A stretch of 63,541 bases of DNA, counting the filler, from an uncultured bacterium (GTDB taxonomy: Bacteria > CAZSTA01), in assembly GCA_964609495.1 (NCBI GenBank). It is 2 parts of 2 records of this genome, joined end to end, with 100 filler letters (N's around TTAATTAATTAA, not from the genome) between each part and the next. Parts side by side here need not be neighbours in the genome. Positions count along the whole stretch, not along the records: positions 32,035 to 63,541 come from CAZSTA010000019.1; 1 more part is not named here. The stretch is one strand, 5' to 3'. Positions within the stretch are counted from its first letter, which is position 1; every line of letters starts with the position of its first letter. The position numbers and the translations under genes are program-made. Under the pieces are notes generated by a model. That model did no database searches and was not told the DNA's origin. It was given only the letters and a program-made list of their open reading frames with translations. This document shows, one piece after another, positions 1 through 63,541 of this stretch.

Positions 1-19
1 TCTTGTAACGTTGGCTATT

Positions 20-919
20 CTACTCAGAGACATCAATCCATCCCCAATCGGGACATTCATCCCTTGCACTATTATTAGTCAACCTAGTCACGTCACTTCC
101 ATCGTATTTCATCGAGTAGATCTCATCATTTCCATCTCGAGTAGACACAAAGGCAATTCTGCTCCCATCAGGCGACCAAGTGGGATATTCATCCCACGCA
201 GTATTGTTAGTGAGCCTAGTTTGATTGCTCCCATCTGAGTTCATCACATAGATCTCACTATCTCCATCCCGATAAGATGTGAAAGCGATCTTACTCCTAT
301 CTGGAGACCAAGCAGGGTGTTTGTTGTTAACAACATCTGTTCCATCACTCTTCATCTTAAAGATGTTTATACCTTCCCCGTGAGGATCGCGAGCGAGAGC
401 GATCTCATCTCCCCTCGGCGACCAAGTGGGATAGAAAGCATCTCCTGATACAGTGAGCCTAGTTCGTCCACTCCCATCTGAGTTTATCACATAGATGTCA
501 GAGGTCCCCGGAATGGAGATGGAGGTGAAAGCGATCTTAGTGCTATCTGGGGACCAAACAGGGTTGTCATCATAAGTAGAATCGTTGGTAAGCCTAGTCT
601 CTGAAGTCCCATCCACATTCATCACATAGATCTCGGATGATGGGTAACCTGAGTGCCAATCCCGATCGGACACAAAAGCGATCTTCTCTCCATCAGGAGA
701 AATAGCTGGATCCCAATCAACAGCATGACTGTAGGTGGTCAATCTAGTTTGGTTAGCTCCATTAGTATCCATTATGTAGATCTCGGTGTTCCCATCCCGA
801 TTGGAGTCGAAAGCGATCTTAAAGGATGGTTCCTTAAAGGTAAGTCCATTCTCACAGCCTATCGCCGCTAATAAGAGGACCACCCCTAAGATCATTAGTG
901 ATATAGCTAATTTTCTCAT
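20..919 (-). CDS. TolB-like (PD40-repeat) beta-propeller lipoprotein
   Basis: Hydrophobic N-terminus ending AAIG-C (lipobox-like); repeated PxWSPDGxKIAFxSxRDGNxEIYxM blades. Confidence 0.9.
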
Positions 920-966
920 TCCTTACATCTCCTTTCACTCGCAGAATATAGATAAGTCGGGGAAGG

Positions 967-994
967 ATAGCCAGCATCTTGTAACATTGGCTAT
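967..994 (-). repeat. Conserved intergenic stem-loop of the beta-propeller array (copy 2; partial copy at 1-18)
   Basis: ATAGCCAGCATCTTGTAACATTGGCTAT, same motif at 1961-1988 and 3249-3276, always just after a stop codon. Confidence 0.85.
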
Positions 995-1001
995 TTAGAC
1001 T

Positions 1002-1913
1002 CTACTCAGGGATACTAATCCACCCCCAATCGGGCCGGACATCCATTGCACTATTATTAGTCAACCTAGTCTGATCGCTTCCATCATATTTCATCGAATA
1101 GATCTCAAAATTCCCCTCCCGATCAGACGCAAAGGCAATTCTGCTCCCATCAGGCGACCAAGTGGGATTTACATCTAAACCAGGATTGTTGCTTAGATTA
1201 TATTGAAGAGTTAGGTCGGAAATACGCAGATAATAGATCTCCCGATTCCAGTAACCATCCCGATAGGACATAAAAGCGATCTTACTCCTATCTGGAGACC
1301 AAGCAGGAGCTATATCGTCAGCCGTAGGATTATTTGTTAGATTAACAACACCTGTTCCATCACTCTTCATCTTATAGATGTCATAATGGATGTCATGACC
1401 ATTTTTACAAGCGAAGGCGATTTCATCTCCCCTCGGCGACCAAGTGGGATATAAAGCATCTAGTAAGAAAGTGAGCTTAGTTTGGTCGCTCCCATCTGAG
1501 TTCATTACATAGATCTCATCTACTAACCCATAATCTTCGGACGCAAAAACGATCTTGGTGCTATCCGGTGACCAATCAGGATGTCTATCAGAATAAGGAT
1601 CGTTGGTAAGCCTAGTGACTGAAGTCCCATCTACATTCATCACATAGATCTCTTTGTTTCCATCCCGCTCAGATACAAAAGCGATCTTCTCTCCATCAGG
1701 AGAAATAGCTGGATCCTCATCCCGAGCAGGATTATTAGTCAATCTAGTCTGGTTAGTTCCATCTTCATTCATTATGTAGATCTCGTGATTTCCATCCCGA
1801 TCGGATTGGAAAACGATCTTATTGGATATCTCCGTGAGTCCATTCTCACAGCCTATCGCCGCTACCAAGAGAATCATCCCTAAGATCATTAGTGATATAG
1901 CTAATCTTCTCAT
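1002..1913 (-). CDS. TolB-like (PD40-repeat) beta-propeller lipoprotein
   Basis: Paralogue of 20..919: near-identical signal peptide and WSPDG repeats. Confidence 0.9.
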
Positions 1914-1960
1914 TCTTTACACCTCTTTTCACTTGCAGAATAAGAGTAAGTTAGAGAAGA

Positions 1961-1988
1961 ATAGCCAGCGTCTTGTGACGCTGGCTAT
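1961..1988 (-). repeat. Conserved intergenic stem-loop (copy 3)
   Basis: ATAGCCAGCGTC-TTGT-GACGCTGGCTAT: perfect 12-bp stem, 4-nt loop. Confidence 0.85.
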
Positions 1989-1995
1989 ATAGACT

Positions 1996-3159
1996 CTACC
2001 TAGGGGACCAATCGGGATAATCATCACTTGCAGTATTGTTAGTCAATCTAGTCTGATCGCTTCCATCCGAGGATTTCATCGAGTAGATCTCATAATTTCC
2101 ATCCCGATGGGACGTGAAGGCAATCCTGCTCCCGTCAGGCGACCAAGTTGCAGCCCACTCCAATGAACCAGGTTTATTGGTTAGATTATATTGAAGAGTT
2201 GGGTTGGAAACATCTAGGTAATAGATCTCCCAATTCCCATCTCTGTTAGAGTGGAAAGCGATCTTACTCCCATCTGGGGACCAGGCAGGCGCTGTATCGT
2301 TATTCGTAGGCTTATTTGTTAGATTAACAGTGAGTGTTCCATCGTTCTTCATCTTAAAGATGTCATTTCCGCGAGTGAAGGCGATCTCACTTCCATCAGG
2401 AGACCAACTAGGAAACCAGTCAATAGCAGGATTAGTAGTGAGCCTAGTTGGATTAGAGCCATCAGAGTCCATCACATAGATCTCTAGGTTCCCATCCCGA
2501 TTAGACATGAAAGCGATCTTAGCGCCATTTGGCGACCAATCAGGAAGCCAATCAACAGCAAGATCGTTGGTAAGCCTAATCACGGCAGTCCCATCCACAT
2601 TCATCACATAGATCTCGAAGTTCCCATCCCGAGTAGACATGAAAGCGATCTTCGTCCCATCAGGAGAAATAGCTGGCTGCCAATCAACAGCAGAATGATT
2701 AGTCAATCTAGTTTGATTAGCTCCCGTGGCATCCATTATGTAGATCTCCCAGTTCCCATCTCGAGTCGACGCGAAAGCGATCTGGGAGGACATCACCGAG
2801 ATAGTTACATTATTGTCATCCTTCCCTCCCTTGCCATCACTCACCTCTACACTTATCGTGTAGCTCTTATCCTCTAGCACTGAGGGTGCAGTCCAAGTCG
2901 TAGTGGCTCCAGTCGTGGAGCTGAAGCTTCCCCCATCTGCACTCCAAGTGTAAGTCAGAGTATCACCATCAGGATCTGTCGAAGAAGCGGTGAGATTGAC
3001 TACTCCTCCTGACTTGACGGTAGTAGCAGAAGCAGTTATCGTCGGCTTGGAAGGGGGTTGATTGGGCGTGGGCGTAGGCTTTGCTCCTTGCTCACAGCCT
3101 ATCACAACTATCAAGAAGATCACCCCTAAGAGCATTAGTGATATAGCTAATTTTCTCAT
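1996..3159 (-). CDS. TolB-like beta-propeller lipoprotein with PKD/Ig-like N-terminal domain
   Basis: Signal peptide + C, PTPTP linker, [15 protein letters not shown]...VEVSDGKGG (PKD/Ig-like), then PD40 blades. Confidence 0.88.
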
Positions 3160-3248
3160 TCCTTATACCTCCTTTAAGTTTTAAATATTCATACATCCAA
3201 ACTCCATCCATACCAATTACTCGTAAAATATGAGTAAATTGGGGAAGA

Positions 3249-3276
3249 ATAGCTAGCATCTTGTAACGCTGGCTAT
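3249..3276 (-). repeat. Conserved intergenic stem-loop (copy 4)
   Basis: ATAGCTAGCATCTTGTAACGCTGGCTAT. Confidence 0.8.
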
Positions 3277-3283
3277 TTAGACT

Positions 3284-3376
3284 CTACTCAGAGACATTAA
3301 TCCATCCCCAATCGGGACATTCATCACCGGCACTATTATTAGTCAATCTAGTCAAGTCACTTCCATCGGATTTCAC
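3284..3376 (-). pseudogene. 3' remnant of a further beta-propeller gene
   Basis: Translates [30 protein letters not shown], nearly identical to the C-terminus of 20..919; in-frame stop immediately upstream. Confidence 0.85.
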
Positions 3377-3742
3377 CTAAACTTGACTATTTTACTTATA
3401 TTTATATTACATCAAAAATATCAACATTACTTTTAGTAGTGGCGAATAAATTTTTTATCCGAATTTTGGGTTTTGACCGGTGCACCTTTTCTACTCTCCT
3501 ATTGCCCTCTTTCTTTTATCTTGAGAATCGGGAATATTCTCCGCTTTGAGATATTATGAGTAGCATCGGAAGAGTTAAAATTTTGAGTCATTTATGGAGA
3601 GTATCCTATCTAATGCACCACTCGAGTTAAAGCTAGGTAAATAAAGGGAGAGAAACACAGAATTATTTATATCCACTTCTGTTCTCTCCCCCTTTATTAC
3701 ACCTTATTATATTATACGATAAAAATCTATCTAAGTTGCAAT

Positions 3743-4540
3743 TTAGACGTCCAATCTCCCCTCACGATAAGCAGTTATATATTCTATACAGTAATCATCC
3801 TTACCCAGAACAGTATTACAGGCTTTGATCGTAGCCATTATCTTAATATCGCCCGCGTCCATTATCGCAGAATCGAGATATCCGATGACCATCGGTAAGA
3901 AAGTTCGATTTATGAGCTTTCGGTTAGGAAGGCCATAGGAGATATTGCTCAATCCCATCACTGTTTTGATGCCGGGGAAGGATGATTTGATGGACTTCAG
4001 CGTCTTGATAACCAACAGACCACACTTCACATCGGTGCTTACAGGCATAACTAATGGGTCGATGTAGATGTCCTCTATAGGTATCTCCTCTTTAGTTGCG
4101 GCTTCGATTATCTTTCCTGCGGCTTTACATCTATCTTCAACGCTATGGGGGATCCCAGCTTCGGTCATCGTCAGTCCCACCACCATACACTTATACTCCT
4201 TGACTAAAGGTAAGACGCTCTTTAACCTGCTCTCCTCCGCGGTAGTAGAATTGGCTAAAGGTCTTCCGTTTTTATGTAGCTTCACCCCTCTCTCTAGCGC
4301 CACTGGATTAGGGCTATCGATACACAGAGGAAGATCAACTACCTCCTGAACGATATTGACCAACCATTCCATATCATCTGGTTCATTGCTCACCCTGCTG
4401 CCAACGTTGATATCCAACATCCCAGCACCATCATCCACCTGCTTCTTGGCTAGATTTTGAATAAATTTAGTATCTCTCTTCTCTACAGCAGTATGAACCG
4501 ATTTTCTACCCGAATTTATACTCTCTCCGATAACTAGCAT
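3743..4540 (-). CDS. Methyltetrahydrofolate:corrinoid methyltransferase, AcsE-like paralogue 2
   Basis: MLVIGESIN, LDINVG, LCIDS, IYIDP, GLSNISYGLP pterin-binding motifs. Confidence 0.85.
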   Translation of the reverse strand: MLVIGESINSGRKSVHTAVEKRDTKFIQNLAKKQVDDGAGMLDINVGSRVSNEPDDMEWLVNIVQEVVDLPLCIDSPNPVALERGVKLHKNGRPLANSTTAEESRLKSVLPLVKEYKCMVVGLTMTEAGIPHSVEDRCKAAGKIIEAATKEEIPIEDIYIDPLVMPVSTDVKCGLLVIKTLKSIKSSFPGIKTVMGLSNISYGLPNRKLINRTFLPMVIGYLDSAIMDAGDIKIMATIKACNTVLGKDDYCIEYITAYREGRLDV

Positions 4541-4545
4541 TCGTT

Positions 4546-5166
4546 CTATTTCCTCCTTAATTCCTTAGCACAATCTATTATCCGCTCTTCTGAAATTATA
4601 AAATCGACTGGCACATCATTTTCGCCGTTTGGTAGCTTATCATATAACTGAAACTCGAAGGCTAGACCGATTGAGCGAACTTCTGGCCTTAATTCCTTCA
4701 GGAATCTATCGTAGAAGCCTCCTCCATAGCCTATCCTATGTCCCCGAACATCAAACACCACCCCGGGGACGATCACCAAATCGATCTCTTTAGGATCAAC
4801 TGGACGAACAAATTGGAACTTCGGCTCTGGAATACCGAACTTCCCCACCTCTAACTCAGAGTCGTAATCTAGAATCTCAGAGGGAAGTATCCGCCCCTCG
4901 CGAAACCTGGTTATGGGAACGATCACTCTCTTGCTCTCCTCCATAGCATGCTCGATCATCTCCCTCGTATCCACCTCGTTTTCCTTAGTCGCGTAAAACA
5001 TTACGACCTTTGCTCTCTTAAAAAGATGACATCCGAGCAATTTATCAGCTATGATCTTGCTCTTCTCCCTTATCACCCTTTTTCTCTGGCTATTCCTTAA
5101 CCTCAAAATACGCTCTCTCAAGATACTTTTCGAGATATTGGCTTCAACTGGGTTAATCGTGATCAC
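4546..5166 (-). CDS. 5-formyltetrahydrofolate cyclo-ligase
   Basis: DLVIVPGVVFD..GHRIGYGGGFYDRFL signature. Confidence 0.93.
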   Translation of the reverse strand: MITINPVEANISKSILRERILRLRNSQRKRVIREKSKIIADKLLGCHLFKRAKVVMFYATKENEVDTREMIEHAMEESKRVIVPITRFREGRILPSEILDYDSELEVGKFGIPEPKFQFVRPVDPKEIDLVIVPGVVFDVRGHRIGYGGGFYDRFLKELRPEVRSIGLAFEFQLYDKLPNGENDVPVDFIISEERIIDCAKELRRK

Positions 5167-5957
5167 CCGGACTTTCTATAAGCATCCAAATAGGAATCGC
5201 AATAAATATTCTTGTTGAGCAGAAGATCCGCGGTTATCATCGCATCCATCAAAGATTCATCAGTACTATCAACGATGGCCGCGTCTAAACCACAAGCCAT
5301 AGCCATCACCAAGAAGGTGCGGTTTATCAACTCTCTCTCCTGAGTCCTCTGAGATACATTACTAAGACCAATGACAGTCCTGGGAGGAGGATCGGATAGG
5401 AGTTTGAATTGTCTCAAGGACTCCAACACCTGGAGACAGTGGGCTTGTTCCACATTAACCGGCAAGATCAGAGGATCAAGGTATAAATCATCTAAGGGGA
5501 ATCCCTTCTCCATGGCCATAGCTACGATTTGAAGTGCCAATTCGCTCTTCCTATTCACATCGCGAGGGACTCCATGTTCATCCATAGATAGACCGATCAC
5601 CGAGGCATTATGTTCCAAAGCTAAATCTAGCAGTCTCGTCAACTTATCGACTTCCGCGGTGGTGGAGTTGATCATTGGCTTGCCCTTTTTATGAGATTTC
5701 AATCCCACCTCTATGACCTCTGGCTTAGGGCTATCTATAGCTAAAGGGACATCTACAGCCTCATGAATCGTCTCCACCAACCATCCTATCACCTCCACTG
5801 GATCCGCCGCGGCTGGACCGGTATTCACATCCAGCATATTCGCTCCACCTTCCACCTGTTTCACCGCTAATTGCTTGATGACATCAGCATCTTTATTCTT
5901 TATCGCCCTTTTTACCGCCCTATACATCCCATTAATTCTCTCTCCGATAGTTAACAT
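5163..5957 (-). CDS. acsE: Methyltetrahydrofolate:CoFeSP methyltransferase
   Basis: MLTIGERING, LDVNTGP, INSTTA, GLSNVSQ; directly after acsD; start moved to ATG behind GGAGG. Confidence 0.88.
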   Translation of the reverse strand: MLTIGERINGMYRAVKRAIKNKDADVIKQLAVKQVEGGANMLDVNTGPAAADPVEVIGWLVETIHEAVDVPLAIDSPKPEVIEVGLKSHKKGKPMINSTTAEVDKLTRLLDLALEHNASVIGLSMDEHGVPRDVNRKSELALQIVAMAMEKGFPLDDLYLDPLILPVNVEQAHCLQVLESLRQFKLLSDPPPRTVIGLSNVSQRTQERELINRTFLVMAMACGLDAAIVDSTDESLMDAMITADLLLNKNIYCDSYLDAYRKSG

Positions 5958-5986
5958 ATCTCTTCCTCCTTTGTTATTTAATATCA

Positions 5987-6952
5987 CTAACTACTCACAA
6001 GCTCTTGTATGGTCTTCCTCACGTTCTCTACAGCCTCGGGATGTCGCATAACTAAGATATCAGCACCAGATTGAAGATATCCAAAGGCAGTAGCTGCCTC
6101 CCATAGCGGACCCCGTTGCTTCTCAGATCCCCATTGTGGCTGTTCCTCCACAGTTGCTTTAGCCTCTTTAACTCGCCACGCCTCCGAGCCAACCATACAG
6201 ATCATTGGAGTGGAGAGCGTTTTATCCCCTTGTAGGGCGGCGAGTCTCATCCTCTCCATTATCGAGTAGGCATATTCGAGGCCATAACCTAAGGCTCCAT
6301 TCGTCTGATAGATAACCATTCTATCGAAGGTCATTCCCATATCGGAGGCGAGGATATTCACCTGCTTGCCAATGTTTATATCTAGCGGAGACTCGGTAAT
6401 TATATTGTGATCATCAGCTAAACAGGAGACGACTAAAGTCTTGTAATTATCCTCCACTGCTGAACCCAGCAAACATCTCTCTCCTGAGGCGGCTTGACTT
6501 ACCACGGGCATCACTTCGTTATCCTTCTCGTGCTGATCACACCCCCATATAATGAGCGGAACTCCTACCGCCTCCAAGACAGCTTTAACCACCTTTGCGG
6601 CTTGGTCTGGAGAGGTATCACCTTCATCGGGATGAGTGTTTAATAATCTCAAGCAGATCATATCAGCGCCATACTCATCCACACACTTTTTAGCCCACTT
6701 CGCAGGATCATCCCATACATCACTATAGTGCTCAGCTAAAACATCTGGCCAATCACTAGGAGCCTTATCGATTACTTCTAAAGCGATCGCTGGAGTATAA
6801 GGAGTCTCTCCCTCAAAGTGCATAAATGGTAATGAGTTTTCCCCTCCAACGGTAACTACTGAAGTTCGAGTTCCTCCCTCCTCGGCCGTAGCCCCGATAG
6901 TTACTAAATTTACACTACCAACTGATTTCTCCCTTATGAGATCAAATGGCAT
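5987..6952 (-). CDS. acsD: Corrinoid iron-sulfur protein small subunit
   Basis: GGTRTSVVTVGGE, ALGYGLEYAYSIMERMRLAALQGD, GADILVMRHP. Confidence 0.95.
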   Translation of the reverse strand: MPFDLIREKSVGSVNLVTIGATAEEGGTRTSVVTVGGENSLPFMHFEGETPYTPAIALEVIDKAPSDWPDVLAEHYSDVWDDPAKWAKKCVDEYGADMICLRLLNTHPDEGDTSPDQAAKVVKAVLEAVGVPLIIWGCDQHEKDNEVMPVVSQAASGERCLLGSAVEDNYKTLVVSCLADDHNIITESPLDINIGKQVNILASDMGMTFDRMVIYQTNGALGYGLEYAYSIMERMRLAALQGDKTLSTPMICMVGSEAWRVKEAKATVEEQPQWGSEKQRGPLWEAATAFGYLQSGADILVMRHPEAVENVRKTIQELVSS

Positions 6953-7016
6953 TTTTTAACCTCCTCTTAGTTACTTAGACGCTTCCTACGAATATATAAT
7001 GTGATCTAATCAACGA

Positions 7017-7790
7017 TTAACCAACACTATCTCTAGCTAATAGAGCTGCCCCTAAAGCTCCCACTAATTGCGGATCGGAGGGGATATTTAAACTCTCACC
7101 TAACCTCTCCTCAAGAGCGGCAACTACTCCCCTGTTCTTAGCTACTCCTCCACTCATCGCCACTTCTTTAGTCAATCCAACCCGATGAACAAGCCCAATA
7201 GTTCTATCAGCCACCGCGTTGTGTAGCCCCTTTATGATCTCCTCCTTTGGATATCCCTCAGCGATTAGGGAGACGACCTCCGATTCCGCGAAGACAGTAC
7301 ACATGCTGCTTATAACTAAGCTATCCTTAGCCCTACTGGAGAGCTTCCCCAATTCCTCAACCCTCACCTCAAGCGCCTTAGCCATTACCTCCAAGAAGCG
7401 ACCAGTTCCCGCTGCGCATTTATCGTTCATAGCGAAGTCCATAGCCTTCCCTTTACCATTTATCCTAATGACCTTACTATCCTGCCCTCCGATATCGATA
7501 ACCGTCCTCACCTGAGGGAAGAGATAGCTAGCACCTTTAGCGTGGCATGATATCTCAGTTACCTGTTTATCAGCAAAATCAACCTTTATCCGACCATAGC
7601 CAGTCGCTACGGTGAAATCGAGGTCTTCAAAGGAAAGTCCTATTTGGTTTGAGATCGCATCTCTAATTCTCTGAATCGCTTGCCGACTCGAGCTTCCAGT
7701 AGGCATTAAATAGGAGGCTAATATCTCATCATCCTCCATTATAAGGGCTTTAGAAGTGAGAGAACCGATATCTATTCCCGCGACTATCAT
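7017..7790 (-). CDS. 2-hydroxyacyl-CoA dehydratase activator (HgdC/BadF-BadG ATPase, archerase)
   Basis: GIDIGSLTSK, ATGYGR, TEISCHAKG, DIGGQDSK, MNDKCAAGTGRF, ISSMCTVFAESE. Confidence 0.93.
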   Translation of the reverse strand: MIVAGIDIGSLTSKALIMEDDEILASYLMPTGSSSRQAIQRIRDAISNQIGLSFEDLDFTVATGYGRIKVDFADKQVTEISCHAKGASYLFPQVRTVIDIGGQDSKVIRINGKGKAMDFAMNDKCAAGTGRFLEVMAKALEVRVEELGKLSSRAKDSLVISSMCTVFAESEVVSLIAEGYPKEEIIKGLHNAVADRTIGLVHRVGLTKEVAMSGGVAKNRGVVAALEERLGESLNIPSDPQLVGALGAALLARDSVG

Positions 7791-9038
7791 CTATTTCTCC
7801 AATATCTCTAAGAAACCTTCGAATCTAGTTCTAGTTTGGGCTTCGGAATAATTTCGACTATCCAAACAATCCCCATCTAAGACCAGAAATGGGATCCCTT
7901 TTTTCGCCAGAGCATCTTTGATGAGGCGAACTCCTCCACAGCTTTGCCTACATCCCCAATGGGAGAAATGGATAACTCCATCGATGCTATAATCGTCAAC
8001 CATCTTTGATATAGCCTCTACCCTTCTCTCTATAGATCCATTGGCATGATGAGATAGTGTCTTTCGGGCAAGGCTGATATATGGCTCGCCTGGGTCCATC
8101 TCCTCCCAGTAAATATAATTAAATTCCTCGAAGGCGATAACTGATCCGAAGGAGTTATCTTCGACATACCCGATGAATTGATTGCTATAATACGGCTTTA
8201 AATGAAGCCATAGAAGGCGAATCTTTTCCCTCTCCACCGCAGGTCTTCCCGTCTCAATCCTCCTCTCAAGCTCCTCAGCGAGCTTTCTATATATGTCTAT
8301 TATTCTCTTCGTGCCTAGTCCAAGAGTAGGCGCTACTACATAGCCTAACGCCTCTATACCGCTCATTGGAGAAGGGATCGTCCGACGCAGATCGTTGACT
8401 TTGAGCATACAATTGCGAGCCTGATTGGAGAGGACTATTGCTTCCTCTAGAGAGCGAGGACTTAACTTCCTTCCGGTATGATGCTCTAAGAATTTCACTA
8501 ATTCCTGAAATTGATAAGCTAAATACTCGACTGCCGAGGAATTCGATTCGTAAGGGACCTCCAGGAGAAAGTAATCCCCACCGCATAGTTTAGATAACTG
8601 TTCAAAGGTGCAAACCGTTCCCTCGCAGAGAAGAGAAGTCGATACTAAAGCTCGAGGAGGTGGCAACAATCCCTCTAAAGCCATTCCTATGACACAGCGA
8701 CAGAAGGAACAGGTATCTCTCAGATAAAGATTATTCTCAGCCCTCTGGAGAAAACGCAGGTTGAAGCCTAATCCTGCTATAGCGGTAGAGGCCATCTCAA
8801 CGGAGAAGGGTAATATCTTCATCGCATGAAATATCTCTGGAGGCGTGAAGAGACTCACCCAAACACTAGGATAGAACGGAAGATATGCTTTCAAGGATAT
8901 CCCTAAGCCAAATTTAGCCAGCATATTCGAGGCTTGGAGGTGATGATCCGAAGAAGGAGAAGGAGGGAAAAGAGTTCTTTTGAGAGGAGGATATAGGGAG
9001 GGCCACATCTCCTTGACCTTCATCAGAAGTTCTCTCAT
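7791..9038 (-). CDS. 2-hydroxyacyl-CoA dehydratase (HGD-D) family Fe-S subunit
   Basis: CSFCR, LLCEG, IDGVIHFSHWGCRQ, LDGDCLD, QTRTRFEGFLE. Confidence 0.85.
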   Translation of the reverse strand: MRELLMKVKEMWPSLYPPLKRTLFPPSPSSDHHLQASNMLAKFGLGISLKAYLPFYPSVWVSLFTPPEIFHAMKILPFSVEMASTAIAGLGFNLRFLQRAENNLYLRDTCSFCRCVIGMALEGLLPPPRALVSTSLLCEGTVCTFEQLSKLCGGDYFLLEVPYESNSSAVEYLAYQFQELVKFLEHHTGRKLSPRSLEEAIVLSNQARNCMLKVNDLRRTIPSPMSGIEALGYVVAPTLGLGTKRIIDIYRKLAEELERRIETGRPAVEREKIRLLWLHLKPYYSNQFIGYVEDNSFGSVIAFEEFNYIYWEEMDPGEPYISLARKTLSHHANGSIERRVEAISKMVDDYSIDGVIHFSHWGCRQSCGGVRLIKDALAKKGIPFLVLDGDCLDSRNYSEAQTRTRFEGFLEILEK

Positions 9039-10090
9039 TGAAGCACCTCCAAGAATGCCTGAATACGAGTCCTCAATTGCCCTGCGCTTCCCAAACTGTG
9101 ATCTCCTTCAAGAAATAAAAGAGGGATATTATTTTCGGTAAGCAGGGTCTTCAGAGGAGGTAAATCATAAGCAAAGGTATCACAGAATTTAAGAACGTGA
9201 TAGATCACCCCATCCGCTTCACTATCCCTCACCAATTTCAAGAGATGAGAGAATCTTCGTTCAGTATCTCTCATTCGAGCACATTGGGGCTTGCGAAATT
9301 GATAATCGACTAATGCCTCCAGGGGAGGAAGAGAGGTATCGACATCCTCGTAAAAATATCTAGTTCCTATACAGAGGTCATCGCTTATAACTATTCCTCC
9401 CGCCTCCTCTACCAATTCCCAAAGCTGAGGATGTCCAAGCATATTGCCAGAGATCAATATCTTAGGCCTATCCTCAATATCTCGCTTTTCAGCGTTCTCC
9501 AACTCCCTAAGATAACCTCTAAGCCATTCGTTAAATTCCAGTTTAGGCTCGGTCATACTTCGGCTGATTATGTTCCAAACTTCCCTCCCCGAAACCTTTC
9601 TCCCTCTCTTAAAAGAGTATAACTTTCTTAACAGAGAACGAGTCTCGTTATGAATGCCTATAGCAGACCTTAGCCCTTCTTCGGTTATGTTAATCCGAAA
9701 CTTCTTCTCCAGAGCAGAAATAAGACCCTGAAGCAAGCTCAGATAATATCTTCTGGCTCTATCATCACTGACTCTAGGTAAATCTAGGATATAGGTGAAA
9801 TCCGAAGGGATATACTCCCTCCATACATCGTATAGACGACGCATAGCATCACAAGAATTGACAAATATCAATCCCCCCAGAGAGGAATATTCTCCCCTGA
9901 GTCCACAATCCAAGCAACTGCGAATATGAGGACAGAGATTATTAGGCAGATAAGCATCAGCCAAACTTATCGGATTATAACTACCAATAAGGCGACGCGA
10001 ACCCAATCCCGCCGCAGTTAATATCTCCTCTGGAGTATAGATACAAAACCAACCGATGGTGGGCAGGTCGGATAATTCCGAATCGTTCAT
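9035..10090 (-). CDS. 2-hydroxyacyl-CoA dehydratase (HGD-D) family Fe-S subunit
   Basis: GWFCIYTPEE, LCPHIRS, NSCDAMRR, DDLCIGTR, DGVIYHVLKFCD, GQLRTRIQAFLE. Confidence 0.88.
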   Translation of the reverse strand: MNDSELSDLPTIGWFCIYTPEEILTAAGLGSRRLIGSYNPISLADAYLPNNLCPHIRSCLDCGLRGEYSSLGGLIFVNSCDAMRRLYDVWREYIPSDFTYILDLPRVSDDRARRYYLSLLQGLISALEKKFRINITEEGLRSAIGIHNETRSLLRKLYSFKRGRKVSGREVWNIISRSMTEPKLEFNEWLRGYLRELENAEKRDIEDRPKILISGNMLGHPQLWELVEEAGGIVISDDLCIGTRYFYEDVDTSLPPLEALVDYQFRKPQCARMRDTERRFSHLLKLVRDSEADGVIYHVLKFCDTFAYDLPPLKTLLTENNIPLLFLEGDHSLGSAGQLRTRIQAFLEVLQ

Positions 10091-10177
10091 CTTTCACCTG
10101 CTTCAATATCGACATTATCCAATTTCTTATCTCGTCTTCAGGCAAAACAGTTATACTCACATTTAACTATCTCCTTG

Positions 10178-11440
10178 CTACACCTCTAATTTATACCACT
10201 CACAAGCGTTATCATGCATAAGCCACTTAGCTACCTTAATCGCCTGTTTCTCATTCATATATCCTTCCTCTACTCTATCAGCGAGAACTTGGGCGATGTC
10301 CTCCCGCGCCATCTTCAGATGTCCATACACCTTCTCCAAGATCGAATAATCTCCTCCAAAACCGATGATCTTATGAGCAGGAACTAAGTCCAGCCATTCC
10401 TGTAATGCTCGACGAGACATAACTGGGGACATAAGGTGCATCCAAGCCATACTGAGATAGACGTTCGGGAAATATTTGCCCATCGTTCCCGCTTCACCTA
10501 TATAAGGAAGACCACCGTGAAATAGATCGAAGCGAGTGTTACGATATTCTAGGAAGATATTGGTTAAATGGGTGGGATTAGCATTAGGGAGGATATTCAT
10601 CCCATCATTATGCAAGCCAGTGTGGAAAACTACGGTCATATCATTAGCGGTAGCGATCTGAATCATCTTATGAACTATGTGATCCTGGAGAGGTTTCGCC
10701 TCCGACCAAGAGATGCCCTCCCCCTTATAAAGAAAGAGCTTGTTGAATAGCTTCTCCGCCTCATAGTGAGTTACCTTATCGAAGTCGATGATTCGGCTAT
10801 AGGCGTGAGCGCACTTGATCGCTACCGCCTCCTCCCTCTTCCACCTCTCTACCCCCATCTCCGCAACCCTCAGAAGATCATCCAAGGAGTGAATCGAGGT
10901 ATTATACCTCTTCTCCAAGTCCAACAGCATATCCCGATCTCGCACATCGACAAATTCATTTACGAACATAACCGGAGCGAAGAGCTTCTTATCTATATCG
11001 GTTCGGCCGATATTATTGAGTGCTATCGCTATATTGCACTTCTCTTTAAGAAGAGTTCGATACCACCCCTTCTTATTCACCGCGTTGAGCTTCTCCGATA
11101 TCTCCTGATAAGTATCATCGTTTATATCCTCTATTCCGAATAAGTCCTTTACCGTGATGAGAACCGAACGAGCATAAGCCCCATAGCGAATCTTCTCCCA
11201 ATATGGTTTGAACTTCTCCCACCTCTCATCGAGAGGAATATCAGTATTGATCATATTCTGATACATCTCATCGGTTAATCCAGCGGAGAAAAGGTCGCTC
11301 TTCGTATAATGAGTGAAGAGATATAGGACATCGAGTTTCTTTCCGAGCCTCTCCTCTTCGGGAGGTAAATGCTCGTGTCCGTCAACTGTGGGAATAGCTT
11401 CTAACTCCTCGAAAAATCTCCTAGCTAAACTTGATAACAT
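10178..11440 (-). CDS. Amidohydrolase-superfamily protein (uronate-isomerase-like)
   Basis: DGHEH (HxH), FHTG, LFHGGLPY, GFGGDY metal-binding motifs. Confidence 0.8.
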   Translation of the reverse strand: MLSSLARRFFEELEAIPTVDGHEHLPPEEERLGKKLDVLYLFTHYTKSDLFSAGLTDEMYQNMINTDIPLDERWEKFKPYWEKIRYGAYARSVLITVKDLFGIEDINDDTYQEISEKLNAVNKKGWYRTLLKEKCNIAIALNNIGRTDIDKKLFAPVMFVNEFVDVRDRDMLLDLEKRYNTSIHSLDDLLRVAEMGVERWKREEAVAIKCAHAYSRIIDFDKVTHYEAEKLFNKLFLYKGEGISWSEAKPLQDHIVHKMIQIATANDMTVVFHTGLHNDGMNILPNANPTHLTNIFLEYRNTRFDLFHGGLPYIGEAGTMGKYFPNVYLSMAWMHLMSPVMSRRALQEWLDLVPAHKIIGFGGDYSILEKVYGHLKMAREDIAQVLADRVEEGYMNEKQAIKVAKWLMHDNACEWYKLEV

Positions 11441-11522
11441 AGATTGTTGATTCTCCTTTCTCTCATAGAACTACTAAAGAATATTGCCTCTCCAAGCAAA
11501 CTTATCACGGCTATGATTGAAG

Positions 11523-11623
11523 CACCTTCCCCTAGCCCCTCCCGTCAAGGGATAGGGGAATAGAGAGAACAAGCTTATCTGGATGTTCCCTCTCCCCTTG
11601 TGGGAGAGGGATAGGGTAAGGGG
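11523..11623. repeat. GC-rich double-hairpin REP/MITE-like element, copy 1
   Basis: CCCCTAGCCCCTCCC..GGGATAGGGG and CCCTCTCCC..GGGAGAGGGATAGGGTAAGGGG; inverted homologue at 25029-25150. Confidence 0.8.
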
Positions 11624-11649
11624 AAACTAAAGAATTGTTTAGTTCATCA

Positions 11650-12423
11650 CTACACTCCGATCTTCTTCGCCATCTCCTCAACCGCCATTACAGCCCTAGA
11701 ATCATCTGGCAACGAGGTCAAGGGCTTGCCCTCCAACTCGTATTCGCTGATCGCCTCATCCGGGGGGATCGTCCCTATGAACTCTAAGCCCGTATTTTCG
11801 ATCTCCTCCTCTAACTTGGGAGATATCCTATTATCCACCCTATTCATCACCAGATATATCTTATTGATCCTCGAATCCAAATTACGCGCGGTCTCCACTA
11901 CCCTTCCCNNNNNNNNNNCGCGAACTCCTGCTAGACTGTGATCGCTCACTATGAAGAGCAAATCGATATCTCTGGTCGTTCGCCGACTGATATGTTCCAT
12001 CCCCGCCTCATTATCCATAATTACATAAGGATAGTTGACGTTGAGCATATCGAGGTAGCGGCGAAGGAGATGGTTGGCATAACAATAACAGCCTGGACCC
12101 TCTGGTCTTCCCATCACCACCATATCTATATCCTTTGACTCAACTAAAGCCATCTGTAATCTGTACTCCATATATCTTTCCGTAGTCATCCCTTCCGGCA
12201 AATTGAACTTCACCCGATCTAAGGTATCCTCCCTTATATCAGCGATCGTTTCCTCATATTCCAATCCCAAAGCCTCGTTCAGATTAGAATTGGGATCAGC
12301 ATCGACCACTAACACCGGCCCTTTGTTACTTTGGATCAGATGACGTATAAGTAAAGCGGAAAAGGTCGTCTTTCCAGTCCCGCCCTTTCCTGCTACAGCT
12401 ATAGAGAACTCCTTATTAATCAT
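11650..12423 (-). CDS. cooC: CooC/AcsF nickel-insertion ATPase (10-N gap at 11909-11918)
   Basis: AGKGGTGKTT, DADPNSNL, MGRPEGPGCYC, DNEAGMEH. Confidence 0.92.
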   Translation of the reverse strand: MINKEFSIAVAGKGGTGKTTFSALLIRHLIQSNKGPVLVVDADPNSNLNEALGLEYEETIADIREDTLDRVKFNLPEGMTTERYMEYRLQMALVESKDIDMVVMGRPEGPGCYCYANHLLRRYLDMLNVNYPYVIMDNEAGMEHISRRTTRDIDLLFIVSDHSLAGVRXXXXGRVVETARNLDSRINKIYLVMNRVDNRISPKLEEEIENTGLEFIGTIPPDEAISEYELEGKPLTSLPDDSRAVMAVEEMAKKIGV

Positions 12424-12457
12424 AATTAACACCCCCTTGCTCAATGAGATATCGGGC

Positions 12458-14392
12458 CTAGATCCCCAACCTCTTTCTCACCGAGGGGAATAAATCGAGA
12501 TCGGTATGGGGCAGGAACATAGCCGATACATACTCTTCCATAAATCTATTATCCGCACTTAGTTCGAAGTAGGTCATCTTCTTAGCGATCTCATCCGCCC
12601 TAGCATAAGCATCATAAGATAATAGGCACATCTTAGCCCCGTTTATAGAGCCATTACCGATGAATTGGAACTTCTCTAATGGTATATCAGGGAGCAATCC
12701 GATCAAGACCGCCTTTCGGATATCCAAGTAGTTACCGAACCCACCCGCAATGTATATATAATCTATATCATTGAAGGCGAAACCCATGGAATTTAGCAAT
12801 ATCGAGGCGCCCGCATAGATAGCGGCCTTGGCTCTTATCAAGTTGGAAATATCAGCCTGCGTAATAACTATATCCTTCCCTATATCGGTCTCAGAAGCCC
12901 ATACTAGGACGAATTCCTGCTCTCCATCCTCATTCCTTCTCAAGCGGGGACAGGAGAAAGCCTCATCGAATCTCCCCGAGCGATCTATAGATCCCACTCG
13001 CAAAAGCTCGGAGATACAATCTATCAGCCCAGAGCCACAAATACCCCTTGGCTTCGCTCCTCCTATCGTCGCGCAATCGACATCGCAGTCGGGGGGAGGG
13101 GTAATGTTCACTCTCTCGATAGCTCCCCTGGTAGCCCGCATTCCATACTTGACTCCGCTCCCTTCAAAAGCAGGTCCTGCTGAGCAGGAACAACATACCA
13201 GCCAATCCTTGTTCCCCAGAACAGCCTCTCCATTAGTGCCGATATCGATCAACATCGAGATAGAATCGGTATCAGCTATTCCAGAGGCCAATACTCCGGC
13301 GGTGATATCTCCTCCCACATAGCTGGAGACGCCCGGGAGGCAGGCTAAAAGACCCCGCGGATTTATTTTGATACCTACCTCTGCCGCCCTGATGACTGGC
13401 ACGGAAGTCGCAGAAGGGATATAAGGATCGCGGCGAATGAAGGTGGGATCAAGACCCAATAACAAATGAGTCATCGTAGTATTTCCCGCAAGTATAACCG
13501 CGGTGACATCATGCAGTTTGACGCCCTTATCGGCTACCGAGTTGGAGATAAGGTTATTTATGTTATCAGTAACCGCTTGACTCAGCTTCTCTAATCCCCC
13601 ATTCTTCTCCTGAGCATAGATTATCCTTGATATCACATCTTCTCCATAGCTGATCTGGGAGTTATAGGTAGCTTGAGCATCCACAGTCTGCTCAGTGTTC
13701 AAATCAATGAGATGGGAAACGATCGTAGTAGTGCCGACATCAACCGCTATTCCATAGTTCCTATCAGCAGTATTTCCCGGCTCGATCTGCACTACCTCCG
13801 TAGTCCCATTCCGCTTGCCCAAGGTAACGGTGATGTCCCAATCGCTTTCCCTCAACAACTTACCAAGCTTCTTCAGATTAGCCAGGCCTGTTTGCATAAT
13901 AGGAACTTTTTGTTTTTTCCTTATCTCCCGATAAAGCCTCTGAAGGTCTCCCAAATTATCTTGCAGAGAGGGAGGGCCTAATTTGAAATGCAACTTAGTG
14001 GCTAGAGGACTATGGGTGAAGAGGGCCGCCTCTCCGACCCCAGCACCGTATAATCTTCGGAATCTCCGCGCATCCTCATCAACTATCTGCTTGCCTTCTA
14101 TCCTCGACTCGAGAGGTATTTCTACCTCTACATTACCTCTAACAGTCGTTTTGCAAGCTAAGACATATCCCTTCTGGATCTCCTCTCTATTTAAAAGCAC
14201 TGTGGGTTCGCTGTGAACCTCTCCCTTCTTAACGATCAAACGACATTTTCCACAGATTCCATCTCCCCCACAGATGCTATTTACATAAACTCCTGCGGCT
14301 ATGGCCGCATCCAAGAGAGTAGTTCCTCTCTTGACCTTAACGCTCTTATTATCGGGGGAGAAGGATACTTTATATTCTTCTTCCTGAATCAT
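12458..14392 (-). CDS. acsV: Reductive activator of CoFeSP (RACo, ASKHA ATPase with N-terminal 2Fe-2S)
   Basis: CGGDGICGKC..LAC ferredoxin domain; DVGTTT, GEDVISRI, DIGTNGE, SAGPAFEG, GICGSG, AGGFG. Confidence 0.92.
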   Translation of the reverse strand: MIQEEEYKVSFSPDNKSVKVKRGTTLLDAAIAAGVYVNSICGGDGICGKCRLIVKKGEVHSEPTVLLNREEIQKGYVLACKTTVRGNVEVEIPLESRIEGKQIVDEDARRFRRLYGAGVGEAALFTHSPLATKLHFKLGPPSLQDNLGDLQRLYREIRKKQKVPIMQTGLANLKKLGKLLRESDWDITVTLGKRNGTTEVVQIEPGNTADRNYGIAVDVGTTTIVSHLIDLNTEQTVDAQATYNSQISYGEDVISRIIYAQEKNGGLEKLSQAVTDNINNLISNSVADKGVKLHDVTAVILAGNTTMTHLLLGLDPTFIRRDPYIPSATSVPVIRAAEVGIKINPRGLLACLPGVSSYVGGDITAGVLASGIADTDSISMLIDIGTNGEAVLGNKDWLVCCSCSAGPAFEGSGVKYGMRATRGAIERVNITPPPDCDVDCATIGGAKPRGICGSGLIDCISELLRVGSIDRSGRFDEAFSCPRLRRNEDGEQEFVLVWASETDIGKDIVITQADISNLIRAKAAIYAGASILLNSMGFAFNDIDYIYIAGGFGNYLDIRKAVLIGLLPDIPLEKFQFIGNGSINGAKMCLLSYDAYARADEIAKKMTYFELSADNRFMEEYVSAMFLPHTDLDLFPSVRKRLGI

Positions 14393-14480
14393 ACCTCACC
14401 TCACTTGCTTATCATGATTAGTAATTGGAAAATAGCGGCCGAGATTACTCGATACCAATCGCTATTTTCTACTTTCCCTT

Positions 14481-14566
14481 TAAAGGAAACTTTTCAACCT
14501 TATATATTTTTGTCTGCAAAAGTTACCAGAACACCTGAGTTTTATTGGAGGCAAAAGTTTCCTTTA
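14481..14566. repeat. 86-bp element with perfect 14-bp terminal inverted repeats (long copy)
   Basis: TAAAGGAAACTTTT ... AAAAGTTTCCTTTA; core shared with 15936-15985. Confidence 0.8.
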
Positions 14567-14569
14567 TAG

Positions 14570-15913
14570 CTATGCCTTCCACCTATTTTTGAGGAAAGAA
14601 GGGATAGCCGAGGATTCCCTTGGTCCTACCAGAATCTCCCAATCTGGAGCTTCCTCCTCCAACTTACCGCTCATTACCGCTACATATCCAGGGATTATAA
14701 CCTTCCGATGCGATATCTTATCAGCGATTCCGCTATCATTTAAAGCCGCGGCTATATTCTCCGCAGTGAATTTCTCCGCCGCCCAGGCGGTAAGTACTGA
14801 CATACCCTCCGAACTTACCACTAGGATATAGGAGGGAACTCGACTGGCTTCTACATCCCCCTCCACTGTAAAATATGTCAGAGAGAAGTCGGTGGTAATC
14901 AATAGCGGAGACTTATCGGTTACCTCACCTATCTCATATACCTTGGCTTCCACTTGGATGGGCTTCTGCGGATCTGTATAGATATTCTGCCTCATAGTGA
15001 CCATCGGCAAGATCTCCCAAGGCTCAGACCCTCGGATGACAACAATACCCGCGTATTTAGCGATGTAGGAATTAGCCTGAGCGACTTCCTGATATGGACC
15101 ATCAGCCTCGGTAAAGACTATAGGAGGATAGCCAAAGGGACGGGATCTCTTCCTTAACGCCGCTCGTCTGATCTGAGTCAGATCCATCACAACTTTATTC
15201 AACTTTCTAGAGCCAGGATCGATCACTAGATCGTTCACTCCTAAACCACTAACCTTAGGGGTGAGATCGACTAACTCGTCGAGATTATCTGCATAAACCG
15301 CCAAGGGACATGAATGTTGTTTAGCGAGTTCGGTCATCTCCTCATAATTATCCCTCGTAGCGGCGTAAATCAAGGGCTTTCCATCAGTACAATTGGGAAG
15401 AGCGGCCGAGATGACGGCTGGATCGAAGCTGACTAATATCAGAGGCAAATCAGTATTAGAGGCAACAGTTTTCACAGCTTGAGCGAACTTCTGAGGATCA
15501 TTGCTCGTATCCTTAACTGCGATGAGGTTGACCTTGATAATCTGCCCCACTCGCTCAAAGCTGAGGCTATTGATCTTCTCTGCCTTAGCTTTGAGCTCCT
15601 CCTCGCTCAAGGAATCCTCCACGAGAATAGCTAAGCCCGTAGGATGATAGAAGGTCTCCTCATGGCGGAAGAGAACAGTCTCATTCCCGATCTCCAACGT
15701 ATTATCTCCGGTGCCGATCTTAACCAATTTGATCGGAGGTGCTGAAGCTCCCTCTAAATTAGCCTTAGCCTCATCGGAGACATAAGGACATTGGTCTAAA
15801 GATACCTTCTTGCTAGCTAGTTGCATAGCGAAAGCTAAACAAGTTGGCGAGCCACACTCCCCACAGTTCGTTTTAGGAAGTTGCTTATAGATGTCCAACG
15901 CCGTTAACGGCAT
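14570..15913 (-). CDS. acsC: Corrinoid iron-sulfur protein large subunit
   Basis: LPKTNCGECGSPTCLAFAM..CP 4Fe-4S domain; RQNIYTDPQKP; SVLTAWAA; GPRES. Confidence 0.96.
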   Translation of the reverse strand: MPLTALDIYKQLPKTNCGECGSPTCLAFAMQLASKKVSLDQCPYVSDEAKANLEGASAPPIKLVKIGTGDNTLEIGNETVLFRHEETFYHPTGLAILVEDSLSEEELKAKAEKINSLSFERVGQIIKVNLIAVKDTSNDPQKFAQAVKTVASNTDLPLILVSFDPAVISAALPNCTDGKPLIYAATRDNYEEMTELAKQHSCPLAVYADNLDELVDLTPKVSGLGVNDLVIDPGSRKLNKVVMDLTQIRRAALRKRSRPFGYPPIVFTEADGPYQEVAQANSYIAKYAGIVVIRGSEPWEILPMVTMRQNIYTDPQKPIQVEAKVYEIGEVTDKSPLLITTDFSLTYFTVEGDVEASRVPSYILVVSSEGMSVLTAWAAEKFTAENIAAALNDSGIADKISHRKVIIPGYVAVMSGKLEEEAPDWEILVGPRESSAIPSFLKNRWKA

Positions 15914-15935
15914 AAGTCATCCTCCTCTCACTTTA

Positions 15936-15985
15936 TAAGGAAACTTTTTAACCTTATATATTTTTGTCTGCAAAAGTTTCCTTTA
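15936..15985. repeat. Short copy of the inverted-repeat element
   Basis: AAGGAAACTTTT-TAACCTTATATATTTTTGTCTGC-AAAAGTTTCCTT. Confidence 0.8.
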
Positions 15986-15996
15986 TTAAGATAGAA

Positions 15997-16869
15997 CTAC
16001 TTTTCCAGATTATCCTTAATTATAATTCCAACTATCCTTCCAAACTTTTCCAAATGAACAACGTCATTTTGAAGATAATCGTATAGTTTGTCAACATCTA
16101 TATCTAAATAAAAATGAACTAGCCTATTTTTAAGTCTTGCCATATCTGCCATCATCTTCGCATATTCCATATCGAAATAGCCAGCTTTTCCCATAGCTAA
16201 GAATATATCGCTGAGGCTTTCAGGTCTGCCCAACTCGAAACAGGAGATTATATGATTCGCCATGTCTAGGCAACACTCAATAGCTAATTGAAGGCATCTT
16301 TCTAAAGAATATCGCTTCGTTAGATCTCCCTTTATTTCCTCTAAAGATAAAGACCTCATCTTCTTTAGATATGTAATATAATCTTTAAGTTTCTCCAATC
16401 TTCTCTCAAGACTTTCTATATTGATATTCATCTTATTACCCGTAATCCTTTCCAGGAAATATTTACTATATTCATCCCAATAAGGCTTTATATCAAAGTA
16501 ATCCCTTATAATCGAGGTCTCAAAATCTACTCTTACCTCCTCATCACAAGATAAGAGCAACCTTCCATACTTCAACACTTGCCATCTCATAGATAAAGGA
16601 TAGGAGTTGATCACCCTAGAATCGACATTATCGGTGTGAAAGATATCGGCTAATTGACCAAGAATATAAAGGTCCTGACGCCCCATCTCCTCCCTAGATA
16701 AACCGGGTTTCAATAGGATAGCAATATCCAGATCGCTATGAGGGGTGAGGCGTCCAGTTACGTAAGACCCGTATATATATGCCAATACCGTATCAGTCCC
16801 TTCTCGCAAGAAGCGGACTGCTTCGGGTATATGACTTTCGATCTTCTCCTTGGCTATCATAAAGATCAC
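15997..16869 (-). CDS. Fused minimal nucleotidyltransferase (MntA-like) + HEPN/DUF86 (HepT-like) protein
   Basis: YIYGSY..SDLDIAI in N-half; ERCLQLAIECCLDMANHII and KNRLVHFY in C-half; one open frame. Confidence 0.85.
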   Translation of the reverse strand: MIFMIAKEKIESHIPEAVRFLREGTDTVLAYIYGSYVTGRLTPHSDLDIAILLKPGLSREEMGRQDLYILGQLADIFHTDNVDSRVINSYPLSMRWQVLKYGRLLLSCDEEVRVDFETSIIRDYFDIKPYWDEYSKYFLERITGNKMNINIESLERRLEKLKDYITYLKKMRSLSLEEIKGDLTKRYSLERCLQLAIECCLDMANHIISCFELGRPESLSDIFLAMGKAGYFDMEYAKMMADMARLKNRLVHFYLDIDVDKLYDYLQNDVVHLEKFGRIVGIIIKDNLEK

Positions 16870-16882
16870 TTTTCCTCGGAAT

Positions 16883-17359
16883 CTACTGAAAACTCGATAT
16901 TATCATAGAGAAGGAAACCCCACACCTTTTAGGTATGATATCGTATCTTTTTCCTCTAACTTTGATTTTGTTTCTTCTACTTATTATCTTATGCTCAGCG
17001 GAACGCCATCCTTTGGACAAAACAACGTGATAAAATTCAAACTTCACGCGGTTACTACTACACTTTTCTAAAATATCTAGCGCAATTTCTGACCCATTTT
17101 CGAGCTTTTCTCTAATTTCACTTGAATGTATAGTTTTGCTTTTCAATTCTACGATACCAATAATAATACAGTTATCTCCTGCAAAAATAATGCAGTCGCA
17201 TATTTTACGATCTTCGTAAATTATTTCACCTTTCAATACAATACGGTTACCTAAACCATCGAGTTTCAAACTACAGCCCTTCTCAGAACAACGCCTTATT
17301 ATCGCATTAGTATGATTGCTTCTGATACAATCTACAACTGGCATAAGAGATCTTTCCAT
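16883..17359 (-). CDS. Hypothetical protein, PD-(D/E)xK-like
   Basis: ICDCIIF...IVELKS pattern; 2 nt behind the ATPase stop. Confidence 0.55.
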   Translation of the reverse strand: MERSLMPVVDCIRSNHTNAIIRRCSEKGCSLKLDGLGNRIVLKGEIIYEDRKICDCIIFAGDNCIIIGIVELKSKTIHSSEIREKLENGSEIALDILEKCSSNRVKFEFYHVVLSKGWRSAEHKIISRRNKIKVRGKRYDIIPKRCGVSFSMIISSFQ

Positions 17360-17361
17360 AA

Positions 17362-18909
17362 TTATGTCTTAGTGATTAAGTCTCTTCGAAGTTTCATTAT
17401 TTCTTCATAAAGGGCTTCATTAATTTTGATGAATTCTTCTTGCGAAATTCCCTCTTCTTCTGTTATTTCAACCTCGGCTGTTTTGTATCCACCGCTCTTA
17501 TTATCATACTCAAACACATAAGCAGCAACTTCATCAGCTTTTAAGAAATCTTCTTCGTTATACTTATATCGCTGAACACGCTCTTTGGGCTCAACTTTGC
17601 TAAGCTGAATGAAGCTACTTAGTTGTTCTAAGATGTACTCACTATGAGTAGTAATTATGATGTGGACGTTCTCTCTTATCAGTTTGACTAAAAACTTTGC
17701 TAAAATCCGCTGATTCGCTGGATGTAAGTGAGCTTCTGGCTCTTCTATTATTAAAATGCTATTGGGTTCGATAATATACTTTAAATAAAGAAATAGCGGT
17801 GCTAACTCAGAAACGGTTGAAGAGGCTCTATGCAATGGAATCTCAGTATTCTGAAATTTATATTTGATTTCCGGATAACGATATTCTTCTAAGGCTCGGA
17901 CTACAATCTCTCCCCTAATCAGTTCTTCTTCAAAATCTCGAGCAAGCTCATAAAAGGGTCCTTTCCTTTCAGGTAAGTTAATAACAGAGAATATAAAATC
18001 AGCTACAACCCCTGATAACCTTGGAATTTCCAGCCTTTTTACACCGACATACGGGATTTCCTTTACCATACTTGCCATAAGCGCTCTATGCCCTTGCAAT
18101 ATACCTGACCTTGCAGCAGGAAGATAGTAACATAGCGCTGCTAAATTTTCAGATATTTTAGAGGTACATATATTAAAAATTAAATCTATTAATTCGATAT
18201 AAATGAATTCACTCTCTTCCTTCTCCCTCCATAGTCTAACCATATCAATCAAAACCTCTTCTCCCTTCTCATTTATTTCATAAATTTCAAGACGAGATGA
18301 CTCGGTCGCTTTGATTATTATCCTGATGTTTAATTGTGGGTACTCTTTGATCTTTAACTTATCCTTTTGACAAGTCAAATGAGTGCCATAGGAGTTAAAA
18401 TTGATTTTTAGCGCAAATGATCTTTCTCCAATTCTGATTAATTCGTTTAGTGGGCAAGAAAATAAATAGAAAATTTTACCGCTTAATCTTTCCTCATATA
18501 TATCTTCAAATATCTTATTGGTTGCTTTTTCTATAAGCTCTTTAAGCTCTTTTGTAATCTCTAATTTTTCTCCTTCTTTTAAATTATCAATTTGCCTTTT
18601 AAGATCAGGAACCAGATCGGAAAATTCTTTGAGAAAAGCACGAATATCACGAGATTCGGAGAGAAAACGCGGCAATATAGAGAGGGATATATCTCTGGAT
18701 GAGAGTCTAGGTAAGATGGGAATATAAGACATATAAGACTCAAATACGGAGTGAATTAGCATCGCGGCATAGGATTTCCCTGAATTGTTAGGTCCAATGA
18801 ATATTGTAAGAGGCTTAAGAGTTATCTTACCACCACTTATCGGGCCAAAATTCTTTGCCTCAATTTTCAATTCAATTTTTCCCCTTTCCTTCTTCTCCTT
18901 AGTTGTCAT
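17362..18909 (-). CDS. ABC/AAA_15-AAA_21-type ATPase (defence-associated class)
   Basis: KNFGPI, GPNNSGKS, ASSTVSEL signature, IIEEPEAHLHP, ITTHS. Confidence 0.85.
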   Translation of the reverse strand: MTTKEKKERGKIELKIEAKNFGPISGGKITLKPLTIFIGPNNSGKSYAAMLIHSVFESYMSYIPILPRLSSRDISLSILPRFLSESRDIRAFLKEFSDLVPDLKRQIDNLKEGEKLEITKELKELIEKATNKIFEDIYEERLSGKIFYLFSCPLNELIRIGERSFALKINFNSYGTHLTCQKDKLKIKEYPQLNIRIIIKATESSRLEIYEINEKGEEVLIDMVRLWREKEESEFIYIELIDLIFNICTSKISENLAALCYYLPAARSGILQGHRALMASMVKEIPYVGVKRLEIPRLSGVVADFIFSVINLPERKGPFYELARDFEEELIRGEIVVRALEEYRYPEIKYKFQNTEIPLHRASSTVSELAPLFLYLKYIIEPNSILIIEEPEAHLHPANQRILAKFLVKLIRENVHIIITTHSEYILEQLSSFIQLSKVEPKERVQRYKYNEEDFLKADEVAAYVFEYDNKSGGYKTAEVEITEEEGISQEEFIKINEALYEEIMKLRRDLITKT

Positions 18910-18937
18910 AAAGACTCACCTTCCGATATTATAATCA

Positions 18938-19267
18938 CTACTTATTCTCTGATCCTTTATACTTCTCTCTATACCAGAGGGCATAAGCCCCAGTTCCATA
19001 ATGCGAATGTGGCTCAAAAGTTCCCTCGGCTATCTCCTTAGCTATCGTCTCCACATCATACTCCGCAGACATTCCCACCGGTAGAGCTTCGCTATAGATT
19101 ATCCTCCTAGTCTTAGCATTATATACCGCTAGATTATGTTCTGCGTCCCTTCCGGGAGATGATTCCCCTCGATACCCATACCATATCGCTACGATGTCGC
19201 CATAAGTTGCTTTGGCGATCGGAGGCCAATATCGGAAATCCTCATATAGTCTATCAATCCCATCCAT
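18938..19267 (-). CDS. Hypothetical protein
   Basis: 109-aa ORF co-oriented and tightly packed with neighbours. Confidence 0.55.
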   Translation of the reverse strand: MDGIDRLYEDFRYWPPIAKATYGDIVAIWYGYRGESSPGRDAEHNLAVYNAKTRRIIYSEALPVGMSAEYDVETIAKEIAEGTFEPHSHYGTGAYALWYREKYKGSENK

Positions 19268-19287
19268 CCCACTGCTCCTATTCGATT

Positions 19288-19509
19288 CTAAGCCTCTGAT
19301 GCCGCCAAAAATTGAACTACATCAGCTAAATATTCATCCTTCTGTTTGTGCGATGGGCAAAGATCAGATGTAAAATCGTCTGAATAACCTTTTAGTAAGT
19401 ATTCGACTAACTTATTTAGAGAGTTTTCCGAGCCTTCAGAAGTTATAAACTCATCGTATAATTCCCTCAAATTCCCATCCCTTATCGGGTTTCCCTGTTT
19501 TTGATACAA
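19288..19509 (-). CDS. Hypothetical protein or gene fragment
   Basis: 73-aa ORF, TTG start with stop shortly upstream. Confidence 0.35.
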   Translation of the reverse strand: MYQKQGNPIRDGNLRELYDEFITSEGSENSLNKLVEYLLKGYSDDFTSDLCPSHKQKDEYLADVVQFLAASEA

Positions 19510-19537
19510 AGTAAATTTCTTCTCTTAATACCCACTT

Positions 19538-20857
19538 TTATCTCTTTTCACAGACTATTATGCCTTCACCTCTAATTGCTCTATTTCTTGATCCAAGTAA
19601 AGGATTGAAGATGAGGTTTTCAAAAGTAAAACCAATTTCTTCACAAAATCTTTTCGTCATCATTGTAGTAGGAATTTTTTTACCTTTAACAGTGCTGTCT
19701 CCAACTATAATAGCAAATTTTCCACCTGGTTTTAAAACCCAATACATATTTTCAATAGATTGCCTTAAATCCTCATAATAGAGAATCACTTTTGAAGGTA
19801 GGCTTCCATATTTCTTTTTGGGTAATGTATTATTTTTCATTCCAAGATATTTTGATTCAACTTTTTCCATATCAATTCCCAAATAATTGTATGCTATTAT
19901 ATCTTTCCCAACATAGTCTATGGAAAAGTAGTAAGGTGGACTAGTTATTATAGCGTCAAACTTTCCCTCAAACTCTTTAAAGTTTCTCAACTCTAAAACA
20001 TCACCTTCAATTATTTTTGCCCTCTTGAATTCGAGATTATACTTATCTTCCAACTCCATAAGCTTTTTATGACATTCTTTAAGGTATCCGAGTTTCGCAG
20101 CAAAAAGTCCCTCTTTCCCCTTTTTATCATATCTTGATGTTCTTGTAAAGGCATCCAGTGTGTCAAAGTAAATAGTCAACATCAACTTTTCTATCACTTT
20201 ATCAGGATGTTCCCACTTCTTATTTTCAATAAGATTAAGGATTTCTATGAGGTCTTTAAAACTAAATTCTAACTTTTTTGATGTTATAAAAGGTAATTCA
20301 TTCTTTAATTCTGAAAGGATTATACCCATTGGAGTAATATCGACTCCAACGCTTTCAATTCCCATTAAAGTTACTTCATGAGTAGTAGTTCCTGAGCCAT
20401 TAAAAGGATCGAGTATTAAGTCATCTGATTTTAATTTAAAAGCATTAACCAAGGTTCTTACTACCCTTGGGTAAAACTTACCTTTATATGGATAAAGATT
20501 ATGAAAAGCGTAAGCGTTCGTATCTCCATAAGAATCTACAAAATCTGTGTAAAGAGTAGCCCTTCCTCTTACTTTTTCAAGATGTGCTACTCTTAACCTT
20601 ACAAACTCTTCGTTACCTTCGAACTTAACAGTTCTATTCACAGAGGCAATGCTATATTCCTCTGTTAACCCTTGGAGCTCTAAATCAAGTAATTCCAAAT
20701 CTGCTAAGGTTTGCATCCAAAAACCAAAAGTAGTATCTCCTTTTGGAGTAATATATCTATTAAACTCTTCCGCATATTCTTCTATTATTTCCTCATAAGT
20801 TGGAAATTCATTGATTCCGACCATTGTGAGCTTGAGCTGCCTTGCCTCTTCGTCCAT
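19538..20857 (-). CDS. DNA amino-methyltransferase (likely N4-cytosine)
   Basis: HNLYPYKGKFYP, LDPFNGSGTT (motif I), ITSPPY (motif IV), VLKPGG; start placed at ATG 20857. Confidence 0.85.
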   Translation of the reverse strand: MDEEARQLKLTMVGINEFPTYEEIIEEYAEEFNRYITPKGDTTFGFWMQTLADLELLDLELQGLTEEYSIASVNRTVKFEGNEEFVRLRVAHLEKVRGRATLYTDFVDSYGDTNAYAFHNLYPYKGKFYPRVVRTLVNAFKLKSDDLILDPFNGSGTTTHEVTLMGIESVGVDITPMGIILSELKNELPFITSKKLEFSFKDLIEILNLIENKKWEHPDKVIEKLMLTIYFDTLDAFTRTSRYDKKGKEGLFAAKLGYLKECHKKLMELEDKYNLEFKRAKIIEGDVLELRNFKEFEGKFDAIITSPPYYFSIDYVGKDIIAYNYLGIDMEKVESKYLGMKNNTLPKKKYGSLPSKVILYYEDLRQSIENMYWVLKPGGKFAIIVGDSTVKGKKIPTTMMTKRFCEEIGFTFENLIFNPLLGSRNRAIRGEGIIVCEKR

Positions 20858-20951
20858 GTGATCAACTCCACACTTTACTGTATTTAAGACTGACCTCTCG
20901 GACTTATCGATTAAGAGAGTGGAAAGCACAGTCGAGTGCTCCTATCTCACA

Positions 20952-21065
20952 TCAATCGATTGCTCCAGCCCCTCTTAAATAATCCTCCATTCTAGCCACA
21001 AAACGTTCAGCATTAGCAACAATAAGACGAGTCTGAGCTTCGGTAAAACTGGATTCAACTAACAT
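20952..21065 (-). pseudogene. Probable C-terminal remnant of a HEPN-domain gene
   Basis: MLVESSFTEAQTRLIVANAERFVARMEDYLRGAGAID* resembles the last helix of HEPN proteins. Confidence 0.45.
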
Positions 21066-21117
21066 CTCGATCACATCTTAAGAGAGGAAAATCCGCCTCC
21101 TAATAATTAGAGTAACT

Positions 21118-21149
21118 TTAGGCCTCGAATCTTCTGGTTCGAGGCCTAA
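21118..21149 (-). terminator. Stem-loop after acsB
   Basis: TTAGGCCTCGAA-8nt-TTCGAGGCCTAA perfect 12-bp stem; no clear U-tract so may be stabilising rather than terminating. Confidence 0.6.
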
Positions 21150-21159
21150 GGAATTTTCA

Positions 21160-23337
21160 TCAAAATAGAGATGGCATCGTCAAAGCAGGATGTCCTACCT
21201 TTTCCAGATGAACGAGCAACTCCTCGGAAGTGGTTGCTACAGTCTCATCTGCGATCTTATCGATTAGATCCGGCATTCCAATTTCTTCTGCCCGTTTAAC
21301 CAGTCTGTCATATAAAGCCTCTTTAAGCTCCTTGGGCATCCAGAGGACCCGTGGTAATCCTCCATCGGCGGAGATGAACTTCCTACTAATGATATATAGC
21401 CTCCCTACTCCCAAGAAGCCAGGAGTCTGCATACCACCTCCAACCGCTCCAGCCATAGTAGTGAAAGCCATTCCCGAAGGAGTCATACCCGGATACTCCC
21501 GATTGACGATCATAAATCCGTTTCCCTCGGGGATGATAGCCATTATACACTCGAAGCAACCACAGCTAGTCATCGGATATTCCATCAGAGAGTAGAGATT
21601 CATCTTCTCTATCGTTTTATTGGAATGCTGGTACACGAATTCATTGATATTCTCCCACTGTCCTTTAACCGGATCTATAACCTTTCCCTTGGGAACAGGT
21701 TGATTAGGTCCGGTGGGAGCTATCTCGTAGTTAGTCCTGCCATCCAACCAGTTATAAGCTCCACATAGCCCTAGCCTCTCTGGACTGATAATACAGACGT
21801 GATTCGGAGCGAAGCTTTGACATAGGGTACAGGAGTAAAATGTATCCACACTCTCATCAGTCATCCCAGCTACCCGCTCATCACGATAGTTAAAGGATTT
21901 ACGAGCAATGGGGATAATCCTCTCAACGTCTTCGAGAATAGTATATATAGTTACCTGCACCTTATCGACGATAGCTTCATATTCCTCCAACAACCTAGCC
22001 CTGACTATCTCGCCTATATGACGGAATTTAAATCCCGCTTTCTTAGCCTCCTTATTTATCCTTATCCAGACCATATCCCTTTGAGCGATGTGCATAACTC
22101 CCATAGCCTCATTTATAGCGTTGTGGATACGCCTTTCCAATATAGACTCGTAATCCACCTGCATTTTCCGGCCATAAACCTCGATCAGCAATCCAAAGGG
22201 CGAATTACCCCCTTCCTCAATCTCATCGATCTCAGGGCCTATCACCTCGATTTTTCCATCCTCAACCTCGTTCGACTCCTTACTCACCAAGAACTCGAAG
22301 GCAGCAGTATATTTGCCTCCCACCTCTACTGCTACATCTGCTCTTCGAACCCTCTCTCCCTCAAAGGCCGCCCCGTAGAGTACTGGGATAGGCATCTCCT
22401 TAACCTTGATCTTAACTCCACGCACCTCGATACATACTGGAACGATCTTAGTGTAGTCCATCTCTTTAACTAAAGACTCATAAGTCGTCACCCCAGTAGG
22501 TCTAACCTCAGGGATATCGGTGTCCGCGATGACCGGGAAACCCATATTAATAGCTCCCGCACCAGTAGCATATCTGATATCATCGACCTCTCCTAAAGCT
22601 AAGCCGAAGGCAAAGACCCTATTCTTGCAGTACTCCAAGCACTTCTGTCCCTCTCCTTTACTGTGACCACCGTAGGTCAATGCGGCTCTGATAGCCCAGT
22701 TGAGAGCATATATAGTGGAGATAGTCTCTGGGCCCAAGGGAACTATATAGGTATCCCAACCCAGCTCTACCCCCTCCTCCAATAACTGATCTCTTCCCGT
22801 CTTACCATTCGTGCTGCCGCTTAAAAATGTTAAGATGTTCCTTTGCTGGAAGCCACGCACCAGATCTACTATAATTTTATTATCTGGAGCCGCTCCAATG
22901 ATAGCCGCAAAGCCGGGCATCCTTCCGTCAACCAATTGGATACCCAAAGACCTCAAGATGGTATCGGTGATAAAGCCACCCCAACCCTCCTTTGGTTCCT
23001 CATTGTATAGATAGCGAAGAGCCATTATCATCTCCTCGGCTAATAGAGTAGCTATTCCAGCATCAAGAGCATCTCCTAAATAGGGAAGCCAAACGGAATC
23101 GCCCGGTTCATCGCTCAATAAGGATTTGGCCTCCTCTAGCACTGGGATCATATCCTTTAAGGTTTTCACCTCTACTCCCATCAGAGCGTAAGCCATAGGC
23201 AGATAGAAAGCGGTCTCCGGGAATGCTATTTTTTGATCCTCACCCTTCTCGGCGATAGCTTTCGCTAAGAATTTATCTGCCTCATCGAACACCTTGTGCG
23301 ATCCTCTAATGGCTGCCGCAGCCACTATTTTGGACAT
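21160..23337 (-). CDS. acsB: Acetyl-CoA synthase (ACS, bacterial three-domain type)
   Basis: FPETAFYLP; YSCTLCQSFAPNHVC..PERLGLCGA and PMTSCGCFEC A-cluster ligands. Confidence 0.97.
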   Translation of the reverse strand: MSKIVAAAAIRGSHKVFDEADKFLAKAIAEKGEDQKIAFPETAFYLPMAYALMGVEVKTLKDMIPVLEEAKSLLSDEPGDSVWLPYLGDALDAGIATLLAEEMIMALRYLYNEEPKEGWGGFITDTILRSLGIQLVDGRMPGFAAIIGAAPDNKIIVDLVRGFQQRNILTFLSGSTNGKTGRDQLLEEGVELGWDTYIVPLGPETISTIYALNWAIRAALTYGGHSKGEGQKCLEYCKNRVFAFGLALGEVDDIRYATGAGAINMGFPVIADTDIPEVRPTGVTTYESLVKEMDYTKIVPVCIEVRGVKIKVKEMPIPVLYGAAFEGERVRRADVAVEVGGKYTAAFEFLVSKESNEVEDGKIEVIGPEIDEIEEGGNSPFGLLIEVYGRKMQVDYESILERRIHNAINEAMGVMHIAQRDMVWIRINKEAKKAGFKFRHIGEIVRARLLEEYEAIVDKVQVTIYTILEDVERIIPIARKSFNYRDERVAGMTDESVDTFYSCTLCQSFAPNHVCIISPERLGLCGAYNWLDGRTNYEIAPTGPNQPVPKGKVIDPVKGQWENINEFVYQHSNKTIEKMNLYSLMEYPMTSCGCFECIMAIIPEGNGFMIVNREYPGMTPSGMAFTTMAGAVGGGMQTPGFLGVGRLYIISRKFISADGGLPRVLWMPKELKEALYDRLVKRAEEIGMPDLIDKIADETVATTSEELLVHLEKVGHPALTMPSLF

Positions 23338-23410
23338 AAATCTTCACCCCTTAACCTATTGTCATATATTTACCTTCGAGCTTAACGACAAATTTGAATT
23401 TCCAATTTTA

Positions 23411-23439
23411 ATTATATCATATTTACATCTCAAATTCAA
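23411..23439 (-). promoter_or_regulatory. sigma70-type promoter of acsB
   Basis: TTGAAT-17 nt-TATAAT with extended TG on the minus strand. Confidence 0.7.
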
Positions 23440-23458
23440 CCGTTTCGCTCGCCTAAAA

Positions 23459-24940
23459 TTATATCTTATCTCCCAAATATTTACTCACCATATTTGTCGT
23501 CAACCTATATGCTTCCTCTATCCTACCTCTCCTATTAGCTATATCCTCCTTTCTCCTCTCGATCTCCTTGACGAATAACCCTATCATTCTATCAACTTCT
23601 GCTGGAGAAGTGCTTCCCAAACTCCTCTGGCGTTCGATAGCTTCTCTAGGATCGAGTAATTCCTCCAATTTATCCTCACCAATATCTATATCAGCCTCCT
23701 CTAGCATTCTCTTAACCTTCGAGATATTCAAGAAATTATCTCCATTTCTCACCAATTCACCAACTATATTCCCCACTATCCGATGGCACTCTCGGAAGGA
23801 CAGTCTATGCTCCCTGACAAGGGAATTAGCCAGCTCCGTAGCGGTTGAGAAGTTAGCCGAGGCTAATTCCTCCATCCTCTCTCGATTTACCTCCATAGTT
23901 TCTATCATACCTCTGAGGATGAATAATGCCGATTGAACTAGCTCCAGAGAGTTGAAGAGAGGCGGTTTATCCTCTTGGAGATCACTGTTATAGGCCGTGG
24001 GGATCCCTTTAAGAGCAGTAAGAACTTGAACCAATGCTCCATAGACTCGACCTGTCCTTCCTCTTATCAATTCCGCCACCTCCGGATTCTTCTTTTGGGG
24101 CATAATCGAACTTCCTGTAGCGAAAGCATCATCAAGTTTTATCATCCTAAACTCGTAAGTACTCCAATAAACTATCTCCGTCGCTATCCTAGATAGATTG
24201 GACATCAGAATAGCTAGGGCGCTCAAGGTCTCAGCTATGAAATCCCTGGAACTTATCACATCTAGAGCGTGTTCATGAACACTATCGAATCCCAATAATT
24301 TGGCGGTAAGCTCTCTATCAATAGCAAAAGAGGTGCCCGATAGAGCAGATGCTCCTAAAGGATTACTATTTATATGTTTATAAGCATTGCTCAATCTATC
24401 CAAATCCCGGAAGAACATACTGACATATCCAGTAGCCCAGAAGGCGAAGGATATCGGCTGGGCATGTTGAGTGTGAGTATATCCTGGGAGGATAGTCCCT
24501 CGATGTTTCTCGGCAAGCTTGAGAAGAGCGATTTGAAGCTCGATTATCAACTCCTCGGTCCCTAAAACTTGAGGACGAAGATACAGCTTAGAGGCGGTCA
24601 ACACCTGATCATTTCGACTGCGAGCGGTATGAAGTTTGCCTCCATACTCCATCCCTGCCCTCTCGATCACATAATTTTCGACGTTCAGATGCACATCTTC
24701 TAGCTCTTTCTTCAACTTGAACTTACCAGTTGAATAATCCTCCTTAGCTTTCTCCAACCAAGTGAGGATATATCCGAGATCATCATTCGAGATTATATCA
24801 CAAGAGGCGAGCATAAGGGCGTGAGCTTCACTTCCCCATATATCCTCCAGAACCATCCTCTCATCAGCTTCCAGAGATTGGGTGAACTCATTTACTTCCT
24901 CGGCTGTATCCTTATCAAATCTACCTCCCCAAAGCTTCAT
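23459..24940 (-). CDS. argH: Argininosuccinate lyase
   Basis: MKLWGGRF, LHTARSRNDQ, PGYTHTQHAQP, GSSIMPQKKNP. Confidence 0.96.
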   Translation of the reverse strand: MKLWGGRFDKDTAEEVNEFTQSLEADERMVLEDIWGSEAHALMLASCDIISNDDLGYILTWLEKAKEDYSTGKFKLKKELEDVHLNVENYVIERAGMEYGGKLHTARSRNDQVLTASKLYLRPQVLGTEELIIELQIALLKLAEKHRGTILPGYTHTQHAQPISFAFWATGYVSMFFRDLDRLSNAYKHINSNPLGASALSGTSFAIDRELTAKLLGFDSVHEHALDVISSRDFIAETLSALAILMSNLSRIATEIVYWSTYEFRMIKLDDAFATGSSIMPQKKNPEVAELIRGRTGRVYGALVQVLTALKGIPTAYNSDLQEDKPPLFNSLELVQSALFILRGMIETMEVNRERMEELASANFSTATELANSLVREHRLSFRECHRIVGNIVGELVRNGDNFLNISKVKRMLEEADIDIGEDKLEELLDPREAIERQRSLGSTSPAEVDRMIGLFVKEIERRKEDIANRRGRIEEAYRLTTNMVSKYLGDKI

Positions 24941-25028
24941 GTTAATCCCTCTCCGAACTTGTTTGGTAGCTCTCCACTTTCTTTTAAGTAGTTCCAAATA
25001 TTAGCATAGTGAGTCCATAATATAATTA

Positions 25029-25150
25029 CCCCCTCACCCTAGCCCTCTCCCACTAGGGGAGAGGGGACGTCGAGATAGAGCTTAAGTCTATGCTTCGCAT
25101 TACTCTTTAGTTCCCCCTCCCTTGATGGGAGGGGGTTAGGGTGAGGGTGA
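25029..25150. repeat. GC-rich double-hairpin REP/MITE-like element, copy 2
   Basis: CCCTCACCCTAGCCCTCTCCC..GGGGAGAGGG and CCCCCTCCC..GGGAGGGGGTTAGGGTGAGGG. Confidence 0.8.
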
Positions 25151-25215
25151 TCTAAGCAATTCCTATTGAACCAAAAGCTATTTCTCTTTACTCATCAATA
25201 AAATCAGAAGCCTTC

Positions 25216-25536
25216 TTATCCATCGAGCAGATCCTCGATCTCTTTCAACTGAGAGAGATATTCCTTTCTTTCGGCTTCTAATTCTTCCCAAACCATATAA
25301 TCTCTCTCAACTGGATGGGACCATTTAGCTGGAATCTCTCCCTTCTCCCAAGCCTCAGCAAATTTTTCAAAAGTCATTTTGTACTTTAACTCGAAGCCTC
25401 TTATCTCATCTTCACACTCACGCAAAAGATTGGTTGACTCCCTTGAGAGAAGTCTGACGATCTTTTCCTCTAAGGTATCTCCCTCCATATCCTGAAGAAA
25501 CTTTAGAATATTCTTCGATATATTCAAAGTCAGCAT
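25216..25536 (-). CDS. Small acidic protein, antitoxin-like
   Basis: GGAGG RBS; FELKYKMTFEKF...ERDYMVWE pattern seen in small TA-associated proteins. Confidence 0.55.
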   Translation of the reverse strand: MLTLNISKNILKFLQDMEGDTLEEKIVRLLSRESTNLLRECEDEIRGFELKYKMTFEKFAEAWEKGEIPAKWSHPVERDYMVWEELEAERKEYLSQLKEIEDLLDG

Positions 25537-25558
25537 AATTACCTCCCTCCTAAGATAA

Positions 25559-28500
25559 TCACTCTATATCCCTATGCCACTCCTGAAGCGATCTAACCTC
25601 CATCTCATTATTCTTCAACTCCGCTATACCCTTTGTAACCGCCTCCGCGGCAGCTATAGTGGTGCAATAAGGAATACCATAGAGCAGGGCTAACTTTCGC
25701 ACTTCAGAGGACTCGACAAAACCATGCTCATCAGGAGTATTTATAACCAGATCGATCCTCCTATTTCTAATATGATCAAGCACTACTTCGCCCTGACTTC
25801 GAGATATAGAGTCTACTGGAATTCCCCTATCATTTAAGACCTTCGCTGTCCCCTCCATCGCCATCAACTTGAAATTTAATTCGGCTAGTTCCCTCGAGAT
25901 AGAAACTATAGCTCTCCGATCTTCATCTCTCACACTTATAAATACAGTTCCTTCTTTAAGGGATATATGGTTACCAGCTCCGATCTGGGCTTTCGCAAAG
26001 GCCATCCCGAACCTCTCATCTATTCCCATCACCTCGCCAGTCGATCTCATCTCTGGCCCAAGAAGGGTATCAACTCCAAAGAATTTAACAAAGGGCAGAA
26101 CAACCTCCTTCACCGAGGAATGAGTCACTTCCCGCTCCTTCGTAACCCCAAGCTCCTTTAAAGTCTTTCCAGCCATAACTCTTGCGGCTATCTTCGCCAG
26201 TGGCAGACCAATAGCTTTGCTAACGAAGGGGATAGTTCGGGAAGCGCGAGGGTTCACCTCTAATACATATACCCTCCCATTTTGGATAGCATACTGGACA
26301 TTCATCAGCCCTACTACCTCAAGCCTCTTAGCTAAAGCATAGGTATAATTCCTTATCACATCTTGCATCTCCTTGTTTATTTCCCTAGGAGGAAGGACAC
26401 AGGCGCTGTCTCCAGAGTGGACCCCCGCCTGCTCGATATGTTGCATAATACCGCCTATAACCACTCTCTCCCCATCGGCTACCGCATCCACATCGATCTC
26501 GATCGCATCACTCAAGAACTTATCTATCAGAACTGGATGTTCAGGAGAGGCTTCGACCGCATAGCCCATATACTTCTTCAAGGACTCTTCGTTATATACG
26601 ATCTCCATCGCCCGCCCCCCTAGGACATAGGAAGGCCTGACTAAAACCGGATAGCCGATCTTCTTCGCTTTATCCAATGCCTCCTCAACCGACCTCGCGG
26701 TATCACTAGCGGGCTGAGGTATCCCCAATTCCTCAAGCAAGATTCGGAATCGTTCTCTATCCTCCGCAATGTCGATGCTCTCCGGAGAAGTTCCAATGAT
26801 GGGGACTCCTGCTCTCTCCAAGGGGATCGCTAGCTTGAGGGGAGTCTGACCCCCGAATTGAACGATCACTCCGTCGGGCTTCTCCCTATCCACGATGTTC
26901 ATAACATCCTCAAAGGTGAGAGGCTCGAAGTAAAGACGATCGGAGGTGTCATAATCAGTGGATACCGTCTCTGGATTACAGTTGACCATAATCGTCTCAT
27001 ATCCATCCTCCCTCAGGGCAAGGGAGGCGTGAACACAACAGTAATCGAACTCTATTCCCTGGCCTATCCTATTAGGACCGCTTCCCAAGATCATAATCTT
27101 CTTTTTCGTTGAGGGTTTGACTTCGTCCTCCGATTCATAAGTGGAATAGTAATATGGAGTATAAGCCTCGAACTCCGCGGCGCAGGTATCGACAGTCTTA
27201 AAGGTAGCCTCGATTCCCGCTTCCTTCCGTAACCTTCGGACTTCGGTCTCCTTAAGACCTAATAGTTCCCCTAAACGAATATCGGAGAATCCATAACGCT
27301 TGGCTTCATTTAACATATCCACAAGAGATCTCGTCCCCTCTCCCTCTCCTATAAGGGAGAAAGTTCCCCTAAACCTTCTTATCTCATCTTCCTTCTCGAC
27401 TATCTGCCAGATGTTATATAGGAACCATCTATCTATCTTAGTCAAATTGTATATCTCATTTATTGATAGGCCCGATTTGAAAGCTGAGGCGATGTAGAAG
27501 ACTCGTTCCCAATTGGGAACTCTAAGTTTCTCTTGTATCTCATCTTTTGATATCTCCAGCTTGTTATCTTGGACAACGCTATATCTATCTATCTCCAGAG
27601 AGCGAATTGACTTCTGTAGTGCCTCTTTAAACGTTCTGCCGATCGCCATCACTTCCCCCACCGATTTCATCTGGGTAGTCAGAGTTTGATCCGCCTGAGG
27701 AAACTTCTCGAATGCCCAACGGGGGAATTTGACAACTACATAATCTATAGTTGGCTCGAAGGAGGCTGGCGTTTCCTTAGTTATATCATTGGGGATCTCA
27801 TCCAGAGTATAGCCCACCGCGAGCTTAGCGGCGATCTTAGCTATAGGGAATCCCGTGGCTTTGGAGGCTAGGGCTGAGCTACGAGATACCCGAGGATTCA
27901 TCTCGATCACCACTAAGCGACCATCATCGGGATGAACTGCGAATTGGATATTCGATCCGCCAGTCTCCACCCCGATCTCCCTGATGATCGCTATCGCCGC
28001 ATCACGCATTCGCTGATATTCCTTATCAGTGAGGGTTTGAGCAGGAGCGACGGTGACGCTATCCCCGGTGTGAATTCCCATCGGATCGAAGTTCTCGATA
28101 GAGCATATTATTACTACGTTATCAGCGAGGTCGCGCATCACCTCCAATTCATATTCCTTCCAGCCGATCACCGATTCCTCGATGAGTATCTCGTGAATAG
28201 GGCTCACACTTAATCCCCACTGAGCGAATTGCTCGAACTGATCCTTATTATAAGCGATATTACCCCCCGTTCCCCCCAGGGTGAAGGAAGGACGTATGAT
28301 CGCAGGATATCCGATATCTTCAATTATTTCCACAGCCTGATCGAAATTATAAGCGAATCCACCCTTGGGGAGATCGAGACCGATCTTCTCCATCGCCAAT
28401 TTAAATTTTTCCCTATCCTCAGCTTTTTGGATGGCTTCCAACTTAGCTCCGATCAGCTCCACTCCATATCTATCCAATGCTCCACTCTCTGCTAAAGCAA

Positions 28501-28798
28501 CCGCAGTGTTCAACCCCGTCTGGCCTCCCAGAGTCGGCAATAGGACATCAGGTCTTTCTCTAGCGATGATCTTCTCCACCACGTCGGGAGTGATAGGCTC
28601 GATGTAGGTCCTATCCGCTACCTGAGGATCGGTCATAATGGTAGCAGGATTGCTGTTCACCAACACAATATTAAAGCCCTCCTCCCTGAGGGCTTTGCAC
28701 GCCTGAGTCCCAGAATAGTCAAATTCACAAGCCTGACCGATTATTATCGGTCCAGAGCTTATTATCAAGATCTTTTTGATATCTTCTCGCCTTGGCAT
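25559..28798 (-). CDS. carB: Carbamoyl-phosphate synthase large subunit
   Basis: [45 protein letters not shown]. Confidence 0.98.
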
Positions 28799-28826
28799 AT
28801 ATCACCTTCCCCAATAAAATCGAGTT

Positions 28827-31800
28827 TTATTTATTCTGTAGGGATTCTTCAATGAGTCTGATCTCCTCATCAGTTAGATTATAGAGCTTATAGACAAGTT
28901 GATCAATCTTGTCATCGGTAGTTTTGATTAATCTCCTTAGCAAATCCTTCTCATGTCCAGTCTGAGCTTGTTGCAGTCTCTTATTGAGATCGAGCATTTG
29001 ATCTACAAGGGATACTAGATCATCATGCATTTTCTTTTCAATGGGGTTAGAGAAGTCGATTGTGCGAATGGGAATCCTTGCAATCTCGTTTTTGGCATAA
29101 GAGTACATTCCTTTGCTCTTTAATTTCCCTATACCTTTGATAAACCTAAAAGTTAATAGTTTTGAATTTAGCAATCCAAGAACATATTTTATATTAATTT
29201 GTTTATCCCTTTTCTCAAATATAGCGTATGTATCCGTAGAACCTATATATTCTGCTTTCTCATCAAGAGCAAACTTGTTTTTATCAGCAATAATTGGCGA
29301 CATTATCTTGGGCATATGATACATATCTTTATGCAAAGGAAAAGTATACTTGTACCACTCACAATCTCCTCTCTTATATGCAGCTCTATTTCTCAATTCA
29401 TCTCTATTCCTCAATAGGTAATTTGCAATATTGGAAGGACAACCTTTGAAGTCGTTTAAATCCTCAATGTAGATCATATATTCTCCAGAGGGAACTATAG
29501 AATATCTATCGATACTCGAATTTACAGCTCTAGGTTTTAGATATTCCCTCTCCAACTTTAAATTGTTTACATCCTGCTCATATTTTCTACCAAATATCTC
29601 GTTTCTTCCTGTTTCCATTCCTTTCCCAATTATAGCTATTTCTTCTAATTGGTTACTCTGTCTATCGATTTTTTCAAATATCTTTTGAATTTGCTCATCA
29701 ACAAAATTCCAAGCATCTTCACTTAACTTATTTTGAGGATAATAAAATACCTCAACAATTTCAGATTTATTTTCTAACTTTTCCTCCATATTATCTATTA
29801 TTAAACTTCCTTCTATATTATCATCTAGGGCTTTTATAACTCCGATCATATTATTTTCCCTTCTATTAGGATCAATTTCCTTAACCAGTGATATTATAGC
29901 CGTAGATATACCTACTCCCTTAAAGATTATAACTCCTCTGAAGTCGATAATTTCTGATATCCTCGAGTTATTCAATATAAAACTTCGGAGTTTTTTAGCT
30001 TTTGCTGATTCTAGGAATGCTCTAGAAATGATAAAACTTAACTTATTTCTGGAAAGTTCTAATCCTCTAGCTATAAAGTAAAATAGAATATCTGTCTTAT
30101 CCATCCAAATAACTGGAAAACTCTTTTTAATAAATAAACCCTCTATAGACTTTTTCCCCCAAACCTGATCAATATTTAGATATGGCGGATTCCCAATTAC
30201 CACATCAAATCCACCTCTATCCATAATCTCCTTGAACTCCCTTTCCCAATCAAATGGATTGATCCTCCTTAACTCCTCTGGCATTCCGAATAGTTCCCTA
30301 TTGTCCTCCAGAATATCAGATCCGATCAAGCTATTCCCACACTTGATATTACCCTCTAACCTCGGCAGGATGTCTCTCATACTAGACTTGAAATCCACAC
30401 CCTCCAGCATCTTCAAGTATAAACTCATCTGAGTGACCTCTACCGCCTGAGGATCGATATCCGTTCCATAGATGTTATCCAAGAGAATTTGTGCCTTATA
30501 CTCGACTTGTAACCTGATATTACTATCCCTATCCCGATAGAGAGTATTATGATTAAAGAGATTCCTCTCCTCGATCTTGTCCTGATGCTCCTCATAATAC
30601 TTAATATGATGGTCTAAGAGCTTCTGATAAGCAGAGATCAGGAATGACCCCGATCCACAAGCAGGGTCTAGGATTTTGATATCCCTGATCTCCTCGGGGG
30701 TCTTTCCCTCGATAACCTTACCTACTGTATTCTCCACAATATAATCCACGATATATTGAGGGGTATAATAGATACCTCCCGCCTTCCTAACCTCTGGCTT
30801 ATCCTCGACCTTAGCGCGATGAGCAGGAGTCAGTCTGATAGTCTTGCCTAAGAATCGCTCATAAATACTACCTAAGATCTCCACTCCTACCACATTGAAC
30901 ACATAAGGAGTCTTATCAGCTAACTGATACATAATCGGTCTTAGTGTATTATCATCGACCTTTATCTCATCACATATATCCCTCTTGAATAATCCACCGT
31001 TATAGATCGCATTAAACCTCTGAAGCTCCTCCTGTAAATAATCGATCAGAGATCTAGTCTTACCCTCCTCATTCCACCTCCTCAATATATCCGATAATAT
31101 ATCATCCTTCTCGATCTCCCTATCTATGCAGGCCCTCATAAAGATGAGCTTATCCAATAACTTCTGCACCGCGGTATTTAGAGCCTCTAAGGATAGACCT
31201 TTATTCCTTAGAGCTATATTACGAGCAAGCTTCTCCCTCCACACTGATAGATCATCCAGAATCGTCTCATCAACAGGAATCCTCTCCTTCTCGATCTTCT
31301 TCCCCTTTATATAACACTTATTCAAGCTACCAGCAGCGACATTATTACGTTCAAAGGTCTCCCATAGCAGATCGAACTTATCAATATACTCCTTATAGCT
31401 TAGATCGAATATCGCTCCAATATCGGGTTTCTTAGGATTAGGTCTGATCGTTCCATCGAAAAAGCGAAGCTCCTCGAAGTCAGTTAAGATAGCGAAATCC
31501 ACCCTGTTCCTTGTTCCAGATTGGGTAGAGTAGGCATATCTCACCGCTTGGTTTATATAATCGCTCTTTATATTCAGATCGTATCTCGGATGTTTTGCCT
31601 CTAAGAAGAACACAGGTTTTCGGTCGATATAGAAGGTATAATCGGGCTTTCTTATAGCTTCTCTTCCTCTAAAGGTCTCTTGCGCCAGAACCTCTCTATC
31701 CGATCCAGTAAAGCGATCCGTATAGACATCCCAATTCAGAGCATAGAAAAGCTTATCGATGAACTCCCGACATATCTGCTCTTCGTTATATCGCGTGGGG

Positions 31801-31895
31801 TCTTTATACATACCGATATTTTGATGGAATTTTTTAACTAAATTTTCAGTTATCTCCAGAGCTTGATCTTTAGTATGAAAAGTATATCTAGGCAT
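28827..31895 (-). CDS. Type IIG restriction-modification enzyme (Eco57I-like REase-MTase-TRD fusion)
   Basis: KPDY..LEAK nuclease, GIYYTP, LDPACGSGSFL, GNPPY, TaqI-C-like tail. Confidence 0.9.
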   Translation of the reverse strand: MPRYTFHTKDQALEITENLVKKFHQNIGMYKDPTRYNEEQICREFIDKLFYALNWDVYTDRFTGSDREVLAQETFRGREAIRKPDYTFYIDRKPVFFLEAKHPRYDLNIKSDYINQAVRYAYSTQSGTRNRVDFAILTDFEELRFFDGTIRPNPKKPDIGAIFDLSYKEYIDKFDLLWETFERNNVAAGSLNKCYIKGKKIEKERIPVDETILDDLSVWREKLARNIALRNKGLSLEALNTAVQKLLDKLIFMRACIDREIEKDDILSDILRRWNEEGKTRSLIDYLQEELQRFNAIYNGGLFKRDICDEIKVDDNTLRPIMYQLADKTPYVFNVVGVEILGSIYERFLGKTIRLTPAHRAKVEDKPEVRKAGGIYYTPQYIVDYIVENTVGKVIEGKTPEEIRDIKILDPACGSGSFLISAYQKLLDHHIKYYEEHQDKIEERNLFNHNTLYRDRDSNIRLQVEYKAQILLDNIYGTDIDPQAVEVTQMSLYLKMLEGVDFKSSMRDILPRLEGNIKCGNSLIGSDILEDNRELFGMPEELRRINPFDWEREFKEIMDRGGFDVVIGNPPYLNIDQVWGKKSIEGLFIKKSFPVIWMDKTDILFYFIARGLELSRNKLSFIISRAFLESAKAKKLRSFILNNSRISEIIDFRGVIIFKGVGISTAIISLVKEIDPNRRENNMIGVIKALDDNIEGSLIIDNMEEKLENKSEIVEVFYYPQNKLSEDAWNFVDEQIQKIFEKIDRQSNQLEEIAIIGKGMETGRNEIFGRKYEQDVNNLKLEREYLKPRAVNSSIDRYSIVPSGEYMIYIEDLNDFKGCPSNIANYLLRNRDELRNRAAYKRGDCEWYKYTFPLHKDMYHMPKIMSPIIADKNKFALDEKAEYIGSTDTYAIFEKRDKQINIKYVLGLLNSKLLTFRFIKGIGKLKSKGMYSYAKNEIARIPIRTIDFSNPIEKKMHDDLVSLVDQMLDLNKRLQQAQTGHEKDLLRRLIKTTDDKIDQLVYKLYNLTDEEIRLIEESLQNK

Positions 31896-31934
31896 ATTAC
31901 ATCTCCATTTTATCTCAAGTTTGACGGTATCGTT

Positions 31935-32034
31935 NNNNNNNNNNNNNNNNNNNNNNNNNNNNNNNNNNNNNNNNNNNNTTAATTAATTAANNNNNNNNNN
32001 NNNNNNNNNNNNNNNNNNNNNNNNNNNNNNNNNN
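31935..32034. other. Artificial contig linker / assembly gap
   Basis: 100 nt of N with central TTAATTAATTAA (stops in all six frames). Confidence 0.95.
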
Positions 32035-32088
32035 CTACGAACCGGAAATCCACCTTAAATCCTTGTCCAGTTTTCAGGGGAAAGCTCA
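32035..32088. mobile_element. Probable terminal repeat of an IS3-family element at contig edge
   Basis: TGTCCAGTTTTCAGGGGAAAGCTCA ending in CA, abutting AT-rich avs4 coding sequence. Confidence 0.55.
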
Positions 32089-32518
32089 GCCTGTTCTGTT
32101 TTAATACGTGATTTTTTTGATAAGTTAAATTCAGAGGAAAAAGAATTTTGCAAAGAAGTAATTATTGAATATGCGTCCACTCCATTTAAAGTCAAACATT
32201 ATTATTATCAAATCTCCGACGGCACAGAACCATCTATTATTATTTTGCCTGACCTTATAAAGCATTTTCCTAAAGATAAAGAAAACGTCAAATTATTATT
32301 ACTTCTATTACTACTTAATCCATGGAGAGAGATATCAACCTTTGCTACCAGTAGCATTCTATATAACTTATGGAAAATTGATTTCGATGCTGCCCATACT
32401 ATCTTTTTAGGTTATCTCTTACTAAAAACAAAATATAATGAATTAAGAGACGATATCAGAAAAGAAAATCACCAAAAGAATATCTACGAACTTTCAGAAG
32501 TACAGGTTTTAGAATGTT

Positions 32519-33726
32519 TAGTCTTGGAAACAATAGACATATAATTAGCTTATAGTGTGCAAAGTAGCGATTCACTTCCCTACAATTTGGATTAGTGTTG
32601 AGAAGAAATACCAATTAAGCAAGATAAGGAGCGAGATTGCGAAGATTAGATCGATGCGATTTGTTACAGAGAAGTATAGCATTAAAAGCTACTATCTTAC
32701 GCTGGATATATTCGGTGATCCTTCTTACTCCTTTTAGATGCTTCGGCAACTTCAAGAAATCTAAGCTATGCTTCAATTGATCTATAACTTCTTCTATCAC
32801 TACTCTTTTATGATACCACTTTCTCCCTCTCTTCGTCCCATATTCTAAGATACCTTTATCTCTTATGCTCCCTCGTTCCTTCAACTTCTCCCTCTGCTCT
32901 GGGCTCAATTTCAACCTTAAATCTGCTCCTTTCCGAGGATTAGGAGGTATTATCATCTGTATCCCTAGCTCCTCAAACGCTAGCTCATATACTTCATTAG
33001 CATCATATCCTTCATCTCCTATTCCCACTCTCATCTTCCTCCTTTTCCTCTCGGAGATGCGTCTTCGCATCTGGTTAAATAGCTTCTGAGCTATCTTCGA
33101 CTCCCTCTTCTCCGCAGTAGTCCAGAAGAAAGCTATTATTACTCCGTCTCTGGTAACTATAAGATGTAGTTTGTATCCATAGAAGATATTATCATCTGAA
33201 GTAGCTCCCCACTTAGCTAAATGATCCTTGCGGGAGCGAGGGATATCAGTCATATCTATAGCTATTAGAGAGAGATTACGACTGTTGAGGAGACGGGTAA
33301 GGAGGCGACGTAAGAGCTTCTCTAAGAAGGCTTTGACTGACGGATGATGAGAATGATTATTGAGTGTTCTCCGAGAGGGTATCTGAGATAGTCTAACTCC
33401 GAGCAGTTGTCGATAAGTAGGATCATGATAAGCAGTAAGCTTCTGGTGAAGAAGATTGATAGACCAACCTTTGGTAGTAGCGAGAAGTAGCATAAGAGCG
33501 GATTTAGCTACGGTCTCGTCGGATAGGGAGCGACCAGATTTGGGAGAAGAAGGACGCCCCTTTTTTCTGACAAGTTCTCTTCGGTAATTTTTTTCAGTAT
33601 GTCAAAGAGCTGTTTTAGCTTTAACAGTAGCGATCATTCCTTTCTGAGAAAGAAGTAAAATGTTATGATCTATTTTACCATATCTCTGGAATTATCGCCA
33701 CTTTCTTATCATTCTTTCCAACACTA
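32519..33726 (-). mobile_element. ~1.2-kb DDE insertion sequence (IS5/IS982-like)
   Basis: Ends TAGTCTTGGAAA / TTTCCAACACTA (11 of 12 match); flanked by TGTT duplication (or ATGTTT if ends are 1 nt shorter). Confidence 0.88.
32615..33637 (-). pseudogene. DDE transposase with in-frame TGA at codon 12
   Basis: IAIDMT, YGYKLH, GDEGYD, YHKRVVIEEV; frame extends upstream of 33493 to ATG 33637 through TGA at 33602-33604. Confidence 0.7.
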
Positions 33727-35017
33727 TGTTTTATAAAAAAATATGAAAATGAATTAGAAAATGTTGTTTCAAATAAAATTACTTATGCTGAATTGAATGA
33801 TTTAGAAAAGTTAGATTTGGAAACTTTAAAAACGGCTTTCGAGCTTATACCTCTAAAGACAGAAAATGAAGACCATAAAAAATTCTTAGCTATCGTCTTT
33901 CCTGGCTTTTCCAAAAAACTGTTCCAAGATGATGACAGAGATGACTATACGGTGAAGCATAGAATTCTGAATAAATTTGCATGCTTTATTTTAAATTCAA
34001 CAAAAGAAGAAATCGAAACATACTTAAAACCTTTTGTTGATAATTTCAGCAATTCAAAAGAAATGGCTGATTTTTTTCAAGAGTTCATTACTGTAGAGGA
34101 TAGATTAAATAAATATGAAGAATTCTGGGCTGTATGGAATGTTTTTTATGATAAAATAGTTGAGATTTGTAAAAAGCAAAGCTCTCATCATTATACAAAA
34201 GAAATCCTGCATAATTATCTTCTAGCATGGCCATATTGGAAAGAAGATGCAAAAGAATGGCATACATTAAAAGATAGAGAGAAATTATTTTTTAAAAAAG
34301 TCGCGGAAGATATAGGACATCATCCTTCAGTCTTATACTCTCTTTCAAAAATCCTCAATGATATAGGAAGTAATTTTATTGATGATGGTATAATTTGGAT
34401 AAGTAATATCTTACAGAAGAATAACCAATTGATTTCAGAAGAATTAGAGACAAACACCACTTATTATATGGAAAATATTGTTAGAAAGTATATTATGAAA
34501 AATCGTCATAAAATTAAAAAATCCGTACAGCTTAAAAACAAAGTTATTGCTATATTAAACTTTTTAGTAGAGAAAGGTTCTGTGACAGGATATTTGTTAA
34601 GGGAAGATATACCATAAACGGTTCCCAGAAAATAGGGAAGGTTCCTATCCTCTTAGCTCAGAACCGACCAAAATCTAGCTCTTAAATGTCGTCATCTATG
34701 TAATAGTGCGTCAAATACATCTCTCCTTATATGCAATTCTTATATAAACGACTTGTGAATATCATCCCTTACCTCTCCAGCTTTTTCTACTTACCATCTA
34801 CACCTTCTTATTAAAGATCGGATAAAGTTATTTTCCTACATCAAGAACAGTTGGGATGCTGACCCAAGCTGTTCTCGTTTCGTCAAATTGAGTAGGGTCA
34901 CATGTTGTTTGAGAATTGTGGCAGGTCTTGTCCTCACATGTCCGAACGGCAGCGCTTGTATCGCTTATGCATTTATTACCTCCCCCTAACAGAAAATCTC
35001 GTTCTCAAGAGTGAAGC

Positions 35018-35614
35018 ATGCATAAGCGGAAACTCTGGAATAATAAGAAGATATACCCGACTTATGAACCCTACCCCATAAGCCGGGATTTTGAGGGGCA
35101 GGCATATTCAACAAAGGATGCTTCCCATGGACAGTCTATTGACAGCATAAAGGAGCAAGCCCCTGAAGAGCTCTCCCTTATCAGTGACCCATCACCTTCT
35201 GGAGACTGGTTTCCACCACGACCGATAACTCCCGATGAGCAATCTTCTCTTCGTCCCCTGCACCTGCTCAACTCCCTCTTCACCGAGCGTCTCAACTTCC
35301 TGCAATGCGCCCTTGAGGAGCTGCGAGATGCTCAGCATGACCGGGAACGGCTTACTGACAAGGCATTTGAGGAACTCGATTCTGAGATACAAGAATGCGA
35401 ACATTCCTTATCCCTCACCTTGCTCATTGACCCAGAGCAAAAACGGCACCTCCAACGCCGCCTCCTTGAGCTCAAGCGGGAACGCCGCCGGGAAGCCCTC
35501 TTGAGCTGGCGAGACCTTGTCTGGCTCAGAGGTGAAATCAGGAAGCTTCAACGCGAGATCGATACTCTCGGAAGAACAGCCAAGTCAACTAAAAACCGCA
35601 AGGCTCCAACGTGA
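35018..35614 (+). CDS. Hypothetical coiled-coil protein
   Basis: E/R/L-rich helical C-half; GTGA overlap with next gene. Confidence 0.65.
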   Translation: MHKRKLWNNKKIYPTYEPYPISRDFEGQAYSTKDASHGQSIDSIKEQAPEELSLISDPSPSGDWFPPRPITPDEQSSLRPLHLLNSLFTERLNFLQCALEELRDAQHDRERLTDKAFEELDSEIQECEHSLSLTLLIDPEQKRHLQRRLLELKRERRREALLSWRDLVWLRGEIRKLQREIDTLGRTAKSTKNRKAPT

Positions 35615-37551
35615 TCAGTATGTACTTCAAGGAATTCAAGTCCCTCTTGGCAAAGCTCCGCCCGGTCATAGGTGAGCTTGCCGATGCCTTCTGGCTGGCT
35701 ACTCTCCTCGATCCGAGTCAAGAGAAAGATATGCACGCCGTTGCTCAGGCCATGGCAGCCGAACTGCTGAATGAGAGCTACATCGGAAGACACATCCTGC
35801 TTGAGCCACCTCCCAAAGAAACTGCAAAGGGTGAGTACCCGTTGGGGATTATCACCTACGCGGACAAACCTGTGTGTGCCTTCGGCTTGAGAGAAAGCGA
35901 CCTGCCACAACACGTGTTGATTCTGGGTCGCTCTGGTGCTGGGAAAACCAACGTTGGTTACATCCTGGTCTGGAATCTTCTGCGTGCGAGAAAGCCTTTC
36001 CTCGTCCTAGACTGGCGCAAGAACTACCGGCACTTCCTAAACCGGGCTGAAGGGAAGGATATCCTTCTCTTTTCCCTGGGAGAGGAAGAATCGCTATCCT
36101 TCAATCCCCTTGACCCGCCACCTAACCTCATCCAGAGCCAACGGGAAGCATACATGCGGGACATAATCTCTATTATTTGCACGACTTACCTGCCCGGCCA
36201 CCAACTGCTTTCCACCCGGGGAGTCGAATACTTATTCTTAAAAGCCTTAGCTGAGATTGAGGAAGAAGAACCGCTAACCTTCAATGATATTCGCCGATAT
36301 GTAGAGAATTACAAAGCTCATTCCAGAGAAATCGACTGGAAAGTTTCCGCGGTGAATGTTCTGTTCAAATTGACCACCGGTCCTATAGGTCGGCTTACAA
36401 ATTGTCTCGGCATCATAAGCCTTTCGGATATCTTAAACAAGCCAGTCATTCTGGAGCTTGACAGTTTAGGAAGTGAGACTGACCGCTCTCTTTTCACCCA
36501 GACCTTCCTGCTCTGGCTCTACTACTATCGCCTCGCGGAAGGGAAATCGCAAACCTCCAAACATGTCCTGATCGTGGAGGAAGCCCATAACCTATTTCTT
36601 CGCCGCGCCGATAATCGCCAATCCGTCCATGATATGATGCTCAGGCAGATGCGGGACTTAGGGCAGGCACTCGTTTTATTGGACCAAAACCCCAGCCTCT
36701 TGTCTATCCCAGCTTTGGGTAACACAGGAGTAACCATCTGCCTCAACCTCAAGCACGGAGATGACATAGAGGCTGCCGGAAAAGCCTTGACACTGCCGCC
36801 GGAGAACCGAGACTACATCGGCAAGTTGCCCATAGGATACGCCATAGTCAAGGTGCAGGACCGATGGCCAAGTCCCTTCCTCGTTCGCTTCCCCCAGTTT
36901 CAAATTTCCAGTCCTCTGAAGTCACCCTATACTGAAAGAAACCATATTCGAGGTTATTCCCTTAAACAGACTGTGGAGGAACTCCAGTCAGTCCTGAACG
37001 AAGCTATTCGGGCTCTTCCCCAGTCGGACAGAAGACAAAGGAAAGAGCAAGGAATAAGTGCGCAGGAGCGAAGTTTACTGCTCGATATCGTAAATTATCC
37101 TCTGTCAGTTATCACCGAGAGGTTCAAGAGGCTCGGCTGGAGTGCCCATACAGGAACGAAAATCAAATGGAGGTTGTTGGAAAAAGGATTTATTGAGCAA
37201 GAGAAAGTCAGCGTGCCGAAGGGTAGCGTCACTCTGCTCAAGCTTACTGAAGAAGGCACGAGATTTCTTGCTTCATCAGGGATTGAGGTGAAGGCGTTAC
37301 CGAAGAATGCCAGCTTGGAGCATGAGTATTATAAGGAATTGGTGGCTGAGCGTTACCGGGCAAGAGGTTACAAGGTGGAGAAAGAGGTCCTTATAGGTGA
37401 GGGGAAGTCCATAGATTTGGTGGCAATGAAAGGTAATGAGCGAATTGCGATAGAGATAGAGACCGGGAAGTCGGATGTAGAAGCTAACAAGAAGAAATGC
37501 AGAGAAGCTGGGTTTGAGAAAGTAGTTATCGTAAACACCTGCGGACGCTAA
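35611..37551 (+). CDS. HerA/VirB4-like (DUF87) ATPase with C-terminal wHTH and PD-(D/E)xK domain
   Basis: GRSGAGKT, VLDW, LIVEEAH, QMRDLG, DQNPS; C-terminal IDLVA..IAIEIETGKS. Confidence 0.8.
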   Translation: MISMYFKEFKSLLAKLRPVIGELADAFWLATLLDPSQEKDMHAVAQAMAAELLNESYIGRHILLEPPPKETAKGEYPLGIITYADKPVCAFGLRESDLPQHVLILGRSGAGKTNVGYILVWNLLRARKPFLVLDWRKNYRHFLNRAEGKDILLFSLGEEESLSFNPLDPPPNLIQSQREAYMRDIISIICTTYLPGHQLLSTRGVEYLFLKALAEIEEEEPLTFNDIRRYVENYKAHSREIDWKVSAVNVLFKLTTGPIGRLTNCLGIISLSDILNKPVILELDSLGSETDRSLFTQTFLLWLYYYRLAEGKSQTSKHVLIVEEAHNLFLRRADNRQSVHDMMLRQMRDLGQALVLLDQNPSLLSIPALGNTGVTICLNLKHGDDIEAAGKALTLPPENRDYIGKLPIGYAIVKVQDRWPSPFLVRFPQFQISSPLKSPYTERNHIRGYSLKQTVEELQSVLNEAIRALPQSDRRQRKEQGISAQERSLLLDIVNYPLSVITERFKRLGWSAHTGTKIKWRLLEKGFIEQEKVSVPKGSVTLLKLTEEGTRFLASSGIEVKALPKNASLEHEYYKELVAERYRARGYKVEKEVLIGEGKSIDLVAMKGNERIAIEIETGKSDVEANKKKCREAGFEKVVIVNTCGR

Positions 37552-37783
37552 AAGGGAGTGAAGGGTTTTGGCATACCAAAAGCCACTATAGTCAAGATTA
37601 TTTCTCTATTTTTATCACTCGGCTGATGGAATATGTAAATCGTCTCATTGTTGTATCTACCACTTATTTAAGAAATCCCTGATAACATCTTCTAGGGGAA
37701 TGAATTTAGATAAAGCTCGGCTATCAATCTTTTTCTGCCAGAATTATAGAAAATCTTTTATCCGCGCCAATCGCACTGCCTAC

Positions 37784-37797
37784 AAAAAACTTATAAG
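37784..37797 (+). promoter_or_regulatory. Archaeal-style BRE/TATA-like motif before cdc6
   Basis: AAAAAACTTATAAG, TTATAA 20-25 nt before ATG, no Shine-Dalgarno. Confidence 0.4.
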
Positions 37798-37815
37798 TTT
37801 TATCAGAACGACGAT

Positions 37816-38859
37816 ATGCGTATGCGAGCAGACGGTGAACGCATCATACTAGCTAATCCAGACATCCTCAGCGGGAGTTATGTCCCTATTCACGGTCGGG
37901 AAGCCCAGCTCAAGGAGATAAGCCTTTGTCTCCGGCCCATCACGGAAGGCAGAGAGCCGGTGAACTGCTGGTTGCACGGGAAGCCAGGTGTGGGCAAGAC
38001 TGCTACTGCTTGCTGGATCCTGCGAAAGCTTGAGAGTGAAGCAGGTATTCGCGGCGTGTATGTCAACTGCTGGGAGAACCCCACCTTCTTCTCGGTGCTG
38101 GAGTGCATCGCTAGGAAGCTGCGTATGCTTGGAGCTGAGAAACTCAGCACCTCCTTCAAGCTTGAAAGGCTGAAGAGACACCTATCCCACGAGCGGATGG
38201 TCCTCGTCCTTGACGAGATCGATCAGCCCGTGCCAAAGGAACGCAATGCTATCCTCTACAACCTCTCTGACCTTTCCACTGTCGGTCTGATATGTGCCTG
38301 CAACTCTCAGTACGTGTATTTCGGCTTGGAGGAAAGGGTGGAGTCCAGACTTAACCCCGCTCGGATACTTTTCGATGAGTATTCGCGGGATGAGCTATTT
38401 GGCATTTTGGACCAGCGTGCCCAATACGCCCTCGTTCCCCGGACCTACAACGAGGCTCTCCTGCACGTAATTGCCCAGCTTGCGGACGGGGATGCCAGAA
38501 TAGCCATCCAGACCCTGAAGAACGCGGCCTACCTGGCGGAAAAGGAGGATCACGAAAAGATCACGGCCTCGCATGTAAAGTGTGCGTGGAATTCCGCGAA
38601 GGACTTGAAGAAGACCTATCTGCTCCGCAAGCTCACCGATCATCACCGTCTGTTGTATGAATTGATTGCGAAGAACCCAGGTATTTTATCTGGTAATCTG
38701 TGGCGGCTGTATCTGAAGACGTGCGAGGCTAGGGACATTAAGCCGATAGCGGTGAGGACATATTCGGACTACTGCAACAAACTTGCGGAGCTTGGATTAG
38801 TCGAGGCAAAGAGGGCCGCGATCCAGGGGAAGGTGAGGGAGTTCCGCATCGTGAGCTAG
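37816..38859 (+). CDS. cdc6: Orc1/Cdc6-family AAA+ initiator-like protein
   Basis: GREAQL, GKPGVGKT, VYVNCW, VLDEID, ESRL, GDARIAI, C-terminal winged helix. Confidence 0.88.
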   Translation: MRMRADGERIILANPDILSGSYVPIHGREAQLKEISLCLRPITEGREPVNCWLHGKPGVGKTATACWILRKLESEAGIRGVYVNCWENPTFFSVLECIARKLRMLGAEKLSTSFKLERLKRHLSHERMVLVLDEIDQPVPKERNAILYNLSDLSTVGLICACNSQYVYFGLEERVESRLNPARILFDEYSRDELFGILDQRAQYALVPRTYNEALLHVIAQLADGDARIAIQTLKNAAYLAEKEDHEKITASHVKCAWNSAKDLKKTYLLRKLTDHHRLLYELIAKNPGILSGNLWRLYLKTCEARDIKPIAVRTYSDYCNKLAELGLVEAKRAAIQGKVREFRIVS

Positions 38860-38953
38860 ATCGCTTAGTACTTCGCCATCTCCTCAGCGCCAAATTGCCA
38901 ATAAAAGTAGTCAATCCTCTCTAAAATGTTTTTCTATAACTAACCAATGTTTA

Positions 38954-39523
38954 TCACTTAATACCGAGTTCTTTCATTGCGGTGAGAAAGAAATCGAGAG
39001 AATTCCTTACCTTTTCTGTTCCTATCTTCTCAGCTTCTTTGGTATAAAAACCCCTTCTTTCCAGATTCTTGATCCTTTCAAAAGCATCATTAAGGGCAGT
39101 TTCCAGACCCCATTTATTTTCCCCGGCAAAAATAAAGAACCTTGCTATCCCCACTGCTCCAAAGGAATCCAGCTTGTCGGCATCGAACAATATCTTTTCC
39201 TCAATTGTTTTAGGGCTTTTCTGGGAGAAGGTGGAATGGGTTTCTATACATCTTATTATCTTTTCCCTCTCTCTTTTCGAAAATCCCGCTCTTTTTAGAA
39301 ATTCTTCGGGTAATTTTGAGCTGAAATGCTCTTTTTCACTTCGGTCTATGTCATGCAAAAGAATAGCCGGAATAAGTATATTAAGGTCAGGCTTTTCGTT
39401 CTCAGATATCCTCAAAGCATAATCTAGAGTTCTTTGGATGTGATCCCAGCCATGCGAAGGGGATTTGTACTTATGGTAATGTTCCTTCAAAAGCTTCTCT
39501 AAAGACCTAATTTGTGAATTCAT
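38954..39523 (-). CDS. HD-domain phosphohydrolase
   Basis: HGWDHIQR, LLHDI, H, DADKLD. Confidence 0.88.
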   Translation of the reverse strand: MNSQIRSLEKLLKEHYHKYKSPSHGWDHIQRTLDYALRISENEKPDLNILIPAILLHDIDRSEKEHFSSKLPEEFLKRAGFSKREREKIIRCIETHSTFSQKSPKTIEEKILFDADKLDSFGAVGIARFFIFAGENKWGLETALNDAFERIKNLERRGFYTKEAEKIGTEKVRNSLDFFLTAMKELGIK

Positions 39524-39553
39524 AGTTTATTTTAGCTCTTGAAGAAATAAAAG

Positions 39554-40222
39554 TTATATTCCAAAGGTTCTGTTTCTCCTACTGTACTCGTCCAGGACTT
39601 TTTGGATATCCTCCTTAGATAACTCCGGGAAGAATTTGGGTATGAACTCAAATTCAGTATATTGCATCAGGAAAAAAGGTCCGTCCGATATCCTCTTCTC
39701 CTTGGCTGTTCTTACTAAAAAATCGATCGGGGTATTAATCATACAGTTTCTAATTATATTATTGAAGTTCAGTTTCTCTCCTGATTCTATCGTTTTCTTT
39801 ATGGCCCTTAGCAAATCTCGAGTTCCTGAATAACCAAGCAAAAGATTAAATCTCCGCTTGGTATAATCCTTTGTTTCCGATTCAATACTATGGATAGCTT
39901 CTTGATAATAACGAGGTAAGAGATGCCTTTCTCCCGATACGAGAACTCTAATATTATTTTCATGTAACAGGAGATCCTGACTAAAATCTATCAAAGTCCT
40001 AGCCTGCACATCAAGAATAGGCTTTAAATCATTATCGTTCCTCTTTGTAAGGTTGGCATAAGATAAGCCAAAGAATGTGAATTAGTTTATCTTATCATCC
40101 ACTAATATCCATTCTACAAGGCTTCTCGCTGTTCTCGCTGCCTGCTCATAAGCCTCTCTGAGTGACAAATTATGCTTTTTGGCATATCTTCTGTCGCCGT
40201 CAGGGATTAATAAAACATGCAT
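39554..40222 (-). pseudogene. cis-prenyltransferase (UppS-like) with one in-frame TAA
   Basis: MHVLLIPDGDRRYA.., DFLVRTAKEKRISD, RRNRTFG; ATG 40222 overlaps upstream stop (TAATG); TAA at 40082-40084. Confidence 0.82.
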
Positions 40223-40872
40223 TATACTACCTTCTTCTCTATTTTCTTCGCTCTTTTTACCATATCAATTGTCCACATAACTTTCTCGGGTGAGAATTTT
40301 TTGGTGTATTTTACTATATTCTCTTCCGATGTGCACAGGAAAACACACTTTTTGGTATTTTTCTGAGCCATACAGTTTAGTTCAACGGCATAAGTCTTCC
40401 TTTTTGTATAATATTCTTGAGCTCCCGCAAATAAACCAGCCAGCATCCAATCAACGGGATATTTTTGTGGCCCATATCTGTTCTTCACCTCTTGGGCAAA
40501 AGTAGAACTCTCCGCTTCTAACAACATAAAATTCTTGTCTTCATCAACCTTTATTGTCTTGAATTTCCCCCAACCAAAAGCGTTTAATACCTTGCAGGAA
40601 ATATCCACAACATTAACTAGCGTTTTCTTTAGAGGAATACCATGCGTTTGGACAAAATCCCCTCCCATGAACTTGCTGGCCAGGAACTCGGCAATACCGT
40701 AATCAAGGCCAAAGACTTGGGAAAGATGGACATACTCTTTAGCCAAATGGGGAAGGAAATAAAGAACGACACTTTCCTCGCCAAATCTTATATATTCGTC
40801 TTTAAACTTGAGATAATGAAACATCCCAAATTCTTTGAGCAAGTCCAGCATAATCATTCTCCATGATTTCAC
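40222..40872 (-). CDS. V4R-domain ligand-binding protein
   Basis: FGWGKF, AGLFAG, VELNCMAQ....CVF. Confidence 0.75.
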   Translation of the reverse strand: MKSWRMIMLDLLKEFGMFHYLKFKDEYIRFGEESVVLYFLPHLAKEYVHLSQVFGLDYGIAEFLASKFMGGDFVQTHGIPLKKTLVNVVDISCKVLNAFGWGKFKTIKVDEDKNFMLLEAESSTFAQEVKNRYGPQKYPVDWMLAGLFAGAQEYYTKRKTYAVELNCMAQKNTKKCVFLCTSEENIVKYTKKFSPEKVMWTIDMVKRAKKIEKKVV

Positions 40873-40875
40873 CTT

Positions 40876-41601
40876 TTAGTCTTCCAAGGGTTTGATGGAC
40901 AACCCATTCTTATTTATTTCCATAGGGAATATATCCAAGGGATGGTCTACCCTTCTCATTTTGATTACTTCTAATGTTCTGGATACCTTTGTTTCCAACT
41001 CACTGATCTTTATCTTAATCACCCCATCGGAGATAAATTTCAAAACCTCGCTGGCAACTTGGAAATCCTTCCCATCTTCCGAGAGCAACAAAACTGTTTG
41101 ACCTGCCTTCCTTAATTCTCCTGCTAATTCATACAACCCTCTTCTCACATCAGCAAGAGAAGGAGTAAAAAGCGAAAGTTGAGAGCTACGTGCTAGAGGG
41201 GCTTTCCATCTTGGTTTGGTGATATATAAGGACAAGCATGTTACTGTATCCAGAACTAACCTGTCTGGCTTCTTTTTCTTGATAGTATTCACTATGTTCT
41301 TAAAAGTCTTGTCAAAGTTGAAGGGCACCATGGTCAATATAGACAAGTTTTTCTGCCTATCTAAATCCCAACCAAAACCCAATGCCGTCTTTTTAAGACT
41401 TTCCATTGGTTCTTCAAAAGAGATATAGAGGACTTTTTCTTTATTTTTGGCACCTTCCCTGGCAAATTGGAGACCAAAAGTGGATTTACCTGCTCCTGCA
41501 TCCCCAATGACTTCGATCAAAGAACCCTTTTCAAAACCACCTTGCAGTATTTTATCCAAGTATGAAATACCTGTCTTGATTTTTGTATTCATTATTATCA
41601 C
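40876..41601 (-). CDS. Single-domain KaiC/RAD55-like ATPase
   Basis: KTGISYLDKILQGG, GDAGAGKST, YISFEE, LVLDTV, DGVI, LEVIKMR. Confidence 0.9.
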   Translation of the reverse strand: MIIMNTKIKTGISYLDKILQGGFEKGSLIEVIGDAGAGKSTFGLQFAREGAKNKEKVLYISFEEPMESLKKTALGFGWDLDRQKNLSILTMVPFNFDKTFKNIVNTIKKKKPDRLVLDTVTCLSLYITKPRWKAPLARSSQLSLFTPSLADVRRGLYELAGELRKAGQTVLLLSEDGKDFQVASEVLKFISDGVIKIKISELETKVSRTLEVIKMRRVDHPLDIFPMEINKNGLSIKPLED

Positions 41602-41736
41602 AAATATATTTTTGGATTCCGGGCTTTATATATTTATTCGTATCGGCATCACCCGCAAGAGGTGGGCAAAACAGCCAAAAAACAAAGGTTTCAAATCTTC
41701 TTTATGAAAAACGAAAACATTGATGAAATAAGGGTG

Positions 41737-41884
41737 CCAGAGTGGGTGAAATTCGTAATGTCCTGTGTTCAGGTCCACCAACCTGCTCTCCGCAAATATA
41801 TGCTCAAAGAAAAAACTGAAGAAACGAAAACACCAGAGTGGGTGAAGTTCGTGATGTCCTGCGTTCAGGCCCGCCAACCTGCTC
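41737..41884 (+). repeat. Two 52-nt direct repeats, 96-nt period (41737-41788, 41833-41884)
   Basis: CCAGAGTGGGTGAARTTCGTRATGTCCTGYGTTCAGGYCCRCCAACCTGCTC; 5 differences, all transitions. Confidence 0.9.
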
Positions 41885-42046
41885 ACAAAAAAGCTTAAAT
41901 ACTTCTTCCGCCAATTATTTCTTGAGAGGTACGCATTATCTGTGAAAAAAGGGCATTACACTTTTCGCTTCATGCCCGGCAGGGGCATGGCATGAAAAGC
42001 ACAATGCCTACGTGCCTCTCTTAAAGATGTCCGTAGGTATTCACTC

Positions 42047-43240
42047 ATGCCAACTGAGTCTGAGGCAGCAGATAGAGAATTGAACAATGCCAAGAAAAGG
42101 GTCCAAAGGTTAGATACATCCCCCCGCAATCGAAAGGACATCTTGGATTTTGCATCTTTCTGCTTCGCAGAGGGTCTGAGCACTCGCCGTGTGATAAAAT
42201 ATATGAGCACTCTTTGCACTATAGCTAAGCGACTTCGCAAAGAGTTTCGCAAGGTCACTCGTGCGGATATACAAGCGTTAGTAGAAGGAATCGAACGTTC
42301 AGACTATTCTGGTTGGACCAAGCGTGATTTCCGTATTACCCTGAAGAAGTTTTTTCGCTGGCTTCGGGGCACGGAAGAATATCCAGATGAAGTAAAGTGG
42401 CTACGCACAGGCTTCCACGATGAACGCCAGAAGTTGCCAGAAGAATTGCTCACCCCGCAGGAAGTGCAGGCAATGATTGTAGCAGCCCGGACCGCCCGCG
42501 ACAAAGCCTTGATTGCTTCACTTTACGAAAGCGGGTGTAGAATAGGTGAGCTTCGCTCACTTCGCATCAAGCAGTTACAGCAGCACTCCTACGGTTTTCA
42601 AATCACAGTCGAAGGTAAGAAACGCCCCAGGCGACTCTTGCTTATCGCTTGTGCTCCCTACCTTACTACTTGGCTAAATCAACATCCTAGAAGGGAAGAC
42701 CCGAACGCCCCTTTGTGGATTAAATCAGACCACCGTGCCACGCAGCTCTCCCACGCCCGGGTTACGCATATTCTCAAAACATCTGCTAAGCGAGCGGGAA
42801 TTTCCAAGGCTGTGAACCCTTACAACTTTCGCCACAGCAGAGCCACCCACCTTGCCAATCACCTTACTGAAGCTCAAATGAATGTGTACTTAGGATGGGT
42901 CCAGGGCTCTGACATGGCTTCAAGGTATGTGCACCTCTCCGGCCGAGATATAGACCATGTCTTGCTCAAACTCAACCACATACCCACTTCTGAGGAAGAT
43001 AAGGCCAAAGACAACTTCTCCCTAAAGTCCTGCGCAAGGTGTAATCTCAAGAACCCACCAGGCCACAAGTTCTGCTCCCGCTGTGGTGCCATCTTGGACG
43101 AAGAGACTGCCCGAGAGGAAATGAAGAAAAACCTATACAAAAGCGGAGCAAGTGGAGTCATGGAGAGGCTTATTCGGGATGACGAGTTCCGGGCTATGCT
43201 CGAAAGGAAAATCGAGGAACTCGGCAAAGATAACAGGTAG
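42047..43240 (+). CDS. Tyrosine recombinase/integrase with C-terminal zinc ribbon
   Basis: ESGCRIGE, K, FRHSRAT, LGW, RYVH; CARC..FCSRCG. Confidence 0.92.
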   Translation: MPTESEAADRELNNAKKRVQRLDTSPRNRKDILDFASFCFAEGLSTRRVIKYMSTLCTIAKRLRKEFRKVTRADIQALVEGIERSDYSGWTKRDFRITLKKFFRWLRGTEEYPDEVKWLRTGFHDERQKLPEELLTPQEVQAMIVAARTARDKALIASLYESGCRIGELRSLRIKQLQQHSYGFQITVEGKKRPRRLLLIACAPYLTTWLNQHPRREDPNAPLWIKSDHRATQLSHARVTHILKTSAKRAGISKAVNPYNFRHSRATHLANHLTEAQMNVYLGWVQGSDMASRYVHLSGRDIDHVLLKLNHIPTSEEDKAKDNFSLKSCARCNLKNPPGHKFCSRCGAILDEETAREEMKKNLYKSGASGVMERLIRDDEFRAMLERKIEELGKDNR

Positions 43241-43341
43241 AGTGCTTATTCTCGTCCAGTAACTTCTTTTTCTCCTTCATCTGCACGAATAGCAAGCCCT
43301 CTCTCCGACAGCCTAAAATGCTGACCTGCCAATAGGCTGTC

Positions 43342-43527
43342 ATGACAAGCGACTATCGTTCTGATCGTCCCCGCCCCAGAAAATGTAGCAAGTGTATCTG
43401 CGGGATTGAGAATGACAGGGGCATCTGGTGTGCAATACTCAAGAAAATCCCTACTCCAAGGGAGGTCAAACGCTGCCGCCGCTTCTGCCCGAAGGTGATA
43501 CTAGATGATGCTGAAAACGATGCTTAA
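43342..43527 (+). CDS. Small Cys-rich hypothetical protein
   Basis: CSKC..WC..C..F pattern in 61 aa. Confidence 0.45.
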   Translation: MTSDYRSDRPRPRKCSKCICGIENDRGIWCAILKKIPTPREVKRCRRFCPKVILDDAENDA

Positions 43528-43657
43528 GAGAAAGAATTTCAATTCACGCTTCCTCGCAATCACGCCAAACAATCAGCAGGAGATATACCGGGTTTGCCCT
43601 GGTGTTAAGCTCAGGGATTGCCTAGGCTTTACCTAGCGGGGGAGGAGGAGGTATCTT

Positions 43658-44104
43658 ATGAGAGGAGTTATCGAGCAGATTTGGGAGAATGAAACCCGCA
43701 ATGGCAAGAAATACCTTACCGTGCGGATAGACGGCGAACGATACAGCATCTGGGATAAGAAGAACTTCGACGACCTTCAGGAAGGAAAAGAAATCGAATA
43801 TGAATTTCGCCAGAGCGGGAAGTACAAGCACCTCACGGATGTCAAACCAGTAGGGGAAGAAAAAGGTTCAGCGGAGCAAGGAGAGCTAACCTACAGACCA
43901 AGTAACAAGGATATACATATCACCAGGATGAGCTGCCTGAAATCAGCCACCGAGATCGTGGCGCCTGTTTACATGGATATAGAGAGCAAGCAGGAGCTGG
44001 TCATAGAACTCGCCAAGCGGTTTGAACGCTACGTGTTCGAGGATGACCTCGGAGCTTTAACTCAGGAAGATGAAGGTGAGCAGGATGCAGGGAAGAGTGG
44101 ATAA
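43658..44104 (+). CDS. Hypothetical protein, OB-fold-like N-domain (paralogue A)
   Basis: Strong GGAGGAGGAGG RBS; beta-rich N-domain plus ITRMSCLKSA helix. Confidence 0.7.
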   Translation: MRGVIEQIWENETRNGKKYLTVRIDGERYSIWDKKNFDDLQEGKEIEYEFRQSGKYKHLTDVKPVGEEKGSAEQGELTYRPSNKDIHITRMSCLKSATEIVAPVYMDIESKQELVIELAKRFERYVFEDDLGALTQEDEGEQDAGKSG

Positions 44105-44549
44105 AATCTGGCACAACCAGAGGACAGACGGCTCTGAGTACTGGGCACTGTCCATTAACGGTGAGCGTTACACCATTTGGGAAAAGGACCTCATAGCAGA
44201 CATCAAGGAAGGAGACTTGGTCGAGTTTGCCTTCACCTTTTCCGGTCGCTATCGCAACCTCACCGGGATCAGGCGACTGGCCTCTTCAGCCTTCACCACC
44301 GCAGACAAACTCGTTTCAGACCCGACATCCCTGCGAATAACGAGGATGAACTGTCTCCGGACCGCCGCGGAGATGCTCAAGGACACCACCTTGCTCCCAG
44401 AGCAGAAAGTCTCCTTGGCTATAACCATGGCGCAACAGCTCGAAAACCATGTCTTGGGTAACCCGGAGAATTCTGAATTGCAAGAGGTGATGAGACAAAA
44501 GGAAGACGACTGGCCAGACCTTCAAGACCAGCAGGAGGGAGGAGCATGA
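44085..44549 (+). CDS. Hypothetical protein, OB-fold-like N-domain (paralogue B)
   Basis: Aligns with paralogue A (GERYSIWD / GERYTIWE, ITRMNCLRTA); start placed at MQGRV. Confidence 0.7.
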   Translation: MQGRVDKIWHNQRTDGSEYWALSINGERYTIWEKDLIADIKEGDLVEFAFTFSGRYRNLTGIRRLASSAFTTADKLVSDPTSLRITRMNCLRTAAEMLKDTTLLPEQKVSLAITMAQQLENHVLGNPENSELQEVMRQKEDDWPDLQDQQEGGA

Positions 44550-45292
44550 ACGATGAACCTCACTTGTCGGTCAGCCAGCTCAGGACATACATGCAGTGCC
44601 CTTTGCAGTATTTCTTCCGCTACGTCTGCGGAGTGGAGAGACCCCCTACTCCCGAACTCATTCTGGGCCGCACTATCCACGAGACGTTGCACGACAACTA
44701 CCGCCAGAAGATTGAAAGCCATCGCGATTTGCCCCTTTCCCAGATTACGGACATCTTCAGCGACCACTGGGACAGGGAAGTCAAGGAAGCCGAGTTTCAA
44801 GATGATGAGAACTCCGGACACTTCAAGGACCAGGGCATCCAGTTGCCTACCGCCTACCACCAAGGTGTCTCCCCCGTGGTCCAGCCCATTGAAGTGGAGA
44901 AGGAATTCCTTTTTGATACCGGAGTTACCGAACTGCCGCTGAAAGGCTACATAGACCTCATTGACGACCAGCACTACATCATAGACCACAAGACCAGCAA
45001 GCGGAGCTTCCCCAAGGACGCCGCTGATAGGAACATCCAGCTGACCGCCTATGCCTTGGCCCATCGGAAACTTTACGGAGACAAAGAGAGAGGCGTGAGG
45101 ATGGATATAATGGTAAAGACCAAACAGCCCAAGATACAGCAGCTGCAGTCAACCAGAAGTCAGGCGGATATAGACCGCTTCCTGCGCCTCGCTAAGAATG
45201 TCGAAGATGACATAAAGGCTGGCATCTTCTACCCGAATGAGAACTATATGTGCAGTCCCTGTGGGTACAGGGAAATGTGCGATGAGTGGTAG
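44546..45292 (+). CDS. RecB/Cas4-like PD-(D/E)xK nuclease with Fe-S Cys staple
   Basis: LSVSQL..YMQCP, GRTIH, GYIDL, IIDHKT, QLTAY, CSPCGYREMC. Confidence 0.88.
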   Translation: MNDEPHLSVSQLRTYMQCPLQYFFRYVCGVERPPTPELILGRTIHETLHDNYRQKIESHRDLPLSQITDIFSDHWDREVKEAEFQDDENSGHFKDQGIQLPTAYHQGVSPVVQPIEVEKEFLFDTGVTELPLKGYIDLIDDQHYIIDHKTSKRSFPKDAADRNIQLTAYALAHRKLYGDKERGVRMDIMVKTKQPKIQQLQSTRSQADIDRFLRLAKNVEDDIKAGIFYPNENYMCSPCGYREMCDEW

Positions 45293-45497
45293 AAAGTTTT
45301 TACCCCGTGCTGCTAATCTTTCCTTGGCGAAACAATCCTGGTGGGCAGCCTGCCTCTTTTAACCTTTTGAGTGAGGCTTTCTAAGAAGGGGTTATTTTTA
45401 ACTAAAGTCTTTTTTTTCTACTATTACTTACCCCTCTTCCAAGGCTTCCAGGGGCTTCCTGGTGGCTCTCCGTTGATTTTAGAAATGATGTCAAACA

Positions 45498-46058
45498 TCA
45501 ATCTCCATTCCCTATCTCTTCGTAAGGCTTGCTCATCCACTTGATCTCCTCTTCTGTGGGAACCTGGTAGCCGCCCGCAACCCTGCCATTGGTAAGCTCC
45601 CTCAGTGCCCTTGGATCGATCATAGATGCAGGATTGAGTGAAGGAGCAGGCTGGAAACTGCTGGAATATCCTGCAAGCCCTGGGTTGTTGAGCTGGGCTG
45701 CATTGGGGGTGATGTTGAAGCTGACCTTGGCGCCGCCCGGAGGCATGCCATACATCCCCTCAGTGTAGGCAGGAAGGGCAGTTCTTATAGTGTCGTTGGC
45801 TATTGCGTTCATTGTCCTCAGGTTGTTGATGTGCTGGCGGTGTAGCCTGAGTATAATCCACAAAATCCCAGCCGCGAAGATGATGACTAAGATAGCCCAG
45901 TAAATCATCTTCTTCTCTTCCATAGTGAAAGCTTGCGACATCGAATTTGCCAGCGACACGAAAAAGGCAATGACCAAGATAGAAATCAATATCGCTATCG
46001 TCGCGCCGATGAAAATGGCTATGATTTGCCCGGTAGTGAGGCCATTTTCTCTTTCCAT
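45498..46058 (-). CDS. Membrane protein, two transmembrane helices
   Basis: Two hydrophobic stretches; GGAGG RBS. Confidence 0.7.
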   Translation of the reverse strand: MERENGLTTGQIIAIFIGATIAILISILVIAFFVSLANSMSQAFTMEEKKMIYWAILVIIFAAGILWIILRLHRQHINNLRTMNAIANDTIRTALPAYTEGMYGMPPGGAKVSFNITPNAAQLNNPGLAGYSSSFQPAPSLNPASMIDPRALRELTNGRVAGGYQVPTEEEIKWMSKPYEEIGNGD

Positions 46059-46169
46059 TTTGATTTTCCTCCTTTTGTTAGAACTTCGTTCACTTCGTTC
46101 TTATCTCATTTTTTGGCTGAAAACTGGCAGAAATCGTAAAATGACTGATGCACGAACGAAGCCAAAAGT

Positions 46170-47555
46170 TCAGCTCTGCAAAGACTTTTTTGCCTCGTTC
46201 AGGCCCAATAAATAGAACACTTCGTTCAGCCTTCGTTCGTTCACTTTGTTCGTATCGGTTTTGTATCTTTTCGGTAAAATCACCTTGAGTTTATTCAAGC
46301 TCTCCATAATATTGGCAGCCGTCCTGGAACCGAATCCCAAATCTTTCACAAGCTTTTCCCGCGACGCTTCACCCCTGTCGCGAAGGTAGAACCAGACCTC
46401 GACTGGGATATTCTCAGCCTTTATCTTTTTCCTCTCCTTCAGGCCTCTCATTTCGTCAGGTTCTCTTTCTTCTCTCAGCTTTTCAAGGGGAGAAAAGATA
46501 TCCCCGCTCAGCAAGATAAGCCTTGGCTTTTCCATACTTTCTGCTGTCCTGGGTAAAGCTTTAATCCTGCTGGGGTTGACAAGAGGGGTCTGAACCCGCT
46601 GGTTTCTGGGCCCCAGCACCACGACAGCGTCGCCTTCACCTTCAAGAAGATGGCAGTCAAGCTTGGGATGTCCTGAAACCAGGGCACTTTCTCTGGCGTT
46701 CCAGACCTGGAAGATAACCCTGAAGGTCAAGTTCTGCCTGATTACCGGGGAGCCTCCGAAGACGTCCTTGCTCCCGGTCTGGGTTGCCAAAACCAGGATT
46801 ATCCCTTCGCTCCTTCCCCTTTCAATCAGACGCTCCACATAAAAGGTAGCCCTCTTCTTCTTAGCTAAAAGATTGGTGAACTCGTCAAGCACCACCACTA
46901 CCCTCTCGCCTTTCATCACCCGTTTGCTCCTTAGCTCCATCTCCACCTCAAGTTCGGAAAGCATGTGGGTTATGATGTCCGGGTCATCGGTTATCGGGTA
47001 AAGCAGGGGTTTAGTCCCTTCGAAATCAGCGAAGTCCATAATCTTGGGGCTGTAGATTACGAGCCTCGTGCTGCCATCGGTGCGTTCCGCAATCTGCGTT
47101 ATGATACAGCGCAGGAATTCGCTCTTACCGCTTCCGCTGGTACCGAATATTCCGAGATGGGGCGCCACATTAGTCCCCAGCTTCTGCATCACCACTTCCC
47201 CTTTCGGGCTTACGCCCAAGATGATGTTCAAGGGGTTGTCAAGGGCCCTTGGACGGAAGCTCCGCACCCTCTCCGTAACGCCCGTCAGGGTCACCAGTTG
47301 GCGGTGAGGGGAGGGAATCATTAACTCATAGCATCCATTTCCGAGCGTGAGCGAGACTTTAGCTGGCTTAACGCCGAGGGCGACCGCAAGCTCCTCTTGA
47401 TACTTGGCAATGTTCTTGACATCGGGGATACTGCTGTAGATGGGGAAGGTAAGGTGTCTCGGTCCGATGATGGGCTTCCCGACAACGACATTCTTTTCAA
47501 GCAGAGAGAAAACGTCGTAAATCTTATCTATGCAATACAAAAGATAAATGCGCAT
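46170..47555 (-). CDS. FtsK/SpoIIIE-domain ATPase
   Basis: PHLGIFGTSGSGKS, VVVLDEF, RGRSEGIILVLATQ, LLEGEGDA. Confidence 0.85.
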   Translation of the reverse strand: MRIYLLYCIDKIYDVFSLLEKNVVVGKPIIGPRHLTFPIYSSIPDVKNIAKYQEELAVALGVKPAKVSLTLGNGCYELMIPSPHRQLVTLTGVTERVRSFRPRALDNPLNIILGVSPKGEVVMQKLGTNVAPHLGIFGTSGSGKSEFLRCIITQIAERTDGSTRLVIYSPKIMDFADFEGTKPLLYPITDDPDIITHMLSELEVEMELRSKRVMKGERVVVVLDEFTNLLAKKKRATFYVERLIERGRSEGIILVLATQTGSKDVFGGSPVIRQNLTFRVIFQVWNARESALVSGHPKLDCHLLEGEGDAVVVLGPRNQRVQTPLVNPSRIKALPRTAESMEKPRLILLSGDIFSPLEKLREEREPDEMRGLKERKKIKAENIPVEVWFYLRDRGEASREKLVKDLGFGSRTAANIMESLNKLKVILPKRYKTDTNKVNERRLNEVFYLLGLNEAKKSLQS

Positions 47556-47582
47556 AATTTTTCACCTTTTTCTAATCTGTGC

Positions 47583-47611
47583 TTGTCTTAAACCAAAAAA
47601 TCTGATATAAT
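47583..47611 (+). promoter_or_regulatory. sigma70-type promoter pointing against merR-ftsK
   Basis: TTGTCT-17 nt-TATAAT with extended TG. Confidence 0.65.
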
Positions 47612-47727
47612 AGCAAATGGCTAGAGTGGCCAGCGATGGTGCTTTAGCTGGTGGGAGCCTTAGTTCTCCTGGGTAAGGTGTTTCTAAGGCCCCCACCTCA
47701 AAATGAGAGTTGATGATCGGAAAAGTC

Positions 47728-47964
47728 CTAGCCTTCTTCTTTCAAGATTTCTTTTATCTGGGTCAGCTTGAACCCCCTTTCTTTGAGTTCGCGGATTCGG
47801 GCTATCTTTTGCATCGCTTCTTCCCTTCTGAACATTCTCAGCCCTCCAACATACTCGGGTGTCAATATCTCCCTATCACAGTAATATCTGATCGTCGATA
47901 TGGGCAACCCACTCAGCTTCGACAGCTCTCCGATGGTGAGCAGTTCCTTTTTCTCTAAGCTCAT
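47728..47964 (-). CDS. MerR-family HTH protein (excisionase-like size)
   Basis: LLTIGELSKLSGLPISTIRYY..GGLRMF. Confidence 0.85.
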   Translation of the reverse strand: MSLEKKELLTIGELSKLSGLPISTIRYYCDREILTPEYVGGLRMFRREEAMQKIARIRELKERGFKLTQIKEILKEEG

Positions 47965-48020
47965 AGATGTTTCCTTTCAGCTTCTAATGGGCAGTCGATT
48001 TACTGTGGATAGTTTTCTTA

Positions 48021-48049
48021 ACTATACCACAAATTCCTAGAAAAAGCAA
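48021..48049 (-). promoter_or_regulatory. sigma70-type promoter of merR-ftsK
   Basis: TTGCTT-17 nt-TATAGT with TG. Confidence 0.6.
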
Positions 48050-48394
48050 CAGGATTACAAAAAAAATATTCTAACAAATTCACAGCTACCACAAATATAA
48101 AAGCTCTCCAATAAACTGGAGAGCTATCTTTTTGCCTCCCTTCAGGCCCCTTTCAATAGAGCCTATCACTTCAACTGCTGTGATTCTGTAGTCTCTTGCA
48201 GAATATGTTTTTCGAGCAATTTTTCAAAGACAATCTCACCTCAAAATTGGTGTTGGAAATAGATATCTTTAAGTTCACTTATAGTGAGATTTTTCTACCT
48301 TCGGATCCTTACATTTAGCTACAGAGATAGCTCTAAAAGTCAGTTATAATGTGTTTCGATATTTAGGAATATCGAAGTAAATAGGATGTAAAGA

Positions 48395-49342
48395 TTAAGG
48401 AGCAATAATTATCTTGATAGCCTCCTTTCTTTCTAATATCTTCAATGCCTCTAAATAATCAGTTAAAGGCATTGTCTTAGTGGTTAATTTCTTAACATTG
48501 ACCATCCCTTTTTCCAGGAGGCGAACTGCTGTTTCAAAGTTCTTCATTGGTTCCTTCCCCATGATCTTGGCATTCTTTATTACTAATTCGCGGTGAAACC
48601 AGATCGATTGGTCTACTAAAAAGTCCTCATCTGTATAACCAAAGATAATCACCTGTTCACCGGCTATCTGGAAAGAATTTTGGATTGATTTCGGATTCCC
48701 TGAACAATCTACAACCGTATTCACCTTAGAAGCAACTAACTCTTTGAAAGCATCTTTATCTTTAGGATTGATAACTTTATCCACTCCTAACTCTTTGCTC
48801 AACTCCAATCTATCATCAATTACATCTATTCCTACGATCTCGGTAGCTCCACTTATTTTTGCTAATTGAACAGCTATTAATCCTGCTCCCCCTAGTCCAG
48901 AGATCGCAGTACTTTTTCCTAATAGTGATCCAGCTAACCTGAAGGCATTGACCAGACAGGCGACCAATTCCCCAAAGGCAGCCTCCTCATACGAAAGCTG
49001 AGGCTTAAATTTGACTACTAGATGAGGATCACGAAGGACATACTCCGCATGTAATCCTCCTCCCCAACCAGTCATTGCTACTCGATCGTCCTCTTTAAGT
49101 TCAGTTACATTCTTTCCTACCTTTACAACTCGACCAGCTCCCTCATGTCCTGGATCCCCTAGAGAGCACGGATATCCTCTCCACATACTCTCTTTATATA
49201 AACCTTTATATACTTTTATCTCATGCATACTGCATATAGAGATTGCCTCAACTTTGACCAGCACCTGATCATCGCTAGGTTCTGGTATTCCAACATCTAC
49301 TATCTCCAATTGATAAGGAGCGTTTATTCTAAGTGCTTTCAA
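48395..49342 (-). CDS. Zn-binding medium-chain dehydrogenase
   Basis: ICSMHE, GHEGAG, GLGGAG. Confidence 0.85.
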   Translation of the reverse strand: MKALRINAPYQLEIVDVGIPEPSDDQVLVKVEAISICSMHEIKVYKGLYKESMWRGYPCSLGDPGHEGAGRVVKVGKNVTELKEDDRVAMTGWGGGLHAEYVLRDPHLVVKFKPQLSYEEAAFGELVACLVNAFRLAGSLLGKSTAISGLGGAGLIAVQLAKISGATEIVGIDVIDDRLELSKELGVDKVINPKDKDAFKELVASKVNTVVDCSGNPKSIQNSFQIAGEQVIIFGYTDEDFLVDQSIWFHRELVIKNAKIMGKEPMKNFETAVRLLEKGMVNVKKLTTKTMPLTDYLEALKILERKEAIKIIIAP

Positions 49343-49393
49343 TTCTACTACCTCTCTCTCCTAATTTTGAAGATAACCGCAATTATCATATCC

Positions 49394-50251
49394 TTATAGT
49401 ATCTCTGGATAGGATTCCCTGACTATTTCCCTTAAGTATTCCAAGCTCTCCTTTAGTGCCTGATCGGGATTCTCTGTCGGATGAATATCGAAAGCCAGAT
49501 ACCCCTTATAACCAACATTTTTAAGAGCAGTTATAAATTTAGAGAATCCCTCTCGTCCGATAGTTCCTTTCCCCAGCGGCCTAGCTTGATCTGCCGTAGC
49601 GTCGTTATCATCTAAGTGGACATAGACTAGTTTGTCTCCTACCTTCTCAACAGCCGCTCGCAGATCCTCACGGACAAGGTGATGATGTCCACAATCAATA
49701 TTTGCACCAACCCCGGGAACCTCCCTGGATAGAAGGATGAAGGAATCGGCATTTGCTATAAATGTTCCCGGCTCCGGCTCTATAGCAAAGGTTACCCCTT
49801 GCTCCTTAGCATAAGCAACGCTCTCTGCCACAAATTCAACAGTCCTCTGCCAGGCATCTTTGAATGATACCCCATCTGGTAAGGGGACAGTTATGCTAGT
49901 GACAATCTTCCCACCTAGCTTACGGCAAAGATCAAGAGAATCTTTCACGTATTGAATGGCTGACTTTCGCTCATCCACATCATCGTTACACATTCCTACG
50001 GGATGAAGATCAATGGTTACGAAGGTGAGATCTCCCTCTTGAGCTATCTTCTTCAACTTTGAGATCCTCTCATCATTAAAGGAACTGACCCCATTGCTGG
50101 GAAGTGCAGAGCGTTTCGCCATCTCATCCATCCAGACCCAGATCTCAACCCCATCTCCTCCTAAAGCAGATATCCTTTTTAATGCTTCCTCCAAGGGCAA
50201 TTTGTCCTTAACTCGACTTTCCCAAGCCCATGCTGGAAAACAGAATTTCAT
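49394..50251 (-). CDS. Sugar phosphate isomerase/epimerase (xylose-isomerase-like TIM barrel)
   Basis: GDGVEI, AIEPEP, NIDCGH, YVHLDDN, GYKGY. Confidence 0.85.
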   Translation of the reverse strand: MKFCFPAWAWESRVKDKLPLEEALKRISALGGDGVEIWVWMDEMAKRSALPSNGVSSFNDERISKLKKIAQEGDLTFVTIDLHPVGMCNDDVDERKSAIQYVKDSLDLCRKLGGKIVTSITVPLPDGVSFKDAWQRTVEFVAESVAYAKEQGVTFAIEPEPGTFIANADSFILLSREVPGVGANIDCGHHHLVREDLRAAVEKVGDKLVYVHLDDNDATADQARPLGKGTIGREGFSKFITALKNVGYKGYLAFDIHPTENPDQALKESLEYLREIVRESYPEIL

Positions 50252-50290
50252 AAGAAAATACTCCTTTCGTTATGGAAGATATTTAATACT

Positions 50291-51163
50291 CTATCCTTTC
50301 AATCCAGTTAGAGCGATCCCCTGAATAAAGGTTCTTTGAGTGAAGAAAAAGAGGATAATAATAGGGATCGTTATCGCCGTAGAAGCAGCCATCAGCAGAG
50401 CCCATTCGGACTCGTGCTGTCCAACAAACTGCTGTAATCCGATAGCAACCGTGTAATTTAACTCATCATTTATATAGATCAATGGCCCTAAGAAGTCATT
50501 CCATCTGCCTAAAAATTCGAAGAGAACTACTACAGCTAAAGCCGGCTTTGAGAGAGGGATAATTATCCTGGCATAAATCCCGAACTCGGAGCATCCATCT
50601 ATCTTGGCCGCATCCGATAACTCTTTCGGTATAGTCATAAAGAATTGGCGGAGAAGGAATATAAAGAAGGGACTTCCGAAGAAGGCAGGGACGATAAGAG
50701 GTTTGAAGGTACCAACCCACCCTAAACGCCTAAACAATATGAAAAGAGGGATCATAGTAACCTGAAAGGGAAGCATCATAGTGCTTAAGACTAGGATGAA
50801 GACCGCATTTCTCCATTTCCACTCCATCCGGGAGAAAGCATAAGCTACTAAGGAGCTCGAGATCATAGTTCCTATAACACAGAGAATACAATAAAATAAA
50901 GTATTCTTTAAATAGGTCAGGAAAGGGAAGATCATCAAGGCCCGAGGGAAATTGCTCCATATTACAGGATTTGGAATCCAAACCGGTGGGATGTTAAAGA
51001 TCTGAAGATCCGATTTTAGAGAGGTGGAGAGCATCCAAAAGAAAGGGAGCATAAAGAAGAAGCCCGAGGAGATCAGGATTATATGCGTTATTCCTTTTCC
51101 TACTCTATTTTGAAAGCTTTTACTTTTGAATAGGACGAAGCCCTTTTTCGAATTTACTTGCAT
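50291..51163 (-). CDS. Carbohydrate ABC transporter permease
   Basis: IPKELSDAAKIDG EAA loop, WNDFLGPL. Confidence 0.93.
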   Translation of the reverse strand: MQVNSKKGFVLFKSKSFQNRVGKGITHIILISSGFFFMLPFFWMLSTSLKSDLQIFNIPPVWIPNPVIWSNFPRALMIFPFLTYLKNTLFYCILCVIGTMISSSLVAYAFSRMEWKWRNAVFILVLSTMMLPFQVTMIPLFILFRRLGWVGTFKPLIVPAFFGSPFFIFLLRQFFMTIPKELSDAAKIDGCSEFGIYARIIIPLSKPALAVVVLFEFLGRWNDFLGPLIYINDELNYTVAIGLQQFVGQHESEWALLMAASTAITIPIIILFFFTQRTFIQGIALTGLKG

Positions 51164-51165
51164 AG

Positions 51166-52059
51166 TTACTTCCCTCCATAATATACCCATCTTGCCGAGC
51201 TTCTCAAGATCAGAAGTGTACAAGATAAGATAAGGAAGAACAATAGCCAGGCTAAGGCACAGGCATATCCCATCCTAAAGTATTGAAAAGCGTTGCGATA
51301 GAGGTAAAGGGAGTAGAATAGAGTGGAGTTTATAGGGCCTCCGCCAGTCATAATATAAGCTTGGGTAAAATATTGAAAGGAGCCAATTAGCCCCATTATT
51401 ACATTGAATAGGATAACTGGGCTCAACATCGGGATAGTTATAAAGATGATCTTGTGCCACCACTGGGCGCCATCTATATCCGCTGCTTCATATAATTGTT
51501 GAGGGATCCCCTGCAATCCAGCAAGGTAGATGATTATTGCCCCTCCAACTCCCCAGAGGCCCATCAGGATGAGAGCTGGTTTGGACCAAGTCGGACTAGC
51601 TAGCCAGGAGATGTGAGGAAGTCTAAATAATCTGAAGAGGTTATTTAAAATTCCATGAGAGGGATTAAAGATCCATAGCCACACTACCGAGGAAGCTACT
51701 ACCGGAACTATGGATGGTAGGTAAAAGATGGTGCGATAGAGTGCTACCCCTCTGATCTTGACATTTAGCAGAAGCGCTAAGGTGATGCTCATAAGCGTTC
51801 CTAGGATAATTGAGAAAGAGGCGAAATATAAGGTGTTTACGAGAGCTGTCCAGAAGAGATCATCCTCAAAGAAGAGCATCTTATAGTTATCCAACCCGAT
51901 CCATTGAGGAGGAAGCATCCCTCCATAGCGAGTGAAGCTATAGCGAAGAGAAGATAACATCGGATAGACCACAAAAAGTGTAAAACCTATTATCCAAGGT
52001 GACAAAAATAATAACACATTTCTAACATTTCTTACCTTTAATCTACTTCCCCTTATCAC
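51166..52059 (-). CDS. Carbohydrate ABC transporter permease
   Basis: LAGLQGIPQQLYEAADIDGA. Confidence 0.93.
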   Translation of the reverse strand: MIRGSRLKVRNVRNVLLFLSPWIIGFTLFVVYPMLSSLRYSFTRYGGMLPPQWIGLDNYKMLFFEDDLFWTALVNTLYFASFSIILGTLMSITLALLLNVKIRGVALYRTIFYLPSIVPVVASSVVWLWIFNPSHGILNNLFRLFRLPHISWLASPTWSKPALILMGLWGVGGAIIIYLAGLQGIPQQLYEAADIDGAQWWHKIIFITIPMLSPVILFNVIMGLIGSFQYFTQAYIMTGGGPINSTLFYSLYLYRNAFQYFRMGYACALAWLLFFLILSCTLLILRSSARWVYYGGK

Positions 52060-52093
52060 AATCGCCTCACCCTCTTAAATTTAGGATATTTTG

Positions 52094-52123
52094 GGGTCTG
52101 TCAGGTAGGAGCCTGGCAGACCC
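52094..52123 (-). other. Stem-loop between binding-protein and permease genes
   Basis: GGGTCTGTCAGG-6nt-CCTGGCAGACCC; typical differential-stability hairpin. Confidence 0.6.
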
Positions 52124-52130
52124 TCTAGTT

Positions 52131-53444
52131 CTACTTACCTTTGAGTGCTCTATCCAGCTCCTTCTGAACCTTAGCGGTGACGTCGTCCATTGCCTGCTGA
52201 GGTGTCTTCTTCCCCCAGCGAACGGCATCATACGCTGCCGATAGCTCGTTTTGATATAGAATGGTTACCGGGGTAAAGGGGGCTTTCTTCACGTTAGGGG
52301 AACCTAGAATATCCACAAAATTCACGAAGCCTGGAGCCATCCCCTCCAAGAATTCCTTGGAGTGAGCAGCCTCTATATGGGTGGGAGTAGAGCCTCCTGT
52401 TCCCGCGGCTAAATCTAAAACCTGCTGTTTCTCCATAGCCCACCTGATGAATACCCAAGCCTCATCAGGATTCTTAGCTCCCGTTGGAATCAGATAAGCG
52501 TTGCCTTCGGTGAAGGTACATTTCTCTCGCCCACCTGGTGGATAGGGAAGAGGAGTCAGGCCAAATTTTATCTTGGAGTAACGGGCCTGATTCTTAAGAG
52601 CCCACTGTCCGAAATACCACATCGCGATCTTGCCTGTGTAAGTGGGTCCCTCAGCGATGGTAGACCCTGGATAACCTCCAGCTTGTAGGGCACTAGTAGC
52701 GAAATCTGATAACTTCTGCATCCCATATTTATTGACATAGCTATCCAATTCCCACTCGAGTTCCTTCATGATCTTCGGATCATTTGCGGTTATCTTCTTG
52801 TTAGCCTCATCGTAGAATTCCCCTCCGAAGACATATCCCCAAGTGAATATCCACCAGGGTCCCGGAATCCAGGGAGCAAAGCCCAATCTCTCAATAGTTC
52901 CATCGGCCTTAACCTTTGTCAACTTCTCTGCATAAGCGTCCAGCTCAGCAATGGTGAGAGGCGGCTTGTTCGGATCCAATCCCACTTCCTCCATGACATC
53001 TATATTGTAGTGAAGGAGCCAGCTATTAAGAGACCAAGAGAGACCATAGACATGGCCGTCGTAGATTGAGAGATCCTTGACTACTGGCCAATACTCCTCC
53101 CAGGGGAAATCCTTCGCGTATTCGTCTAGAGGCATCAACATCCCAGCTGCTCCCCACTCAGGGATTGTCCAGGTCCAAAGGTCGGTCACATCAGGTGGTT
53201 TTCCTCCAGCTATCGCGGTTCTTGCCTTATCAACGATGCCTTCAGGGATTCCAACTGCCTTTATTTGGATATCGGGGTGAGTCTTGTTGAAGGCATCTAT
53301 CAACTCCTGCTCGGCAGCTCCCTCCATCGGGGTGGTTCGGTAGTGCCAGAAGGTTATGGTCTTAGCTGCAAAGGTTGTTGAGGAACTAGCTAAGGCAACC
53401 ATAATGAACAGGGCAAACACTCCTATTCCTAGTTTTTTAAACAT
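52131..53444 (-). CDS. Carbohydrate ABC transporter solute-binding protein
   Basis: Signal peptide, TITFWH, FNKTHPDI, GKPPDV, YDGHVYGL, GKIAM. Confidence 0.9.
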   Translation of the reverse strand: MFKKLGIGVFALFIMVALASSSTTFAAKTITFWHYRTTPMEGAAEQELIDAFNKTHPDIQIKAVGIPEGIVDKARTAIAGGKPPDVTDLWTWTIPEWGAAGMLMPLDEYAKDFPWEEYWPVVKDLSIYDGHVYGLSWSLNSWLLHYNIDVMEEVGLDPNKPPLTIAELDAYAEKLTKVKADGTIERLGFAPWIPGPWWIFTWGYVFGGEFYDEANKKITANDPKIMKELEWELDSYVNKYGMQKLSDFATSALQAGGYPGSTIAEGPTYTGKIAMWYFGQWALKNQARYSKIKFGLTPLPYPPGGREKCTFTEGNAYLIPTGAKNPDEAWVFIRWAMEKQQVLDLAAGTGGSTPTHIEAAHSKEFLEGMAPGFVNFVDILGSPNVKKAPFTPVTILYQNELSAAYDAVRWGKKTPQQAMDDVTAKVQKELDRALKGK

Positions 53445-53504
53445 CTTTTCATAACACCTCACTTTTTTAATATTTTTGTCTGTTTTAAGTTACAAAACGA
53501 ATTT

Positions 53505-55070
53505 CTAGGAGAAGTTATCCCCCCTCTCTTCTAAGGATTTAAATTGGTTGAGGTTGACTTTAGATAGCCGGTGATATTTATCCTTCAAGATAGGATATAA
53601 TTCCCGATAAATCTCGTAATACCTAGTATATAGGGAATAAAGCGAACTGTCAGGCTCGACCAGCTCAGATGGAATATCAGCTAGGTTAGCTCCCGCCTCA
53701 TAGTGATCCTGAAATATCCCTGCTCCGATCCCTCCTAAGATCGCGGCTCCTAGAACTGCTGTCTCCGAAAACTTCACCACCTCAATAGGTTTTCCCGTGA
53801 TATCCGCCTTAATCTGATTCCAAAGGCGATTTTTAGTTCCCCCTCCTACTGCTCGAATAAGCGATATCTCCTCCCCCAGGTGAGCCTCGGCGATCTCGAT
53901 GATCTGACGCAACCCATATCCTATTCCTTCTAGGACAGCTCTGCTTAAGTCAGCTCTCTTGATATCAAGCGAAAGGCCGAGGAAAGCTCCTCTGAGATCG
54001 GGATCCCAGAAGGGGGTTCTCTCCCCCATCAGATAAGGAAGGAAGAGCAGCCCTTTAGCCCCAGGTCGAGCGCTTCTGGCTTCGAGGAAAAGTTTCTCAT
54101 GAGTCTCATCATCCGTCATTCCTTCTGGGTAAAATTGTCTCTTGAACCAATCTATCGCTGAGCCGGAGGTAGACATAGCTCCGTGAAGTAGAAAGCGTTC
54201 GGGGAGCACGTGATAACGATTCAAGAATCTGATATCGAACTCAGGAAACTTAGAGCAAATCGTTAGAACTTCGGTGGCACCACTTGAGAGGAATATCTGA
54301 CCATGCTCAACTATTCCAACTCCCAGGGCTGAACAAGCTGTATCGGCCCCTCCTATCGTCACTGGAACGCCGATTCTCAAGCCAGTCTCTTCCGATGCTC
54401 TCTTTGTGATCTTCCCTATAACTGAGGTCGAAGATATCACAGAGGGTAATTTCTCCCGCGGTATATCAATTTCACCCCATAGACTATCTAACCAAACTCC
54501 CTCTTTTATCCCAAATAATCCAGTGAAGGACGCATTAGTATAGTCCATTACGAACTTGCCGGTCAAGCGATGAGCTAGGAAGCTATTACCATGTCCAAAA
54601 TATCTCGCCCTCTCATATATCTCAGGTTCATTCTCTCTTATCCATAACATACTTGTTATAGAGATGGTACCCGGTGAGATTCTGTTTCCTGTCATCTCAA
54701 AGATATTGTTCAGTCCTATTCTAGTGAGTAAGCGATCGGCTTGAGGGATGCTTCTTCGATCAAGATAGATTATCGCCGGCCGCAAAGCCTCCCCTTCAGG
54801 ATTCATTGCTACTAGAGCAGGACAGAGAGTACTCAGACCAATGCTTACGATCTCATCTTTAGATATCTTGGCCCTTCTCGTTGCTATCTCAAACGACTCC
54901 AAAAATCCTCTCCACCACTTCAAGGGAGATATCTCCACCCATCCAACCTGAGGATGTTCGAGTTGATAGGAGGTGGAAGCAAAACCCCGTAATTCCCCCT
55001 TGGTATTAAATATTCCCACCTTTACGCTGGTGGTACCCGTATCTACTCCCAGAAGATATATATCACTCAT
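53505..55070 (-). CDS. FGGY-family carbohydrate kinase
   Basis: GVDTGTTSVK, DRRS, GGADTAC, LPYLMGERTP, VGGG. Confidence 0.92.
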   Translation of the reverse strand: MSDIYLLGVDTGTTSVKVGIFNTKGELRGFASTSYQLEHPQVGWVEISPLKWWRGFLESFEIATRRAKISKDEIVSIGLSTLCPALVAMNPEGEALRPAIIYLDRRSIPQADRLLTRIGLNNIFEMTGNRISPGTISITSMLWIRENEPEIYERARYFGHGNSFLAHRLTGKFVMDYTNASFTGLFGIKEGVWLDSLWGEIDIPREKLPSVISSTSVIGKITKRASEETGLRIGVPVTIGGADTACSALGVGIVEHGQIFLSSGATEVLTICSKFPEFDIRFLNRYHVLPERFLLHGAMSTSGSAIDWFKRQFYPEGMTDDETHEKLFLEARSARPGAKGLLFLPYLMGERTPFWDPDLRGAFLGLSLDIKRADLSRAVLEGIGYGLRQIIEIAEAHLGEEISLIRAVGGGTKNRLWNQIKADITGKPIEVVKFSETAVLGAAILGGIGAGIFQDHYEAGANLADIPSELVEPDSSLYSLYTRYYEIYRELYPILKDKYHRLSKVNLNQFKSLEERGDNFS

Positions 55071-55082
55071 CTTAAAAGGATT

Positions 55083-55814
55083 TTATCCCACAACCTGATA
55101 TTTCTTGAGCACCTTCGGATCATGACCGGGAAGTATGATATCTCCTTCTTCTCTAATACGCCTCATAGCTAAGAGACACTCCTTAACACTCGTTGTCAAC
55201 CCTACCGGGATATCCTCCTCAAGATTACGGTAGGTAAAGACTACATCTCCAGCTATGATCGCTCTTCCTTCCCTAGTATCTATCGCGACTGACTGATGGC
55301 CAGGGGAGTGTCCTCCGGTCCAGAACACCCTAAGGCCCGGTAATATCTCCTTGTCTCCTTCGATTAAGCGTAATCTAGAGGAGTAATCATCGATCAACTT
55401 CTTTATACTTTCCTTAACTATAAATTGGGTGAACCAGGGATGAGAAGGAGCTGTGCTTGCGATCATCTCCTTTCTCTGAAGAACCAACTCAGCGTTAGGA
55501 AATAGATCTAAAGTTGGTGATAGATGATCGAAATGAGCATGAGTAAGAATTACAATTTCTACTTCCTCGGGATCGACTTCGAGCTTTTTCAACTGATTTA
55601 AAGGTCTCTCTTCATCCACTTGTCTCATCTCTGGCATGAAGCGATGAGCCAAATCTAAGTCGAAACCAGTATCAACTAAGACGATCTTGTCATTTCCTCG
55701 AATGAGCCACATATAGTAGTAGAACATAACTTTTTTGCCCCAGTCATTCAAGAAGTAGGCTAGAGGTCCTTCATTTTCGCACTCTCCCACTTTGATAGGA
55801 TATATCCTATACAT
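55083..55814 (-). CDS. Metallo-beta-lactamase-fold lactonase (AHL-lactonase family)
   Basis: VDTG, THAHFDH, GGHSPGHQ, AGD, PGHDP. Confidence 0.85.
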   Translation of the reverse strand: MYRIYPIKVGECENEGPLAYFLNDWGKKVMFYYYMWLIRGNDKIVLVDTGFDLDLAHRFMPEMRQVDEERPLNQLKKLEVDPEEVEIVILTHAHFDHLSPTLDLFPNAELVLQRKEMIASTAPSHPWFTQFIVKESIKKLIDDYSSRLRLIEGDKEILPGLRVFWTGGHSPGHQSVAIDTREGRAIIAGDVVFTYRNLEEDIPVGLTTSVKECLLAMRRIREEGDIILPGHDPKVLKKYQVVG

Positions 55815-56613
55815 CGGCCTTTAACACCTCCAGAGCCCCTTGAACCGAGGAATCGTCGTGAATTATCATACTTAGCGCTCTGATAAGGCAAGGGGGATCC
55901 TGATACTGCCAGATATTTCTCCCATAGGTAACACCTACGGCTCCCGCAGATAAAGAATCTTTTGTCATCCTAAGGAGCTCCTCGATGGATTCTAGCTTAG
56001 GACCACCAGCTACAACTACTCTGGTGGGGCAGGATTCGACGACCTTGCGAAAGGTCTCAGCTGATCCAGTATACCATGTCTTCACTATATCCACTCCCAA
56101 CTCTGCCCCCACTCTAGCAGCATAAGCTATGTTAGAAGGTGAATATCTATCCTCATCGGGGATCTTACTCCCTCCAGGATAAATATGAGCTATTACCGGA
56201 AGTCCAGCTGAAGCCGCCTCTTTAGTGAGCATACCAAGATTTCGTAGCATCTCAGGCTGTTCGTCTCCTCCGACGATCACCCCCATAGAGATAGCCTCTG
56301 CTCCTAATCTGATAGCTTCCTCCACCTGAGTTACCCAGGTATCGTAGGTGGGATGATAGGGAGAGAAACTGGTGCACTTCAGGATTAGGGCAATCTCCCC
56401 TGTATAATCCTCGAAGAAGTGCTCAGCAATTCCCTTATGCATCGTTATAGCATCAGGCTTCCCTTCGGCTATCTGCTCCAATTTCTTCCCTATCTGCTCA
56501 AGGCCAGGCAATATTCCTCTAGCGATCCCATGGTCAATCGCTACTCCTAAAAATCTTTCGAACCTCCTCTTCATTATCCTCTTTAATCTGATCTTCTTTC
56601 CCAGAAAAGACAT
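55807..56613 (-). CDS. DhnA/LsrF-family class I aldolase
   Basis: AIDHG, AELGVDIVKT Schiff-base Lys, AGGPK, GRNIWQ. Confidence 0.88.
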   Translation of the reverse strand: MSFLGKKIRLKRIMKRRFERFLGVAIDHGIARGILPGLEQIGKKLEQIAEGKPDAITMHKGIAEHFFEDYTGEIALILKCTSFSPYHPTYDTWVTQVEEAIRLGAEAISMGVIVGGDEQPEMLRNLGMLTKEAASAGLPVIAHIYPGGSKIPDEDRYSPSNIAYAARVGAELGVDIVKTWYTGSAETFRKVVESCPTRVVVAGGPKLESIEELLRMTKDSLSAGAVGVTYGRNIWQYQDPPCLIRALSMIIHDDSSVQGALEVLKADV

Positions 56614-56621
56614 AACTTACC

Positions 56622-57659
56622 TCATGGATTGATAATTATTTTAAGACCCTCGAAGTTAGCTGCCATATCGAAAGCTTTATCTATTTCCTCAAGAGGAAAC
56701 CTGTGAGATATAAACTTGTTGAGATCGATCATCGAGGCTTTTGCTAGGGATAAAGCCTCCCTGTATTGAAAGGGGGTTGAGGCACTCGTTCCTGTGACAA
56801 TCAACTCATTATAGTGGATCAAATTCATATCGATCTTCATTTTCTCCGCCTCGGGAAAGCCAGCGAATAGGTTCAATACTCCCCCTTTTTTGAGCATTCC
56901 CATAAGCTCATCTACTAAACCAGTGATGCCCTTTGCCATTATCACCGTATCGGCTCTCAATCCATTGGTCTCCTCCAGAACCACCTCAGCAAGATTCTGT
57001 TCCTGTGGATCGACACATCTATCTGCCCCAAACTCCTGAGCCGATCTACGTCTGCTTTCAAGTGGCTCACTTACTATCACCTGAGCCGCTCCAACTATTT
57101 TAGACAAGCGAAGATGCATCAGGCCTATAGGTCCCGCACCAATTATTACCACCACGCTGTTTAACCCGACTTTTGCCTTTCTGATACCGTTGATACAGCA
57201 AGCCAAAGGCTCTAGGAGAGAAGCTTCGTCATAGGAGAGGCTATCGGGTATCTTGACGACATTGCCCGACTTTATAGCCTGGGCTGGAACTCTCATATAC
57301 TCTGCCATGCCGCCATCATATTCATAGCCGATAGCTGTTCTATTCAGACACATATTTTCCATACCTTTCATACAATAATAACAAGATTTACATGGTATGA
57401 CTGGAGCGATCGCCACGCGATCACCCTCTTTGAAAGTTGGTACCTCACCTCCTATCTCAACTACCTCTCCTGATACCTCATGGCCAAGAATTGAGGGGAT
57501 CCTCACTCCTCTAGTTTTCTCCTCTCGAATTATCCTAATATCCGTGCTGCAGATGGCACATGATTTAACTCTAAGTAGAATCTCACCAGAAGTTATTGTT
57601 GGTCTATCTACTTCTCTTATCTCTATGGATTGCTTCCCCAAGAATATAGCAGCTCGCAT
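56622..57659 (-). CDS. Zn-dependent polyol dehydrogenase
   Basis: ICSTD, GHEVSG, CxxCxxCx7C, EPLAC, GAGPIG. Confidence 0.9.
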   Translation of the reverse strand: MRAAIFLGKQSIEIREVDRPTITSGEILLRVKSCAICSTDIRIIREEKTRGVRIPSILGHEVSGEVVEIGGEVPTFKEGDRVAIAPVIPCKSCYYCMKGMENMCLNRTAIGYEYDGGMAEYMRVPAQAIKSGNVVKIPDSLSYDEASLLEPLACCINGIRKAKVGLNSVVVIIGAGPIGLMHLRLSKIVGAAQVIVSEPLESRRRSAQEFGADRCVDPQEQNLAEVVLEETNGLRADTVIMAKGITGLVDELMGMLKKGGVLNLFAGFPEAEKMKIDMNLIHYNELIVTGTSASTPFQYREALSLAKASMIDLNKFISHRFPLEEIDKAFDMAANFEGLKIIINP

Positions 57660-57675
57660 ATGAATCGGTAGCTCC

Positions 57676-58089
57676 TTAAAGCTCTGGAGCTAAGGCCCAT
57701 AATACATCTAACCTCTCTCCAGAGAAATTATACCATTGATGTTTAAGGTCAGCGGGTAGGTAGAAGCCTTCGCCTTCCTTCACCTTATATATCTGGGTAT
57801 CGTCTACTACCACTACTCCCTTGCCCTTCAAGATGTAATATACCTCATCTCCCTTATGAGGAGCTGAAGGATCGAGATTATCGAATGGTGATACATAAAA
57901 TATACCGAAGTGGATCTTATCAGTGCTTGCGAAAATCTCGATTAATCCTTTCTTTTCCTCTCCGTGAATAAGAGGGAGCTTATCCTTCTCCGAGATCACC
58001 ATACAACGCTTATCCTCCGGCTTGAATGGATATTTCCCTTGCCAAAGGAGTCTTTCTCTCCACTCATCACCTTTCTTCTCCTCGCTCAT
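57676..58089 (-). CDS. Cupin-domain protein
   Basis: PHKGDEVYYILKG, PADLKHQWYN. Confidence 0.85.
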   Translation of the reverse strand: MSEEKKGDEWRERLLWQGKYPFKPEDKRCMVISEKDKLPLIHGEEKKGLIEIFASTDKIHFGIFYVSPFDNLDPSAPHKGDEVYYILKGKGVVVVDDTQIYKVKEGEGFYLPADLKHQWYNFSGERLDVLWALAPEL

Positions 58090-58126
58090 CCGAAATGACC
58101 TCCTTTTCCGCTTTACTCCAAAAATC

Positions 58127-58999
58127 CTAATATCTCTTTCCTACAGTAGCTTTCCTGGTTTTCCTGATATTCTCCGCCGATTGTTCGTATCTCTTCAAAG
58201 CCACGCCAACGTATAAAGCATCGATAATAGTTAGTTGGGCGATTCGAGAGGCAGTGGCATCGCTCTTGAAAGCTGTCTCTCTAGAAGCAGTGAAGAGCTT
58301 AATATCAGCGATGTTTACTATCGGCGATCGGGCGTGATTGGTTATGCAGATAGTAGTTGCTCCGGCTTCCTTGGCTATCTGAAGAGCTTCCACCGTATCT
58401 CTAATGCTTCCCGTATGGGAGATTCCAATGACGACATCCTCTTTACCGAGCAAAGAAGCTGACATAACTTGAAGGTTACAATCCACTAAGGCTATGCAGG
58501 GTATCCCAATCTTTAAGAATTTATGATAAGCATCCTGAGCTACACATCCAGACCCTCCCATCCCATAAAAATCTACTCTTCTAGCTTTGGCTATTGCTTC
58601 TACTGCTCTCTCCAATTCAGAGTTTTCGAGTACCTCTAAAGTATCATGTAGCGCTCCAGCATTCGCTATAAATATCTTCCTTTTAATAGTATCTATATCA
58701 TCTTCCTCATTTATCTCTTCATGGATACTCTGGATGGGATTTATCAAATCTTGCTCTAATAGGATCTTCAACTCCTGGTAACCCTTATAGCCTATTCTTT
58801 GACAAAATCTCACTATACTTGACTCGCTGGTACTAGTTCTATCTGCTAACTCAGTAACCGAAAGATGGATAACCTCCTCAGGATGCTTCAGAATATAATC
58901 ACCTATTTTCTTCTCGGTAGCTCTTAATCCTTCGTAGTTACCCTTGATTCTTATAAAGCACCCGGGTATCTCTTTAACATTTATATTATCCTTAGACAT
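58127..58999 (-). CDS. RpiR/MurR-family regulator
   Basis: SESSIVRFCQRIGYKGY HTH; SIS domain GMGGS, ISHTG. Confidence 0.93.
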   Translation of the reverse strand: MSKDNINVKEIPGCFIRIKGNYEGLRATEKKIGDYILKHPEEVIHLSVTELADRTSTSESSIVRFCQRIGYKGYQELKILLEQDLINPIQSIHEEINEEDDIDTIKRKIFIANAGALHDTLEVLENSELERAVEAIAKARRVDFYGMGGSGCVAQDAYHKFLKIGIPCIALVDCNLQVMSASLLGKEDVVIGISHTGSIRDTVEALQIAKEAGATTICITNHARSPIVNIADIKLFTASRETAFKSDATASRIAQLTIIDALYVGVALKRYEQSAENIRKTRKATVGKRY

Positions 59000-59035
59000 T
59001 TGCTACCTCTAATCAATAAATTTTTAGTGTATCTC

Positions 59036-59110
59036 GAAAATGTTCGGAACAATTTCCTAAATTGAATCTGAACTATAGCTAATTATATCATACTTTTGAA
59101 AAAATTTCAA
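59036..59110. promoter_or_regulatory. Candidate RpiR operators
   Basis: GAAAATGTTCGGAACAATTTC and TTGAAAAAATTTCAA dyads upstream of rpiR. Confidence 0.45.
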
Positions 59111-59647
59111 TATATAAAAATAATTTTTGGAAGAAATTTTTTCATAAATTAATCAAGGGTAAGTGAGGAAAGCATTTTCTAAGTAAAGCTTTCTCCTGAT
59201 ACTCTATCGCTCTCTTATATTCCCCTAAATAATAGTAGGCATTCCCCAAACTACCTAGATCACTTCCTTCTCCACTTCTATCCCCAGTCTATTACTCTTA
59301 GGATCATATCGGATATAACATTGATAACTTCTCTTCCCATCTAATTAAGTATGGATTGGAGTGCTGTTAATAGCTATATCTCCAATCTCTATTTCTATTG
59401 TCTCTCCACTATGCTCTTGACAACCGAGCTACATTAGATATAATATAGATATCTCATATTTTTATCCTTATCTTAAGGTAGCATTAGAGATTGAAAGTAT
59501 CAGCTCCTCCCTCCGCTTCCGATCCCTAAATTATTATATCCTCTCTAAACTCTCTTTATTATATTCAAAAAGTTTTTGAGATTTTAACAATTTATGATAT
59601 AATACAAATGGAGTGATTGTAATCCTAATAGTAAAAGAGGATGAAAT

Positions 59648-59920
59648 ATGGAGAGCAATAGTAAATTAAAACAGACCAATACTAAAATTATCGAGTTAGA
59701 GAAGAAAAGAGCGTTCATAGATAGACTAAGAAAGCTACAAAAGGAACATAATTTATCTGATGATTTTGTAGAAGATTTCTCTGAGATCGAGGAAGCTTTT
59801 GACTTAACAGATGAGGAGATTTTAGGACTTAATGAAATATTTGGCCAATTTGAGCTAGCTTCTGGGTTAACATTGGAAGAGTTGTGCTTTGGAGAAGAAT
59901 CACAGGATTTGTATGAATGA
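59648..59920 (+). CDS. Putative antitoxin
   Basis: Small acidic protein, ATGA overlap with PIN gene. Confidence 0.55.
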   Translation: MESNSKLKQTNTKIIELEKKRAFIDRLRKLQKEHNLSDDFVEDFSEIEEAFDLTDEEILGLNEIFGQFELASGLTLEELCFGEESQDLYE

Positions 59921-60459
59921 CTAATGTCTATCACTTCAGGCAAATTCGCGATATCTCAAAAGATGTTTTCTTAGATACTAATTTCGTGATTAGTTTTGCG
60001 GTAAAGCCGCCTAAATCGCAAAAAGATGAATATACAATGCATCTCAACGCAAAGAGATTAATGACGAAATTGGTTAGCAGAAAGGTTAATATTTATATTT
60101 CGCTACTTATCCTTAGTGAAATGTGGTTTGTTTTAACCAGAAATTTATATGAATTAGTCCAAGGAAAGGGTACTTGGAGATACGTAGAAGATAAGGGAAC
60201 TATATTTGAGCAATTTTCATCTGATCTTGTGATTTATACCAGGAAGCTATTTAATATCCCAAGATTAAAGCTTATTCCCATTAAAGATCATAAAAGGATT
60301 GCTGAAAATGCCCTTGACAATATTAAAAATTACTCTTTGTATCCTAATGACGCTCTTCATATAAGCACGACACAATCAGAAAATATTTCTTGTATTGTAA
60401 CTAATGATAGACATTTTAGACAAATTCACGTTCCTAATTTAATGATAATAACTTTCTAA
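59917..60459 (+). CDS. PIN-domain (VapC-like) nuclease
   Basis: FLDTN, LSE, PNDALH, VTNDRHF. Confidence 0.88.
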   Translation: MTNVYHFRQIRDISKDVFLDTNFVISFAVKPPKSQKDEYTMHLNAKRLMTKLVSRKVNIYISLLILSEMWFVLTRNLYELVQGKGTWRYVEDKGTIFEQFSSDLVIYTRKLFNIPRLKLIPIKDHKRIAENALDNIKNYSLYPNDALHISTTQSENISCIVTNDRHFRQIHVPNLMIITF

Positions 60460-60646
60460 ATTTGTCAACATTTATTAGAAATTTACATAATATAGCTGAA
60501 TTGCCATTCGATGCTTTTCTGGAAATAGTAGTTGCAAATCATACGGGGTTATAGCCAAGCAGATCGTTCGGCGCAGACCCAACTCAACAAGGAGGGATGC
60601 TGCACCTCCTCTCTGAAGGAGATTATTTCTAAGATACTAACTTTAT

Positions 60647-60916
60647 TCAAGTATGTTCCTCAATCTCCTTATCCTTGAAGAACTCCTCCAGAGCTATATT
60701 TACTACCTCGGACACCCCCAACCTCTCCCAATAAGCATACCCCCTAACTTTCTCTATAATTTCTACCTTCAAATGATAGGTCTGCCTCTTTGTCTTTGGC
60801 TTACTATGTAAACCGAGTTTGTTTTGTTTTCTAAGTATACTAGGTTTACCCTCCTCTTTGGTATCCTTAATCCATTCTAAAGGATCTTGTCCTAAGGCTT
60901 GCCTAGTGTCACTCAT
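60647..60916 (-). CDS. Small RHH/CopG-like ParA partner
   Basis: ALGQDPL N-terminal tail; RQTYHL strand followed by two helices; overlaps parA stop. Confidence 0.6.
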
Positions 60917-61667
60917 AAGATATTACCTCCTTCGCCAAGGCTAGATAATCCTTAGCACCATGTGATCTGGGAGCATAAGTAATAATCGGCTTGCCAAAGC
61001 TAGGTGCTTCAGCAAGCCGTATATTTACCCTTATCTTTGTCTTAAACACTTTATCCCCAAAGTATTCTACTATCTTATCTAACACCTGCTGACTCAAGTT
61101 CGTTCTAACATCAAACATCACCGGGATTATAACTGTTACCTCTAAGTCTCGATTGAGCCTTTTCTTCACCGCTTCTATAGTCTGCAACAGTTTGCCTATC
61201 CCCTCCAAAGCGAAGAATTCCGTCTGGACAGGTATAAATACCTCAGTCGCAGAAGTCAAAGCATTTAAGGTAAGTAATCCCAGAGCCGGGGGACAATCTA
61301 TAAAGATATAATCGTATTCGCCTTCTAATCTCTCTAGTCTCTCCCTTAAGATCGTCTCTCTGCCTACTGTGCTGGCTAGTTCTATCTCAGCACCTGACAA
61401 AGCGATGCTGGAAGGAGCTATGGTGAGACCATCTAGCTCATAGTTTATAAGGATGTCATTTATGGCTATATCTTCTATTAAAACGTGATAGAGGGAATAA
61501 TTAAGACTATTAGTGTCTATGCCCAGATGAATCGTGAGATTAGCTTGAGGATCAATATCTATCAGCAGGACCTTCTTGCCTAAGGTAGCAAGGCATGCTC
61601 CTAGATTTACTGCTGTAGTACTTTTTCCGACCCCGCCCTTTTGATTTGTTATCGCGATAGTTCTCAT
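60909..61667 (-). CDS. parA: ParA/Soj ATPase
   Basis: [32 protein letters not shown]. Confidence 0.92.
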
Positions 61668-61799
61668 AGGTTTGCTGTGTTTACATTGTAATATAAGTTT
61701 ACCAAGTTTTCCTTATTATATCATAATTAAGGGAATAATACAAGGGACAATTTTTCAACGATGGCAAACCCTATATTATGGTGATCAAAGCAGATATCG

Positions 61800-63541
61800 C
61801 TAATTCGTTCCCGAAATCCCTTGACAGCAATTCGTTGACTGCGCCTCCTCAAAATGGCTATACTTAGCTGTGCTTATATTCCCTTTCTCATCCTCGTATT
61901 GAAAGGTCTTAGTGAAAAACTCTCCTGTTAAGGTAACTACCTTACCATTCTCTAGCTTAACCTTCGCTCCTTTACCTAACTTCCTTATCCTCAACTCCTT
62001 CTCCAGATGAGGAGCTTCCTCTAATATCTCCTTTTCACTTCTGGGAATATACTCTCCATTCTCTCCTCTTTCAAAGTAAGGATTATATCTATTCATCTGA
62101 AGAGCTAAAGCTAGTCGCTGTTCAGGAATGGCTTCCTCGAAGGCGAGTTTGATTAGCTCCTCAAAGGTATAGCTCTTACCCTTGACTCTAAACCAGATGT
62201 CAACGGGATTTGCCTGATATAAGATACGAGTCGTCTTCTGAAGGAGTTCGTTATGGAGATAAACTTTTAATTCGCCAATATCTATTGGCTCTTCCAAGGG
62301 AACTTTTATCCCGGTATTCTCTTGCACTACCTCCTTAAACCAGGTATCCCGTTTCTTCTTTTGAACTATCGCCTTGAATACTCCTTCTTCATCAGGGGAC
62401 TCTATACAGATTCCCACTCTTAATGCGTTGTTCTCATCCTTAATGACTATCACATCTCCCTTTTCTACTGGGATGGAGAGAGAAGCTTTCCTAAGTCTAG
62501 CATACTCATCCACTTTGCTCTTGGATCTAGGAGTATAAATTACCTGCTTACCCATTCGGCCTCTATCAAAATAGATTATATCTGCTCTCAACAACTCAGT
62601 TAACTGCTTCCTTTGAGCCTTTGAGAAGCCTTCCCCGAACCAAGATCGAGCAAGCTCAGGCTCGGTATATCCTCTCCTCTCTCTGAGATTAAGTAGCTTC
62701 TCCCACAACTTGGGAATATCCTCTTGAATGATAATCTCCTTTGATATTTTTACCTCACTTATAGTACTTTTAGGATAAGAAGAGGGACTTGGAGCTACTG
62801 ATATCGCTCCAACTTCACTTTCCTTATCCCCCTCATCTGGAGCTAGAGTCAAGGGATCGAGGCTCTCACCATTACTCGGCCTCCAGACATTAAAGTCCTT
62901 CAATTGAGAAGCAAGACTATCTATCGCTGTCTCATCTCCATGCATTAACACTACTGAATGGGGGTTCAACTGCTTTATCATATTCGCTATTTGATTCCTA
63001 TCTGCGTGAGCAGAGAGGTTATACTTCGTTACTTCGCAATTTATCGTCGTCGGGGTATCCTCCAAAATCATAGTCTCTCCTCTCTCCAACTCCAGCAATT
63101 TCCTTCCCGGAGATTCCTCATCCTGATATCCAGTCATCAAAATAGCGTTTCTTTTACCTTGGGCTACTTTCCTAGCATAGAAGGGAGAAGGACCTCCCGA
63201 TAGCATCCCAGAGCTAGAGATAATACAGCAAGGGTCTCCATCTACAATGTTCTCCCTAGAGGTTGCAGAGACCTTTATTATCTGTTGTCTCAGATTATCA
63301 AAAAATATGGGCTGTTGAGCGTTTCTCTTATAGTTCTGCAGATGGGGACTTAGATCATGCACTAGATTCTCATAGATATCACAAGCATTTCTTACCATTC
63401 CGTCAACATATATGGAGAATAGAGGTATAGTATTTGAAGCTTGCATCGCTTTTAGGATCAAAATTACCTCCTGAGCTCTCCCCACAGCAAAAGCTGGGAT
63501 CAGAACAGTTCCCCTTTTATTTATTATCTCGGCTACTGCAA
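61800..63541 (-). CDS. MBL/beta-CASP nuclease with long C-terminal extension (5' partial)
   Basis: VLIPAFAVGRAQE, SSGMLSGG, TGYQDEES, LSAHAD, LMHGD; frame open to window end. Confidence 0.85.
   Translation of the reverse strand, partial: AVAEIINKRGTVLIPAFAVGRAQEVILILKAMQASNTIPLFSIYVDGMVRNACDIYENLVHDLSPHLQNYKRNAQQPIFFDNLRQQIIKVSATSRENIVDGDPCCIISSSGMLSGGPSPFYARKVAQGKRNAILMTGYQDEESPGRKLLELERGETMILEDTPTTINCEVTKYNLSAHADRNQIANMIKQLNPHSVVLMHGDETAIDSLASQLKDFNVWRPSNGESLDPLTLAPDEGDKESEVGAISVAPSPSSYPKSTISEVKISKEIIIQEDIPKLWEKLLNLRERRGYTEPELARSWFGEGFSKAQRKQLTELLRADIIYFDRGRMGKQVIYTPRSKSKVDEYARLRKASLSIPVEKGDVIVIKDENNALRVGICIESPDEEGVFKAIVQKKKRDTWFKEVVQENTGIKVPLEEPIDIGELKVYLHNELLQKTTRILYQANPVDIWFRVKGKSYTFEELIKLAFEEAIPEQRLALALQMNRYNPYFERGENGEYIPRSEKEILEEAPHLEKELRIRKLGKGAKVKLENGKVVTLTGEFFTKTFQYEDEKGNISTAKYSHFEEAQSTNCCQGISGTN

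Follow-up and report, generated by a model that had tools for sequence, protein, structure and literature searches.

The locus raises the question of whether genes typical of archaeal mobile elements truly reside in a bacterium as one element, and whether their Orc1/Cdc6 protein starts that element's replication. We analyzed a 63,541-nt stretch of DNA (the window) from the metagenome-assembled genome (MAG) of an uncultured bacterium, in which the original prediction placed an archaeal-type element at 35018-45292 with no gap from bacterial-style flanks. On the left this is wrong: the window consists of contig C18 (1-31934), an N/ttaattaattaa spacer (31935-32034) and contig C19 (32035-63541), and because the spacer joins the two contigs, the CODH/ACS "left flank" belongs to another contig. 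Inside C19, the sequence left of the island is only 3 kb long and holds the C-terminal remnant of the defence gene Avs4 (32245-34617, plus strand; PADLOC Avs4 profile positions 1177-1276 and 1296-1569), split by an IS whose DDE_Tnp_1 transposase lies at 32615-33493 on the minus strand. Contigs of runs X2, X3, X5 and X6 span the junctions 34617/35018, 38859/38954, 41601/42047 and 47964/48395, which are crossed without differences by X2 records 2 (33812-35421) and 4 (36555-40079) and by X5 records 21 (40764-45005) and 23 (45841-48429); another metagenome contig also spans 36424-41011. Although the window is itself two concatenated contigs and the MAG is fragmented (349 contigs), every junction within C19 is bridged by contigs of four other sequencing runs, and therefore the assembly is not chimeric; that the block borders are an assembly artefact has next to no chance of being right.

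Composition sets the limits of the island wider than predicted. The core genes have a GC content of ~50%, compared with 43.9% for the genome, and the tetranucleotide distance of 34831-48000 is larger than for any of the genome's 210 10-kb pieces. On the left, a run X5 contig matches from 34830 rightwards while its 160 preceding letters are unlike; on the right, foreign composition extends to ~48.0-48.1 kb, just before a terminator-like hairpin (48102-48125) that belongs to the dehydrogenase gene of the flank. The whole island thus measures ~13.3 kb (34830-48100, both ends approximate) and takes in a right arm, all on the minus strand, encoding a membrane protein (45498-46058), a second, FtsK/SpoIIIE-type (FtsK/HerA-type) ATPase (46170-47555) and a MerR-like HTH protein (47728-47964). 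This arm (45498-47964) is not conserved across related loci. Five paralogues of the FtsK-like ATPase occur elsewhere in the genome.

Further signs of mobility come from relatives: phyla are scrambled within the Cdc6 clade of the tree, 7.3 kb starting ~215 nt upstream of the integrase gene (int) are common to Phycisphaerae and Pirellulales MAGs at 86% nucleotide identity, and Cdc6 is present in just 3 of 401 sampled Planctomycetota genomes, the centre genome counted. Based on these observations, the block at ~34.8-48.1 kb is a discrete, horizontally mobile island.

The individual gene calls of the original prediction held up, and the genes described here lie on the plus strand. The first encodes p198 (35018-35614), a coiled-coil protein of no known family (no match in Pfam, PHROGs or PADLOC; coiled-coil noise only in a PDB profile search), and its stop and the start of the HerA gene (35611-37551) overlap. 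The product of the latter fuses a HerA-type ATPase (DUF87, 33.6 bits) to a MarR-like winged helix and a PD-(D/E)XK nuclease-like domain. Its family profile matches Sulfolobus HerA (4d2i, E 1.5e-15), whereas the top NCBIfam model, CedD, is reached at 81 bits, far under its cut-off. The model of the C-terminal part (pLDDT 85.5) matches MarR (2e-4) and AF1548/Bax1/Can2-type nucleases (~1e-3) in Foldseek, and D602, E615 and E617 are invariant across 20 sequences. The Orc1/Cdc6-family AAA+ protein (37816-38859) is full-length, with lid and winged-helix domains (Cdc6_lid 57.7 bits; Cdc6_C 29.3 bits); it scores 189.9 bits against NCBIfam TIGR02928 (cut-off 181.3) and aligns over residues 19-342 with Aeropyrum ORC1 (2v1u, E 1.2e-27), and the residues of its Walker A, Walker B and GDAR sensor-2 motifs do not vary across 27 sequences. 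About 45 nt upstream, within an AT-rich spacer, the non-coding motif TTTTATCCGCGCCAATCGCA (37756-37775) is kept in 6/6 aligned loci and is a candidate operator, promoter or origin box; no ORB-like repeats were found adjoining Cdc6.

The integrase (42047-43240) is an Xer-like tyrosine recombinase (Phage_integrase 75.6 bits; XerD and XerA models at E ~1e-28 to 1e-29, under their cut-offs) with LGW and RYVH motifs and a C-terminal Zn ribbon (Zn_Ribbon_1, residues 329-349). It is followed by a 61-aa Cys-rich, Zn-finger-like protein (43342-43527), of which 66-75% identical copies lie between int and the OB gene in five related loci, and by a pair of OB-fold paralogues (43658-44104 and 44070-44549) that share 33% identity and carry a helical hairpin at the C-terminus. 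The predicted model of the first forms an N-terminal five-strand barrel whose top Foldseek matches are SSB/HIN/RPA-type OB folds at a weak E of ~2e-3. ESM Atlas look-alikes of the OB proteins are hypothetical proteins of tailed-phage clusters, a lead only. Last comes a Cas4-like Fe-S PD-(D/E)XK exonuclease (44546-45292; PDDEXK_1 113.8 bits; phrog_69 exonuclease 2e-26; TIGR00372 55.4 bits, under the cut-off of 65) with one N-terminal Cys and a C-terminal C-x2-C-x5-C; it is not linked to CRISPR, and 32035-50000 contains no repeat array. As predicted, no capsid, relaxase or T4SS family was found in Pfam or PHROGs. Both ATPases do match phrog_2666 'terminase large subunit' weakly (E 1.9e-7 and 5.8e-10), and PRD1-like viruses are packaged by FtsK-HerA ATPases according to PMC6563490, but a capsid-less or unrecognised provirus packaged in this way is very improbable: portal and tail families are likewise missing from the Pfam and PHROGs results, the core families lack conserved genes of structural size, and an IMG/VR scan gave 43 pattern matches, of which none was confirmed and no relative was found.

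The same genes recur together elsewhere. A search of a collection of 185,579 species genomes returned 75 loci, 41 of them in the Cdc6 clade (41 rows, SH-aLRT 94), which gave 40 tree rows beside the window: 35 bacterial MAGs from at least 13 phyla, one closed chromosome included, and 5 archaeal MAGs. Within 10 kb of Cdc6, the integrase is encoded in 26/40 loci, HerA in 22/40 and p198 in 16/40, directly 5' of HerA; when only the 18 loci with 8 kb or more on each side of Cdc6 are considered, these numbers become 12, 14 and 11, respectively, and 16 have the integrase, HerA or both. Integrase homologues of 50-72% identity share contigs with Cdc6 homologues, and the distances of the two proteins co-vary (r 0.55, reached by 0/2000 permutations); the correlation between Cdc6 and HerA is weak (r 0.25, reached by 96/2000). 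The gene set therefore does recur as a unit. Its backbone is the Orc1/Cdc6-type AAA+ protein plus the Xer-like Zn-ribbon tyrosine recombinase, usually with p198 and HerA-wHTH-nuclease just 5' of Cdc6, and the Zn-finger protein, OB protein(s) and Cas4-like exonuclease 3' of the recombinase. The family is real, occurs patchily in bacteria of many phyla and in a few MAGs of archaea, and lies within chromosomal sequence in other bacteria (a closed 4.3-Mb chromosome has two copies; others are on 1.3-Mb and 300-kb contigs). A cross-domain family was thus rightly proposed insofar as MAGs of both domains carry it; the clade is mainly bacterial (35/40) rather than an archaeal curiosity of a single bacterium. 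In our best reading, the family consists of integrative, plasmid-type elements that have archaeal ancestry and are now mainly bacterial.

Ferrying of archaeal cargo, also proposed, was not borne out. A low-GC insert between Cdc6 and int (38954-41601, minus strand), its junctions spanned by contigs of the four runs above, holds four genes: an HD phosphohydrolase (38954-39523), the C-terminal fragment of a UPP-synthase-like gene (39554-40009), a V4R-like protein (40222-40872) and a KaiC-like ATPase (40876-41601). It is absent from the closest relatives, L012 and L013, where Cdc6 adjoins int, and the cargo that relatives carry between the core genes varies and is mostly of defence type (methylases, OLD nuclease, GmrSD, SNF2, MORC-like ATPase, NERD).

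In this genome the island was not observed within a chromosome. A public 39,297-bp contig, 99.97-100% identical over the compared parts, starts at window position 38307 and ends at 38446, both within the Cdc6 gene, and its 140-nt end overlap (1 mismatch) therefore indicates a circle of ~39.2 kb. The island looks to lie on a molecule that assembles as this circle, in one assembly whose sample may also be that of the window. A circular form thus exists for the carrier of the island. Contig data, which are blind to rare forms, showed neither att repeats nor an empty site nor a 13-kb circle excised from the carrier. The circle also bears IS elements, a PIN toxin (59917-60459, plus strand; PIN 46.6 bits) and a ParA-like ATPase (60909-61667, minus strand; AAA_31 224 bits), and, with all but 3.4 kb of it covered, a 372-aa ORF with a weak primase-like match (22.4 bits, under the cut-off of 26.8). 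Another of its genes may drive its replication instead of Cdc6.

Binning of plasmids is difficult, and the circle could be an archaeal plasmid misassigned to a bacterial MAG, in which case the Cdc6 element would not be shown to live in a bacterium. The MAG contamination of 4.26%, the archaeal flavour of Orc1/Cdc6, KaiC_arch_3 as best KaiC model, a beta-CASP protein with aCPSF1 as top model, an aldolase matching ADH-synthase models and a weak AEP-primase match would fit such an origin. We nevertheless regard it as improbable: the DDE transposase IS of C19 has 86-92% identical copies on five other MAG contigs, the tetranucleotides of the right flank are typical of the MAG (31st and 80th percentiles), an RpiR regulator is present, sugar-ABC permease paralogues lie on seven other contigs, named neighbours of the xylulokinase are nearly all bacterial, and the family sits within a closed bacterial chromosome elsewhere. 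In addition, an IS3-type piece matches the end of another MAG contig at 92.8%, and the MAG contains DnaA and lacks TBP.

We propose that the recombinase would insert and excise the island at a short predicted site, and that Cdc6 would bind an element site and thereby start replication of the free form. To our knowledge, MCM is absent from bacteria, and none was found in the genome of this MAG; because of this, Cdc6 would need as partner either the co-transcribed HerA motor-nuclease or, where HerA is missing, a host helicase. HerA is absent within 10 kb in 4/18 fully flanked loci and in L012, the closest relative, and is therefore not an obligatory helicase partner. The OB proteins would bind single strands, with end processing left to the Cas4-like nuclease. 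Replication via Cdc6 is thus what we infer from the gene content, and a mobile island of an integrative-plasmid-like family with Cdc6-initiated replication has, as the whole explanation, about an even chance of being correct.

The p198, HerA-nuclease and Cdc6 genes might instead form an anti-phage or anti-plasmid system, with Cdc6 as DNA sensor and HerA-nuclease as effector, that rides with an integrase in defence islands. Such a role would suit the fused nuclease domain, the matches of the HerA profile to anti-phage HerA proteins of known structure, weak PADLOC matches (mad8, E 9.6e-9; HerA, E 6.8e-6), the adjoining Avs4 remnant and the defence-type neighbours in relatives. It is unlikely, however, as no core protein has a full-length PADLOC match (Cdc6 reaches IetA at 16 bits only), Cdc6 exceeds the curated Orc1/Cdc6 cut-off with its winged helix intact, and Cdc6 goes with a single integrase family, the two co-diverging, which is how an element backbone behaves, not cargo.

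The sequence upstream of int bears on what Cdc6 does within the mobile island. A small ORF (41704-41898, plus strand) contains a duplicated TPEWVKFV(M/L)SC motif in a tandem 86-nt repeat, and with 31-42 aa versions in four relatives it is found in 5/8 loci examined, the window included. Two conserved hairpins (41951-42034, plus strand) end ~12 nt before the int start codon; 92.3% of their cells are paired (no more than 49% in slid controls), and 10/28 pairs show changes on both sides. Locus L025, which was not used for training, was recovered by the covariance model at 85.7 bits, and plus-strand matches scored far above minus-strand matches; no Rfam family matched. The hairpins are candidates for an RNA leader or single-strand DNA site, and together with the small ORF would probably control the recombinase.

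It is possible, if doubtful, that Cdc6 in this mobile island is no initiator but an AAA+ switch of transcription, activated by DNA damage or a signal, that would induce the integrase for excision, with no need for MCM and with the free form replicated by host functions or another gene of the circle. The conserved small ORF and hairpins before int, the adjacency of Cdc6 and int in the closest relatives, their co-divergence, the lack of MCM and the dispensability of HerA in some loci all suit a switch. Against it, the G-U pairs and strand asymmetry of the hairpins suit an operator palindrome in double-stranded DNA less well than they suit RNA or single-stranded DNA, and the short distance from HerA to Cdc6 in compact loci (55-141 nt) suggests a DNA-processing partnership.

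The combination of Int, HerA-like and Orc/Cdc6 proteins is typical of archaeal integrated elements (PMC4158269), as the original prediction held for Cdc6 and this style of integrase. Replication initiated by Cdc6 has a precedent in such elements, whose Cdc6/Orc1 is presumed to recruit the replisome (PMC6563490). The switch has its model in the haloarchaeal virus SNJ2, the sole experimentally studied element-borne case that we found in the literature. There, according to PMC10123103, int is freed from repression by a small antirepressor that Orf8 (Orc1/Cdc6) activates, the int promoter depends critically on a palindrome, and Orc1/Cdc6 is a regulator of int and not a proven initiator. The SNJ2 protein is 31% identical to the Cdc6 described here over 95% of the query, whereas the annotation of the island shows nothing like the SNJ2 partners, the phiH1-like repressor and Orf7.

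The spacer at 31935–32034 is artificial (N/ttaattaattaa); contig C18 fills positions 1–31934, with an additional 10-N scaffold gap at 11909–11918, and the whole of contig C19 occupies 32035–63541. The original prediction described a block running without a gap from bacterial-style flanks, and in this respect it has to be corrected: the CODH/ACS, carB and argH genes of the supposed left flank lie on C18, across the spacer, and are uninformative on the block because C18 is a contig separate from C19. Inside C19 the left neighbour is a C-terminal remnant of the defence gene Avs4, interrupted by an insertion sequence (IS). The remnant (32245–34617) retains only the C-terminal ~400 residues and is split by a DDE_Tnp_1 IS (transposase 32615–33493), and loose contig ends at ~32088, 32622 and 33727–33734 in four other public sequencing runs suggest that this IS is polymorphic. 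On a 39-kb metagenome contig (L137:3031–4141) this remnant is preceded by an IS3-type transposase. On C18, a low-GC (35–37%) stretch among the CODH/ACS genes at 16000–21000, possibly an inserted defence islet, carries an ATPase with a weak MADS3 match (17362–18909) and a methyltransferase-like ORF (19538–20929), and the end of the contig (28827–31895) encodes a 1022-aa fused restriction-modification enzyme of the Eco57I/MmeI type.

The block itself is not an assembly artefact. Contigs of the four other public runs (marsh-labelled metagenomes) cross each of its four critical junctions with zero differences, which bridges the borders that were to be suspected of chimerism, and an independent 4.6-kb metagenome contig spans 36424–41011. 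A contig from one of these runs fits only from 34830 rightwards, with 160 unlike letters before that position, which is the likely left end of the island. The tetranucleotide usage of the 13-kb block lies beyond all 210 pieces of the genome, and that of the right 15 kb falls at the 31st and 80th percentile. A repeat search of 32035–49500 gave no att repeats above the shuffled background, and local alignment of 34618–35017 with 47556–48394 scored 20 (shuffled mean 21). There is no tRNA gene in the window, and of 25 related loci only 2 contain tRNA genes. The contigs of the four runs showed no joint that would mark excision or circularization of the 13-kb block; one contig, at a depth of 3.2 and below the listing threshold, leads from 50553 through 32 other letters back to 47175. 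The 30 genomes compared for an empty site are related to the host at domain rank only, and when two related loci (L012 and L018) were compared for the right end of the element, the similarity extended to the contig end. With its foreign composition, patchy spread and a backbone found in unrelated contexts, the block has the composition and distribution of an integrative element: it is a discrete island whose family recurs and moves horizontally, with a backbone of Cdc6 plus integrase and with cargo inserted between the backbone genes.

The genes named in the original prediction (Orc1/Cdc6, integrase, HerA-like ATPase, twin OB-like proteins and Cas4-like nuclease) were all recovered, and no capsid, relaxase or T4SS family was found among the scanned proteins (Pfam, PHROGs), as had been claimed. 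The Orc1/Cdc6 protein (37816–38859) passes the NCBIfam model TIGR02928 (189.9 bits, cut-off 181.3), exceeds the Pfam cut-offs for Cdc6_lid (57.7 bits) and the winged helix Cdc6_C (29.3 bits), and matches Aeropyrum ORC1 of the PDB over its full length (E 1.2e-27, ORC1 residues 13–360 aligned). Walker A (GxxGxGKT), Walker B (DE) and sensor 2 (GDAR) are invariant across 27 Cdc6 sequences. The setting is not that of an MCM loader: no origin-like (ORB-like) repeats were found beside the gene, and the host genome is without a genuine MCM, the best match reaching 29.5 bits with a model that also matches 10 of 10 bacterial control genomes. The host MAG (349 contigs, 3.78 Mb, completeness 99.45%, contamination 4.26%) encodes DnaA (257.8 bits) and no TBP. 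A 20-nt motif, TTTTATCCGCGCCAATCGCA (37756–37775), lies ~45 nt upstream of Cdc6 and is kept in 6 of 6 aligned loci; it is followed by a TATA-like box ~27–33 nt before the start codon, with no Shine-Dalgarno sequence.

Upstream of Cdc6 lies a HerA-type ATPase (35611–37551; DUF87 33.6 bits, cut-off 23.2), whose family profile matches the solved HerA structure 4d2i (E 1.5e-15). Its C-terminus is modelled (pLDDT 85.5) as a MarR-like winged helix followed by a PD-(D/E)XK nuclease-like domain; Foldseek relates the model to MarR (2e-4) and to AF1548, Bax1 and Can2 (~1e-3), and the acidic residues are invariant. The gene directly before HerA (35018–35614) encodes a coiled-coil protein, here p198, which belongs to no known family and has no usable match in the ESM Atlas or PDB. 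On the other side of Cdc6 stands a tyrosine recombinase gene, int (42047–43240; PF00589 75.6 bits, cut-off 27.1). Its translation contains ESGCRIGEL, FRHSRATH, LGW and RYVH, which we take to hold the catalytic residues, and a C-terminal CxxC…CxxC ribbon. It scores below the equivalog cut-offs for XerC/D (XerD 103.1 vs 329.6 bits) and XerA (98.9 vs 220 bits), and is thus classed by sequence as Xer-like only. A Cys-rich protein of 61 aa is encoded between int and the genes for two paralogous proteins, the first of which is modelled as an OB-like barrel with a helical hairpin (pLDDT 75.8; weak Foldseek matches to SSB/HIN/RPA folds). The last core gene (44546–45292) specifies a PD-(D/E)XK nuclease with four cysteines that reaches 55.4 bits against TIGR00372, under the cut-off of 65. 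No CRISPR repeat array was found in 32035–50000 and no cas families among the scanned ORFs; the predicted product is a Cas4-like nuclease, and the gene is not a cas gene.

The low-GC insert between Cdc6 and int (38.9–41.6 kb) holds genes for a KaiC-like ATPase, a V4R-like protein, a truncated UPP-synthase-like protein and an HD hydrolase. The UPP-synthase-like gene (39554–40222) lacks the first ~76 residues; the genome has its own uppS-like gene on another contig (C195, 33% identity). Contigs from one public run diverge at 40018 and 40322, so the junction at this gene varies between strains. The foreign composition extends over a right arm to ~48.1 kb, where genes for a membrane protein, for an FtsK-type ATPase and for a MerR-like HTH protein are located. 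Five paralogues of the FtsK-like ATPase (46170–47555), at 27–35% identity, are present on MAG contigs C331, C318, C173, C33 and C10, and the FtsK-like and MerR-like genes give partial PADLOC matches to mad8 and mad1.

Core genes recur together elsewhere, as the original prediction had supposed. Within 10 kb of Cdc6 (n = 40 loci) we counted integrase in 26, HerA-nuclease in 22, p198 in 16, OB protein in 9 and Cas4-like nuclease in 5; where at least 8 kb is available on both sides (n = 18), the counts are 12, 14, 11, 5 and 2 (HerA in 14), with integrase or HerA in 16 of the 18 and both in 10. The order in compact loci is p198–HerA–(55–141 nt)–Cdc6–(39–390 nt)–int. Cdc6 and integrase distances correlate (r 0.55, reached in 0 of 2000 permutations), and Cdc6 and HerA distances correlate weakly (r 0.25, reached in 96 of 2000). 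Integrase homologues with a named source come from Latescibacterota, Sedimentisphaerales, Aenigmarchaeota, Syntropharchaeia and Hadarchaeales, and several sit on contigs equal in size to those with Cdc6 matches. Between the core genes of relatives we found N6/N4 and D12 methylases, an OLD-type ATPase-TOPRIM nuclease, a MORC-like HATPase, NERD, GmrSD, SNF2 with a sacsin-like ATPase, an SbcC-like ATPase and DUF5677. This cargo is of defence type and not specifically archaeal, which does not bear out the idea that the element ferries archaeal cargo. In two MAGs of different planctomycete classes, a common 7.3-kb segment that begins ~215 nt upstream of int is 86% identical in nucleotide sequence, yet their Cdc6 genes are only 67% identical, and the modules therefore recombine.

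In the window and in loci L012, L013, L015, L016 and L018, two hairpins form in the 100 nt that precede the start codon of int. A covariance model built from these six sequences scores the untrained loci L025 and L030 at 85.7 and 23 bits, with plus-strand matches at ~100 bits and minus-strand matches at ~35 bits. Across seven sequences, pairing holds in 92.3% of cells, whereas slid partners reach 49% at most, and 10 of 28 pairs have changed on both sides; this covariation among seven related sequences is suggestive of a conserved structure. G-U pairs and the strand asymmetry of the hairpins point to either an RNA leader or a single-strand DNA site. Rfam contains no matching family. A small ORF upstream of the hairpins, with the motif TPEWVKFV(L/M)SC, occurs in 5 of the 8 loci inspected, and the window has the motif in duplicate; ORF and hairpins together occupy 41704–42034. 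Promoter and terminator scans gave signals no stronger than in shuffled sequence.

Homologues of the island Cdc6 are numerous (50–81% identity). A scan of one genome per species (185,579 species) returned 75 loci, and we placed 68 rows in a quick IQ-TREE phylogeny; because the scan used motifs of the Cdc6 family, archaeal sampling is biased and the root of the tree is unfixed. One clade of 41 rows (SH-aLRT 94) unites the window with MAG sequences, 35 of them bacterial and 5 archaeal. The bacterial rows comprise Planctomycetota (12), Chloroflexota (3), Acidobacteriota (3), Aminicenantes (2), Zixibacteria (2), Thermodesulfobacteriota (2), one each of Armatimonadota, Bacillota, Pseudomonadota, Binatota, Bacteroidota, Nitrospirota and Bipolaricaulota, and 4 unclassified; the archaeal rows are, by bin label, Aenigmatarchaeota (3), Nezhaarchaeales (1) and Archaeoglobaceae (1). 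Phyla are scrambled within the clade. The proposal of a cross-domain family thus holds in that both domains are represented, but membership is mostly bacterial. Set apart from the clade are 25 rows of cellular Orc1/Cdc6 paralogues from archaeal MAGs and haloarchaeal plasmid or virus proteins, one of them bacterium-labelled, while two identical Thermoplasmatota rows on a very long branch fall outside both sets.

Copies of Cdc6 occur twice in a closed 4.3-Mb Aminicenantes chromosome, and on a 1.3-Mb Chloroflexia and a 300-kb Pirellulales contig, which shows that bacterial residence is not in general a binning error. In a Planctomycetota sample the gene was present in 3 of 401 genomes, centre genome included. 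PLSDB and phage collections yielded only haloarchaeal Orc1/Cdc6 proteins at ~27–33% identity and one partial match in a Shewanella phage; no relatives were found in IMG/VR. The neighbours of one Aenigmatarchaeota-binned copy (L014) are uninformative on archaeal origin. The basal Nezhaarchaeales and Archaeoglobaceae rows hint that the bacterial clade derives from one archaeal paralogue. The Nezhaarchaeales copy (L040) adjoins genes for arginyl-tRNA ligase and A-type ATP synthase; it starts 137 nt from the contig end, with no integrase in the 11.2 kb available, and may be the cellular paralogue that gave rise to the mobile clade.

How the island moves and replicates can be proposed from its genes. 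The Xer-like recombinase would move it through a short core site; no long att repeat is present, and tRNA genes are not the target. For Cdc6, the role of replication initiator is close to an even call. Three observations speak for it: (i) the protein retains the ATPase and DNA-binding features of its family in full, (ii) no other backbone gene resembles a replication initiator, and (iii) in most loci the gene immediately before it codes for a hexameric DNA motor with a nuclease. The fuller proposal is tentative and, taken whole, doubtful: mainly bacterial, cross-domain integrative plasmids would replicate via an archaeal-type Orc1/Cdc6 together with the HerA motor-nuclease or a captured host helicase in place of MCM, and their backbone slots would exchange defence genes.

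By analogy with the virus SNJ2, whose Orf8 is described in the accessible text of PMC10123103 as an Orc1/Cdc6 that is activated by damage and in turn activates the integrase, the island Cdc6 might instead turn on int. We judge this main alternative unlikely, although it requires no MCM in a host genome that has none, accommodates the loci without HerA, and would account for both the tight linkage of Cdc6 to int and the elaborate int leader. That p198, HerA and Cdc6 form a defence system is improbable, as the core proteins give only partial, low-scoring matches in PADLOC 2.0 (mad8 33 bits, HerA 23, IetA 17), none of them full-length.

A scan of metagenome contigs gave two loci that belong to one 39,297-bp contig. 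Its first 10,550 bases equal window positions 38307–48856 (100%), and of its final 10,631 bases the last 6,412 equal 32035–38446 with 2 mismatches; both contig ends lie inside the Cdc6 gene and overlap by 140 nt with 1 mismatch. The simplest reading is a circular molecule of ~39,157 bp comprising all of C19 plus ~7.65 kb, where the comparison covers 21,181 bases and the closure was obtained in a single assembly that may share its sample with the window; a tandem repeat of ~39,157 bp is less likely. The middle of the contig probably matches 48857–63541, because the identical xylulokinase is recorded on a contig of that length. The circular form that was to be checked for is thus indicated for the ~39-kb molecule carrying the block, with none seen for the 13-kb block itself in the contigs of the four runs. 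No end overlap was seen in the other fully available contigs. The family thus resides in the chromosome in other bacteria and in a circular molecule here.

Beyond the island, the circle carries genes for a ParA-like ATPase (224 bits), a PIN toxin (46.6 bits) and an IS3-type transposase, and sugar-catabolic genes with an RpiR regulator. Circular closure and predicted partition and addiction genes give the 39-kb molecule a plasmid-like make-up. The PIN toxin and ParA-like genes lie within 59917–61667; a beta-CASP/RMMBL protein (61800–63541) runs off the contig end, its best NCBIfam models being archaeal aCPSF1 and type VII Cas14. A 372-aa ORF (L137:541–1659) reaches 22.4 bits against the small subunit of archaeo-eukaryotic primase (cut-off 26.8) and is a possible alternative replicase of the circle; this sub-threshold likeness is too weak for use as a primase assignment. 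The IS of C19 has 86–92% identical copies on at least five other MAG contigs, the IS3 piece of the circle matches the end of contig C1 at 92.8%, paralogues of the C19 permeases are present on seven other MAG contigs, and the xylulokinase, at most 53% identical to anything else, has named neighbours that are almost all bacterial. Together with the typical tetranucleotide composition of the right flank, these features favour assignment of the circle to the bacterial MAG and make an archaeal plasmid mis-binned into it very improbable.

Initiation by Orc1/Cdc6 is considered a trait of archaea and eukaryotes, with bacteria using DnaA and plasmid Rep proteins. A literature search, run without most subscription journals or supplements, returned archaeal work only and no description of Orc1/Cdc6-bearing elements of bacteria; the protein itself is already visible in databases, where bacterial MAG records bear the label 'Cdc6/Cdc18 family protein'. 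What emerges here is a full-length Orc1/Cdc6 clade that travels together with an integrase of its own and has reached at least 13 bacterial phyla and some archaea; the family also carries defence genes and brings an unrecorded structured leader before the integrase. If confirmed, either Orc1/Cdc6-dependent initiation may run without MCM, or these proteins generally act as switches in the life cycles of mobile elements, as in SNJ2; both outcomes bear on the transfer of replication machinery and mobile elements across the domain boundary. Initiation without MCM, if true, would constitute a replication-initiation module of a kind undescribed for bacteria.

Several known systems resemble the island in part. 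Actinomycete integrative and conjugative elements (AICEs) comprise int, xis, rep and an FtsK-like TraB. The island is likewise small, combines an integrase with a replication-type gene, an FtsK-type translocase and a small HTH protein, and has no relaxase or T4SS; it differs in that the plasmid TraB model gives only 18.4 bits, the FtsK-like arm is unconserved in relatives and the initiator is of another type. With SIR2–HerA, DUF4297–HerA and archaeal HerA–NurA it shares the combination of a HerA-clade ATPase with a nuclease. Unlike these systems, the island HerA has a fused PD-(D/E)XK domain and winged helix, p198 as partner, and linkage to Cdc6 and integrase; Sir2, DUF4297 and NurA families were not detected among the island proteins (Pfam, PADLOC).

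The betapleolipovirus SNJ2 combines, like the island, an element-borne full-length Orc1/Cdc6 (31% identity, 95% of query) with a tyrosine integrase, which is under tight expression control according to the accessible text of PMC10123103. The SNJ2 Orc1/Cdc6 is the centre of a three-gene switch whose other members are a phiH1-like repressor and a small antirepressor. In contrast to the island, SNJ2 is a haloarchaeal virus with virion genes, and the 1.6 kb compared contain no HerA, OB or Cas4 module. Archaeal integrated plasmid-like and cryptic elements (thaumarchaeal ICE/CIE, 'dark matter islands') also have Orc1/Cdc6, a tyrosine integrase and a HerA-like protein. In the portion available of PMC4158269, integrase, HerA-like ATPase, Orc/Cdc6 and MarR-type wHTH proteins are the commonest families of archaeal islands, and that of PMC6563490 presumes that the Cdc6/Orc1 of integrated elements recruits the replisome. 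Unlike these archaeal elements, the family described here is hosted mostly by bacteria without MCM and has its Cdc6 in a clade of its own, its HerA fused to a nuclease, an integrase classed only as Xer-like and not as SSV- or pNOB8-type, and a structured leader before int.

Follow-up and report, generated by a model that had tools for sequence, protein, structure and literature searches.

To our knowledge, few archaeal regulators have expanded as widely or are as little understood as the KaiC-like ATPases; a ligand or pathway is established for only a minority, and V4R proteins are orphan sensors. Makarova, Galperin and Koonin (2017) are said to have described the archaeal KaiC-like ATPases as 'signal transduction hubs'. 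The locus described here resembles those hubs in having a single-domain KaiC ATPase beside a protein with a small-molecule-binding domain; it differs in that a dedicated paralogue of a prenyltransferase and an HD hydrolase of the YpgQ type accompany the pair. A role of archaeal KaiC-like ATPases as signalling hubs is also proposed in PMC5847659. In the NtrC-family phenol sensors MopR, PoxR and DmpR the sensor gates its own ATPase, and these regulators are bacterial fusions with AAA+ and DNA-binding domains. The V4R protein of our locus, as modeled, shares their whole ~200-residue sensor fold with an aligned Glu/Cys/Cys cluster; however, it stands alone, and the neighbouring ATPase is of the RecA/KaiC type without an attached DNA-binding domain.

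The prenyltransferase of the locus has the predicted fold of UppS with the catalytic Asp/Asn/Arg/Arg/Ser positions aligned, yet it is a second paralogue with clade-specific substitutions that scores under the equivalog cut-offs. Atypical cis-prenyltransferases include Rv3378c as well as the lavandulyl and cyclolavandulyl diphosphate synthases of UppS fold found in the PDB. Another is MM_0014 of Methanosarcina mazei, as given in PMC8131916, and it is a distant relative of our enzyme (E 1.6e-8). For the HD protein the best solved-structure matches are YpgQ of Bacillus subtilis and YedJ of E. coli, whose His/His-Asp/Asp ligands it keeps. YpgQ, a (d)NTP pyrophosphohydrolase, is the sole characterised relative in the family and stands alone according to PMC8177086, whereas the HD gene here is co-operonic with prenyltransferases and lies on a separate branch within its archaeal phylum.

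Gene organization of the locus and its carrier element

The four genes lie in what we call the window, the whole 63,541-nt stretch of DNA that was analysed. As the first-pass annotation had it, they are four reverse-strand genes between cdc6 and an integrase, and all four ORFs were found on the minus strand: the KaiC-like ATPase gene (40876..41601; PF06745 match; longest ORF 241 aa), the V4R sensor-domain gene (40222..40872; identified by a MopR profile and a model; longest ORF 216 aa), a divergent cis-prenyltransferase (cis-PT) gene (39554..40222; PF01255; 222 codons, one of them a nonsense codon), and a YpgQ/YedJ-family HD phosphohydrolase gene (38954..39523; PF01966 and profile A2; 189 aa). 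Their tight coupling and AT richness were also borne out, with a KaiC-V4R gap of at most 24 nt, a V4R stop that overlaps the cis-PT ATG (TAATG), a spacing of 30 nt between cis-PT and HD, and a GC content of 0.37-0.39 in the four genes versus 0.50-0.54 in cdc6, the integrase and the rest of the element's genes. Upstream of KaiC, the stretch that reaches to the integrase (41602..42046) contains an imperfect 86-nt direct repeat (family D1, 78% identity) with copies at 41703-41788 and 41799-41884. We found no sigma-70-like site within 41602-42046, and the eight such sites in 38700-42100 were not above chance (6.9 expected).

An integrative element of archaeal type, on a contig from a bacterial MAG, carries the cassette as cargo. 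This foreign element (35018..47555), described from Pfam matches and composition, has genes for a HerA-like ATPase (35611-37551), Orc1/Cdc6 (37816-38859), a Zn-ribbon-bearing tyrosine integrase (42047-43240), a tandem pair of paralogues (43658-44549), a PD-(D/E)XK nuclease (44546-45292) and an ATPase of the FtsK/HerA-like kind (46170-47555). With the cassette removed, the tetranucleotide correlation of the element with the genome was 0.537, versus a 1st percentile of 0.876, and the cassette is in turn unlike its carrier in composition. The named top genera among the plasmid matches to cdc6 (n=451) were all haloarchaeal, and the integrase has 36-38% identity to the integrases of archaeal pleolipoviruses and 41% identity to an integrase beside one of the archaeal cassettes described below (L006). 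At the element's ends we found no tRNA gene, no Rfam family and no convincing att direct repeats; PLSDB held no near-identical element, and a search for relatives of the window's genome gave only 'same domain' genomes. The genome to which the contig belongs is a bacterial MAG, a point absent from the first-pass annotation. An archaeal-type element in such a MAG reflects either inter-domain transfer or a chimeric assembly and, if the assembly is right, an Orc1/Cdc6-integrase element of this type in a bacterial genome would be a notable inter-domain transfer.

Sequence and structural analysis of the four proteins

The KaiC-like protein matched PF06745 with an E-value of 6.2e-46 (157 bits against a cut-off of 26.6), which places it in the KaiC family of the RecA superfamily. 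Its Walker A motif is GDAGAGKST, and alignment A4 shows no variation at the positions that correspond to the Walker B Asp and catalytic Glu or in the column of the P-loop Lys. Translation probably begins at the ATG at 41592, giving 238 aa. Orthologues P0034-P0036 share 52-56% identity with it. We ruled out circadian KaiC proper, since that protein has duplicated CI and CII domains (~500 aa) and ours is a single domain of 241 aa; its scores against the circadian equivalogs were 116 bits versus 408 (NF006799) and 73 versus 546 (TIGR02655). A complex prediction for KaiC (A4) and V4R (A6), run without controls, scored 0.00 against a mark of 0.32, a value that bears on binding in neither direction.

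The match of the V4R protein to PF02830 (E 3.2e-4, 21.1 bits) falls under the cut-off of 31, which paralogues at sister loci exceed (44.1 and 41.5 bits). The V4R assignment is secured by two other lines, namely a profile match to the MopR sensor domain (E 5.6e-4) and an AlphaFold2 model (pLDDT 93.2) whose best Foldseek matches were the phenol-sensor domains of MopR, PoxR and DmpR (E 3.5e-9 to 2.4e-7, TM 0.64-0.77), with further matches to the V4R protein MJ1460 and to TRAPP Bet3. E164, C167 and C176 do not vary among 37 sequences and align with the ETHC...C stretch of MopR (E..C...C), and by its predicted fold and this Glu/Cys cluster the protein is a V4R/MopR-type sensor. Judged from homologues, its likely start is 40857 or 40851. 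The subfamily is rare, with nine clusters among 5.8 billion proteins and 16 representatives at E-values of 1e-30 or less among 1.84 billion proteins.

The C-terminal 151 residues of cis-PT matched PF01255 with an E-value of 7.2e-28 (98 bits, rising to 139 bits for the read-through sequence), and the 46-residue N-terminal piece resembles UppS N-termini. The protein falls in a clade of 23 rows that is monophyletic with support of 95/93, and the model of an intact orthologue has the UppS fold (pLDDT 94, TM 0.89 to E. coli UppS, 1x07); Foldseek searches with this model could not tell long-chain from short-chain or irregular synthases, all of which scored TM 0.82-0.92. The conserved columns of alignment A3 (Asp, Arg, Ser, Asn, Arg..Arg.Ser) include positions that line up with three features of UppS, namely its catalytic Asp, its Asn base and its IPP-binding Arg/Arg/Ser, and the clade keeps them all. 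On its domain match, modeled fold and catalytic residues, then, the protein is a member of PF01255. The substrate site is changed, with Asn replaced by Asp, His by Tyr, Trp by Leu or Val, and, in the C-terminal RxG motif, Arg by Thr, and the clade signature reads DGDRRY, His to Tyr, FTFFGLSY.N and RTFG. Both motifs that had been quoted as divergent, DGDRR and GLSYANL, are present in the window and conserved across the clade.

That the enzyme is not a standard UppS, as previously claimed, holds: in every genome checked it is an extra divergent paralogue beside a canonical enzyme, which in the window's genome lies on C195 (270.6 bits). With the 151-aa C-terminal piece as query, the UppS equivalog TIGR00055 was rejected (75 bits versus 109.55), every other NCBIfam equivalog cut-off was missed, and all PRK models scored far under their cut-offs.

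The cis-PT reading frame in the window is broken by an in-frame TAA at codon 47 (40082..40084, minus strand), as seen from the frame and the clade alignment, where 19 of the 22 residues in this column are Glu, two Thr and one Ile. A metagenome contig (L004, 100% identical) carries the same stop. We read the TAA as a stop because TAA also ends KaiC, V4R and cis-PT itself, and reassignment of the codon was ruled out on the same ground, three of the four module genes ending in TAA, and because the break in the KaiC gene of another genome (G149, below) is a TAG. The gene keeps all 16 invariant A3 columns and has a short terminal branch (0.22 versus a median of 0.41), from which it follows that the stop is either recent or a sequencing error. 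Unless it is such an error, the local copy is probably inactive, and the window's cis-PT, proposed in the first-pass annotation as the 'writer' of a messenger, cannot write as it stands. The nonsense codon had earlier been merely hinted at by the word 'repaired'.

The HD protein matched PF01966 (E 5.5e-10, 40 bits against a cut-off of 22) and fell under the equivalog cut-off of NF007515 (E 1.5e-16, 60.6 bits versus 286). Against solved structures, profile A2 scored best with 5dqv (YpgQ; 1.8e-27, 99 bits) and 3gw7 (YedJ; 2.5e-26, 96 bits). The H...HD...D metal-ligand residues are invariant in A2 and the same as the ligands listed for YpgQ, and by sequence similarity and these ligands we assign the protein to the YpgQ/YedJ family. 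Within the archaeal phylum examined below, the HD proteins of the module form a separate branch, with scores of at least 220 bits versus at most 146 for the other copies.

Recurrence in archaeal genomes

The four-gene order recurs in two MAGs of small-genome, DPANN-like archaea, and 215 genomes of their phylum were scanned. In one (L005) all four genes are intact in the order KaiC-V4R-cisPT-HD, with identities to the window proteins of 42% (KaiC), 49% (V4R), 62% (cis-PT) and 36-38% (HD); in the other (L006) the end of a KaiC gene precedes V4R-cisPT-HD. The module HD clade, defined at 220 bits or more, occurs at seven places in six genomes of the phylum. At six of the seven, the stretch read also holds V4R, a prenyltransferase, and KaiC or a KaiC end; at the seventh (G217) there are V4R and HD, and the contig stops directly after V4R. 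Of 19 lower-scoring HD loci that were read, 18 showed no module neighbourhood. The four genes thus form a real, recurring and conserved unit, albeit a rare one: it was found in nine of the 215 genomes, with G149 and the truncated G217 locus included. One genome (G224) has the order V4R-KaiC-V4R-HD-cisPT. In G149 a KaiC gene interrupted by an in-frame TAG and a V4R gene precede a 390-aa ORF, and HD is absent; this ORF had no Pfam and no Atlas match, and hhalign gave only an N-terminal cis-PT motif at a probability of 30%. Contigs of equal length (5367, 14391, 3808 and 4713 nt) turn up across the metagenome clusters of V4R, cis-PT and KaiC.

At four places (G084, G157, G227 and G062:C5) the module prenyltransferase is of the PF00348 trans type; the G084 copy, the sole one of the four given a Pfam run, matched at 4.3e-22. 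Module prenyltransferases scored 113-139 bits (cis) and 71-84 bits (trans), versus 150-271 bits (cis) and 204-230 bits (trans) for the canonical copies in the same genomes, and the trans paralogue is without the GQxxD, KT and GK motifs of its canonical counterparts. The chain-length rule for trans enzymes relies on an aromatic residue near the first Asp-rich motif; an estimate from the residues before that motif in the trans paralogue was dropped because the canonical paralogues are also without the aromatic residue.

At the locus L043 the HD gene overlaps one for a membrane protein of carotenoid biosynthesis (PF04240). At 11 of the phylum's 28 V4R loci a KaiC gene is found no more than 1.5 kb from V4R, and KaiC-V4R pairs without any prenyltransferase also occur, so the pair may be a generic regulator.

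Proposed function and alternative explanations

The exchange of a cis- for a trans-prenyltransferase ties the module to isoprenoid chemistry, and the link is strengthened because the trans enzyme takes the place of the cis enzyme next to KaiC, V4R and an HD protein of that clade. Cis- and trans-prenyltransferases differ in the double-bond geometry of their products, and a shared product is therefore not obvious. Judging from the altered substrate-site residues and motifs, it may be that neither module prenyltransferase makes a plain polyprenyl diphosphate. As a tentative but plausible reading, we suggest that the locus represents one copy of a module, conserved in archaea, that serves a specialised isoprenoid compound. 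The biochemical roles, the ligand and the V4R-KaiC coupling that we infer for it would be as follows. The dedicated divergent prenyltransferase, cis-type here and trans-type in sister neighbourhoods, would build or transfer a prenyl chain; the YpgQ-family HD protein would strip the product, or a co-substrate, of phosphate or pyrophosphate; and the MopR-like V4R protein would bind the hydrophobic product or an intermediate. Ligand-bound V4R could then control the adjacent KaiC-like ATPase, much as a V4R sensor gates the ATPase in regulators of the DmpR/MopR type, and production of the compound, or the response to it, would be tuned to its level. In the HD family the one characterised enzyme has (d)NTPs rather than prenyl diphosphates as its substrates, which sits uneasily with an isoprenoid module.

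The first-pass annotation had proposed a prenyl-signalling operon, in which the prenyltransferase would write a messenger, possibly a prenylated nucleoside or nucleotide, HD would erase or mature it, V4R would read it and KaiC would transduce it to targets. Three of its elements stand, namely the conserved unit, the isoprenoid link through the trans-for-cis swap and the non-UppS paralogue, and the local copy as writer falls to the TAA. Such a circuit would also suit the altered substrate sites of dedicated prenyltransferases, the nucleotides that are the HD family's known substrates, the bona fide small-ligand sensor fold of V4R, the wHTH genes next to the G149 and, weakly, the G224 module, and the hub role proposed for archaeal KaiC-like ATPases (PMC5847659). 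However, no output domain or conserved target gene was seen across the loci, literature searches gave no precedent, the cis/trans exchange argues against a precise reading of chain geometry, and the coupling of HD to a membrane carotenoid-type enzyme at L043 fits lipid synthesis better than signalling; we regard a messenger circuit as unlikely. Quite unlikely, too, is the broader proposition that small-genome archaea own an unrecognised prenyl-messenger signalling system that is mobile across the archaea-bacteria boundary on integrative elements. In that system a dedicated prenyltransferase of either fold and an HD hydrolase of nucleotide type would produce and remove a prenylated messenger, with a MopR-like V4R receptor to sense it and a KaiC ATPase to pass the signal on. 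It is decidedly unlikely that the module is an accessory of mobile elements that alters host envelope or carrier lipids for exclusion, defence or counter-defence to the benefit of its carrier, although the window module is cargo between cdc6 and the integrase with a composition differing from that of the element, the L006 module adjoins an ArdC-like anti-restriction gene as well as the homologous integrase, and the neighbours at L044 are HNH, GIY-YIG and FokI-like genes. PADLOC-DB v2 holds no family for V4R, cis-PT or HD and gave weak generic ATPase matches for KaiC (mad8 2.9e-6, AbiO 7.4e-3), ruling out a known defence system; searches of IMG/VR with the V4R and cis-PT profiles, and of PLSDB with the V4R protein, gave no relative; and the modules of G084, G224 and G227 lie on contigs of 214-853 kb beside ordinary genes, including one of the uridine-kinase family in G224.

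For the window itself, we consider it somewhat likely that the copy is a decaying relic, acquired horizontally with the element, silent in its bacterial host and losing genes. The TAA in cis-PT, seen also in L004, points this way, as do the bacterial host, the compositionally foreign cassette and the stretch upstream of KaiC without a sigma-70-like site. Against decay, there is a single lesion with the other three genes intact, the retained A3 columns and short branch make the stop recent or a sequencing error, and L004 may share source data with the window and so may not be independent. Decay would affect just the copy in the window and fits with every functional reading, that of a module for a specialised isoprenoid compound included.

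The module is a new variety of the KaiC-centred archaeal modules. A full-text literature search, with Makarova et al. 2017 and supplementary files outside its scope, gave no account of the KaiC-V4R-prenyltransferase-HD combination, in agreement with the earlier claim that none had been described. The module provides a testable hypothesis on isoprenoids as a class of KaiC-V4R ligand and on the identity of the controlled pathway, and it is relevant to how reduced-genome (DPANN-like) archaea manage their lipid metabolism, where the supply of lipids and carrier lipids is an open question. The substitution of a trans- for a cis-prenyltransferase in one neighbourhood is a clean non-homologous enzyme displacement.

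The four genes of the cassette

The cassette on the minus strand opens with a single-domain KaiC-like ATPase (40876-41601; PF06745, E = 6.2e-46) whose P-loop (GDAGAGKST) is canonical and whose Lys, Glu and Asp columns do not vary in our KaiC alignment. At most 24 nt separate it from the V4R gene (40222-40872, minus strand), whose product scored 21.1 bits (E = 3.2e-4) against the Pfam V4R model and so did not reach the cut-off of 31. Despite this score we regard the V4R assignment as secure, since a profile of its nine relatives matched the MopR sensor domain (5.6e-4), lining up its Glu/Cys/Cys with those of MopR, and since an AlphaFold2 model built from a 37-row alignment (pLDDT 93.2) was matched best in Foldseek by the full-length phenol-sensing domains of MopR, PoxR and DmpR (E = 3.5e-9 to 2.4e-7, TM 0.64-0.77), followed by the V4R protein MJ1460 and TRAPP Bet3. 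The start of the cis-prenyltransferase (cis-PT) gene (39554-40222, minus strand, 222 codons) overlaps the V4R stop (TAATG), and 30 nt beyond its end lies an HD phosphohydrolase of the YpgQ/YedJ family (38954-39523, minus strand; PF01966, 5.5e-10), for which the metal-ligand columns are invariant and our HD profile matches 5dqv (1.8e-27) and 3gw7 (2.5e-26). GC content is 0.37-0.39 in the four genes versus 0.50-0.54 in the Orc1/Cdc6, integrase and ATPase genes around them. The open reading frames, domain assignments, tight packing and low GC thus confirm what the first-pass annotation had seen here, four tightly coupled, low-GC genes on the reverse strand, and the motifs it read in the cis-PT, DGDRR and GLSYANL, are both present.

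The cis-PT gene carries one in-frame TAA, at codon 47 (40082-40084). KaiC, V4R and cis-PT all end in TAA, and therefore this codon is not read as sense here. Across 22 members of the cis-PT clade the corresponding column is Glu in 19, Thr in two and Ile in one, and GAA to TAA is a single nucleotide change. Because the window cis-PT retains every column invariant in the clade alignment and has a short terminal branch (0.22 versus a median of 0.41), the lesion is either recent or due to a sequencing error. L004, a metagenome contig that is 100% identical and may not be independent, has this stop too. The local copy of the module is probably inactive.

Recurrence of the module in archaea

The four-gene order recurs in two archaeal MAG contigs, L005, with KaiC-V4R-cisPT-HD and every gene intact, and L006, where only the end of KaiC is present, at the edge of the contig, followed by V4R-cisPT-HD. 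Identities between the window and L005 are 42% (KaiC), 49% (V4R), 62% (cis-PT) and 36-38% (HD). Both MAGs are about 1 Mb and belong to one phylum (215 genomes of 0.5-1.5 Mb), which is archaeal (S19e in five of five genomes tested). The V4R subfamily is rare: a search of 5.8 billion proteins gave nine clusters, and one of 1.84 billion gave 16 representatives at E ≤ 1e-30. The longest contigs of the V4R, cis-PT and KaiC metagenome clusters coincide in length, at 5367, 14391, 3808 and 4713 nt, which fits co-location of the three genes.

When we scanned the 215 genomes with the HD profile, 63 had a match at E ≤ 1e-20, and a score of at least 220 bits was reached at only seven places in six genomes. 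Two of these are the cis cassettes L005 and L006. At four others (G084, G157, G227 and G062:C5) KaiC overlaps a trans-type polyprenyl synthetase of 341-342 residues, identified by Pfam in the G084 copy (PF00348, 4.3e-22) and by BLASTP in the other three, and V4R (PF02830, 2.2e-11) and HD are encoded there as well. At the seventh, in G217, HD is accompanied by a hexapeptide-repeat protein and V4R, after which the contig ends. We also inspected 19 lower-scoring places (89-146 bits): one, in G224, reads V4R-KaiC-V4R-HD-cisPT, and the other 18 have no KaiC, V4R or prenyltransferase neighbours. At one locus of this phylum HD is coupled to a carotenoid-type membrane enzyme (PF04240). KaiC lies within 1.5 kb at 11 of the 28 V4R loci in the phylum, so KaiC-V4R is a general pair; the additions specific to the module are the prenyltransferase and the module HD clade.

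The G149 locus has KaiC and V4R, followed by an unrecognisable 390-residue ORF, and no HD gene. Its KaiC (L041 6879-7626, contig G149:C18) is interrupted by an in-frame TAG at a position that is Glu in relatives. The N-terminus of the ORF (L041 8256-9428) weakly resembles the cis-PT motif (hhalign probability 30%), and Pfam and Atlas returned no match to it. In one archaeal subclade (L005 369-1115, L041 6879-7613, P0037) the Walker A motif of KaiC has Phe or Leu for the Gly before Lys (G..G.FKST, GALKST), unlike the canonical motif of the window copy; these orthologues may have a changed ATPase activity or none. Beside the L006 cassette are an ArdC-like anti-restriction protein (1963-2829; ArdcN plus metallopeptidase domain) and a protein (3432-4283) with a weak TIR-like match (CAP12/Pycsar effector, E = 1.4e-3).

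Dedicated prenyltransferase paralogues

The PRENYLTRANSFERASES of the module are paralogues dedicated to it. In each genome checked there is also a canonical enzyme with a much higher Pfam score (cis type, 150-271 bits versus 113-139 for the module copies; trans type, 204-230 versus 71-84). The cis-PTs of the module group into one clade (23 rows, support 95/93), made up of 22 clusters at ≥47% identity and the window copy. They retain the columns aligned with the catalytic Asp, the Asn base and the IPP-binding Arg/Arg/Ser of UppS, and replace the neighbouring Asn by Asp, a His by Tyr, a Trp by Leu/Val and, in the C-terminal RxG motif, Arg by Thr. The model of an intact orthologue has the UppS fold (pLDDT 94, TM 0.89 to 1x07). 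The trans paralogues (L042 7294-8319, L043 7332-8360, L044 1949-2974 and L047 179-1207) keep both DDxxD motifs and lack the GQxxD, KT and GK motifs, all three of which occur in the canonical copies encoded by their own genomes. The trans paralogues may not carry out the usual elongation with IPP. Since catalytic motifs are retained while neighbouring or other motifs are changed or missing, both enzyme types look catalytically alive, with altered substrate sites.

Proposed function

The gene module is real and conserved, is made of known domains and is apparently undescribed. KaiC-like ATPases have been proposed as archaeal signalling hubs (cited in PMC5847659), V4R is described as a domain that binds small molecules and has a Cys cluster (PMC5847659, PMC2614490), and versatile cis-prenyltransferases such as MM_0014 are described (PMC8131916). 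Searches of article full text for KaiC with V4R, prenyltransferases, isoprenoids or DPANN, and for V4R with isoprenoids, gave no link of KaiC or V4R to a prenyltransferase, in agreement with the first-pass annotation, which knew of no description.

Conservation of the gene set, the exchange of cis for trans enzymes, the folds and the status of the prenyltransferases as paralogues lead us to favor tentatively, at somewhat less than even odds, a module for the regulated biosynthesis of a single specialised isoprenoid compound. The prenyltransferase would build or transfer a prenyl chain, the HD enzyme would remove phosphate or pyrophosphate, and the V4R protein would bind the hydrophobic product and might modulate the KaiC ATPase, by analogy with regulators of the DmpR/MopR type, in which V4R sensor domains gate the ATPase. 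Counting against so simple a picture are the difference in double-bond geometry between the products of cis and trans enzymes, the rarity of the module (9 of 215 genomes, G149 and G217 included) and the activity of YpgQ, the sole characterised HD relative, which hydrolyses (d)NTPs (PMC8177086). The circuit proposed earlier, in which cis-PT writes, HD erases or matures, V4R reads and KaiC transduces a prenyl messenger, seems to us unlikely; the coupling of HD to the PF04240 enzyme leans towards lipid synthesis. Less probable still is an accessory role for a mobile element or a role in defence, for which PADLOC returned nothing specific.

Genome context and carrier element

The window joins two MAG contigs with Ns between them, and the cassette is on C19. 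The genome with the cassette contig is bacterial (S6 present, S19e absent, 99.45% complete). Both flanks of the carrier tie to this MAG: the right flank (48395-63485) matches the genome in tetranucleotide signature (correlation 0.968), and the left flank (32615-33493) holds an IS transposase with partial copies (37-92 aa aligned, 97-98% identical) on contigs C102 and C61. The element between them (35018-47555, ~12.5 kb) is foreign, with a tetranucleotide correlation of 0.537 (1st percentile, 0.876), and the composition of the cassette differs again from that of the element (correlation 0.672, GC 0.38). A Cdc6 homologue was found in only one of a further 60 bacterial genomes; among 451 plasmid matches to cdc6 the named top genera are all haloarchaeal. 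The integrase is nearest to those of archaeal pleolipoviruses (36-38% identity) and shares 41% identity with the integrase next to the L006 cassette. An archaeal-type Orc1/Cdc6 and integrase element in a bacterial MAG reflects either inter-domain transfer or chimeric assembly.

Between the KaiC start and the integrase is an imperfect 86-nt direct repeat (41703-41884), in two copies 78% identical and 96 nt apart. The plus-strand ORF that spans it (41662-41898) belongs to no Pfam family, and its peptide contains an internal repeat. The region might represent an origin, an iteron-like stretch or a small regulator. The element also carries overlapping tandem paralogues of 148 and 159 residues (43658-44104 and 44070-44549; 33% mutual identity), which have no Pfam family and adjoin a PD-(D/E)XK nuclease.
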